NCBI GenBank assembly: GCA_051294375.1
Contig: CM119264.1
Location: 7,628,151-7,692,150, forward strand
DNA: 64,000 bases
Direction of reading: 5' to 3'
Source of the DNA: Paraspadella gotoi
Taxonomy: Eukaryota > Animalia > Chaetognatha
Part shown: in pieces, positions 1-64,000 of the stretch
Position numbering within the stretch: position 1 is the first letter of the stretch
How the letters are laid out: each line of letters begins with the position of its first letter
Program-made: the position numbers and the translations under genes
Notes under the pieces: model-generated
The model's database searches: none
What the model saw: the letters and a program-made list of their open reading frames with translations, nothing else
What the model was told of the DNA's origin: nothing

Positions 1-114
1 AGAGAGAGAGAAAGTAAGCCGAATCAGGAGCGGGTCCGATAAATTGGAGGAGAAAATCGAGACACGGACAGAGTCTGGAATCTTTTTCCGAGAAATCGCT
101 TTTTTACGTCATCT

Positions 115-480
115 AGTCGTGGCGTGACGTGACGTGACGTGACTTGGCGTAGAGTGACGTGGCGTGACGTAGCGTGGCTCTCGCCGGGCGGTTTTTAAAA
201 TGGCGTTTCTTTTTCTATTCCTGGCACTGACAAATTGTTTTTTATTCCCGACGAGGGCGTAAATTTACGCTTGGCGTGGGCGGCGCTATTTCCGGCGCGG
301 ATGAGCTTCTTTCGGCTTGGGCGTCACTCTTTCCGGCGGCGCCGTCTTAAATTTCCACCGAGAGTTTCCGGTTCTAGTCTCATGGCGTTGACGTGGGAGC
401 AATCGACCGCGACGAGGATGACGATAATTTGGGCAGCGAAGGAATTTCACGCCGTTGATCGTCTGGAGTGGGAGGGACAA
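115..480. promoter_or_regulatory. CpG-rich island with a (GTGAC)n pentamer array and YY1-like AAAATGGCG
   Basis: Repeated TGACGT (CRE-like half sites) at 121-175 and aaaatggcg near 198. Confidence 0.35.
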
Positions 481-3279
481 AGTGGGAGAGGAGGGTGAGT
501 AAAAGGTGAGGATGTTGCATGAAATCTTTTCTTGTTGTTTGTGGAAAGACTTTCTATTTTTTCATAAATAATGATACGTGACAGACCGACCGAAAAGGCG
601 GAGAAAGATAGAATTCAAAATCTATTTTGCAGATTGATTGTGTCAGTCAACAATAAGATAAAATCTAGAAAACGTTAGGTTTTTGTTATAAAGTTTTTTT
701 ATAAGAAATACCGAGAAGAAAACGGATTAGAGAGAGAGACATACGTTAAGTAATCTCTATGGAGTTAACAAATAAATTTTTACTATACGTAAATTCTCTT
801 AAGACAAAATGGATTCCAAAACTTGACATTTTCTCCGGACGACATGAAATGATACTCTGCAAAACAGAATTCAATCTGAAATATTGTGAATCAAGTTATC
901 TCATTGGTAAACCTCGAAGGCTCGCACAGCCCAAGGTTAAATTTTTAATCAATTTTCGCTGAAGTAATTTTTTGGATTGTTCCCATTTTTTTAATCAAAT
1001 CCTCTGTTTACATAAACTTTCTACACATTTGAATTTATGTGAAAACCTTTTATTTGTTGATACATGTTCGATTCGATAAAGATATTACAAACCTTTTTAC
1101 CCTATAGTCTCAAAGCTAAGCAACATAATTAAATAGCAAAAGATCCATTTCTAACATGGAATTGAAACAATAGCCTAATTAGTAATTAATTACGTAACAA
1201 AAAGGCCGCCTCACAAGTAACTGAATTGATAAATAAAAAAAATATTCCATGCGATAAAAAGAAATGAAAAAGAAAAAAAAGGAAAGAAAAAAAAAGAGGA
1301 TTCTGGAAAGCGGGAACTTCTTGCCTTTGTCGATGAAACGGGCGTGGTAATTTGGTAGCGAAAGGCGGAAGGCAATGAGATGGGTGTGGTTATTTCGCAG
1401 TAGTCAAGCTTAGCTTTTCGACAAATACATTTCTTAATTTCTGTATTTGTGGACTGTATTGCATTTCTGTACCGTATACGCTTTTGTGAGATTACAATTT
1501 AAAATAAAGGTTTAATTAAAGAATTGCTATTTCATTATGCGACTTTGGAGTTTTAATCAGAACAGTACATTTTTAAATAATTAACCGTAATGAGAAGATC
1601 ATTTAATATAAAATATAATTAAAAAGCAGAAATCATTCTAAGTAAAAACGTTGAGTAGCTGTAGCATGAGAATTTTCTATAAAAAAATTGTATGAAAGGG
1701 AAATGTAGTTTGGGAGTGGCGTTTCTTCGGGTTGTTGCAAAACTCGAGCGAATTCGGCTTCGGCATTTGGTGCAGAAGGGCGATAAGCGCCAAACACAGA
1801 AGCAGAGAGACAAGATTATCGATTTTTTTTATTGGTTCCTTCTCCTCCCTTTTTTTCTTTCTTCTTTCCTCCCCTCCTTCCACACTTTCCTCCCCTTTCT
1901 CCTTCATTCGCAGAGGATTTAAGAAAAGGCCGACGAAACCGGCAAAAAAAAAAGGAGGAAAGGAAATGTGGAATGGGGTGAACACTGAACAGGATTCGTA
2001 TGAAGATGGTAAAATATAGAAAAACTTTTACACTTTTTAAAGGTCTCTCTAATTTTTTAAGAAAAAAAAAGAGAGGGAAGACGTAAAAGACGATTTTTAG
2101 TTTCGGAAACCGGAAATGGTCGAAGATTCAAAAAGAATAAACTGGAGGGTAAAAATAAAAGAGAAAACCATAATAATTTAAGATTAAATTAACTAAGCAT
2201 AATGATGAGAAATGAAATAGAAATTAAATTATCAAAAGTTGACAATATAAAAACCGATTTCAAAAGAAAGGGAAATTCAAACTCTTTTTCAAAGATTTAA
2301 ATTCGAAACACAAATAAATAAATTTTTTAAAAAATTATAAAATATTTAGAAAAGACGAGAAAAATATTTTCAACTAATTCTAACCTATCACAGGCTATTA
2401 ATTATTAGTTAACAATATTTTAATCACTTATGAAAATATTCATCCCATTGACAACCGCTTCTTTCATGGAAACAAAAGACAGCAAAAAAACATTTAATGT
2501 GAAGCGTCGTTCCAAAGCGAGAACGAAAATTCAATTTTGAAGAGAGAGGAAGAAAATACGACTCAGAAAATAAGAAAAGGCGATAAAAGAGAGATAAGGA
2601 ATAATTTTTGTTTTTTAAAGGAGGAAGTAAAACTTAAAAAGAGGAAGAAAATTAAATTTTCCTTGTGGGTCGAGAGTTGTTCTTTTTTTTCGCGGGAGGG
2701 TGGGTGGAAGAATCGTCTTCGATTTTCTTTTATTTGGAAGTTTTCGATAACTCGATATACCGAATTTTTATCTTTAAAAATGGGTTTATCGATAATTCCT
2801 CTCGGCAGGTTTTCTTTTAACCGAGACAGAATGGGGTGAGTCGGGCGCGGAGATGTTGCGCAAATCTTGAACCCGAAAAGTCAAAGATGTGCGGAAAAGA
2901 TGAAAGAGAAAAAGGGGAAATAATGGAAAATGATGCAAGAATTAGAAAATTTCTCAATATTTCAATTGACGTCGCAAGCAATATCTAAATTGGGAAATTG
3001 CGGAAAAGGTTAGTTGAGATCAAGGATGGAAAAGGGGAGAGAAAAAAACCAGGGCTGCTGCTGAAGTAAGTTAGAAACTCAAATCGGGGAAGAGTTCGGT
3101 TCAACGATTCCTTCCTCGAAAATTTCCACTTTCATCAATTGATTATGAATAAAGAATCAATTTATTTTCGCGCCGGAGAAAAGCAGCGACCGACAGATGA
3201 TCCAAAAGAATGTCTCTTTTCCCAGGGCGCCCCATTTCTGCTCGTTAATGACAGTATTTAATTTTAAACTTTAATATTT

Positions 3280-3505
3280 AACCTAAATGTGTTTTTAAAC
3301 TTATAAACTAATCCCTAAACTTAATCGCTATCCCTAATCTAATCCTGAACCTTGACCCTAAACTTTTATCCTTAATTTATAACCTTAACATTCGGTGGAG
3401 TTATTCACTATTTTAACCCTACCCAAATTCCCTAACCCTAATCAAAAACCAAGTCCCTAACCTTAACCACTAACCTTATTCCTAATCCTAGCCTCAAACC
3501 TAACA
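3280..3505 (+). repeat. Degenerate (CCCTAA)n-like interstitial repeat
   Basis: Recurrent ccctaa, cctaac and accttaa hexamer variants. Confidence 0.7.
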
Positions 3506-3514
3506 TCGCAGGAG

Positions 3515-3814
3515 TATCAAGCCACCAGAATCAAATCGGATCGGAGGCTCGGGCGATCTCCGCAGGAAATGGAATCGCCGAATCCTGATTGGTCAAGCCT
3601 GAAACCGGAATCGACCAATCAGCTTGCAGACTCATTGGAACTGTAAATTTAACCCACGTCGCCCATCCTCTTCCTTTGTTATAAATAGACTTAGTTTGTT
3701 CGAGTTTCTGTAGCATTGATCAAGACTCCTGCGCGTGTCTCACCGTCACCTTTATTCTCAGAATAAAATCTCAGCTTGATATCGCCCATAGAAATCCATG
3801 AGTTTTTCCTTTAA
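3515..3814 (+). mobile_element. Putative LTR (U3-R-U5) without internal domain
   Basis: CCAAT boxes (about 3588 and 3615), TATAAATA (3680) and AATAAA (3762) occur in order and are immediately followed by a tRNA-Leu primer-binding sequence. TG...CA termini are not intact, so boundaries are approximate. Confidence 0.55.
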
Positions 3815-3816
3815 TG

Positions 3817-3856
3817 TGGTTGCAGCGGTGGGATTTGAACCCGCGCCTCCGAAGAG
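3817..3856 (-). other. 3' half of tRNA-Leu including CCA (extended PBS); not a tRNA gene
   Basis: Minus strand reads CTCTTCGGAGGCGCGGGTTCAAATCCCACCGCTGCAA-CCA: long variable arm, T-arm, acceptor strand and CCA of eukaryotic tRNA-Leu(AAG/TAG type). The 5' half is absent. Confidence 0.85.
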
Positions 3857-4379
3857 GTAAAAAAAATCCAAATTTCAGATAAAATGGTATTCTGGGAAAA
3901 TAAGGCCGAATGTCGTATGTTTGATCTCCAATTTTGGCGAAGAGGATTCACGTCGAACAAACGTTTTCGATTTTTTTTTTTTTATCTTTGAAATCGTCAG
4001 TTTTCGTATGTTCCTTTAAATTTCACTGCACGTTTTTCCTTTTTTAAATTGTTAGTTATCGTTCTTCAAGAGGACAAGATCCTTTCGACGCGATTAGTCC
4101 TGTTATCTACGAACCCAGACAATAATAATGAAACTGACAAATAAACAAACTAAACCAAGAAAAACATAGAAGTCGCCGATGAAGATTCGTTAATCTAGAT
4201 AATTTTCGATTCCCAGTTGCATCGAGTTATAAACAGCAAAGAAGACAACAACAAAATCTGTCGACGGCAGAGATTCTTTTTCTTTTTATGTTTCGCCAGA
4301 AGTAGAAAAGACAGAAAAATTTTGGAGAGGGAGACCATCTCAAAATGCTTTGTGTCTCTCTGTTGAAACGACTATTATG

Positions 4380-4427
<48 letters not shown>

Positions 4428-4554
4428 AAAGAAGGAGAGCAACACGGGTTCATCGCAGCGTCAGAGACATGCAAACTTTCCAGTATGAATTTATTTCCTC
4501 GACATACCCTGTTCTTTTCTGCCTCTCTCCCTTCTTTAGTTTAGCTTTTATCTT

Positions 4555-4750
4555 TTTTTAGTTACGCCGCGAGTACTCGCGGGAGCAACTCTATAAGTCA
4601 CTTTTCGGTCGGTCTGTCGGTCTGTCCGTCGGTCTGTCCAACTTAAAAATGCATATAATTTGCCTATAGTTGGTTGCTCATTTGTTAAGACAGAAAAAAA
4701 CCTCAAATCTCAGGGACTGCTAGCGCCGCCTTCAGGAAATCCTAAAACTT
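4555..4750 (+). mobile_element. Non-autonomous Helentron/DINE-1-like (HINE) element, copy 1
   Basis: T-rich end, palindrome CCGCGAGTACTCGCGG (4567-4582), then a (GTCK)n microsatellite. Closely matches the reverse complement of 31691-31835. Confidence 0.6.
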
Positions 4751-4964
4751 TAAGGAATCAAAGACGGAATTTCGATGCAGTGCATGTCATAAATACAAGA
4801 CTAAGAAAGTTTTTTAATAATATCATGTCATGTCATATAATGTGAAAATAAAGTCACCGCGGCGCAAAACATTAGAATCACCATTCTTGTTAATCTTTTT
4901 GTTGCTTTTCTCACGGTTTTTTATTCATTTATTTTTTTTTTACTTCCTTTTTTAATCATTTATT

Positions 4965-4968
4965 TTTT

Positions 4969-5024
<56 letters not shown>

Positions 5025-5175
5025 TTTTTTTCTTTCTTTCTTTCTTTCTTTTTTTCTTTTTTTTATTTCTTTCACGATTTGATTATGTGTCTCTTTTTTT
5101 TCTTTATTTCTTTATTTCTTTATTTGTTTATCTCTTACATTTCTTTTTAGTTCTTTCTCTCTTTTCTTCTTTCTC

Positions 5176-5207
<32 letters not shown>

Positions 5208-5300
5208 TTTTCTTTTTTTTTCTTTCTTTCTTTCTTTCTTTCTTTCTTTTTTTCTTTCTTTCTTTCTTTCTCTCTTTCTTTCTTTCTTTCTTTTTTTTCC
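4965..5300 (+). repeat. (TTTC)n microsatellite region
   Basis: Directly visible. Dozens of (AG)n/(CT)n and (GAC)n tracts elsewhere are not listed individually. Confidence 0.95.
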
Positions 5301-8300
5301 CCATCTCTCCCTTTCTGAGTATATGTCTCGTGGGACTAAATCTTTTCCCAAAATTTTTTCGAGGTCGACCGCATTGAAAGAGACGCGTCAGACATCATGA
5401 AACATTTCGGAAAGAAAAGCGTAGTTACCATCTTGGTCATAGTACAAAATGCCTTTTTCGGTAAAATATGTAGTTAATAAGTAGACGAGTTTGTCAATAT
5501 AGTTTTGCTTGATGGTAAAAAAAATAGGAAATGATCAATTAGTTAACTAAGTGTGAAAGTGCGTTGGAAATTAAAAAAATAAAATAAATGATTTTAAATG
5601 ATTTTAAATAATGAAGCACGAGAAACTAAAGCAAATGCTTTTTCATATAGAAATCAATTAAGACAAATTTTAGAAAGATAGCAAGAGTAATTAAAAAGTA
5701 TCGTTGATAAACCTTTTTTTATCATACATCTTAATCCTAATAATTATATTATTATATTAAATTTTCCAGCAGTGGAGATAGTAAGACTTAAAAAATTGTT
5801 GTATCTTCACGTAATGTTTTTGTTTCGTAGGTTGTGTGAGTTTAAACTTAATTTAAATGATAATTCAGCGTTGAGGTGTTTTCGGATTTAAAGTTTATTT
5901 CGTTAAATCCGGACATTGTAGAGAGCGGAGAAGGATGCAAACAAAAAAGACAGAAAGAAAAAGAAAATTGAATAAAAAATCGTTTCGAGTGGAATATTCC
6001 TACGCAGATATTGGCCACAAAGGGATGCGACGACGCCGCCCCGAACCGGCGCTCGCGAGACCCGGCGTTCTCGACGCCGCTTCACGGAGAGAAGAGAAGA
6101 AACACGAACGACCGTCATATCATCACACTATGCGGATAGATGGGATGGTTGAAACGAAAAAATAAGGATTTTTGAAAACAGGAAAGAGAGAGACTAGATC
6201 AAAAAACGACACGAGAGAGATGAGAAGAGAGACGAGAGAGGGAGAGATGAGAAGAGAGAGAGAGGCAGGACGAGAGACGAGAGATGCAGATGAGGATGAG
6301 ATGAGAGAGAGTCTAGGTCATTATTCTGTCGTACGTGATTGGAAGTTAAATAAAAATCTACTAGATTTCGAAAAAGGAAAAAGAAGAGAGAGAGCATGAA
6401 TGAGAGAGATGATAGAGAGAGAGATAGAGAGGGAGAGAGAAGAGCAAGAGAGCAGAGAGAGAGACGAGAACGTAGAGGACAGAGAGAGAAGCAGAGCAAG
6501 AGGGAGGAACACGCAGAACGCCGTCAGTCTTGTCCACACTCCTGTGCAATGGAAAGTTGAAACAAAAAATATAGATTTTAAAGAAGGAATGAGAGACGGA
6601 GATAGGGAACGTGAAGATGAAGAGAGAAGAGAGAGAGAGAGAGAGACCCTGAGAGAGAGAAATATGAGAGAGAGAAGAGAGTAGAGAAGAGCAGACGCGC
6701 AGAGACGCCGAGAACGCGCGCGAGATTAAGAATATCACGGGGAGACGTGCAGCACCCATCTCACCCGAGCCGGGGAACCTTCCCTCCATCCTTCCCACTC
6801 CTCATTTTTTTCATCCTAATCCTCCTCCTTCCTCCTCACTCCTCCTCTTCCTCAGAGTCATCCAATGTCGTCCTCCAACTTCATCTTATTCACTCCTCAT
6901 TCCTCATTTTCTTCCTCCATTTTCATTCAACCCCGCATCATACTTCATCATAATCCTTTCTCGCACTTTCAACAGCTCTCTTTTCTCCTCTCTTCCTCTT
7001 GTTATCGTCCTTCCTCCTCCTTCTTCCCTCCCCCTCATACTTTACTCTTTCAGAATACTGCCAATTACAATTCTATTCTCCTCGTGCCAACTCACCCCAC
7101 TCATTGCCTTCGGTGAGACGACGATATACGATCGCTTCCCTCCCTGCCCTCTCCAACCTGTCCTCACAATATCCTTGTCCTGATCAACCTCTTTACTTTT
7201 TTTATTTACCGCTCACAATCCCTTTTTTGGAAAGGACATCCCTCTTCTTTCATATANNNNNNNNNNNNNNNNNNNNNNNNNTCCATATCTCCATCTATTT
7301 TTATTCTTTATTCCTTTATCTCCCAACTCGATTTTCAACCATTTCTCCCGAGTAGTCACTTGACCACGCAAACTACAGTCGCGTGAGAAGAAAGTAAATG
7401 CGTTATGCTTTGTGCAATAAGTTGGAGAGGTTGGTTTCGTGCATACGTTCCATACTAATATAGTCACTCGATCATCTGATAATTTGTGCACCTGTGAAAG
7501 CCACTGCGGCGAAACCATTGATCTTGCCGGATCCTGTTTTCTTGACTTCTTTCGGGCTTCACTTTTTTTTTTTCCATTCTCTTGCATTTTACAGATTTAT
7601 TCATCTCATGTTTCCTTTTTCGTCTTTTCTTTCCCGCCTCCCTAACTTGTGATTCCTCAGGCAGAATCTGCATAATCATTATGATTATGATAATGTTAAA
7701 CCTTTCTACTCCTTTNNNNNNNNNNNNNNNNNNNNNNNNNGAGAAAGAAGAAATACGGAGGAACTTATGTAATTCATTTTTCCATACTTTTTTTTGCTCT
7801 TTCTCGTCGATCCGTTTTTTTATTACAGGATTTTAGCGTGAAATTCGGATCCAAACATGCTGGGAACGGAATTAAAAATGATCGAAGGCTTGGTCTGATA
7901 TTTTCATTGAAATCAATTGTCACCGGTGGGGGTGAAAACCAAAAAAGAAAAGGAAAGAAAATTGATGAAGATGAGAAAAGGAAAAAAGAAATTCCGAGGG
8001 GGGGAAATAAAGCAGAGTTGAGTTAACATGGGATCCAATTGTAGGCATGCAGTTGGCCGCATTGATCGACTTCATAGTTTGAGTACTTTTGAAGAACTTT
8101 TGTGATATCCAGGTGGTGAAATCGGTTTCGAGAAGATTTACCAGGTAAATTTTTGAAGGAAAATCTTCCGGTCATTTTTCATTCATTCATTCTTCCGATC
8201 TAAATGTTTTCCCATCGCTACAAACGCGTTAAGTTAGGTTTTTGCCCATTAAAAATAGTTTTTTGTTGGTCATGGTTAATAATAGTTAATAGTTGGTCAT

Positions 8301-9049
8301 GTTAAAATAGTTTGTCTGGTCATGGTACTCGTTAGAATAGACCAACTCGAAGCCTTCATCTTCCTTTTCTAAAAACAAGGCAGTAGTTAATATTATAGGA
8401 TTAGGCTGTTAGAAGTGAGTCCCAAATAAAAAATACAGTGAGTCTAGAGCAATACGAAATATATTTTGCTACTGTCCCATACATTCTGGAGAGACTTTCT
8501 TTGCTGAGCTCTAATAATATGGTTCGTGACAAAGTTTTTTCAGTTGAATAGTTTTTTTTGGAATGATTTCAATCTCCGGAAAATTTTTTAACCGGTGAGC
8601 CATTCTCTTGGGTTTTACCGTCCCATATTGGTATTAATCGGTCTCGGACCCCGGGTTCTTTTGGAATATTTTTTTATATTAGGGAAACAAATTTCTTAAA
8701 CTCAGGATTCCCAAACCTTTTTTCATAACTGGTTTGTTATATTTTTTGGTAGAGAAACTGGAATAATGTTAATCTTAAGTTACGCTCTAAATTGGGGCCC
8801 ATGGATGTTTGAAGAAATCGATCAAATCAACAACCAAAATTCCGTCCTCCTTTTTTTTCAACATTTTCGCCTTTTAAGATTTTTTCGCCGATTCTGACTT
8901 TCCTCTTTACATAACTTAATATTCCGGTTAGTTTATTTTTTTCCTTAACGAGCGAGGCATTATCTCACAACCTTTCTGTTATTTTATGACTTTCTTGTAA
9001 AAAATTTATAATTAAATTTTTAACATTGGATATTATAATGAAAGTATGA

Positions 9050-10150
9050 TGATAGACAAGGTGATGTCTTGTGTAGTAGCCTGGTAGAGAGTTCAAAGCT
9101 AATATGTAAAAAATTCGCAGCTATTGTTATTATTGAACTATGGAATGACACGTATCACAGGCCTGAAGCAGAGTTGAATGTTTCCCGGCTGTCATTTGCA
9201 GTAAACCCATCACCTGTGTCTCGTCAGCAGAAAATAGGATTGTATTTTGTTGTGCCCGGTGGATAAAGAAGATATAAATACTTAGGCTTTGTCGGATTGG
9301 GTGAATAATGATTTGTGAATTTTGTCAAGCCCATCGCTTGTAATCACGCAGGTCCAACCAAATATTGAAAGTTTAAGGGTAGCAATATTTATATTTTCTT
9401 TATCCAGATATTTAAATGCTTTTACTGAGTAGCGATTCTAGCCCTCTCTGTCTTTTTCCTTTCACAGATCAACTTAAAGATCAGAGAATGTTAATTTTAT
9501 TTATTTTATGGGGCGTCCTTCCCATTAGTTTTAAAATCTCCATTAATAAATTTTTTGAGCTTAGTTTGACATCACCTTCGTCGGTAAAGAGGTTTAAGCC
9601 CAAAAATAATGTCTATCATCATTGTAACTTGTATGTGCCCAACTCGATTTATGAGCCTTCATTTTGGGTCCACTATATATGAGCATACCTTGTCCATCTT
9701 TGTTCCTCTCCAAGAATTATATACAAGGGAAAAAATCAGTTTTTTTTCTCCTCAACCTTTTTCTTTTAAATTTCTTATTACCCTAATAAATTTCATGTTT
9801 GTCCAAACCCAGACCAAGTGACCTTTACGGCACGTTGGTTTTACTAGTGAGTGCAGTTTGTCCAATAATGAAAAGAAAAATGTTGGCCAATGATTTCTTT
9901 GAGACCATAGAGCGCGTTTCCCTAAATTCTCCAATAGATTCGAAGCTATATTATTTATATGTGTACATACCCTGTCCCCTCGTTTATCCAATTTTTGGAA
10001 AAAGCCAAATTTCCTTGTCATTCTGAGTATGTAAGGCCGCAACATAGGTTTGAAATATTCGTCCGACATGTACAGTGGCCATTTCCCTTCTCTGGCTTCG
10101 GTTTGATATTAATCTTTATCAACTGCCAAGGAACATTTAGGCAAGCTCTT
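9050..10150 (-). mobile_element. Decayed or noisy Ty1/copia LTR-retrotransposon RT(-RNaseH) fragment
   Basis: Frameshifted minus-strand motifs occur in copia order: VAALHTQNDKEIWLFP (cf. DVxxAFLHxxxxEEIYMxxP), YWRI*GNALYGLKE near 9895-9935 (cf. VWRLKKALYGLKQS), a degraded xDDMLI, and LFLGLN near 9600. Confidence 0.6.
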
Positions 10151-10677
10151 AAGTAATATAACGCTAGTCGGAATCGGGTGTGTTTTTTTACAAACGTGTT
10201 TTTTTTACCGACGGAATAAGTTCTGGCAGATTCGTTTGCTAATAGTTGGGTTAGCCAGATTTTAATCGGAAATTCTATTAGAAAAATCTTGAATTTTTTT
10301 TTAAGCGACGATTCTCGTCTATTGTTATAATAAATCTGTATGAGAATAAAATAATATAATTGAATCGAGGAGGCGTGCTTTATGTCGTGAGGGAGTTACA
10401 GACATAATTCAAATTGTTAGGCGCCTACTTATTATGAATATATAAATGAATACAACACCTAACACGTACGAAGCAAGGACGACAACTGAAGACAGACGAA
10501 AGACATGAAGAGGAATGCGAACAACGTCAAGCAGGATTACTGGAGTTTAAAAAAGAGTCAAAATACATCTGGAACGATAACAGAAGAAGAGTGGTGTTGG
10601 AATATGAGAGGGAGAATATGGATGACGTTGCAAGGAGGAAGACGAGAAAAGAGAGAGAGAGGAGAGAGAAGAGAGAG

Positions 10678-10709
<32 letters not shown>

Positions 10710-11692
10710 AGGGTGTTTAAAAAAACGTTGGTGAACAGAAGAAGAGACACAAGAGTAGCTTGAGGACTATAGGATTTATCGGCAGATGGGAGGTAGAAGT
10801 GAAAATTAAAAGGGTATTTTGATTTTTTAAACGCCAGGTAATCCGTTGACGTTGTCGTTCTCTTAGTCGTCGTTGTCGTCGTTGTCGTCGTAGTTTTTAG
10901 GTGTTGTTTCTGTTTATATAAATAGTAGCGGTTAACAATTGAATTATGTCTGTATAGCGTCCCTCACGAAAACACGTCCTCTCTCATTTAATATTTATTT
11001 TATTTTATTATTTTATTATAAAAGATATATTCAAAAGAACCGGGTCGAATAAACAAATGCGGAAACCAAGAAAGGACGTTTAAAATTTTCCGTTGATAAA
11101 ATATTCGCTGCTGTTCGCTTTTGCAGGCAAAGAAAGCAGATGGACGCCAATATTGCGATTGCTCACTCTACTGTATTTTTATTGGCCACTTTAAACAGCC
11201 GAGCGATAAAATTTTTTTTTTAAAAAGGAAGATAAGTTCGTTGTCGTAATTCGTAACGATACCATGACCAGACAAAAAACTATTTTAACCATGACCAGAC
11301 TATTTTAACTATTTTAACCATGACCAGACAAAAAACTATTTTAATGCAAAACCTAACTTAACGCGTTTTCTATGCGAGAAACATTTTAGATCGGAATGGA
11401 ATGGAATGGAATGGAACTAATGACCGGAAGATCTTTCCTCAAAAAAATTCTCCGTGATCTTTCAAACATTTCACACCTGATTCACAACTTCCAGCCTCAC
11501 CTTGAGATTAACATTGGCCACTGCTGCCTACATTATCTCCATTAACTCCGTTTCCCCCTCGTCTTATGTCTTTTTCCTCTCATCTTATCATTTCTTCTTT
11601 TTTTTTTTGGTTTCAACCCACACCGTCAGCACTTATTCCCTATTATTATTCATTCTTCCACTTCCTCTCTGTTAAAAACGGAGAGAGAGAGA

Positions 11693-11766
<74 letters not shown>

Positions 11767-12500
11767 TAACGCCGAGCGCGAGCGCCTGAATTATGGGGGT
11801 GTGAAGTGACGAGCAGAAATATCGATTATGGCACAATTGTTCCCATCTCACAATCTACATCGGTTTCTTTCCAGGATTTTCCAGTCGTCGTCGTCGTCGT
11901 CGTCGTCGTCGTCTTTTTTGTTTTCAGCGCTTGCAGCCAGCCTTGACCAACGATCCTCATTATTGTCAGTTTCAACCCTTGGTTTATTTTGCGACTTCCT
12001 TCTGTCCTTAGCATTAGGGAAATCTTACTTTTTTACATAGGGCTTAAAAATTTGTTTTGAATTGCTAATCATAGCTGGAATCCAACCGTTAAAACTTTTC
12101 GAAAGAATTAGTCCGTGTGGGGAAGTAAACCTGTCTTTTTTGCTTGATTTGCCTTTAATCTGAATATAAATCGAGATGAAGCAAAGTTAGAGAAGCAAAC
12201 AAAAAAAAACACATAAATGGGCTGGAAATTCAGAGAAATAATATTAAGAATAATGTGAGTAGTCATTTTGATCAGAAAGAAGTGAAAACAGTTGGAATCA
12301 AGAAGCATTTGTATGCATTAAATAATTTTATGCTTTAAAGAAGAAATATTTTTATGCTGTCCTAGGGAGGTCATAATATATATTAAAACCTATTTACCAA
12401 TGAAATTAACCAACATTTCCAACCGGAAATTTTTCTCATCAGTAAAGCGCTTTGCCATCCGCTTGCTTTCTCTCTCTCTCTCCTCCTCTCTCTTCTCGTT

Positions 12501-12570
<70 letters not shown>

Positions 12571-12742
12571 AAATCAACGAAATTTGATTTGAAAATTTTA
12601 TGAAACTTTCGGTAAAATAACTGACATATCATAATTAAAATTATTAAAAAAATAAGCTTTTTCTCATTCGTTCCTAATTTTCGATCGTGTCCCGATCTCC
12701 GTCTTCGCCACGCAGCTCTATCCGGTATCCAGTGTCGGGGCG

Positions 12743-12988
12743 TCACCATATAAACCAATGGAAGCCCTTGACGGAGCCTCTCTCCTCTCTCCTCTCTCCA
12801 CTCTCCTCCCTCCTCTCTCTTCTCTCCTCTCTCCTCTCTCCACTCTCCTCCCTCCTCTCTCTTCTCTCCTCCAACTGCTTCACTCTCTCGGCGACGGCCT
12901 CGCGCTCCTTCTTCAAAACCTCTTTGATGCGCTCCACCAAATTCCCTTCCACATTCGGCGCCGCATCTCCGTCGTCGACACCGGCCAT
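12743..12988 (-). CDS. Putative exon encoding a short coiled-coil-like peptide of unknown function
   Basis: ttttttattag acceptor, then aaaATGG and MAGVDDGDAAPNVEGNLVERIKEVLKKEREAVAERVKQLEE. The segment is GC-rich in an AT-rich background and contains an in-frame 42-bp duplication (EERRREREESGERR x2). No family recognised. Confidence 0.35.
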   Translation of the reverse strand: MAGVDDGDAAPNVEGNLVERIKEVLKKEREAVAERVKQLEERRERREESGERREERRERREESGERREERGSVKGFHWFIW

Positions 12989-13667
12989 TTTCTCCACTAA
13001 TAAAAAATATAAAAAGTTTCAAAGTATAATTTAATTAATTAGTCGAGCACGAAATCGATGACGGCGATTTACATAGTTGGCCTTGGACGCTCGCGTGGAA
13101 TAAAAAACCGAAGACGAAGAGAACAAAGAACATCTTTTTCAATTCCATATTTTTTTGTTAGTTTTTTCTGAACATTAAAAAAAAAAAAAAAAAAATTAAA
13201 AAATGTTTAAATCGTGAAAAAAAAAATCGGAGGTGGTAAACGAAGGTTTTTTGGGATTTTTGTTATGGGAACAAGTTAATTTCAAAGAGGGCGCTTTCGG
13301 TGTAACGATAAGGAACGCGTGTGAGAGAGGACGGCTATTCATTTATTACATATTAATTTATTTACTTGTTTTATTTCGGAATTAAATTTACTCATTTTTG
13401 TGACCATCTATTTAAAAGAAAAAAATCATTATAATAAAATTACGACAAAAAGCAATATAAAAGAACGATACGGAAAAGCAACAAAGCAAATGACTACTAT
13501 GATTCTTATTGGTAGGGTAACGCCTTTTTCATGATAAATATTTCTACAGCCTGCATACCCTGCGAGCTTTCAAGCAAGAGTCTCTCGCAGTCCGGAGAGC
13601 AACTGGCGGCACATTTAATGAATTAGAATCAAATTTTAATGAACAGTTTCGATTTTGCTCCTTTATA

Positions 13668-13900
13668 AAATTATCTATTCATTTTAAAAATAAGCTATCT
13701 TGCCCCTGACTTTGGACAGGCTTTGGTGGTTTGAGGCCTCCATCACTCTTACAAGATAATGACATAGCAAGTCCCTGCAAGCTTTCAATGAAGACTCTCT
13801 CACAGTTAAGTTTATTCATTCCCAGAGTACCTAGCTTCCCTATCAATGAAGTGGTATAATGTTTCAAAGAATATTTCAGTTGTATGAAAAGACCACTCCC
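13668..13900 (-). mobile_element. Dispersed repeat with twister-like motif, copy A (motif 13696-13758)
   Basis: Aligns over about 230 bp with 18310-18540 (opposite strand) and with 38755-38980. Confidence 0.8.
13696..13758 (-). ncRNA. Putative type-P5 twister ribozyme
   Basis: tatcttgt aa gagt GA-TGG aggcct cAA acc AC caaa g cctg T-CCA-AA-GT cagg g gcaagata. P5 is 8 bp, P4 is cctg/cagg, T1 is CCA/TGG and T2 is AC/GT. P2 is only 2 bp and P1 is reduced. Confidence 0.6.
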
Positions 13901-16900
13901 TTAATGTTATTATGAAAATTGCTAAATTAGTTGTTTCACTATTTTTATTTTTTTAAAGTAAGAGTAAGAGTGATGGAGGCTTAAAAGTGAGTTTGGTGTG
14001 TTTTGACGAAGCCACTGGTCTTTCTAGTATTTGATAGTCTGTTAAGTCAGCGTAAAGATTAATGGCCACTTCACAACACGACTCGATGACTTTGAAAGAT
14101 GATGACGACGACGACGAAATCCGCGGAAAACTACGATGACGATGATGACGACGATAATGACGGCGGCGAAAGTAACGGTTCGCTATATTGTCAAATCTTC
14201 TAATTGTGCTAGAAGACGAAAAACAGAGAAAATAACAAAGGTGACAAAGGTGTTTTAAATAGAAGTTTAATTAATGTCATTTATAATAATAAGCAGAATT
14301 TTCATAGGCTTAGTAATCAGAACTTGACACACAACAAACATTCCCCATTTTAACGACTCGTTTTAAAATCTAGTTTCTTATGGCGCGAACGATTTAGTGA
14401 ATCGATAAGATTTTAAATTGATTAAAACGACTGACCGATTGGTATACGAAAAACGGTGGATTAAAATGAAATTTCTCGGCCATCGACGACAACGACAACA
14501 ACAACGACTACGACGATAAAGCTCATGGAATACGACCCGCGGGAAGGTCAACCGAAAGCNNNNNNNNNNNNNNNNNNNNNNNNNNNNNNNNNNNNNNNNN
14601 NNNNNNNNNNNNNNNNNNNNNNNNNNNNNNNNNNNNNNNNNNNNNNNNNNNNNNNNNNNNNNNNNNNNNNNNNNNNNNNNNNNNNNNNNNNNNNNNNNNN
14701 NNNNNNNNNNNNNNNNNNNNNNNNNAAAATGAAGAGCGAAAAAAAAAACTGAAATAGAATTTGACGTCATCGAAGTCGGTTGATGATTTGGGACGGAAGG
14801 GGCTGGGGTGAGGTTCGGGTGAGCTCGGGGTGAGGCTGGGGAGAGATTGAGCAGAGTAGTAANNNNNNNNNNNNNNNNNNNNNNNNNCAATCTCTTCGTT
14901 CTCTCCTCTCTCCATTTCCCTCCCCTCTCTCCTCTTCTTCATCTCCTACTCCATGCTCCCTCCGCTATCCATCCGCACCCCTCGCCTCGCTCCTCGCTCG
15001 ACTCACCTCCCGCGCCTCCGTCCCACGTTCCTTCCTCATCCTCCTGCTCTCTCCTGTCTCCACATCCGTACTCTCTCCCCCTCCTTCTGATGCCTCTCCT
15101 CTCCCTCTCTCCGCTCTTCTCTCTCTCTCTCTCGTCTCTCTCTCTCTCATTGCCGGAGGTTGGGTCGGATGCCAATCTCGAGCTCGAGCCGCGCGAAGAC
15201 GAACCAACAAGCGCCATAAGCGCTTCCCTCTCTCTTCTACGCTCCTCACTTCTCTAACCCAGCCGTCGAAAGGTCGGAGAGTCATATCCGCGTCGGTGAC
15301 TCATCGAAAAAAATGTAGCAGAGATCCTCTTACCTTTCTCTAACCCGACCCGGGGCGATTCGCGCGGTCTACTCGGGTGTGCCGCCGAAGGAATCCGCGA
15401 AAACCACAATAATACATCTGAGTTCCGTCACATTCTCGACGTCCGAACTCAGTACTCCTTCTCATCTCAAACCTCCTCCTCTCCTCCTCTCCTCGCTTCT
15501 CGTCTCGTCTCCTGTCCCCGGCTCCAGCGCGCTCGCTCTACGTCGGTCCCTCTCCATCTCACTCTTGCTCATCGCTCTTCTCATCTCCCTCGTCTCTCCG
15601 TCTTCCATTCGCCTCCTATAGAGATCGTCCATTCTTCTACATATCTACTTCTCTTCCTCCACGCTTCCAACTATACGTCTTCTACTCTCTCTCCACCGTG
15701 AGTCACGCGTTGTCCTCTCCTCCGTGAACGCCGCCCATGGCCCACTCGATAGTCTCATCCGTGCTTCACTGGGGAGCCTCCCTCTCGGTTCTCTCTTCTC
15801 AGCTTCTCTCATCTCTCTCATCATATTTTCCAAACTGTTTTTTAAACCATTATTCCTTTCGGCGTCACAAGATTTTCCACTCCAACATATCTAAACTCTC
15901 GCCCGATCCTCTCCTTCATGCCCATCAACGAGTTTACTTACCGCCATACGCTTACCCGATTTACACTTTAACTCTACTCCTGCTCACGATCTCGTTCCCG
16001 GGCCAGCCCTCATCCCCGAGCTCACACTCGCGACACTTCATTTTCTCAACCCCCCCATGGCTCTGACATCCCTTCGTCCCAAATCATCAACCGGACTTCG
16101 AAGATGACGATCAAATCTCTAATTTCATTGTTTTTTTTTTTCTGCGCTTTCTTCCATTTTTCTTCCTGCACCTTCTAATTATCTCAGATCGTTTCGCTCC
16201 TCCTGCGAGAGAGGGATAGAGTCGCTGACTATAAATGGTTCATCAGGGCATAAATGAGGCCTTTAAGAGAACCATAAGCGAGAGGGAAGAAAACCCGCGC
16301 ATTAAATTACGGGTGAGAAAAGAGTCACTCACTCAAAAAATTCCACAATTATTTAGGTATATATACGTCAACGTATTGCTATTATACTCGTTTATTACCT
16401 AAAACAAAAAAAATAAAATTTTCAAATTTAACAGGCACGGTCGAATTTCTGCAATCGATGTTGTTGTCGCACCCCAACTTTCTGCAATTGCATTCGGCAG
16501 CGCATTCTCTTATGTCCCGAGCTCAGCTGATGTATGCATTTGTTGAATATTTTTAAATTAAACATAGGTTTTGTTTGCTACCGATTACGAACGACATATG
16601 CGTATTCACAAGGAAATTCGAAAAGCGATAACCATATTGTTTATTGTATAGATGTTTAACATTTTTAAACTTTTATCGGACGACGACTGCGACGACGACG
16701 ACGAAGATAAGGGCCATGTACGACTTCCACTTGAAAGGGAACGACGTTAAGAGCGATTAAAATCGTGACGACGATATCGAAGACGATGAGAAGTAGATGT
16801 CGAAATGACGACGCTAAATACGACGAAGTTGACGTCAACGACTCCAGCTGTTTCACATTATTCTTTCCCTTAAAAGGCCGAGCGATTTCTGGGGGGAAAA

Positions 16901-18269
16901 TTGTTTTGCGACGTAAAATAATTAAGTCGTTTGATGTTTTTTTTTTTAAATTCAGACGGGAATTTTTTGTTCAGGGAAAAGCAAATCGTGGAACAACTAA
17001 AGCATCGATAGCGTTAAAAATCAATATAATAGGATAGTTGATAGAAAAATTCCCCTCCCATATATCCGGGTTCAATCACCACAGTGTCACGCTGTCTGAG
17101 TGTGACGTAACTAGCATAACCACGCCAGTGACATGTAGGTCCAAAGTCCTAAGCGCCAGTTGTCGTTAGATGCCTCTCACCTCGGTCATCCATCACAACT
17201 GTCCCCCGGTTGCCATAATAGCTTTAATTGGTAGAGGGTATTTCGCCAGGATTCTTCCCATTGGCTCTTTGGGAGAAAAAGTGAGAAAGTGAAATTTCGC
17301 AGGTTCTCGTGACGTGGACAGTGGCACTGTCATCATTTCACGTGGCCCCTCAAAAGGTGGACTCCAAACAACGCAAAAAAAATGTCCGTCAAAAAAGCGG
17401 AGGAAAAAGCGCCGCTTTTTAGGTTTTTGGTTTCGGAAGTTTTTCCGCCGAACATCCGGAGATCGTGTGGAGAATAGCGACGTCGCGCGAAGAGAAAGGA
17501 TGTGTTTGTGGGTTTGTGGTTTTGTGGGTTTGTGGGTTTGTGGGTTTGTGGGTGTGGGGGCGAAAGGAGGGCGAAGCGACACTTGGTTTTCGGTCGTCNN
17601 NNNNNNNNNNNNNNNNNNNNNNNNNNNNNNNNNNNNNNNNNNNNNNNNNNNNNNNNNNNNNNNNNNNNNNNNNNNNNNNNNNNNNNNNNNNNNNNNNNNN
17701 NNNNNNNNNNNNNNNNNNNNNNNNNNNNNNNNNNNNNNNNNNNNNNNNNNNNNNNNNNNNNNNNNNNNNNNNNNNNNNNNNNNNNNNNNNNNNNNNNNNN
17801 NNNNNNNNNNNNNNNNNNNNNNNNNNNNNNNNNNNNNNNNNNNNNNNNNNNNNNNNNNNNNNNNNNNNNNNNNNNNNNNNNNNNNNNNNNNNNNNNNNNN
17901 NNNNNNNNNNNNNNNNNNNNNNNNNNNNNNNNNNNNNNNNNNNNNNNNNNNNNNNNNNNNNNNNNNNNNNNNNNNNNNNNNNNNNNNNNNNNNNNNNNNN
18001 NNNNNNNNNNNTCCGTGAAACTCAAAATGCTTCTTTTTCTTTACTTTTTCTCAACCGACCGCTTTTCTCTTGGGTGGACATTACAAGCAGGTAGCCTCAT
18101 NNNNNNNNNNNNNNNNNNNNNNNNNNNNNNNNNNNNNNNNNNNNNNNNNNNNNNNNNNNNNNNNNNNNNNNNNNNNNNNNNNNNNNNNNNNNNNNNNNNN
18201 NNNNNNNNNNNNNNNNNNNNNNNNNNNNNNNNNNNNNNNNNNNNNNNNNNNNNNNNNNNNNNNNNNNTT

Positions 18270-18540
18270 TATCTGGATGACCTTGCGCATAACAGTAACA
18301 GTCACATGCAGGGAGTCTTTTTATATAATTCAAACATTCTTTGAAACATTATACCACTTCATTGATAGTGAAGCCAGGTACTCTGGGAGTGAATAGAGGA
18401 GACTGTGAGAGAGTCTTGATTGAAAGCTTGCAGGGACCTGCTATGTCATTATCTTGTAAGAGTGAGTGAGGCCTTAAACCACCAAAGCCGGTCCCAAGTC
18501 AACGGCAAGATAGCTTATTTATTAAATGAATGGAAAATTT
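18270..18540 (+). mobile_element. Dispersed repeat with twister-like motif, copy B (motif 18450-18512)
   Basis: Same family as copy A. The 5' side runs into an N-gap. Confidence 0.8.
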
Positions 18541-18689
18541 TTAAGTTGGTTGCTCTTCAGTTGTTTTTTTCCCGGCATCACAATGAAAATTTTTTTCCTA
18601 AGCGACGTGCATTCCAACCCATAACCATTTCAATTTTATAATTTTATAGGACTTTCTTTCAAAGGACATTAAAGATAAAATACATTCAA

Positions 18690-18855
18690 CCAATCAGCTT
18701 TTAAGAAAAGCATCCTTTCCAATCAGCGACGTTTATGATCCATGTCCTTTCCAATCAGTGAGGTTTACGAACCAAGTATTTTCCAATCAGTTACTTTTAC
18801 GAGCGAGTCTCGCTATTAGCTGTATTTACGAGGGGAGTTCTTTTCTATTGGCAGC
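18690..18855 (+). repeat. Tandem array of about 32-bp units each carrying CCAATCAG
   Basis: CCAATCAG at 18690, 18719, 18751 and 18783, with degenerate units near 18813 and 18845. Confidence 0.7.
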
Positions 18856-19434
18856 CTTTCAATCCTTTCCTTAAATCGAGCCGGTTTTATTTTTTCACCA
18901 CAAAATAGAGTCGCTGCTGGCCATCGGCCAATGTGGCCATATCAATTTAAAAAATCCGCCAGTACGCTAGTCAGTCAGTCATCTTCTTAGAGCCGTCAAT
19001 TAAATGAATTTACTACCATAAAATATACAATTTCAATATCTTCTTCAACTTTCAATTCGTATTATTATATTTCTTAAAAAAAAAAAACCCTAAAAAATTT
19101 CATAAAATTGAATTATTTCTTTCAATTTTACGTTCGTTTTCAAAGAAAAAAACATTCCTTCTCCAGTACGAGGCGCCTGGCGTCCTGCTTGCTATTTCCC
19201 GCGAATGATAATTTTTTCCAACTGCGCGTTGAATCGAGCCACGCCCCCTCTCCTTCTTCCCTCCCTCTCGAATGGTCTTTCCATCTCCTGAATTCCATCT
19301 TTCCATTGCTGCCATTGCTGCCCGCAAACATTGGCGTTTCTTCGTCGACTCGAAGGAGAAAAAAAAAACCGACCTTCCACCCAAAAACCATCGCTTCCTC
19401 CATCGATCAACTCCGCCCACTTCCGTCGTATACG

Positions 19435-19452
19435 TCATCGTAATCATCATCA

Positions 19453-19483
<31 letters not shown>

Positions 19484-19746
19484 ATCATCATCGTCATCAT
19501 TCATCGTCATCATCGTCATCATCATCGTCATCATGTCATCATCATCGTTCAATCATCATCGTCATCATCGTCCTCATCATTCATCGTCATCATCATCGTC
19601 ATCATCGTCATCATCATCGTCATCATTCATCGTCATCGTCATCGTTCATCATCGTCATCATCATCGTCATCATCATCGTCATCATCGTCATCGTCGATCA
19701 TCATCGTCATCGTCATCATCATCGTCATCGTCATCGTCATCATCGT
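19435..19746 (+). repeat. (CAT/CGT)n compound microsatellite
   Basis: Directly visible. A pure (CAT)n tract also lies at about 23538-23650. Confidence 0.95.
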
Positions 19747-20339
19747 CCTCCTTTTCCAAGCAATCCAAAACTCATTTTAGATTATTCTTTTTTTTGGGTT
19801 ACGTAGCAATGCAATGATAGCCTCTTTGTATTAATACTGGTGCTTCTCCAATCATTTCTTAGACGAAGCTCCGCCAGTTTTCGTACTCATTAGAGTTAGA
19901 CTTACGTCAGCTTAAAATTATTGACTTTAGATCCAAAGCTTTTGCCAATTTTTCGACTCGCGTGTGGGAAAAAAGCTTTACGGAATTATACAGCCTGATT
20001 AAGAAAAAAAAAATTAATTGACAATTTCACAGCTAAATTAAAAAAAAAGTATGAATGTCCGTTTGGGAAAAGTCATGACTAACTAAAATCAATTTTTCTC
20101 TCAACTTAAACGAGTACCAATTTCATAAGTTTTCCCTCCCCCCACGATATTTTTCCCCAGAATTTTGTTCAGATATAACTTTAATTTCAAATGACTTTTT
20201 TTTCAATTTTCTATTTTCCTACCTCAGCTCGAATTTCCCACACGTTTTTACCTATTCTATTTATTATTTACCTTACCTCACGATCCCTCTTTATTTCCCC
20301 TCATATATCGAATCCCCTTTCCCCCACCTTAATTCCGCT

Positions 20340-20570
20340 CGCTCACCCCCCCCCCTCGGACCACCACGCTTCCACGCGCGCGCACCGTTGGAAATCACGT
20401 GACTCTTTGCCGCGACTCAAAACCCAACGCGCGCGCGTGATGGCTCGCCGCTTCGAACTCCGTCTACCGCGAAACGCAAACAAAATTTATCTCTGTTTAT
20501 CCTTGACCGCGTCCGGTGCGGATCGGTGCCGGGCAAAGATGGCGGGCGGGGCGAAATGGAGGTGGGCGGA
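20340..20570. promoter_or_regulatory. CpG-rich promoter-like island
   Basis: Contains (CG)n runs, a TCACGTGA E-box near 20395 and a YY1-like AAGATGGCGG near 20536. No downstream CDS recognised. Confidence 0.4.
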
Positions 20571-21700
20571 AAAAAAATAGAAACGGGCATACTCGATGGA
20601 CGGAAACTCGAAAGCGGACAAGGATGGCCGAGAAATGGAAGTGGGCAGAGATAGGGGAAAAGCTAAAATTGAGACAGAAAAAAAAGGAAGCGGGCAAAGG
20701 ATGGCGGGCAGGGAAAAATGGAAACGGGCAGTGATGGAGGAAAGGTCGAAATGAAGCCGGACAAAGATGAGACGGGTAAAGAGAGATGGAAGTTAATAGA
20801 AATGGAGGTAAAGGACGAAATGGCAGATAGAAATGGAGCGAAATGGCAGAAATGTCAGGCAGAACGAATGGGACGAGTACAGAGACGCCGATGGTCTCGG
20901 GACGGGCCATGCCACTTTACGTCTCGGCTGGATAAACCGGGTATGGGTCAATCAGTTTTGCCCAATAGAATCTAAGTCGGACCGCAACGTGAAACTTTAG
21001 CATGGAGGGTCGGGCAATGGGAGGGCGGGAAGCTTAAAAATGAGTAGTTTGAAGTTGAACTTTAGGTCGTTCAGTCTCCAACCCCCGCTGGTGAAATAGA
21101 GAGATAAATTGAAGGAAATGCAGTAAAGGAGAAATTGCACGAAATCGAAGTAGAGGGAAATCAATTTCTCTTTCCGGGATCGTTCTATTTCCCACGGATA
21201 TTTTGTGAATTTTGTGGTTATTGCTTTCCTTATCGTGATTGCTCTCTTTAGCGACGTGTCACTTTTTTCGTGGTTATAAAAGTTTTTATCGAGTCATCGT
21301 TTACGCTCGTTATTAATTTGTCCGAATTCTCAGCTCAGTTTTCAGCTTAAAAAAAAACTGACGAACTTTTTTGATTGATGATGGAAGGGATGCGCGAAAA
21401 AAAAATGGCGGCAAAAGAGTCGGATGATGAGCTTCGAAAGATTTTTTTCTTTCGCCAAAGTTTGATTTTTTTCCCCTTTTTTATCAGTTCGTGACCATTA
21501 AAAGATTTGGTCTTTTTAAGATCATTTGGTCTAGATTTTCCAGCAATTTATTAATTAATTAATTTATTAATTAAAAAAGAACAAAATTGAATAGAATTTG
21601 GAACAATTAATGAAAATGGAAGAAATGTCGACGCTTCCTTCTTACCGCTGTTTCATACTGTTAATATTCAATGCGATTCGCAACCCGTGAGGGAAAGAAT

Positions 21701-21752
<52 letters not shown>

Positions 21753-23563
21753 CTCCAAGCGACGAAAAGATGAAAGATGAAGGACACAGATTTTCTCACC
21801 GTTTGTCTTTCCCCGATTTTTTGTCTTATTTTTTTTGTCCTCGCCATTTTTCACTGTGTCTTAGTTTTCTATCCTTTCCCCTCATTTTTTCACCTTCCAT
21901 TTGTTTTCTCTTGTTTTCAGTCACTGTCATTTTTTTAGTGTATTTTATATGTTTTTATATAGTTTATATATTCTATGTATATCTGAGGATAAATAGCTAA
22001 GTGGGGCTAAAGAGTGCTATCCGCAACTTCATTAACCCCCTCTAGCTGCCATGGATCGGGTCCTGAAGGTGTCATGCTTATAGGCAGGGTGAACTTGTGC
22101 AATGCCGACTACATACCTATATATTTTGTATATATTTTATTTATATCTTTTATTAGTTTGAGGCAAGAAAGGTTTTTATTATTGTTTACATATTTTGAAA
22201 CAATCATATGTAAAAAATAATAAAAACCTTTCTTGACTAAAACTATTATCAAAACGCAACGAATCGAAAGAATGAATGCGATAATAGATATTTTTATATA
22301 TTTTTCATTTATTTTTTTATATTGGTTGTATCAACTTCATAGGATTGTTCGATTCACGGAGCTGGAAAGACACACATCTCCCTTTGTTTGTTTTTTTCAA
22401 ACTATGTATAATTCAGTGGCTGATAGAAAAAGATTGATAGAAAAGTAGAGAAAAAAATATGAAGATAAAAAATAAAACTTAAAGTTGAATGAAAAAAAAT
22501 GGTTAAAAAAGGAGTTACATATAAAAACTTGATACGATTTATTTCCTATTGTTTAACTTTATCCTTTAAATCACCTTTTTTTTCTACCTCCCTTTCAAGT
22601 TTCAACGACTCTGTCTCTCTCTTTTTGTCCTACTCCCTCCCTCCCTCTTCCCTTATTTCCTCCTTCTCACCCTCTCGCTCTCCATTGATTTTTTCCGTCT
22701 CCTTCTCTCAAGATTGATGTTCTTTTTTTTCCCTTTCGATCGAATCGAAGCGAAACGAAAAGACAAACTTCGTCGCGTCGACCACAAAGTCGCGCCAGTG
22801 ACCGCTTCACGCAGCACTGTGCAGAGTGAAATGACAGAGCGCTGTGCGATGTTCAATGTTCGCAGTTCAATTTTTAATTTCCTATTAACGTAACCTTCGC
22901 AGGCACGTCATTGACTTTCAGCGGACTGCTCTCTTGATTAATATCGCTTCCCAACACTCTTTCCGATTGATCAGCTGGCTTGACTCTTCTTTGTTTTGTT
23001 TTTTGTTGTTGTTGTTGTTTTTGTTGTTTTTGTTTTTATTTTTGTGTTTTGTTCTTTGCTTTTCCAGCTATTACAAGAATGCTCGTTAAAGAAATTTGAC
23101 CTTTTTACACTTTTAAACTCACAGGCTCACATCTCACGCTTTAAAAGATCACATCATCAATTTCGCTCTGAATCGAGAAAATGTCCCCCACCTTATTTAA
23201 ACGTAATCTGTATTTTTTTTCTTTCCAGGGCTTAAAATGACGATATATATTCGTTTCTCCACTTTGCGCAACGCGCTTTAACGACCAGATGTGGGTAATA
23301 CGTACTCTGCATCTCATTATATTATTCATCATAATCAAAGCATAGGTTTCGTCGTATTGGTTGCATCTTTATCATGGTGGTCTCATTGTCATTTGGTTTA
23401 ACTTGGTTTGTACCTGGTTATTCTGTGATGATGTCGTGGTTTCACAAGAGCGAGAGACTTGGCTTTCATGGCTTCTATTTTAACTTCAAGTCTCTTTCCT
23501 AAACTTGTTCTAATTATCACGGTTATAGTGGTGGCTATCATCATCATCATCATCAGCATCATC

Positions 23564-23651
<88 letters not shown>

Positions 23652-24004
23652 GTGTCGTCGTCCTCGGCCAAGTTCGTATCGGCTTAGAGCTCGAGAGACA
23701 AATTCCACGGATTTTCCAAAATAAAAAAAATGGGATCCGCTTTTTCCTTGAAGGATTCACTCGGTCGGCCTTTCATCGATTCGCCCTTTAAAGAATCGCT
23801 TCATCCGAACCTTCGTATCATCCGAACCTCGTCAAAATCTCATCCAGGCCGTCGACTTACGGCCATCTCATCCAAACCTCATTCAAACAATGTGAAAATC
23901 TCTTTTGAATTTTATTCCAGGATTTATCTCAACTAAATCTTATTGATACGTAACTAAACCAAGCCAGTGTCTCAATAAAGCGACTTACAAATCAAGAAAG
24001 CACA

Positions 24005-24440
24005 AGAACAGCTTCATCTAATCCTTATCCAGCCACATTTTCAACCACATCCCGTCCTCAGCTTCATCTAGTCTTCATCCAATCTCACGTCTCAATCAAA
24101 TCCCATCCTCAGCTTCAGATAATCCTTATCCAAGCTTTCATATCAACCAAACCCCATATTCAGCTTCATCTAATTCTCATCCAAGCCTCATTTTGAACGG
24201 AATTCCACTCTGGGACTCAAATAATTCTCATCCAAGCCCCATTTTCAACTTGATCCCATCCTCAGCCTCAAATAATTCTCATCCAAGCCATATTTTCAAC
24301 TTAATCCCATCCTCAGCATCAAATAATCTTCATCCAAGCCACATTTTCAACTTAATCCCATCCTCAGCTTCAAATAATCCTCATCCAAGCTTAATTATAA
24401 ACTAAATCCCTTTCTCAGCCTCGTCTAATCTTCATCCTCA
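24005..24440 (+). repeat. 51-bp minisatellite, about 8 diverged units
   Basis: Unit aataattctcatccaagccatattttcaacttaatcccatcctcagcatca, which appears as a 17-aa repeat in the ORF track. Confidence 0.85.
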
Positions 24441-24555
24441 TTCTCGAATCTCGACCGAAAAATCTCTGGAGACGAAAGAAGTATTAGCGATCCGTTGGCG
24501 CCGCCGGTCAAGGACTTGATTTCATTACTGCTTTGAGGGGAGGATGGGCAGCGGA

Positions 24556-24591
<36 letters not shown>

Positions 24592-25112
24592 GATAACAAG
24601 GGATAAAAAAGCAAAAATCAAGTAGTAAAAAAGAGAATTGTTATGTTTACTATCTTCCGTTAGGTCGTTGATTAATCAATTATAACGTTTATATTCTATT
24701 TACACTTCTAATATTACAAACGTAGCTCGATGTGTTTTGCTTCCTTTCTCTTTTTCTTTACTTTTTTATTTCTCTTTCTTTTATATTCTTTTCTAGTCTC
24801 GTTTTTTTTCTTTTTCTTTTCTTTTTCACTTATTTTTTTCTGTGAACTAATTAATCTTGATTAGTTATACTTTTGTTGTTAAAAGTATTGAAATTATGTT
24901 ATCTTAGTTTCGCGAGGGCGGAGGTCGGCGATGCGGGCGGAAAGGGATCAATCTCTCCAAGATACTCGGTCAGAAAATTGTGGAGGCAAGCAATCCATCG
25001 GAAACTCGATTCCTCGACATTTGATCAACAAAATGGAAACACAAAGAAAAGAATCGATAAGTAGGACGCAGCCTTAACTGGGCTGATTAATATGTCTCTC
25101 TTTCTCTCTCTC

Positions 25113-25179
<67 letters not shown>

Positions 25180-25311
25180 AAAGAACACAAAAAATCCAGT
25201 GTTTAAGCATTTAAGCATTTAAGCATTTAAAAAATGGCAAAGTTAAAAGGTACGGGAAGTTAAGGCATAAAGAAATTAACGAGTTCCGTGACTATGGTTC
25301 AATCAGAGACT

Positions 25312-25387
<76 letters not shown>

Positions 25388-25512
25388 CTTTTATTAACAG
25401 TTTGGAGTGAGTTACTCTGAGGCGATTTTTTCTCATTATCTTTAGCAACCAGACGCGATAAGCTCGAACAATTTTTTTTTCCTTTCGACCCTAACTTCGC
25501 CGCTTCACCTTA

Positions 25513-25565
<53 letters not shown>

Positions 25566-25778
25566 CTCTCCCTTTCCGGCAGCTTTCATTCAAAATTCAA
25601 GCAAGCTCTCGACTCCCCGTTTGCGTCTTTATTCAGAACTCAGGCAAGCATTTTTTGTCCCTTGTCTTCTGTTTTTTTTTTTTTTTTTTTTTTCTTTGCT
25701 CACCGTTTATTTTCTGTTTCCTTTTCCTTTTCGCCCCGGAGGAAAAACTTCGTGGAGACGTCAGCATTGAGAAAGACA

Positions 25779-25848
<70 letters not shown>

Positions 25849-27628
25849 ACAGGGGGATTGTTTCTGTTTAATGAAGCTTCGAATCGAAGATGCGTCCTGC
25901 CCATTAGCATTTCTCAGTCTTCGCGCCGGGCGCCGTTCCTCTCCTCCTTTTCTATTCTTCGCCTTCCTCCCTTCCTCCCTCTCCTCCTCTTTCGCCAAGA
26001 TATTCTCCTTTTCTTCTTCTTCTCCTTTCCTTCTTTCCTCCTTCCTTTCCTCCCTTTCCTCGACCCGAGTCGAGAAAAGAGACAAAGAAAGAGGAATAGG
26101 GCGACGAGGATAATCCTGAACGGGGCCGAATCGTCGTCGTTGTTGTTTCGTTGTCGTTGTTACAGCTGTAGTTGTTTTTCGTTGTTGTCGTTCCTCCTCG
26201 TGACGAACAACATGCCGGAGGGCGACCAACCGAAGAAGAGAAGAGGAGGGGGTGGGGGAGGCGGAGGAGGAGGAGGAGGAGGAGGACGAGGAGACGATGA
26301 CGGATGAAGGGAGAGGAAAGGATTGAGTTACTAGAGCGGATGAGACGAAGGGATAAGATGAAGCTCGAGTGAAGTTTAAGCCGATGAGAGAAATTATAAA
26401 ACTGAGAAGATTATGAGACGAGCATCAAGACAACGAAGATTTGTAACTCGATTTAAAATTTGATTTTAAATTTTTGTTCGATTGCTCGCATATATAAAAA
26501 TTATATGTATGGACTTTCGTTGAGACCGAAGGAGCGATCAGTGACAGGCTGGAGTGGTATAAGAGCAGGAAGATAAGCGATGGAGCGAAAGAGATATTTT
26601 TTTTTTTCCCGAGTTTAAAAAAATAAACAGAGTAGAGAAGAGTATTTGTGCGTCAGATATCTGAACTTGGAATATGGAGGGACGAATAGTTGAATAGTTG
26701 TCGTAAGTGAAGCAGGATTGATGTATAAGAAAATTAGATTTGTTAGAGCATTGAGAGGAGTGACTCTCGACTGGAGCATTGGGGCGAGAAAAAAAATTGT
26801 GGTAATGTACTATGGGAGTATTAGACTCTTCGGTGGAGCAGAGAGACTGGATCATAAAATGAGTCAAGTCGGTTAGAGGAGTATTTAATATTTAATGTCA
26901 GAATGTGTCGAACATTGAATGAAAGATGAAGACAAGAAAGAGAAGTCCTTTGGTCGATTAATCAATTTATTGTTTTGATGTCAATGTCTAAATTCCATTC
27001 GAATGATAATTTATCGAATATTGTTTTTGATTGGTTGAAATTGTATCTGTGTTGGTCTTTATTTTATCTTGTTTATGAACTCAAGCAATCGCGAGTAAAC
27101 TGATGAACTGACAAGCGAGCAGTTCTTCTGCGAAACGACAGCAACGACTGCGCACCAGTTTGCAAAGGTTGCACGAGTCTCATCTATTTTTCAGCGAGAG
27201 AGAGCGACAAGCCAACTCGTTTTAGAGAAAATTTATGACGAACTTTTTTTCGCTTCTGGCGACGAATCTTGAATGGAAGGGTTGAGGGAATATTTTTACT
27301 TCATAGATCAAGACTCAAATGTGACTTTTATTTTCATCTCCACATAAAATTTTATTTTAAAGTTCATTCTCTACGTTTAACGAAACAAAATGCGGGATAA
27401 AGTGCAACGATATTTTTTTCGGATATGAAATAAGCTTATCTATTTTCGATCCGACTTGTTTTCGTTTCGGGTTTTCAGCAATTAGTGTTTGTTTGTAAAT
27501 AAGAAGACGAGGAATTCATATTTTGAGTGTGAGATTGAGTGACGTGCGACGAAAGTATTACACAACATCGATGCGACGACATAAAGCGAGATATAAAAGA
27601 TTTTTTTTTTTGTAGTCACGACAGAAAT

Positions 27629-27679
<51 letters not shown>

Positions 27680-28402
27680 TAAAACCCGACGAAATCACGA
27701 ATCACACGCGGATGGTGCGAAGTTTGTTGATGTTTGCTCACAATATTATTAAATTTTTTTTTGGCGCAAAGAAAAATTGAAATTTTTATTACGATAGCGA
27801 GAACGAGTGAAGTAGCGAGTGAGACAGCGAGTGAGAGTGACAGCGAGCGAGGGAAGTCGTTACGAAAACTTGTAGGCGGGTGAGGCTGGGGATAGTAAAG
27901 TTCTGGGTTTAATCGGACTGGGAAAGTTTCCTTATTCGCTTATCCAGACCAAATTTTCGGCGCTTCGTTGATGGGGTCTTTTCGGGTCGAGATGGGGTGA
28001 GATAAGGTCGTGCTGATGGGGTTGGGAAAGGGTCAAGTCGTCGAGCGAAGGGGCGTCGGGATGGAGTGGCCTCACTGGGGGGTTGGGGGAACAGATGGAA
28101 CCGCGTGTTTTCGAATGAGAGAGGTTGAAATGACATTTATTTTAGAATGTTATCTTTAGAAGAAAAATCCTAGACGAGAAAGAAAGAACGGCGTTCGTAA
28201 TAAAGAACAGGACGCCGCGGGACAGGACAGAGCAGCCGCACGACGCAGTTAGAATGCTCGAGTTTCGACATGGCGCCGCGAGTTTAGCGAGCGTCCTAAG
28301 TAAGCTAAGGCGCGGCGCCGTCGAAGGGGGTCGGACCACGACGCCGCGACGTCGCCTTTCTCCCTTTCTTTCCCTTTTTATTTTCAGGCTCGCGGCGCCG
28401 GG

Positions 28403-28693
28403 TCACGATCCGTCGGTCGCTTCCGAAGAGCCGAAGAGCGAGTCCAAGATTCGTTGCACCTCCTCCGTTTGAAGTTTATACATGATGAAGAAGAGGCTGA
28501 CCATTCCCACAGTGACGAAGATCCCGATAGCCGCGCAACGACGAGACTGCTTCCCAAGCAGGTAGGCATCCTTGGAGTTGTCCATCGCCGCCGCCTTCCG
28601 CGCCTGCAGGGCGCTCCAGATGGCGGCGCCGCCGAAGCAAATGTTGCAGAAGACGAAGACGAAGATTGAGAGAACGAGATGGCGTTGGACGTC
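28403..28693 (-). CDS. Terminal exon of a CD225/dispanin-family (IFITM/PRRT/SynDIG-like) membrane protein
   Basis: Translates DVQRHLVLSIFVFVFCNICFGGAAIWSALQARKAAAMDNSKDAYLLGKQSRRCAAIGIFVTVGMVSLFFIMYK...*. This has the CD225 layout: hydrophobic segment with FxNxCxG, a basic loop, then a TM helix. It is preceded by a pyrimidine tract and CAG acceptor (ctttccacacccag|GAC), phase 0. Confidence 0.85.
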   Translation of the reverse strand, partial: DVQRHLVLSIFVFVFCNICFGGAAIWSALQARKAAAMDNSKDAYLLGKQSRRCAAIGIFVTVGMVSLFFIMYKLQTEEVQRILDSLFGSSEATDGS

Positions 28694-28935
28694 CTGGGTG
28701 TGGAAAGGTGAAAGGGGGGTAGGGGAGAGGGTAGGGAAGGGGATAGGGAAGGGGGTAGGGCATGTCAGGCAACAAAAGACAAGTGGAAAGGGGTTAGATG
28801 ACAAAGAAGAAAAGAGGGGTAGGGAAAAGATTGTGCATGTCTCATCTTTTTCAAACGAAACTATGTACTATGTCAGAATGCATATATTGAAAATTATTTC
28901 TCGTCTATGCATAGCGTTAGTTTACGAAAGACAAC

Positions 28936-28989
<54 letters not shown>

Positions 28990-29012
28990 GTTCAAAACTA
29001 ACAACTACTCAC

Positions 29013-29426
29013 TTGTTTAGGGCAACACGGCGCCCTCTCGATAGGGATCGTGATCCTCGTATCCTTTTTCACGATCTCGCCCGGCGGCGCCGAATCTCGC
29101 CCGCCGACGTCGCCTCCAGCTCCTCCTGCGCCGCTGCCTCGACTCCGCGACCTTCGACTAGAAGACGAGGCGTTGGATCGTCGGCTGGAGTCCAGGGCGC
29201 GTTTCTGGCGGCGCATCTCGACGAGAATGTCGAAAGGGTCCGTGAGGAGGTCCTTCTTTCGATCCTCCTCCTTCTTCGGCGCTTTCGACACTTTGGACAG
29301 AATCGTCTCTTTCGTCTCGTTCCCTTCTCCGTCCGTCGTTACGAAGGAGACTTCGTGCGGACCCGGAGAGGCGCCCCCCGGCGCCGTGGGGCGTGGCTTC
29401 TGCAGCGCCGCGATCATCGTCGCCAT
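29013..29426 (-). CDS. Upstream coding exon of the CD225 gene (disordered, charged N-terminus)
   Basis: GC-rich open frame MATMIAALQKPR...ERAPCCPKQ ends at a canonical CAA|GTGAGT donor in phase 0. It joins the CD225 exon in frame across a 319-bp intron (28694-29012), giving about 234 aa. The true start may be 29505 (see findings). Confidence 0.75.
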
Positions 29427-30573
29427 CGCCACCTCTCGCTTTTCTTTGGGCAGCCCCTCGTCAGCGCCCGGCCGCGGCGGCGCCGTTGGGAAACGAGGAG
29501 GCCATGGTGGATAGTGGGGGGGGGTGGAATAAGGGGTGAATAGAGTGGGGATGGTAGGAAGGGAAGGGGGATTAAGGGCCAACCGAAGAGAGAATTCGAT
29601 TGGATGCTGAATTATTTTTTTTTTTTATTTGGTTGAGTCGTTTTTCATTTTCTCTTCATATTCGCTTCGTCGATATGTTTGCATGTGAATTTCGAATCTC
29701 TCTTCTTCTCTCTCGCTCTCTCATTCTCTTTCTTTCGCACGAAGAAACTCTCTGATCAGTTCGCGGCCGTCTCTCTCACTCTCCCTCCTCGCGAGAGGGA
29801 GAGAGAGAGACAGAGAGGGTGAGGAAAATCGAGTCGCGCTTTCCGGTCGAGGGCGTTCGTGCGAAGAAAGTCGCGGAATCGGAGATGATGTATCTCATGA
29901 CGTTGATTCTGTCGACGGAGTGGGGCGTCGGCGTGTCCCCAGAGACAGAAGGCCAATTTCTTCTTCGATGCTTTGGACCTTGGGGTCGTCGTTACTGTCC
30001 GTTAGGTTTTTCGAACGCCGAGCTTCGATCGCCAAAGGACGAAAGGATTTTAGTCGATAAGATAAGAATCCATCGAAGCATCGGCGCTTGGCTGCGTGCA
30101 TGATGATTTTTAATCCGGGTCGTCGACAGACTTGATCCAGTTTGGGTTGGGGCGTCATGAAGGTTTTGATCTGAAGCGAAAGAGGGACGCGATATTAAGG
30201 GTTGGAATGGAAACACTAATGGAAAATATTTGTTTTTTTTTAAATGGCGATTATAGCAGCGCGGCGGGTGATAATTGTTTCCAAATTGGATTTTGCGTCT
30301 CTTTCGAATGTTGTGAAAGTGAAAATGGAAGAAAAAAAATAAAAGATAAAAAAAGAGAAACAGGGGACAGAGAGAAAGAAAGAGAGAGGGAGAGAGAGAG
30401 GGAGAGAGAAAGAAACAGAAAGGGACCGCTTTGAAATTGGATCATAAATCTTTTTTTCGTGGATTGAAACCCGTTGGTGGGATTGTAATTTTTCACCTTC
30501 AAGTGACAAACAGTGACTCCATAGAGGCGTGAGTTAGTGCGAACGCCAGTGAGGGCACTGGGAATAGGAAAGG

Positions 30574-30645
<72 letters not shown>

Positions 30646-30925
30646 CAGGGAGAGGGTGGAGAGAAAGGGAGAGAGAGAGAGGAGAGAGAAGAGAAGAGAA
30701 AGTAATGACAAAAATAAGACAAAGATGACAACCAGTTCGCTTTTTAAATAGGAATTTATTAGGGCTCAAGAGAGCGGGTTATAAAAAAGTGACATGATAA
30801 AAAATGCGACGTCTGAACAGAGATTGAAACATGTTTGGCAAATATGTAGTCATTTTTCACAAAAAAAAAGAGTTTATGTGAACGGACGTGAGTGTGCCTT
30901 CAATGAAGATGGAAGGAGAGAGTTT

Positions 30926-30983
<58 letters not shown>

Positions 30984-31690
30984 GAAACGATTAGAAAAGG
31001 AAAGAAGGAAATGATGGATTTCTTTTTTTTTTAGATTTCAAAGGAATCTGCTGTAAAAAAAAAAATTCTTTATTTATTTTTATCCTCATATTTTTTTTCT
31101 CTCTCGTCAGTTTGTTGATTTTTTAATATTTTTTTTTAATCATTTTTTTTTTTATTATTTTTTCGTCGATTTTCATCTTCAGTCACTTATCATAAGATTT
31201 GAAATAGCAAAAAAAAATTTTATTCGCGTCGCATGCACCCAACTTAACATAGGCAACCACACATTTTTTTATAACATTTTACTTGAATATTTCGAAAATT
31301 GTTTTCCACAGAACCGAAAACTTTGTCTATGTCTTTCTTTCTTTCTGTCTCTCTTTTCCTCCAATTTCACATTTAAAAAATGTCAATTTTTTTAAATCCC
31401 AGATCTCAGAAAGCCTTGCTCATCTTATTAGTCCTTGTAGTATAATCTTTAAACTAATTTTACACTTACCGGCATTTCTTTCCCATTTCGGTCTTATTTA
31501 TTTTCTGACCAAACAATAGACTCTGCAACCAAATAAGTTGTTTCCAAGGCAACCGTGACCGGTCTCTTTTCCCAAACCGATTGCCCATCTTCGTCCAAAA
31601 ACAAGAACGGTAATTCCAATGTTATGCGTCGCAGTGACTTTATTTTCACGTCTATTTCGCTTTCATCACATTCCGTCTTTTATTCGTTAT

Positions 31691-31835
31691 AGTTTTAGGA
31701 ATTCCTGAAGGCGGAGCTAGCAGTCTTTTAGATTTGAGGTTTTTTCTGTCTTAACAAATGAGCAACCAACTCAGACAGACCGACCGAAAAGTGACTTACA
31801 GAGTTGCTCCGCGAGTACTCGCGGCGCAACTAAAA
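31691..31835 (-). mobile_element. Helentron/DINE-1-like element, copy 2
   Basis: Inverted copy of 4555-4750 lacking about 50 internal bp. Contains a 30-nt near-perfect palindrome at 31802-31831. Confidence 0.6.
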
Positions 31836-32637
31836 AGGGGGGATATTCATCAGCGTTGCCAACTGGTGCCTCGCCTTTAATCACTGCTCGTCCTTTTCTC
31901 GCAAAATGGCGCACCGCTGCCGCCGCCACCGCTGCCGACGCCACCACCGCTGCCGCTCTTTCCAGAGTCGAGTCCGCTACCGACGGCGGCGTCTTTGTTG
32001 CTTCCTCCGCCGCACAGTTCTTTCTTTTTTTCGCTTCTGACTTTTTTCTTTATCTTTTCAGCCTTTTTTTTTAATTAATTCATTGTTTTCGTCTTTTTCT
32101 TCGTAATTTTTTTCTCCCATTTTTATTCGTCATTTTTCTATATTTCCTTCTTCCGCCATCTTTTTCTCATTTCTTCTTGGTCTCTTAAACTGAAAACAAT
32201 AATAAAAGAATTTGGAATTCTTTAAATATATATGTAGTTCGAAGGAATGGAAAGGAAAGTTAGCCATCGCCTTTCACGTAATTACCAATCCGTTCTCATT
32301 TATTTGCAGCTTCGACATTAATCTAGTCGAAGCGTCGAGCTCTCGCGACTTTGAACCTGACATCCGACAATTCGCTGACAGGGCGAATGCAGCGTACGAA
32401 ATGAAAAAAAAAGAATAAATTTGCATGGAACTCGAAACGTTTATAACTTCCCCTTAAAATTTAAATATTCGTAATAAAAAGGGAACAAAAAGGGAATCTG
32501 AAGGGAAACACATTCTCCATCAGCGCTTTAGTTTTCCCGCCCTCGCATTAATTTAAATAAATGTCTGTCTTTTTTCCAGAAAAATCCATTTCCGCTTCTT
32601 CTCTCGTTTCCACGACGCTCTCTCTCTCTCTCTTACT

Positions 32638-32703
<66 letters not shown>

Positions 32704-33554
32704 AATCAATACTCAGGAAACAAAATGCTAGAATATACGGGACACTAGGAACATTTCACGAGGAAAGTCCACTCCCGAATCACACTCGGTGTCACATCGT
32801 AAACAGCAACACACAGAATAAAAAAAATTATAAATTTTCATCCTAAACACTTCAATTACTCCCTTCTCCCCTGGGGTTTTATCCCGCGTCGCTTTGCACC
32901 TAATTATTAATAATGACCTAAGTTATTAACCTACTTATATGGACTTTCTCCCCACCTCACACATCTTAATTCTTCCACCCCATCCATCTATATGAAGGGC
33001 AAAATCTCTAGACTTACTTATCGATCGACGCCAGAAAGACTGATAAGAGCGAATGTCCGAACGAGAAGGAAATTTCCATTTACAATCGGCTGAAGATTGG
33101 ACAGTTCCAACCAATCGGTTAAATCGAGTCGTCGTTGTTTGTAATCTTCCTTTCTTTACCACTCTCCAGTCTCCATCACTGCGTCTCTGCTCAATTGGAT
33201 CACTTCATCTTTCCTCCATTACCCAATGCCCGTATTATCTCTATCTTCACCAATCATCTTCGTAATTTTCTTTAGAAATCCCAACTCATTCCTCAACTGA
33301 TCCCATCTTTACACTCTCTATCACATCACCTCCATCTCTCTCCCTCTCTATCTCATCATCTTCTATACGATCTTTCTATCTCTTCACGACTCCATCCCTC
33401 ACTCCGTCTCCCTCCGGTCTTCGCCGGCGATCGCCGCGAACCCGATCTCAATTATCGGCTCACCTCCTCTCTCCCCACCCACACCATTTTTCCTCTTCCT
33501 TAATTAAGGCCAACAAAGGCGGAGTCACGGTTGTTGTTTTTTTTTCTCCGTCGT

Positions 33555-33591
<37 letters not shown>

Positions 33592-33740
33592 TCGTCGCCG
33601 TCGTCGTCGTCGTCGTCGTCGTCGATTTAATCGTAAAATCCAAATCATTGTTTTTGCCGAGATCTGCCTTCGACCGGAAGACGGTTTTAATCAATAAGTC
33701 GGCGAAAATGATGCTCACACCACACAAAAAAAGAAGCAGA

Positions 33741-33800
<60 letters not shown>

Positions 33801-33806
33801 AGAGAG

Positions 33807-33838
<32 letters not shown>

Positions 33839-35629
33839 TATTCACATCATAGCAACTTTTCAACTTTTCAAGTGAAAATTGAAAGTGATTTCTTTTAAAA
33901 ACATTTAAATATGTCCCTTTTTTTAAATTTTCTATTTCTCTTTAAACCAGATTTTTTTCCTCTTTTTTCCGTCGGATTTTTTCGTCGTCGATTCTTTTGT
34001 TTGAGTGAAACAAATCCGCTGAGAATATAATTGATATCCTTGGCGTCGAGACTGTCGTCGTCGTCGTCGTCGTCGTCGTCGTCCGTTTTCGTAGCCAAAA
34101 TCAAGCGGAAATGTTATTTTTTTTGTTTTTGTTTTTCTTTATTTTCGAGGGAAAAAAAATCTGAGAAAATCCGTGAAAATCTCGGCCTTCGCTATTTCCT
34201 CCTTTGTTTTCCACTTTTCCGCCGATTTTTCCTCCTTTGTTTTCGATTCGTTTTTTAACTTTTCTTTTCTTCTGTTGTTTTTTCCTCTTCCTCCTTCTCA
34301 TCACATTTTTCTTCCTTCTTCATTGTTTTTCTTCCTCCTTCCTTTCTCTTTTTTTTTTTTAATTTCCGTTCGTTGTCTTTTTCATTTATTTTTTTCCATT
34401 TTCTTTCTTCTTTTTTTTTTTCGACCGATGAGCGGCGCAATGGTCGCTGAGCGGTTTCTCGGTATCTCTTTTCGGTCGGTAATTGTGAGCAATCAGCAAT
34501 TAATAATGTTTGTCGATTCTTTTTTAAACCAAGATCCGTTAGGAGCCGAGAGAAAATCGAAATTGATCGTTAAGTGTCACAAACGGTCGAAGACTTGGTC
34601 GTCTGACTGGAAATGTGGCTTCGCGCTTTTCTTGACGTCCAAAGTAAGATCAAAGGTTTTTCTTTGTTATTTTATATATATATATATATATTTTGTCTAG
34701 AAAATGTATATTTTCTTTTGTAATTCGTATGTTTAAGCTCTATCAAATCGCTATTAGCAAAATATTTTAATACAAATTTATGTTCTTTTTATAAACAACT
34801 AGTAAGAAAGTCACTAAAGCAGAAGAAACGGAACTTCCTTTGATCTGACATGATATATCTTGACATATTAATTGCTTAATAGTTGAATTGTTCCGAAGCC
34901 GGAAAATGTCAATCTGAAGACATTCTTTTTTCCGTCGGTTTGTACCACTTATATTAAAAATACTTTTATATATATTAATATATATATATTAATAATGCTT
35001 TTATCAATTAAGTTTATATTTGGTATGAATGTAAGGCACCATAAAACCTTTAACGTGCATATATATCATACGTGATAACCTTAAATATCGATCACATGAC
35101 CCAAAATTTAATGTCGATTATATCGTTGCTTTTTTGTTATTTTTGCTGAGCGGGAAGGAACCTCAAATCAAAGCGACTATAAGCGACACCTGTTTTTAAA
35201 AAGAATATGAAGAATAAAAAATATTTTCAGATGCAGTGCATGTTTTTCCTAGTTTTGAGATCATTTGTCTTCCCCGATGTCAGCCATGTTTTTCATATCA
35301 TCAACACATTTATCATTTATTTATTCTTTATCTATTTTTTCATGAAAATCGAAAATAAAAGAGATAGTACAATTTTAGAAACTTTCCTTCTTTTCGGCGC
35401 CCTCCTGTTGTTACTGATCCCCTAACCAAACTTCAGCAAGCTTCCCTTATCCCTACGGCGCCATCTTCAATTTCTCCCGGCGCCGAAAACAACGACGACG
35501 AGGACGACGACGACGCCGGTTCCATTCGCCAAAAGCCAAAAAAGCCGGTAACGAGGAGTCGCTAAAAAATCCAGACGCGAAAGGCTCAACTGATATTTGC
35601 CGTTGGTGGCACCAAAGGTTGGACAAACT

Positions 35630-35830
35630 GGCGATGGGATGATGGGGCAGGAAAAACTGAAACGACTGATGATGTGGCTGGACGGATGGAGACGTTTGAA
35701 TATTGGGATGGACAAAAGAAGACAACTAAAGATGGGACTAGACAATAGAAGACAGTTAATGAACGGGCTGGTAAAAAGGAGACAACTCATGATGGGGCAG
35801 GTCAAAAAAAGAAACCCAATGATTGATGAT
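35630..35830 (+). repeat. 33-bp degenerate minisatellite
   Basis: Repeated agacaactNatgatggg-like units, which appear as an 11-aa RRQLMMGL periodicity in the ORF track. Confidence 0.65.
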
Positions 35831-37812
35831 GGATGTAGTTTTATTTAACAAAAGTTGCTTACTTTTTTTGAGTCTTAAACTAAATGGAGCTTGAAAGATT
35901 TTTCAATGGATCAATAAGAACGCGAAGTTTAAATTTTTCTTGAATTTTTAGGCATTTGGGAGTTTAGAAAGCGGGCTGAGAACAAAAAGGCGGAGAGGGA
36001 GACGGTCAAAGAGGTTTTCGCGAACGAGAGAAAAAAAACATTAAAAAAAAAAAAGATAATAAAAACTGGGAAGGGTCGTCTCACGATAACAAGAACTTCC
36101 AACAGGAGGATGACAAAGCAAACAAGCGTTAAAAGGAACCGGCGTCGATGCCGCTTTCCGCCGCCGCCGCCGCCATCCCTGTTTCCACAAGCAATTGATG
36201 GGTGGGGAGACTGGGGAGTAGAGCGGGAGGTTTGGTTTCCGTATACGATCTAGCTTTGTCCTTTACATCCAATTGCACCTCCATTCCCGCCGCCCACGCC
36301 GCCCACGCCACCACCGCCCCCGCAACCACCGCCACCACCACACCCGTCCTTCTTATGGCCGTCAATTTCGCTTTTTTTTTCGGCGCCGCCTTTTGTTTTC
36401 GTTGTTTTCCTCGTTATCCTCGTTGTTTTCCGGGAAATCGTCATGCGCCGTCTATGGGGACGGATAAAAACGACAGCGAAACGACGAGGGGAAAAAAACA
36501 AAAAAAAACAAAGAGAAAAACAACGTTGTCACTTTGTTATATTTTGAAGGTTTTGGGTTTTGGGTTTTTTGTTTGTTTTTTTTGTTTTGGTTTTCTCCTC
36601 TTTTTTCTGACAAAAGGTAAAAAATGAAGGGAAATAAAACCAGAATAATTTTGAAAAACTCCCAATTGATAAAGTTATTGTCATTGTCTATGTTGACGTT
36701 ATCATTTCTTTTTGTTGTTTTTTTTTTATGAGACCCCAAAACAAAGAGAAAGAGTCTACAAAATCGTTTTCCACTTCCGGTTCCTCAATCACCTGATCAG
36801 GAGGCCAGCGATCAAATTCATCTGATTCGCATTGAGAAACGTCAGTCATCATCGAATCACCAGTGATTCACCACCTTCACCGCGTTGATCACTCCCAAGC
36901 CAACTGATCCCAAAAGCGTCCCCTCCGTCCCTAGATCCAACGACGCCTGCTCCCAATCGACTCCTGCTAACCAATCGACGCCTGGTTCCGTCGTCGTCGC
37001 CGCCTGATCCCCGTTTTTTTTCGCGCGATTTGATTCTTCGCTCGATGAAATCAAAAGGAGAATCGAGATTCGGTTCCGTCTCTTTTTCGGAATTCCATTT
37101 CATCGGCGCCGGAAGAGATGACGCCGACGGACGAATGAACAATAGACGGTTGAAATGAATCTCAGATGGACAGAAAGAGGAACGTACTGATAGAAATACG
37201 GAGATAGGGACTCACGGAAAGACAGACTAATAGAAGAGCAGACGAGAAGGCTCACGAACAAACAGATTTAAGGTTTCAAAGACTAATTACAGTTATAGCG
37301 ACAGTTACTCACGCATGCGTCCAGCTTTTCGATCGTTGACGGGTTTAATGTGAAAAAATATGTTTAATATTTAAATATTTAAATATATTTAAATATTATA
37401 AATAAGATCCATATGATTTTTTTTATTCCTTTAGGCGCCGCGTACAGAAGACACGGACGATTGAGCGAAATGAAGATAACGAATTGTGAAAAAAATCTTT
37501 TGTCGAGAATTTTTAATAATAATTTCGAGCTAAAGTTTCCCGTCGTCGTTGTTGTTGTCGTTGTTGTCGTTGTTGTCCTTTTCTCTTTTGTTCTTTTATC
37601 GTCTATTTTTCTTTTAACGATGCTCACGCGTAGAGGCGATGATTCGTTCAGGAAAACGATTTTCTTTTTTGACGCAAAGACGACGACGACGACGACGCAT
37701 ATCGTGGAAGCGACGAAGCGACGACGACGGAGATTTCGTTTTGGCGGACGAAAGAATTCGGGCCGGGATAGTTTCTCTCTCTCCTTCTCTCTCTTCTCTC
37801 TCTCTCTCTTCT

Positions 37813-37875
<63 letters not shown>

Positions 37876-38366
37876 AACTCGAAAACTCGAAAAACTCTGC
37901 ACTGTATCGATTATTGGATTCGCATAAACTCACGCTGCGTTTGAAATCGATGTCACGGAACGCGCGCGCGCGCTCTCTGGCGGAATTCCCGAAAAATGAA
38001 AATGAAAAATTTAAAAATGTCGACAGCTGACCTTAAGCTAATATTATTTCATGTAGTTTTATTTATTTATTTATTTATTTAATAGTTTGCTTCGTACGTT
38101 TTGAGTTTAAACTTCGTTGTGAATGAATTCGTCAAATGAAGACAGAGAGAGAGACGGACAGACTGGCAGACAGACGAGAGAAGGAGCCAGACAGTGAGTG
38201 AAATCGCAAGAGCATTGCCAACCGCTGAGAGGCAGTTCTGGGCAGCGATCCAAAATAAAAAGAGGAGCTCTCCACTTGGATTCAGTCACGTGACTTCAAC
38301 CTCGTCCAAATTAGTCTCATGACCACAAATTTCCAACTCATTCGCGATAACGGATCGTTTCTCTCT

Positions 38367-38463
<97 letters not shown>

Positions 38464-38754
38464 TTTAAAAAAAGACAATTAATTAATTTTCGAATCGATC
38501 TCTCAGTTTCCGCCGACTCGAAAGGCAGTTTATCCCCATGACGATAGAAGAGGGAATATTGATAACCGTTTAATTAAAATAAATTAATAAAATCTAATCT
38601 TTCCTCCTGATTTACTACTCGCTCGATACATTTTCTGTTTTCAGAAATCTGTCCTTTAAAATTATAAAAAAAATTCCCATTTTACATTGATCTAATTCAT
38701 TGTAGACATGAGTTAGTTTAAATACATGTAAATTGCATGAAATTATTATAACGA

Positions 38755-38980
38755 ATATAAACTTATCCGTTTTCTTAGATAAGTCTCAAGCTGTCTTCGG
38801 GCTATGCTGGTTTGAAGCCTCCATCCCTCTTATATGATAATAACACACCAGGACTGTGCAAGATTTCAATTAAGTCTCTCTCACAGTCAGGTTTATTACC
38901 TCCTAGAGTTTATGGCTTCCTGGTCAGTGATCGATGATAGGGTATAATGCATTTAAGTGCTGTTTAAATTGTATGAAATT
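38755..38980 (-). mobile_element. Dispersed repeat, diverged copy D
   Basis: Shares ggtttgaagcctccatc, tttcaat..agtctctctcacagt and ggtataatg blocks with copy A. The ribozyme-like loop is degenerate. Confidence 0.65.
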
Positions 38981-39169
38981 ATGTTATATATTATTCGTTA
39001 TATATAACGGAACGAAAATAAGAGATATATGTTTTAGGTTTTATGTTATATGTTATAATAAATTTAGTTAAGGGCCGAGAAGCTTCTCACAACAATCATA
39101 ATCAGTTTCATCCCCGCGGGGAGGAGAAAATTGTTCGATCCAAATATCGTTAGGTTTTGTCTGAGAAGA

Positions 39170-39430
39170 AAGAAAGGATCTTAAAGGGTAAAAAAGGATT
39201 GAGGGAATCTTAAAGGGTAAAAAGCAGAGGGAATCTTGAAGGGAAAAAAGAAGAGAATATCTTAAAGATAAAAAAAGCAGAGGGGAACTTAAAAGGAAAT
39301 AAGAATAGGCTATCTTAAAGTAAAATAAAGAGGGGAGTATAAAAGAAAATGAAGATAGGAATCTTAAAAGGAAAAAAGAGAAGAGATCTAAAAGATAATA
39401 ATGCAGAGAAGAGAGGAAAAGACTCAGATA
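39170..39430 (+). repeat. Purine-rich minisatellite of about 28-30 bp
   Basis: Recurrent gaatcttaaagggtaaaaa(gca)gagg units. Confidence 0.65.
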
Positions 39431-40101
39431 GTAGAGAGGCTTAGGAGAGAAATGAAAGAGGGAGAGAGATAAAGTAATCTTAAAGATAAAGGGAGAAAAG
39501 GAAAAGGAAAGTAAAAGGGGAGAGGGAAAATAGGGAATTCAAAAATTTGATGGAAAATTGATACTAAATAATTATTATATTGGTTGTACTAGTTTCATAG
39601 GAAGGAGAATATGAAAATAACCTAAAGAGATAATAAGCGTTGAGGAAAAACAGAAATGAGAGAAAACGAGGAATAAATTTGGTGGATCGAGACTAACGAG
39701 ACGAAAACAAATTTGGCCTCATTTATTTCCTTTTTTTGGGGCAGAAGCTGAAACGGTCATTTATGCAGCATCATCATTTATCGAACAACAACATCGAATC
39801 GTTTATGGCTAAATAATTGCTTGCGTCAACCAAAATCTCAGATTGCATCTGCTAAAAAGAATCACAAATAAACAAGCTTGAACTCATCAAGCAAAAAAAT
39901 AAAATAAAAAAAGCCCCCCCAAAAAAAAAAACCCCATAAAAACCGGAGACAGAAAACGACCACGGCCAGCATCGCGTCCGGCCAAACCATTTTCGGTCAA
40001 AAACGGAAATAACGTTTTCGCCCACTTTTAGGTATCAGCTTTCAATTTTCCGCTTCGTCCATTCCTGGCAATAATGTCAAAATGTTTTTTCTTCCCTCTC
40101 G

Positions 40102-40181
<80 letters not shown>

Positions 40182-41248
40182 TTCTTCTTTTTCTTCTCTC
40201 ATCTCTCAGCAATATTCTTCTCTTTCTTCCAGCCTTTTTCGACGATTTCGTGCTCATGTTCGTGGCACGTAGTAACAGGGAGCCTACAGAGGGGTGGCGA
40301 GCGTCTCAATGGCGCACCCAGACTCCGTGGGTTTGGAATGAGGCTTAAGTCCGTACGGAGTCATTACTGCCGAGGGACGGCTATTGACCTATTGGGTATT
40401 CATACTTTTACAATCGCGTATATTGCTAATCAGTTGCAACTTAGAACACTTATTGCTCTTTGAGCAGTTGATGGGAACAACCGAAAGAAAAAGCTTCCGA
40501 GCTCTACACAGTGTTTTACGTTATACTTTAATTAGAACACATATAAATTTAATTCATTTGTTGATTCTTTTCTAACTCATGACTTTATCTTTAACAGTGA
40601 CTATTTTGGTGACTTTGTTGTCTACTACGAATTATTTTATATTCTAAAATAGTTAAATAAAATTATTATTTTATATAATTTTAATATTTTTTTGTTTGTC
40701 TGGTTTTAAAATTGTTTTTACAAATTTTTTACTATATGAAAGCGACTGCCATTTCTGCGTGTCGTCATCTCAGGCTTTTTTTCTTCCTTACTTTCTTTTT
40801 TCTTTTTCCTTCTTTTATTTCCTTCCCCCAATTTTTCTGTCTCCGTCTTCCGTCTCCTATTTTTATGTCTCTACATATCGGTGTCCATTTTTCGAGCCAC
40901 CTCGAAACGACCGGCGTGAGCGCTTCACGATTCTCCGGGGCGCGCCCATCACCTCGTGAGACTCTCAAAGTTCGTCCAACTCTCGCCCAATATCGGCGCT
41001 CAAAACGACGAAAAATTAAAGACTAATTTTGAGCTTGTTTTTTGGCTTTTTTGCTCCTGACCTCCATAGAAAAAAGCATTAAAAAAATTAACTCGTTTGA
41101 ATTGTTCACACTCAATTAAAGCTTAAGTTTTGTCCATATTATAGCGACCAAAACATTTTGAAGGCGCGCCCAAGCCGAGGCCAGCGATCGGTGCCACGCC
41201 CCAAACGACCTTTTTCGTTGCGGNNNNNNNNNNNNNNNNNNNNNNNNN

Positions 41249-44090
41249 GATCATAGAGCAGACATGATACTTAGGTAAAACGGAATTGAGGGAATATAAA
41301 GGGTAATAGAACAGAGGGAACTCTTGAAGGAAAAAAGAAGCGAGATGCATAGATTAAGAGGAACGCAGAGGGGACTTATATAAAAGGATAATTATAGAAT
41401 ATGCGCTATCTAGTAAAATAGAACGCGTTGGAGTATAAAAGCAAACATCGAAGATAAGGCGCAATCTTAATAGCGCACAAGAGTTTAAGAGATTAAAAAG
41501 AATAAATAATGGCAGAGAGGACGAGGAAAACGCACTCAATCAGATGAAGAGGACATAGGAGAGAAATGAATAGGAGCAGCAGACTAACGTATGCATTAAC
41601 GATACAAGGGAGAAAAGCGACACACAGCGAACAGGAAAAAGGGGATAGGAAAATAAGGGAATCTGCAAGGCAACTGTGTACCGTAGGAGAATGGATACTA
41701 AATTAATTACTCCATCACTCCTGGATTTTCGCTATTCTCACGTATTCTCACTCATGGCAAGCGAATCAGATATGAAAACTACACTAAAAGAGACTAATAG
41801 AGCGTAGACGCGGAAAACAAAATGACCGAGAAACGAGGACAATACAATATTGGCATACGACTCGAGACCTAACGAGACCGAACAACAAATTCCATATCGG
41901 CCATCATCTTATCTTCCCTCCTTTTTTCATAGTGCACGCATTCATGCTAATTCCTCTCTTCCGCTGCACTTAGACGAGTAACATTTCTATGCGCCGCCAA
42001 TATAATCACCATTTATCCGAACCACACACATCTAACTTATAATCGAGGAGGACCTAAGCTACATCTGCTTTATAGGTCAACCAGTACATGATAACTTATC
42101 AATTGCACTCTGCATACGCAACCCAACGAATCATCAAAAAATGGAAGTATACCCAAAAGCCACTCTGGGAACAGGAGACAAAACAAGAAACCAAAAAAAA
42201 TAAAATAGCAAATAAAGGACTATAACAAAAAATTTTAAACAGGCCCTCGTTCCCATTCTTCGGGATCCCTACCCACAAACAAAAAAACCAAATCAACGGG
42301 GCGGAAAACGCGGAGACAAGAAAACTGGACCCACCGCAAGCACGGGCCGTCGGGATCATCGAAAAAAAGATGGCCGGTCGATCAGGAGCAATCGCGTCCG
42401 GCCAGAACCATCTTTCGGTCAAAAATCGGGAAACCCTAACGGTTTCGCCGGTGCACCCCTTTAAGGTTATCGGGACACGCTTTCAATTTTTCCCGCTCCA
42501 TCCATTCCTGTCTAATAATGTCAAAACCTGTTGGTTTTTCTCTCCTCCTCTGGCTTTCTCTGTCTCACTCTTTCACTCTCTCTCTCCTCTCCCTACTCCT
42601 CGTCGAATCCGCTCTTCTCTCGTCCTATCTCTCCTCATCGCTGATCACTAGACTCTCTCCCTCATGTCACTCGTCATTTCTTCACCCTTCTGTCTTCCTT
42701 TCTATACCTATTAGCTGACTCTCTCTCTTCTTCTTTTTTTTACTCTCATCTCTCAGTCCTCATTCTTTTCTTTTTCTTTCTCCATTCTCCAGTCGCTTTC
42801 TCTCGCACGATTTGCCGTGCTTTTCTCATGTTCGGGCACCGTAGTAACAGGGAGGCTTTACAGAGGCGGTTGGCGAGCGTCTCAACTGGCGCCACCGTCA
42901 ACTACCGTGAGGTTTAGGAATGAGGCTTATAGCTCCGCTACAGAGTCATTACTGCGCGAGGAGCGGCTACTTGAGCCTAATTGGGTATTCATAACTTTTA
43001 AATCGCGGCGGTAATGTGTCTAATCAGTTGGCAGACTTAGAACCACTTATTGCTCTTTGGAGCAGATTGATGGGAACAACCGGAAAAAGCCAAAGTTCGA
43101 GCTCTAACACAGTGTTACGATTACTTTAATAGAACTACATAAAATTTAATTCCATTTTTGATTCTTTTCTCTCCATGACTTTTATTTTAACTGACTATTT
43201 TGGGTGACTCTTCGTTGTCTACACGAATTATGTTTATATTGCTAAAATAGTTAAAATAGAAAATGAAAAGTAATGCAGTGGTAATTTCTGAGAGAGCGTA
43301 TTTTCTCGTTTCTATGCTGTTTTTATCATTTTTATTTTAACAATTTTATTTATTACCTTATATGTGGAGGGGAATGCAAGGCACCCACTCCGCCAATTGT
43401 TCTCGTTATGCGTGTCGTCATGCTCTACCGCTACGGGCCGTCGGGAGAAGGGACTCGGAGCCCAAGCTGGGCTTTGTTTTCTCTTACCTGCCTGACCCGA
43501 GGGTCTTTGTTTTCTTCCTGTTTTCGCGTTCTTCCCCTTATTCTCCCTGCTCCTCTTCATTTATTTCTTGTCTCCCTTCTTCCGTCTCCATCATTTTTCA
43601 CCTGTATCTACATATCGTGTCATTGGTCGCTGTCGAGCGCGAACCCAGCGCGTAACCACGCCGATGCGGTGACACGGGCGGGTGGTGCCGGAGTTTTGCT
43701 GCCCGGGGCGCGCCATCAGCGATTAGTCCCACCCGGTCGTGAGGAGCGGCTACAACGTTACATACCAACCTCTCAGCCCAGGGATATTCTCCGCGATAAA
43801 CGAAGGCTAAAAATTAAAGTCTAAATTTTAAGCTTGTTCTTTTGTTTGGCCTGTTTTATTGAGCTCCTGACCCCTAGGCCGATAGAAATTAAACGCATAG
43901 AAAACAAATTAATAGCACGTTGATTCGTGCAAGCACTGCAAGGTGTAAAGGCCTTAAGTTCTTTGTCCATAATATAGCGTTTACCTCAAAACATTTTGGA
44001 AGGCTCGCGCGACGCGCAGAGCTGCGAGGCGTTCTTCCCAGCGATCTTGCGGCATAGCACGCCCGCAAACGCTGACACGCATTTTTCGGT
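41249..44090 (+). other. Error-rich direct duplicate of 39175-41223 (probable assembly artefact)
   Basis: Collinear with the preceding 2 kb but expanded by scattered small insertions. Starts right after a 25-N gap. Confidence 0.85.
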
Positions 44091-46175
44091 TGCGATGGAG
44101 TTCTGATTTCTGCCTCTTTCTCTCGGATGCGTAGCGTCGGAACAGAGCCTCATTAGGACAGGGACGAATCACCATCGGATTGGTAGAAAATGGACCATAT
44201 CAAAAGACATGAGAGCATGGAGGAAGGACATAAAGAAAAAGAACAGTTTTATGCTAAAATATGTGTAAATGAAATGAATGAGCAGAAGGAAATGCAAAAG
44301 ATGACACAGAAGGAATTTAACTAAAGTGAGATTGAATGCCCTTGATACGATACTGTTACAGCTGAAGAAAAGGACAACAATATTCTTATGGAGGCAAAGA
44401 ATATCATCATGGCAAAATAACGACAGCATAAGGAGAAAAAGAAAGGGGACGAGGGAGGCTTGCTGATACTCGGAGTCACAGGGTTTAGCAATGAGAATCT
44501 CCATTTTTCCCAAATGTAGCGTATTTCGCCTTAAAAGAGGTCAATTAGGCCCCTGGAGGTCCCAGGTTTTTACTCTGGAAGAATCCTTGACGATATATGT
44601 CCTCTATCTTTTGTCAGTCTGTCTGTCTGTTTATCCGTGCACAATTTACATTTTTGAATACATGACAACTGACAAGTAATACGAGCTCTTTGCTTAGGAT
44701 TGTTTAATTTCTGTATCTATCATTCATATTTATCTTAATTCTCTCTCTCTCTCTCTCTCTCNNNNNNNNNNNNNNNNNNNNNNNNNNNNNNNNNNNNNNN
44801 NNNNNNNNNNNNNNNNNNNNNNNNNNNNNNNNNNNNNNNNNNNNNNNNNNNNNNNNNNNNNNNNNTCTCTCTCTCTCTCTCTCTCTTGAGAGTGAGTTTC
44901 GTATTTCCGCCGCGCCCGTAGACTAAAGGGGAGAAAAACGCCGATTAGTATGCAGAGCTGTATTTTCGGCCTAATTAAATTACGTCGCTTGGATGAGCTG
45001 GTTTCCAATATTTATGATATGCACAAGTACACATTTCATTTTAGCCGGAACCCTTAGGAGAAAGTAGAAAGGTAGTGAGAATAAGAGTGGGNNNNNNNNN
45101 NNNNNNNNNNNNNNNNNNNNNNNNNNNNNNNNNNNNNNNNNNNNNNNNNNNNNNNNNNNNNNNNNNNNNNNNNNNNNNNNNNNNNNNNNNNNNNNNNNNN
45201 NNNNNNNNNNNNNNNNNNNNNNNNNNNNNNNNNNNNNNNNNNNNNNNNNNNNNNNNNNNNNNNNNNNNNNNNNNNNNNNNNNNNNNNNNNNNNNNNNNNN
45301 NNNNNNNNNNNNNNNNNNAAGGAAGATGTGAAAAACCTGGAATGTAGGGCGAAACGATTAGCGCGGATTCTTCGTCCCCGATTCGCTGCGGGTTCGAGGC
45401 CCGACAGAAATCTGTCCGCTTGTCCGCGAATATGAATTATGAAAATGAGAAAATGATATGTCGTTGATGTTGTGGTTTCGCTGGTGAGACGAACTTCGAC
45501 CCTTAATCTGAACACAAACTTTAACCCATGCATTGCAAGTCGAAGCGAATCTACGTAACTAACGAAAATTTAATAATAAGCAATTATCAGGAGATCTGGC
45601 ATGATATCTTCACACATCTAATACGAAATTCTATAGAAACAGATATTTCGACTGATGCATGTAGACCTTCATGCATTCTTTGATTATTAAATTGGTACAA
45701 ATTGTTAACTCGTATAAGCGCATGATAGGAGCGAGGAGAAATGTTTCCAACCTCTCAGCGATTCTCACTTCCAGCCCTGACTTATTGACGTATCGTTTAT
45801 ATCTCTCCGAAGAAAAAATCGAACCCGGAACCCTCTGGTCGCCAAGAGAACGACGAACGCTCTGCTCCACGAGGGAGAATTCAGGACGAAGGGAAAGAGA
45901 GCGAAATGAAAACTTGTTACAAACGAAGCGGAAATGAAGTGAAGGAACCGAATCGCCTCGCTGGAGTCGAAGAGGAGCAGAGGCGTCGCATACAAAGCGA
46001 TCGGGGTAGCGGGAGGAGGAGTCATTGGCGTCGTCGTCGTTGTCGTCTTCGTCGTCGTCGTCGTTGGCGTCGGCGTCGTGGAGGAAATCGACGACCAGAG
46101 AATAAATGGATAAATCAAGGCTTTGGAGGAGAATGAGAGAATGAGAAGTAGAGAGAGGAGAGAAGAGAGAGAGAG

Positions 46176-46220
<45 letters not shown>

Positions 46221-46224
46221 GAGA

Positions 46225-46255
<31 letters not shown>

Positions 46256-49200
46256 TGGTTTCTGGACTGGCGTTCGTTAGATCTTGCGATTGAAACGCAG
46301 CGGGGAGAGAGAGCATGAGTTGAATCGTCAGGGAATGGGAAGTAGAGCGTGAAAAGTGTCTTTAGCTCAGCGAGGGAATGGCCGAGAAGATTTTTAGAAT
46401 CCGGTTTGCACGATCCATAGTAAACAATAGTGCAAAAAAAACATGTACGTAAATTACATTACATTAGATTATACATATGATTATATTTAGAGTTATCCAA
46501 ACAATTATCTTTGAAGTGGCTAAAAGAAGTCTGTAAGTAATATGCGAAAGATAAGGTAGGAAAAAAAAACTGAAAGTGATTAATGATGTGAAGATAAGTT
46601 ATGGTGAAGGGGAACAAAATTTTCAAATACTCTGAATGAGAGAAGGATAGTAATAAACCGTGAAAGAAGGAATTGTGTGTAAAAGGAAGTATAAAGGCAA
46701 TTTCGTTGATGTATGACAATTGAAAGGCAATTGCAGTCAAACTTTAAAGAGATAAGATAGCTCTAAAAAGAGATAAAATTGCGATGGGACTGTAAGAAGG
46801 TGAGTTGATAAAAGNNNNNNNNNNNNNNNNNNNNNNNNNCTTTAATATTCTCCTCTATCTCTTCTACTCATCCTCTCTTCTCTCTCTCTCTCTTCCCTCT
46901 CCTTCTCTCTCTTCCCTCTCTCTTCCTCTCTCTCTCTCTCTTCTCTCTTCTCTCTCTCTCTCTCCGCGACATTTCCCGGTTCACACTTCTCTCATCTAGC
47001 CCCCCCCCCTCTTCCTTCCTTCCACAGCTACTTCCTTTTATCAACTCACTTCTTGCCCTCGCCTATGCATTCTTCTGTTTTGAGCTATCTTCTCTCTTAA
47101 ATTGACTGCAATGGCCTTTCATTGTCATACATCAACGAAAATTGCCTTTAATTATCTTTTACACACAATTCCTTCTTCACGGTTTATATCCTTCTCCATT
47201 CAGAGTATTTGAAAATTTTGTTCCCCTTCACCATACTTATCTTCACATCATTACAACTTTCAGTTTTTTTCTCCCTTATCTTTCGCATATTACCTACAGA
47301 CTTCTTTTAGCCACTTCAAAGAATCATGTTGGATAACTCTAAATATAATCATATGTATAATCTAATGTAATGTAATTTACGTACATGTTTTTGCCTATTG
47401 TTTACTATGGTCGTGCAAACCGATTCTAAAAATCTTTCGGTTCTGGGTGGTGATTTCACTTATCCCCGCTTCCTGGCCGCTTGTGTTCTCTATGATCTGA
47501 GCCTTTACTTCTTTCTTCTTTTCCATTCTTTTTCTTTTCGATTTACCAAAACACTTAACTTCATCCGCCCTCTTCCTTTCTGTCCGTCCAAGCAAAACCC
47601 ACCCATCACTCACACTTCCTCCATTCCCCCGCCCTTCCTCCGACCTCCTTCGCTGCCCTATACCCTCTTCGCCGTATTCCCACCAACCCCTCTCTCCTCG
47701 CTCCAATCTACATCCCTCCTCTCGTCCCTCCTCTCCTTTCTTAACCCCCCTCACCTCCCCGCTCCTCTTCTCCACCCTCTTCACATTTCACACTCCCGTG
47801 CCCCACTTCCCCCACTGCTCCTCGCAACTCACCCCCGCCACACCTCATGCCGCGCAGTCTGACTCATCACACCATCTGCATCCAAACTGAGAGCTCTGCA
47901 CCTTATTTCGTACCCACTGATTTCCCGCCGCCCTCTTCTTCTCTTCATGCTCTCTCTTCTGGGCTATTTACTTGAGGGTTTGCTATTTCCTTTACTTCCT
48001 TTATTCGGTCCTCCAGTTATATATACCGCTAAACAACTCTAACATTCAAATCCCTTCTCCCCTTCTTTCTTATCTATTCTTCTCTCCTCAACACTCCTTT
48101 TTTTTCCGTAACGTCTCATTCCTTCTCTTTGCCCCTTTCTTTTTTCCTGCCATCCCTTTCTTCACCTCAGCACTCATGCCCCATTCCCGTCTGACCATCC
48201 CGACTTCACCTTCTCCCTGTTCGGGTTCTTTCTCTCCCTTCTCTTCTTTTCCTTCTCTTCTTTCCCTTTCTCTTTCTTCTTCCCTGCTTACTTCCCTTCC
48301 TACCTCTCGGGTTTTTATCTCTCTTCAGATCCTTTCAAATTTCCCCTAACGGGCGTATCCCCTTACCTTTAACTGCCCTGACTTGACCTATTTGTTTTCT
48401 TCCCTTCTCCCCCCCCCTCCTCTCTTGCCTTCTCTCTTCCTCTCCTTTTTTTTCTTCTTCCCTCCTCCTCTCCTTTTTCTCCCTTCTCCTCCCTCACCCT
48501 CCTCCTCCTTCTCTCTCTCTTTCCCCCTCTTCCCCTTCTCTCTCTCTTCTCTCTCTCTCCTCCCTCCTCCTCTCCTTCATCCCTCCTCCCTTCTTCCCTC
48601 CTCCCCTCTTCCTTTCCCGCTTCCCCCGCTCCTCTCTCTGCCTCCCCCTCTTCTCTCTCTCTCCTTCCCTCTCCCTCTCCCCTCCTCTTCCTCTCTCCCC
48701 TCCCCTTTTTTTCCTCCCCCCTCCTCTCCCTCTCTCCTCCTGCCCTCCTCCTCCTCTTCCTCTCTCCTCTCTCCCCCTCTTCCCCCTTCCCCGGTCCCCC
48801 CCCCCCTCCTCTCCCTTCCCCCCCCCCTCCTTCCCCCCTCCCTTCTCCCCCCTCCCCCCCCCCTTCCCCCCTCCCCCCTCCCCCTCCCCTCTCCGCCCTC
48901 CTTTTTTCCCCCTCTCCCTTCTCCCCTCTCTCCACTTCTCCCTCCCCCCCTCCCCTCCCCTCCCCCACCCCCCCCCTTCCTCTCCCCCCCCCCCCCCCTC
49001 CCCCTCTCTCCCCTCCCCCCGCCCCTCCTCTTCCCCATCCCCCCCCCCCTCCCCCCCTTCAAACTACACGGCAGCTGCCCCACACGCCGTGTGTATACCC
49101 CAGCACACAGTGCATGAAGGTACGAGGAGGCCAGGTCAGCAGGCAGCGCACGACCCCCACATATCAACGGACGCCGCCAACGGAGAACCCTCACACAAAT

Positions 49201-49723
49201 ATAGGGGAGGATTGCCGACTGAGGAAATCTTAATTCAGTGGAGACATCGATGAATGTAGTTGGGAATCGCGACGGCGAACGTTTTTATTTTTAAAAAAGG
49301 ATTTTTAATTCTTTTAAAAAAATGAATGTAAAGGAGAATGTTTTACATTAGAAGAGTTTAAATGGAGAAACGTTTTTTAAGAAAGATATTACGTTTTGAG
49401 TAAAACGGGACAGCGTCCAAGTGGAACTGGCGTTGGCTTTTCTTTTTTAAAGGGTTTATTTTTCTTGGTCCAAAATATTCCGTTGACGTTAAAAATCATA
49501 TTAATCTGTTTACTCTCTCTTCTCTTCTCTGCTCCTCTCTTCATCTCTCTCTTCTCACTCTCTCTCTCTCTCATCTCTCTCTCTCTCTGCTCTTCTTTTC
49601 TCTTCTTCTCTCTCTCTCTCTTCGTTTTTTCTCCCCTGAATACGAATGGGATGTCTATTTCTTTATTACTCTGTTATTGTGACGGAGATTGCCTGGAGAG
49701 AATGTAAAGACAGCAGCGAGAGA

Positions 49724-49771
<48 letters not shown>

Positions 49772-51902
49772 ACACGCGCAACCTGAGCGCTACTGTACCA
49801 GAAGACGTCGCGTAATATCGTTGGACGTCTAAATCTTACAATAATGATTGGGGCAATTCCTCTTGGCGTCTTTCCGCGGGGGGAAAAGAATGGCGGATGA
49901 TGACAATAAAGAGAGAGGATAAGAAGAGAGAGAGAGAGAGGGAGAGGGAGTAGAGGAGGTAGAGAGAGAGAGAGAGTGGAGAGGAGAGAGAGAAGAGGAG
50001 AGAGAAGAAAGAGAGAAAAGAGAGACAAACTCATAGAATAGGACACGAAACAAAGGGATAGAAGGAAAAACTACTTTGATCGAATTCAACTCCAATTGCG
50101 GTGAATTTTTTTTATTTTCATTCAGTTTCATTCACTCAGTTTTTTGCTTCACTAGTCATATTCTTCATTATCTTCACAAAGAGTTATCATGATCGATGGC
50201 AGTATATCAGTCGGCGATGACGTAGATGACAGTGGGTAGGCCGACAGACAAGACAGACTGACATTTAGATGGATAGACAAACAGGCAGTATAATGTACGA
50301 AAATTTTAGACAGACCTTTTCGACAAAAAAAAGGCATGAAATTCATAAAAAAAAACATAAAAAAAGAAAAAAGCCGGCGAAACGTTTTTTACTCCCGCAA
50401 CTGACGCAGAGTCCGCGAAACTTGTCTAAACGCGATTGAATTTTTCATTCTCGAGGAATCTGTTTATGGTTTCTCCTTTCTTGTTACCGTTTAATGTTTT
50501 TTTTTTTTTGTTTTCCCCGCGGGAGAAAAAAAATGAGGAGGACTCCAGCGGTCGACCTAATGAAAAGAGAGAACAGGTGGCTTTCACCAGATGCCAAAGG
50601 GGACTCGTGGACAGGTGCATGAAAGATGAGCGAAACGAAACGAAACGAAAGAAGATGCAGGAGTATGGTTAGGAGTATGGATAGGGTCATATTTGGCGGG
50701 GGGGTGTGGGTTTTGAACTGTCGCAGTTTGGGCTTTTCGACGAAAAGGACCGAATGAAAAAAAGATGTTTGGAACTGAGGATATTGAAAATCCAATTCGT
50801 TCTCAAGATCTCCAAGGATTTAAAATACCGTTTTTAATAGTCTAACTTCCTTTACAAGGAATTACAAAAAACGTAAACAGATGGCGGGGAAAGGTAGTCA
50901 ATTTATACGACTAAATTACAATGAACTTCTCTTTTTTTTTGAGCTGTAAAGAAAGTTAACTAACGGAGACAAATGGCCGATAATAAACTCGGCCGACTGA
51001 GTTGAAGTCTTTCAACTCGAGCGACGATAAAAATAAAACAAACTGCGAAAGCGATTTGCTCCCGCGTTCGTCGCACTATGAGAAACCCATATTTCATTCT
51101 TGTTTTTCACCGCGTGAAGGGACGCCTATTCAGTGAATTCAAGGGAGAAAGTGAGCCGAGTTTTTCGTAGGCAGTTTTAACTTTTAAAGAAAAATAGAGG
51201 AAATAAAGTCAGTTTACAAAAAAGAATTTAAATATAGAGAAATGGCTTAAAACCTTCAGGTTTGCATGGATGATTAAAATAAAAAGTTAAAAACTTTCAA
51301 TACACTGTGATCAGAATCGGTAAAAGGATTTTAAACAATATTTTAAGGTTGGTTGGGTTGAATTAGACTATATACAAAAAAACTGATAAAGCTCATCACA
51401 CACACGGCCAAAGCAAGGACGACTTGTCTGATGAAACGAATGAAATGAATGAGATTCGTTGGGGAATCGAATTTAGATTTGCATTTTGTCGAGTTTTCAA
51501 GGATTTTTAAAGAAAGAAAGAGAGAGAGAGAGAGAGAAAGCGAGAGAGAGAGAGAGAGAGAGAGAGAGGTTAATACAATTATTCTATCAGAGGGTAAACA
51601 AAGTACGAGCTCACACACAAGAGTTGAACCTGAAAGAAGAAAAATTACGCGAAAGGAAAAAGGCGGAAAATAGCAGCCATAAAAGGAGAAAAAGCGTCAG
51701 ACGAGTTCAACGCTCTCGAAGATAACGACGCAGGAAGAAATATTGATTATTGATGAGAGGGAGAGAGAGAGAGACAGATAGAGAGAGAAAGTGAAAGAGA
51801 GAGAATGTGTGTGTTTCTAAACGCCTCGTTTGAATGAAAAAGTTTTTTAGTGAGGTTATTAAGATTTATTTTTACGATTATAACAGTAGAATAGAGAAAA
51901 GA

Positions 51903-51963
<61 letters not shown>

Positions 51964-52189
51964 TCGAAATGCCGAAATCCGTGGCGTGGTTTATTCTTTC
52001 ATAGTTTCTTCTCTTGGCGCAAAACGCGGGAATAATTTTCATCCGAAGAATCCCGGATGTAGCCCCGTATGTGGGAGGAAGTCAATGGCGAGGATCGCGA
52101 TTTCTTTTTTTAGTCCAGCGCGGGTTGTCGTCGTTTTTGTTCTTATCGTCGTCGCTTTCCTCGTCCCGGGTCAGGTGAGAGCCAAGGCT

Positions 52190-52745
<556 letters not shown>

Positions 52746-53699
52746 GNNNNNNNNNNNNNNNNNNNNNNNNNNNNNNNNNNNNNNNNNNNNNNNNNNNNNN
52801 NNNNNNNNNNNNNNNNNNNNNNNNNNNNNNNNNNNNNNNNNNNNNNNNNNNNNNNNNNNNNNNNNNNNNNNNNNNNNNNNNNNNNNNNNNNNNNNNNNNN
52901 NNNNNNNNNNNNNNNNNNNNNNNNNNNNNNNNNNNNNNNNNNNNNNNNNNNNNNNNNAAAAAAATTAATATTATCTCTTTTGAGATTGTCAAGTCATTCT
53001 GTGAAAAGGTTTCTCTAAAAATATTATCATTAATTTTTAATAAACAATAAAGTTTTCTTTTGATATTTCACCCTGCACGAAATATAAGAACCAATAAAAC
53101 CTCTACATAATATTAAGAAAACAATGAAAAAAATATCAGCGTTCGTCAGATTTTAAATAATTGCTTCAAACTGTATTGTTTATACGGCGCCTTGGCTTTC
53201 GTCAGGTATTTTTTTTTCTTGCACCGACATTTCTCGCTTTAAAAAATAAAAAATTAATATGGATGGAAAACAAATGATAATCAGCCAATTAATTTAACCT
53301 TTGGGAATTTCAATTTCGAATGATTTTTCGTTGGTTCTGCTTACAGCAGATCTCGGCTCTATAATTCACTTTGTCCGTCCGTCGGTCCACCCCCACAATC
53401 TTGTCAGAATCATCTCACAATATCGAATTATGATAAATTATGCAAAAAAAATTGAGATCCGTCCGCCGGCCGTCCATCCGTATGTGGGTAAGAAACTGTG
53501 CGATTGAGCTGGAAATCAAGTTTTGATGGAATCAACTAAGTGGAAATGAGATTATTTTTTATTAAAGCAAGTTGCAATAATTATTCAAACAATAAAAAAA
53601 AATTTAATCAATTAATTTATAAATCAACCAATTAATTATTCAATTAATTTATGAATCAACTAATCAATTCATTTATTTATCAATCAATTATTAAAATAA

Positions 53700-54150
53700 C
53701 TAATTAATTAATTAATCAATCAATCAAACAATGTTAGAATTATCATTGTCGTCGTCGCCATCATCATCGTTCTTTCTTTTGTCGTGATCAGTGACCTGAC
53801 AAAAATATTTAAAAACAAACAGGTTTGTAATGTTTGTTAACTCAATGGCTGATATGAATTTTATTTAATTTAATAACTAGTTAATTAATCAATCAATCAT
53901 TTAATTAATCTTGACGGTGTTATGGTCGTCGTCGTCATCATCATCATCATGGTCTTCGTTTCTTTTGTAATAACGAAAAGACAAAAAGACTTAAAAACAA
54001 ACACGTTTTATCAAACAATCCCGGAACTGATCAGTTACTTAATTATTCAATCAATTAATCAATTATTCAATCAATCAATAAAAAAATCAATCAATCAGTC
54101 AATTAGTTATCATCGGTGTTATCATTTTCGTGGTCGCCATCATTAATTAT
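53700..54150 (+). repeat. Degenerate tandem repeat with a period of about 180-190 bp (2.5 units)
   Basis: aatcaatcaatca...ttatc/gg..gtcgtcg(c/t)catcat...tttcttttgt...ttaaaaacaaaca recurs near 53710, 53890 and 54085. Confidence 0.6.
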
Positions 54151-54287
54151 TTAATTTAATCATTCAATTAAATAATTTATTAATTATAAATTAAAAAATT
54201 TACTATTTCATTATGCTTTTTTATAATGCTCGATTTTTTTTCTCATATTATAAAATTATGATATAAGTTATGTTATAAACTAAATTT

Positions 54288-54329
54288 AACGCTAATGAAG
54301 ACTTAAATGCAAGCCGAAACATGTCCGTT
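54288..54329 (+). ncRNA. Degenerate minimal type-I hammerhead ribozyme (Penelope/retrozyme type)
   Basis: aacg CTaATGA a gactt aaatgc aagcc GAAAC at GTC cgtt. Stem I is aacg/cgtt, stem II has one mismatch, and stem III is the palindrome ACATGT. The core carries a G5-to-A change. AATAAA lies just downstream. Confidence 0.6.
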
Positions 54330-54363
54330 TTTCTTCTGAAAAATAAAAATCGTTGTCGAAATT

Positions 54364-54530
54364 AATTTTCAAACTCTGATTTTATTCCTTTAATTAATTA
54401 ATATGTAATCAATTAAATAATTTATTATTTTTCAATTAATTAATTAATTAATAATTTTCAAACTCTGATTTTATTCCTTTAATTAATTAATATGTAATCA
54501 ATTAAATAATTTATTATTTTTTAATTAATT
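54364..54530 (+). repeat. Near-perfect tandem duplication with an 89-bp period
   Basis: aattttcaaactctgattttattcctttaattaattaatatgtaatc starts at both 54364 and 54453. Confidence 0.9.
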
Positions 54531-56323
54531 ATTTACATATTAATTAATTAACTAATTAATTACCGCTAATGATCGTGGGCAGATCCGACATTGTTTGCTC
54601 AAACTTGTTTTTTTTTAGTATCATTATCTGTTCTTGTGAAAAAAAGAAGCGAAAGCCTCTTACGTCGGTTCCAGTTCCACTTGGTATTCTCTCTGCCTAC
54701 GAAATCTGCGAAAAAAGGTGAGGTATTCAGGGTAACGACTCAGGTAAGTGTCTCCTTATCTCCTACAGAAATCCGAAAGTTAGACGTGAGCAACATACAG
54801 AAAAAATGAAAACTCTCTCTATATCTTTTTCTATCTTTCTCTCTTTCTCTTTTTAAATCTTTCTCTCTTTCACTCTCTCTCTCTTAGACTTTTGATAATA
54901 TTTCCTTTCTTCTTTATATCTACTGCTCGCTGACCTTTTTTTTGTTATCAACGTATCTAATTGTAATTTAAAAATTACGTTATATCGAAAAGTTTTTATT
55001 AACTGATAAAAACTTATACTTTTATCTGAATTAGTTTTTATGAAATTGGTACAACCAATATAAAAATATATAAATATATTATTTACGTTTAGTAAACTAA
55101 TTGTTAATTTTCCTTTTTTCCCAGTCGAGGACGTTTTTCTATTTTCCTCCACTTACGAGTAACGACCGGCCACTTTGTTCTCTTTAAACTTTTTTTGCGT
55201 TTCGATATTTACACTCGCCTTTCTAGCTAACCTAGACCTCATCATTACTGATAAGATATAGTAATAATAATAATAATAATAAAGTCAGGTCAGGTAAAAG
55301 CCTGAATTTAGTTTAGAGACGCCGCAGAAGCAGAATTTTCAGGATGCAGCGTTTGTCTTTTGTTTCAAAATACAATCATAGTCCTATCCTTTCAAAAGTC
55401 GATAGAGGGCAACCGTTATCAATATTTATCTAATTTTAAAATGAACACGATTTTAACGCAATTAGGTAAACAAAAAATTCTCGATAGGAAAAGCGAATGA
55501 CAATCGACTTCAATTAATAAAAATACGTATTTAGAAAAAAAAAACATAAGCAAGTCTACCCTCCCGCCACCGTAATCCGCTAAGCAGGGAAGGCCTAGGA
55601 CCTCTGACCTAGGTACAAAAATTAACTCCCGGCAAAATATAAAAGATTTTGAACAAAGGTGGAAATTCCTAGTAACGATGTACCGTGTTCTGTCTTGCAA
55701 GGCCGACTAACTTCCGTAAGCAGGGACCGGAAATTCGTTGATGATTGCCCATGAGACAGTGACGAATGACGATGCCGACTATGATTTTTCTTGTATAACC
55801 TTTAATATCTTTTTATCGGGTTGCATTAAAAATATTAAAACTATATCACCAGAAAGCCCTGAAAAAATACTATTCGATTTACACTAAATTTTATATAAAA
55901 TGATAAGAAAAAGCTTATAACAATTTTTTTTTTTAAATTAATTTTATTTAAAAATTTGCCAGTTGAAAAAATTTAAAAACTAGCATAGGAATGTGACTAG
56001 TTTCACGAATGGGTTCTTTCTGTTCTAAAAGTCGACAAAGGGTTACGCCGTGCGACTATGATACTGCCGACGAAAAAAAAACAAACAAACCAATCCAACA
56101 TTCACTTTCTAAAATTAATAACAAAAAAAATCAAACAGGATATAGCATTTTTTTATGTACTAACTTAGGACACGGCATCGCATCGATCACGATATTATGG
56201 ACCCCGTCATTTAGTCTTAGGGACGAAGCCTGAATCTGTCGGCAACACAAAAACCAGAATAAAAAAAATATATATACAATATATATATATATATATATAT
56301 AATGAAATAACGAGGGAACTTGC

Positions 56324-56435
56324 CTTCCAGAAATCCGAATCTGTCATAGATTGTTGAGATGCCAAGTCTCGATTCTTTGCATCGCCGTGGGCGTCGTACG
56401 AGTTATTCCCAACGCGTGACGGGACGCATTTTGGC
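56324..56435 (-). CDS. Candidate internal exon with a GC donor
   Basis: GC-richer 112-bp island bounded by tgtcag| and AAG|GCAAGT, with open frame PKCVPSRVGNNSYDAHGDAKNRDLASQQSMTDSDFWK. No partner exons or family identified. Confidence 0.25.
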
Positions 56436-56560
56436 CTGACATGAATACAAAATAATGGATAAATCACTAATGTCAAATATATCATATATTATAAAAGAAT
56501 ATATATAATATATATAATTATATATAATAAATAATAATAATATATATTATATATTACAAA

Positions 56561-56648
56561 TTATCTTGTGAGTGATGGAGGCCTTAAAACACCAAAGCCA
56601 GTCCAAAGTCAGGGACAAAATTACTTATTTATTAAATGAATGGATAAT
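56561..56648 (+). mobile_element. Dispersed repeat, 5'-truncated copy C (almost only the twister-like motif)
   Basis: ttatcttgtgagtgatggaggccttaaaacaccaaagccagtccaaagtcaggg...ttatttattaaatgaatgg. Confidence 0.8.
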
Positions 56649-57960
56649 CAAAACTTGTCGAAATCGTTTCGATTGATTTACAATTAATAAAAAGCCGAAA
56701 ACTAATTCCAGCCTATTTTTGCGCAGTTATTAAACAATACGTTGATTCGTCCGTCTCGGGTTATATTTTTTAGAAATCCCCACTACATAGAATACGTATT
56801 CAGATGAACATTTCTCCCTTAAAATTAGATTTACTATGACCAATAATCTCTATTGTACATGGACTTACTTTGACATTGTTGCGCCGTGGCTGTTTGGAAA
56901 AGCAAGGAAAAAAACGCGAAAAACAAATATTTTAATCATGATTCTTTCGTCCAACGTCGTTTAAGTTTTTTATTATAAGTTTTGTTTTTTTTTTTTTTTT
57001 TTTTCTACCTGTATTAGTACTAATGCCGTAACGAAAAACTTTTTTTACACTTTCCAACAAACAGGTTTTAAACTTATGTGGGATTTGTACAAGCGGTTAA
57101 TTACTATTTAGGTAGTGGGTGTTTTTTTAGTTTTCGGCATAACTATTTAGCCTCATTTTCGTATTTAATTTCTTTAATGACTTTGCATGGTTTCTTCTTC
57201 TCCGATGGGTTCATAGGTGAGTAAGAATAAAGAAAGGAAAAGTATTAAACAAACATCAACGTGAGAGCGTACAACAATAAAGAAAACATTAGGAAGACAC
57301 TTGTAGAAATCAAGATAAAAATAGAGAAAGAAAGAGAAAGAGAAAGAAAGAGAGAGAAAGAGAAATCACTTTTCCTCTGTCTCTCTCTCTTTCTATATAT
57401 ATAATCTCTTTTTCTCTTTCTTTACTCTTTCCAATGTTCCCTCTCCTTTTCTACCATCCCCACGCAACCGTCCAATAAAATCCCGCCATAAACAACGAAG
57501 TATAAAGTCTTCCTCTTGTAATTTATTCAACGTTAAAATCCCATAAAACCCTCGTCGGCTCCAATTAACTCATAACTGCGTCACTTTATCGCCATTTTTT
57601 TTTGTTACCTCGTTGACGTTAAAGTTTCATGCCGCCGTCATCGTGCCATCTTACAAAATGAGGCCGGAATTGCAGTGATGCGCCGTCGACGACGAAAAAA
57701 TTTATGCAGGAGCAATAAATTTATTTTTTCACTGCGAGAGATTCTTTGTCTTTGCCTTTGGTCAGTTACGTTCCATTGGATTCCATTGAAAAGTGGACTA
57801 GGGTGGATAATCTCTCCTTTCGTGTCGGTTGACATTCGGGGTCAGAGAAAAGTAGGTGAACATGCGACTCCGTCGGTCGGAGGAGAAGATATTTTGTGGA
57901 AAGGGTGAGAGAAGGGCGACTGGGGTGAAGAAATAGACTCAATGACCATTCATCATGTAG

Positions 57961-58050
57961 AATTATCGATTCATTCAATAAATAAAATAAATAACTGAAT
58001 TTTGACAGGCTATGGTGGTTCAGACCGCCATCTCATTGACAATATAATCC
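57961..58050 (-). mobile_element. Dispersed repeat, diverged truncated copy E
   Basis: Minus strand reads gatggcggtctgaaccaccatagcctgtcaaaattcag...ttatttattgaatgaatcgataatt, sharing the family 3' end. Confidence 0.6.
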
Positions 58051-58824
58051 TGCAACAAAAACCAGGTAAGTCCGGGTGACAAGTGTGATTAATTAATAGG
58101 ATTACTTTTGAGAATGGATTATATTTAAGCGTAACATTTTTTAAAGGAATTTATAAGTTTCACGATGCCAGTGAATTTTTTTTTTCCTTGAAATCCTTTT
58201 TATTTTTGTTCCTTTACATTTCTTTCCACGTCCCTTTCTTTTTACAAACCTTTTTTTCATTTATATTCCTTTTTATTTTCATTTATTTTCATTCCTTTCC
58301 TTTTTCTTTCCTCGTTCGTTTGTTTCCTCCGTTTCTGTTTTCCTTTCACCTCTTTGATCTCNNNNNNNNNNCGTAAGAAAACACAAAATTTAATCCGCTT
58401 TCCGACTCTTTGCCATATTTGGTCTTAACAACTCTTCCATCGCCAATCTAATGCCGTTTCTTTTTTTAACACTCATCGTTTTAACATCGTGCCACTCCTA
58501 ACACCGCCAATTGCGAGTCTGACATCAACATTATAAATGAGAGTTGCATTATTTAACTGATTCCGGTATCTGAATGTATCTACTATTCTCAGTACATAAC
58601 CGTAAAATAACATCACCTCTCCAACATTTCGCCATCCCCTTCCCATCTTTTCCCCAGCCCCAGCCCCATCTCGAATCCGACCCCGACTCAAATTCAAATT
58701 CCTACGGGCGACCAAACGTGACTGACAACAAAAGGAGTGAACGAGGGAGACCAGAAAGGAAGAAGGAGGAGGAGGAGGAAGAGGAGGAGAAAAAAGGAGG
58801 AAGGAGAATAAAAAAAGGGGAGGA

Positions 58825-59121
58825 TCCGACTGAGGAATCTTAATTCATGTGGAGACATGATGAATGTAGTTGGGAATCGGCGACGGCGAACGTTTTTATT
58901 TTTTAAAAAGGATTTTATTCTTTTAAAAAAATGAATGTAAAGGAGAATGTTTACATTAGAAGAGTTTAAATGGAGAAAGTTTTTTTAAGAAAGATATTAC
59001 GTTTTGAGTAAAACGGGACAGCGTCCAAGTGGAACTGGCCGGTTGGCTTTTCTTTTTTAAAAGGGTTTATTTTTCTTGTCCAAAATATTCCGTTGACGTT
59101 AAAAATCGATATTAATCTGTT

Positions 59122-59163
<42 letters not shown>

Positions 59164-59173
59164 ATCTCTCTCG

Positions 59174-59205
<32 letters not shown>

Positions 59206-59501
59206 TCTCTCTCTCTCTTGTTTTTCTCACCTGAAATGACGAATGGGGATGTCTATTTCTTTATTCTCTGTTAATGTGACGAGATTGCCTGGAGAGAATG
59301 TTAAACAGAGCAGAGGAGAGAAAAGAGAGACGAGGAGAGAGAGAGAGAGAGAGAGGAGGAGAGAGAGAGAGAGAGACGAAACACCGCGCACCTGACGCCA
59401 CCTGTACCAGAGACGTCGTAATAATCGTTGACTCTAATCTACAATAATGATTGCCAATCCTCTTGGCGTCTTTCCCGGGAAAGAATCGGGATGATGACAT
59501 A

Positions 59502-59532
<31 letters not shown>

Positions 59533-59581
59533 ACGTAGAGAGAGAGGAGAGAGAGAGAGAGAGATGAGAGAAGAAAGAGAG

Positions 59582-59613
<32 letters not shown>

Positions 59614-60097
59614 GAGAGACAAACTCATAGAATAGGACAGAAACAAAGGGATAGAAAAGAAAAACTACTTTGATCGAATTCAACTCAATTGGTGACATTT
59701 TTTATTTTCATTCAGTTTCATTCACTCAGTTTTCTTCACTGAGTCATATCTTAATATCTCACAAAGAGTTACATGATGATGGCAGTATATCAGTGGCGAT
59801 GACGTAGATGACAGATGGGTAGGCCGACAGACAGACAGACTGACATTTAGATGGATAGACAAACAGGCGAGTATAATGACGAAAATTTAGACAGACTTTT
59901 CGACAAAAAAAAGGCATGAAATTCATAACAAAGAAGCGAACGTTTTACTCCCAACTGATCCGCAGAGTCGCGAAACTTTCTAAACCGAGATTGAATCATT
60001 CTCGAGGCATCTGTTTATGGTTTCTCCTTTCTTGTTTACCGTTTAATGTTTTTTTTTTTGTTTTTCCCGCGGAGAAAAAAAGAGGAGGACTCCAGCG
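58825..60097 (+). other. Direct duplicate of 49213-50550 differing mostly by indels
   Basis: Shared from ccgactgagga(a)atcttaattca through gaggactccagcg. Confidence 0.85.
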
Positions 60098-60766
60098 AGA
60101 GAAGCGACTCTTATTTTATCTCCTCTCTCCCTCCCGTTCGCCCAACGAAGTCACTGTTGGAGGGAAGTCATAAAAAGATATATTGGGCGAATAAATGGCG
60201 ACGAATATAGGAGATTTTAAAACGTTCGCACTTGACATTTTCGCCGAAACAATCATTTCTCCAATGCGGAGGAAAAAAAGTAGTTGAGAAGACTGAATAT
60301 AATTCATAATTTCGTTAAATGATATTTATGTAGTATATTTAATTTTATATATTATTTATTTTATATTTTATTTGAGTCAATTTAAATAGAAGTTTCATAC
60401 GTTTTCAACAACTTTTATTGTTTATATTTAAATAATGTTCGAATATATTGTAAAATTTTTGTATGTAAATTTGTTTTCATTATATAACTAAAAACTAGGT
60501 CGATCTAGTTGACAAGATAATTTTTTACGCTTATACATTATTGTTACTATTGAATATTTGATAAGATAATTTAAAAATAGTCAATTTCGTTAAGGACTAA
60601 GGAATATCCAACAGAGAGGCGCCCTCTTATTTTCCCATCAGGGATTTTCTTAATTATTATAACCCAAAGCAAAACACCTTAAAATTTAAATGTATGCGTC
60701 GAATTATTAATGAGAAGAAGCAACGATGACGACACGACGTAGACGATGAAGATGACGACGAATATA

Positions 60767-60821
<55 letters not shown>

Positions 60822-62421
60822 CGACGACGACGCAGGGGACGACGACGATGACGATCAAGATGACGACGATGACGACGTCGTCTACGAAGACGAAGATGGC
60901 GACGACGACGACGACGACAGGATCGACGGCGCCGATTTTTTTAAATAGAAATATGTGGAATACTTTGATTTTATTTTTTTTAATATAGAATTTTAGATTA
61001 ATTTCGTTTCTAGGTACAAGAAACTTTTTTTTTGTCTCTGTTGAATTAAATATTTTTACTTTGTAATTTAGAGATAAAAATCTACTAACGCAAGGAAAAG
61101 AAAGTTCAAAAGTTCAAAAGTCTTTGTAATTTAAAATTAATAAGAAGATATATGCTTTTTTGTGTACTAAGTACATCTCTATTTCTTTTTTTGGAGTCAA
61201 AAATCAGTCGAAGATATTTTAGATTTTGTTTAAAAATATTTTTAAGTTTCGAGCCTTAAAAAATAACTCCAAGAATCACAACAACGACAACGACAACAAC
61301 AACCCCGATTACAATCGATCCGTCGTCGTCTTCGGCAACTGTCGCGTAAAATAGAGTCCGTAATTTTTAGTTAAAGCAACGAAGCTTTCTCGGGAATCTC
61401 GTTACTCTTTTCGGACTCGGGGAACTCATCTTTATCCGAACTGGAGTTTCTGACGAAGAGATTCACATTCACTGGGAATCTAAGAGGAAGGGGAGGAAGA
61501 GGAGGAGGAGGAGGAGGATGATCGAGAATATCTTAGAGGACTATAACTCCAGCTGACGATATGGATCGAATACGAAATATATTTTGAAAAGAGAATTTAC
61601 GATTTTTACGATTTTAAATTTTCATTTCGAATTCGGTGAATTTCTTCTTCTTTTTTTTCGCGATAAACAAAGACTTTGTGTTTGTGCTGCGTTAAACTAT
61701 AAAAATAACTCGAGCTTCATTTGGATTATTCTTTTCCCCGTTTTAACTGAAAAAAACTTTAAAATAATCTTTTTCGTTTCTCTAAAGTCTGATTTTTTTC
61801 GTCGAAAGATCTTGGATTTAGACCCAAAAAAATATAGGAATGTCGCGATTAAAATACAGTAACCACAGTCGCTCTTCGTTTTCTCTCGTTTGGTAATTTA
61901 CTAATTTTCCTAAATATCTTGACTCTCGAATTTTTGTTATCTTCCCCTAAAGGAGTCGGAATTTATCGCCAGAGGTTAAATACTGTGGACGGAATTTCTC
62001 TCTGAGGTTCGAAGTGGGACAACTTCGCACTGAATCTCGGTTTCCTCTTTTATAAAGAGAAGAGAAAGAGATTAAAGGATAACGACAAGTTTTTTTAAAA
62101 AAAGACAGGGTCTGTATGTAAAGGAATCCGTACGTGTTTCGGCGGATCAAGGGATGAAAGGAGCGAGATTATGTTTGCTTGTTAGGTGAAGGAAGGATTC
62201 CCCCCTCGCATCTCATTTGAAAAAGAAATTAAATATCAAATAAAATAAAAGAAGGATAGTAAATTTAAAAAAATAAAAAGGAATCTCAAAGGGAAAAGGT
62301 TCTATTTAAATTGTTTTTCGCTTTATTGGTTTCGCTCCTCGTCTGTTTGTTTTTACCCGCGTTGCGTTTGGCCTCTGGTCCGATTTTCATAACCAGTAAA
62401 GAAAACAATGCTCTCTTTTCA

Positions 62422-62483
<62 letters not shown>

Positions 62484-62627
62484 AGCGCCAAATTGGCGCG
62501 GAGGTCTTGATTTTTAAAAAAAAAAAAAATAGCGATTCGTTCGGTAAACAATTAATCTCTCCCGCTGATAAATAATGGGAAAAAATCAAGATTTAACCGG
62601 AGTAAATCGAAAGGTTTCGCCGTCGGG

Positions 62628-62666
<39 letters not shown>

Positions 62667-63268
62667 CGGCAAGAAACAACAATAACAACAACAAAAACAA
62701 CGACGACGAAGTCTGCTTTGCACCGTGCCGCTATTTCGAGCGTTGTGTCTCTTCAGAGAGAAAAATAAGACTTTATAAGATTACATTAAAAGTTTTTTTG
62801 GATTTAAAATATAACTACTTATCATGATCGTTAAATACTAACTATTTACAAAATTTGGGTTCTTTCGCTTATACATTGTTAAAATAACCTTGCTCGTGAT
62901 CGTTAATTACTGACTTATGATTAGTAATTGGTCTCGAGCCGGAAATAACTTTTCCCCGTTCTCCTTTATGATATTAACTTTTTTTTAATATAAAAAAAAT
63001 TTAACAATAAAAAAAGTGTATTTATTTTTCAAATTTTCGATCGATAAAACTTTTGTTTCATCTTCGATTCTCTTCCGGTTCAGGAATCAATTAATCAAAT
63101 TAATTAATTAATCGAATTAAGAAGGATTTTGGGTCCATCCTTAATAACTCATAAGTGATAACCCAGATCTTGTGATGCCGCCACTTTTGACGGTTAAAAC
63201 CCATTTACTTTATACAGCTGGAACTACTGAAAATTTTAATAAACGACCGGAGAGAGAGAGAAGTGAGA

Positions 63269-63366
<98 letters not shown>

Positions 63367-64000
63367 TAACAAGTGTGGACGCCTCTTTGCCCAGCTCGGC
63401 CACTGAGTTCCTGGAAAGAAAAAATAATCTCCGATCCCAACAAGACCCCAGCTGGGGAAAGGACGGGAGCTCAAGCTGCCTTCATACTCCATATTAGTAA
63501 AAATCGCAATATATTCTAAATTTAATTTAAATCTAAAATGCATCGGTTTTTCTCATCACCTCCTTTTTTTTTTTTTCTAGCCAAGAAATTATTTCGCCGG
63601 TCGAGATGTTCCTCCGGATTTGTCTTTTATGAAGAACGGCTGTATCTCATTAAAATCCCTTTACGGATTGTCCATCTGTCGTTTTGTCAATCTTTATCAG
63701 TTCTATGCATAATCAATTTAAAACTTTTTGTAGAAAAACAGGGTACAATATTCATGTTTGCTGTATAAATTCAGCCTCGATATAAAATATCGCGGAAACA
63801 TTTCATACTTTTTCAACACATCGAAGATTGAAATTTTATCCTTTTTTCCGATGCTTTTCTTTCGAAGAGAAAGGTGGTTTCATTTTTCCAACTAAATTTC
63901 AGAGATGCGGATTCTATTGTTTTTTGTAATTAAATATTTTAACTTTATTACAATATGAAAAGGACTGAGAAAAAAAATCCTAGACTTTAAGTATCTACTT

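Follow-up and report, generated by a model that had tools for sequence, protein, structure and literature searches.

Probable Naiad-type retroelement 3′ ends in Paraspadella gotoi with a predicted type-P5 twister ribozyme that may cut as a palindrome-paired dimer

Introduction

Twister ribozymes have been described in animal retroelements at the 5′ ends of RTE elements (PMC8501958), as found for the T-variant twisters of Schistosoma Perere-3, which belong to type P1 and in which an imperfect P1 is completed by the target DNA (Liu et al. 2021, PMC8501958). In published twisters, the pseudoknots T1 and T2 are formed by GGG/CCC and GC/GC, respectively (PMC8501958). Helix P1 was found to be dispensable in a model twister, its deletion leaving near wild-type rates (PMC5408937), and natural twisters cope with defects in P1 and P2 and accept any base at position −1, with P1 defects being without effect among the 1,948 natural type-P1 twisters scored (PMC11662667).

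Self-cleaving motifs are also known from Penelope-like elements, whose pseudo-LTRs carry minimal type I hammerheads near the 3′ end. In these, only a short palindrome is left of the helix beside the cut, and cleavage as dimers was proposed and weakly shown (Cervera and de la Pena 2014, PMC4209133; PMC6765202). The Naiad clade of Penelope-like elements is described as being without canonical hammerheads, forming tens of thousands of 3′ ends and preferring (TA)n sites (Craig et al. 2021, PMC8557442), and the main text of that study never mentions twister. A third group comprises the animal non-LTR retrozymes, which are non-coding units arranged in tandem repeats, bearing type I hammerheads and producing circular RNA (PMC7229834; bioRxiv 10.64898/2026.07.22.740005).

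The DNA analysed here, referred to as the window, is a microsatellite-rich and gene-poor stretch of 64,000 nucleotides from the chaetognath Paraspadella gotoi. An initial annotation had noticed in it a dispersed repeat carrying a permuted twister with a palindrome in the place of P1, and had proposed a non-autonomous, retrozyme-like element. The best reading of the present results, to which a probability of about 0.6 was assigned, is that the repeats are 3′ ends of Naiad elements with a type-P5 twister that probably cuts as a palindrome-paired dimer. Like the Perere-3 motif, the module of the window would be an imperfect-P1 twister in what appears to be an animal retrotransposon, whereas it is of type P5, lies near the 3′ end and is internal to the copies. 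It shares with the minimal hammerheads the position near the 3′ end and the short palindrome on the cut side; the two are unrelated ribozyme classes, so the likeness would be convergent, and dimer cleavage of the present module is predicted from its sequence. With the animal retrozymes it has in common a non-coding unit of similar size, low GC content and, by prediction, a self-cleaving motif, although no tandem array or hammerhead was found for the window repeat.

No report of a Penelope-like element bearing a twister of type P5 or a dimeric twister was found in the literature searched; the supplements of Lunse et al. 2017 and Roth et al. 2014 may list such variants. For some members of the Naiad clade, the module is a testable candidate for what takes the place of the hammerhead. 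If the reading is true, it would be a natural dimer-gated twister, of which no printed account was found.

The Repeat Family

All five copies and the one fragment that had been claimed for the family were found in the window, together with three solo tails:

13667..13904, minus strand: best-kept copy (13.7 copy), 96% identical to the majority letters of the family, its tail missing the final ~24 nt present in the family
18304..18552, plus strand: second long copy (18.4 copy), module at ~18450-18512, UAA present, P4 broken and T1 with a mismatch
~38729..38982, minus strand: old decayed copy (38.8 copy), with 18-nt direct repeats at its ends (17/18 identical), 236 nt apart
56560..56648, plus strand: short copy (56.6 copy) comprising the module and part of the tail, one P4 mismatch
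57958..58056, minus strand: old decayed short copy (58.0 copy)
13964..13986, plus strand: inverted fragment, with 60 bp between it and the 5′ end of the 13.7 copy, ending 2-3 nt past the predicted cut
55039..55062, minus strand: solo family tail (extreme 3′ end) within AT-rich DNA
22318..22341, plus strand: solo family tail, decayed
39576..39599, plus strand: solo family tail, decayed

The 38.8 and 58.0 copies were only 72-73% identical to the family majority. The claim of a 63-nt module shared by five copies consequently held in full for the 13.7 copy, in which the module was found with all its pairings, whereas P4 or T1 was broken in the 18.4 and 56.6 copies, and the 38.8 and 58.0 copies were decayed. 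The inverted fragment at 13964-13986, a single case, ends where a copy of the 5′ cleavage product would be expected to end.

Contigs from four sequencing runs of the same organism (X1, X3, X5 and X8) were aligned to positions 13600-13960, revealing 9,660 contigs on the repeat in X1, 11,019 in X3, and 3,578 and 677 in the other two runs. The summed depth in X1 and X3, which is not a copy number, was ~38,000 times that of the flank at the module and ~6,000 times that of the flank near 13890, and the family was taken as comprising tens of thousands of copies. In all four runs the 3′ end was fixed, in that a common tail of ~24 nt beyond 13667 was followed by non-specific AT-rich letters, while the depth fell towards the 5′ side, where the copies were truncated. 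A common sequence continued upstream of 13904 in 46, 56, 26 and 7 contigs of the four runs. The family is longer than first described, its 3′ end being fixed ~24 nt past 13667 and its 5′ side extending further than 13904. No tandem copies of the repeat were found in the window, and no joints going back on themselves were seen among the 15 of 78 joints listed.

A young subfamily behind the 38.8 copy was sought and rejected, with only 8-71 contigs aligned at 84%. As a separate observation, the segment 13558-13592 on the minus strand, 75 bp from the 13.7 copy, was a diverged fragment of the family's upstream UTR. A 7-bp stem with a loop ending in GAAA (13775-13805 in the 13.7 copy) was kept with changed pairs in that fragment and in the 38.8 copy. 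Two candidate structures upstream of the module were rejected: a hammerhead relic (CUG-UGA ... GAAA), whose stems I and II were absent by eye, and an "anti-ribozyme" helix, as strong in 449 of 1000 shuffles.

The Twister-Like Module

The module of the 13.7 copy, delimited by a pairing check and by its match to the Rfam family RF02684, comprises the following parts:

13696..13758, minus strand: type-P5 twister-like module, 63 nt
13751..13758, minus strand: 5′ strand of P5, with 8/8 pairs to 13696-13703
13745-13748, minus strand: 3′ strand of P2
13743-13744, minus strand: GA with the predicted general-base G, a role taken from published twisters
13740-13742, minus strand: T1 strand UGG
13734..13739, minus strand: palindrome AGGCCU in place of helix P1, with 14 Rfam model positions deleted
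13726..13733, minus strand: (U/C)AA, the 5′ strand ACC of P2 and the T2 strand AC; cut predicted between 13733 and 13732 from published twisters
13705..13720, minus strand: P4 hairpin CCUG/CAGG with the loop UCCAAAGU, which holds the T1 partner CCA and the T2 partner GU

The P4, T1, T2 and 8-bp P5 pairings proposed beforehand were all confirmed in this copy, being complete in P5 (8/8), P4 (4/4), T1 (3/3) and T2 (2/2), the latter two by Watson-Crick pairs. P2 and P4, with its 8-nt loop, were both present, and the GA and UAA of L1, which would supply the catalytic G and A, stood in the type-P5 order. The P1 hairpin was absent and a 6-nt palindrome occupied its place, as had been proposed; among random 6-mers, 1.9% are palindromes. 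When the window was searched with a generic descriptor of type P5 that required a 2-bp P2 but fixed no letters in T1, T2 or P4, the 13.7 site was the only one found, compared with 0.007 sites per shuffled window, and when a 6-bp P5 was also required no site was found in 300 shuffles. Without the P2 and P5 requirements, the descriptor also recovered two unrelated window sites and matched 8 of 20,000 unit shuffles.

In Rfam scans of single copies, Twister-P5 (RF02684, clan CL00120) was the top match in three of three, with 21.0 bits for the 13.7 copy (E 0.0064 on 76 nt), 12.3 bits for 18.4 and 20.2 bits for 56.6, all below the gathering cut-off of 37.6 and obtained on 76-nt stretches chosen after the fact. 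The 14 P1 positions were deleted in the alignments of both the 13.7 and 18.4 copies. Rfam scans of the whole window and of a 601-nt stretch (13500-14100) returned no twister.

Further support came from a search with an unpaired-core pattern that fixed one P4 pair only and no P2 pair. Its 13 matches, in 12 viral loci, were all Rfam Twister-P5 above the cut-off and carried long P1 hairpins. P4 had all its pairs in 12 of the 13, and so had P2. Because these matches exceeded the Rfam cut-off and nearly all had P2 and P4 intact, the combination of UGG/CCA with AC/GU can be regarded as a real twister subtype, shared by the window module. The T1, T2 and P4 changes relative to published twisters (UGG/CCA and AC/GU instead of GGG/CCC and GC/GC) had been interpreted as compensatory, an interpretation that these results support. 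Twister type P5 and the window module agree in the element order, the GA and UAA of L1, the 8-nt loop 4, T1, T2, P4 and the short P2; they differ in that the P1 of the module is a 6-nt palindrome, its host is a eukaryotic repeat and its score is below the cut-off. Among 104 canonical viral type-P5 matches, the 82 in which both P2 and P4 were intact have a corresponding spacer of 14-39 nt, and intact matches of the same subtype have one of 16-29 nt. The type-P5 identity given to the module from the outset was upheld by the top RF02684 match, the intact pairings and the Rfam-positive phage twisters with the same core, and, judged from the sequence, the module is very probably a twister core.

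Short-P1 relatives were sought in prokaryotic collections, which hold little animal DNA, and 18 matches with a spacer of at most 11 nt were found (4 metagenome, 13 viral and 1 genome), none of them palindromic and none with P2 and P4 both intact. Two viral type-P5 cores (L020:301-334 and L026:301-331) kept P4 with P1 down to 5 and 2 nt, respectively, and a broken P2; both are probably decayed. In addition, type-P5 twisters were clustered in three phage contigs (L002, L087 and L095), with three to five of them per contig in a stretch of 1-1.6 kb.

The variation among the contigs bore on individual letters of the module. The substitution 13733 G>A, which places U before AA, accounted for 97-99.6% of the depth in all four runs. 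UAA is the family majority, and the C of the 13.7 copy a minority letter. Among the 40 of 59 variants listed, the sole module variant above 10% was at 13703, where a U-G pair of P5 becomes U-A and pairing is kept, and the AGGCCU palindrome had no common variant. No excess conservation of the module was found in the same list, with common variants at 1 in 63 nt versus 6 in 146 nt upstream (p 0.68). The sole covariation among the window copies was a double change in T1 of the 18.4 copy, which is itself decayed; this evidence is weak, and the change is not among the listed family variants.

Relation to Naiad Penelope-Like Elements

The retroelement context of the repeat, also part of the initial annotation, was supported by its 5′ side, which contains a probable end of an ORF:

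13876..13904, minus strand: inferred last ORF codons and TGA stop (13878-13876), reading KGVVFSYN-stop, with Naiad ORF-end likeness by eye

Over a consensus of 30 letters (agreement 0.63-0.85), the sequence beyond 13904 was open in frame with KGVVFSYN-stop, the K codon being seen except for its first letter. At the far end of this continuation, Y-N-I was read in X3 and X5, and S, not Y, in X1 and X8. A Y-N-hydrophobic motif was thus located 18 residues before the stop, a spacing that by eye matches that of K-Y-N where the ORF ends in Naiad_CGi, Sglo and Naiad-1_Pfla. In total, ~19 terminal codons were readable, and these were Naiad-like by eye.

The published Naiad consensus ends (supplement of PMC8557442) were inspected by eye over the last 350-430 nt of 52 of the 54 families. 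Five of the 52 showed the twister-like fold, namely Naiad-1_Movir, Mgal, Mphi, Scon and Mmer, in the order P5, short joint, P2, GA, T1, two palindromes, NAA, P2, T2 and P4. The palindromes in the place of P1 were perfect, 8-12 nt long and different in each of the five families. P4 and T2 of Naiad_Mgal were letter for letter those of the window repeat. Naiad_Mgal and Naiad_Mphi had a 3-bp P2 with a bulge, in a register that also fits the window repeat. The P2 of only 2 bp stated earlier for the window module can be written as 2 bp plus a mismatch, but three base pairs and one bulged A describe it better, in the register read by eye in these two families. The window locus would represent the most reduced form of this fold, with one 6-mer and no P3, compared with two palindromes in the Naiad twisters and a P3 in the four bivalve ones. 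The fold was not seen in the other 47 of the 52 ends viewed, in which longer UTRs may hide it.

Besides the twister-like fold, the window repeat shares with the Naiad clade (PMC8557442) the abundant short 3′ ends, the AT-rich flanks, the lack of a canonical hammerhead and, by eye, the ORF end and the UTR length. Very many 5′-truncated 3′ ends in AT-rich sites are a Naiad-like trait common to other retroelements and thus not diagnostic. In contrast, the EN/RT ORF, the pseudo-LTR tandems and the tail structure of Naiads were not seen in the window repeat, which presented one inverted fragment beside a 5′ end and no full element within the window. Of the 354 filtered frames of the window, 150 were compared with Pfam, and no RT or GIY-YIG endonuclease was found among them; short-motif searches gave no DNA-level match to Naiad consensi, and no hammerhead was matched by Rfam up to E 10 on 13500-14100, with the reservation that Rfam may miss minimal forms. 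From the ORF end, the UTR and the fold together, the repeat is likely to be the 5′-truncated 3′ end of a Naiad-type Penelope-like element.

File S5 of PMC8557442 also contained a different conserved 3′ UTR motif with a short palindrome, found in the CGi, Sglo, Olur, Tgra, Pmar, Skow and Pfla Naiads. This oyster, scallop-like and hemichordate motif may be another unrecognised ribozyme.

Dimer Cleavage and Alternative Explanations

The 3′ end of the element would consist of the last ORF codons, a 3′ UTR of ~230 nt and the tail, with the twister core sitting in the UTR. Reverse transcription would start at the tail, with insertion into AT-rich DNA, and would mostly stop within a few hundred bases, leaving short ends, and tail priming and early stopping have been described for Penelope-like elements (PMC11167929). 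The cut is predicted at U/AA, ~90 nt before the element end, a distance comparable to that at which hammerheads lie in Hydra-clade elements. Within a transcript of tandem (pseudo-LTR) structure, two copies of the UTR would swap strands, and each active site would obtain its P1 from the common duplex of the 6-bp palindrome. Poor cutting would be expected of a lone terminal copy, which fits with copies spanning the site uncut.

The contigs showed no depth step at the predicted cut site, indicating that templates were mostly uncut there. In fold predictions without pseudoknots, two modules formed a strand-swapped dimer with P4 and P5 present, the P4 probability rising from 0.07 in the monomer to 0.99. 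Control permutations of the stub limit the weight of this prediction, since 17 of 156 non-palindromic permutations stabilised the dimer as much and 48 of 180 gave as little monomer P4. Single-strand folding without pseudoknots gave no z-score below −0.6 for modules or units, and the twister-like two-dimensional fold lay 6 kcal/mol above the monomer minimum. Dimer-favoured cutting by the predicted ribozyme is therefore favoured somewhat beyond even odds, mainly because self-complementarity recurs with different letters at the same place across Naiad relatives and because copies span the site uncut. A more specific proposal is tentative, and falls slightly short of an even chance: Naiads would carry a permuted twister with an independently evolved, palindrome-gated dimer switch, and the family of the window would be the most reduced form, an obligate dimer cutting tandem transcripts only. 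The 63-nt module offers a ready construct for an assay of monomer versus dimer.

Cutting by the monomer is possible since P1 is dispensable in the model twister. The same element could then carry a natural mini-twister, in which AGGCCU does no more than link T1 to the cut site through a 1-bp stem and a four-base loop, being palindromic by coincidence. The near wild-type rates after P1 deletion (PMC5408937) and the harmless P1 defects of natural type-P1 twisters (PMC11662667) agree with this explanation, and the stub is short enough to be palindromic by chance at the 1.9% given above. It is nevertheless rather unlikely: five Naiad families each carry a different perfect palindrome of 8-12 nt at this very place, the missing depth step suggests mostly uncut templates, and the monomer is predicted to misfold P4 when folded without pseudoknots.

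Less probable still, with odds of roughly one in ten in our estimate, is a non-autonomous, retrozyme-like unit of ~240 nt, in which twister cleavage would be followed by circularisation and then by reverse transcription through a Penelope-like partner. The unit size is that of animal retrozymes (PMC7229834), which have been argued to derive from pseudo-LTRs (bioRxiv 10.64898/2026.07.22.740005). The cut site lies within copies, and the 38.8 copy, with its 18-nt end repeats 236 nt apart, looks as a copy slightly longer than one unit would, although this is one old copy. The unit also holds an open 73-codon frame without a credible protein match, its single match being a spurious ankyrin-repeat protein, and the frame was rejected as a protein. 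The retrozyme-like interpretation of the initial annotation was not supported, however, given that neither the window nor the 15 of 78 joints listed held tandem units, that a fixed 3′ end with non-specific flanks speaks against a circle, that the depth falls 5′-ward, and that a common ORF-like continuation with a Naiad-like ORF end lies upstream.

Finally, it is very improbable that the fold is a twister-derived relic or structural motif that has lost its cutting activity and acts at most as a signal for protein binding or priming in the element, for most of the family retains the catalytic G and A together with both pseudoknots despite several compensatory changes relative to published twisters, even though the module showed no excess conservation, its twister-like fold lies above the monomer minimum, and hammerhead cleavage of a Poseidon element was not needed for insertion in vitro, with no reads ending at the site (PMC11167929).

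Other Features of the Window

Three further observations were made outside the repeat family. An exon-like frame at 28406-28867 on the minus strand contained a CD225/dispanin domain (Pfam PF04505, 29.6 bits), with no close homologue found. Local duplications of 50-430 nt with 76-95% identity, adjoining N gaps, were located at 39971-43222, 49197-60048, 46382-47440 and 4560-4891/31600-31831, and may be either recent duplications or haplotype or assembly artefacts. A tandem array with a 51-nt unit, in ~8 copies, occupied 24009-24437.
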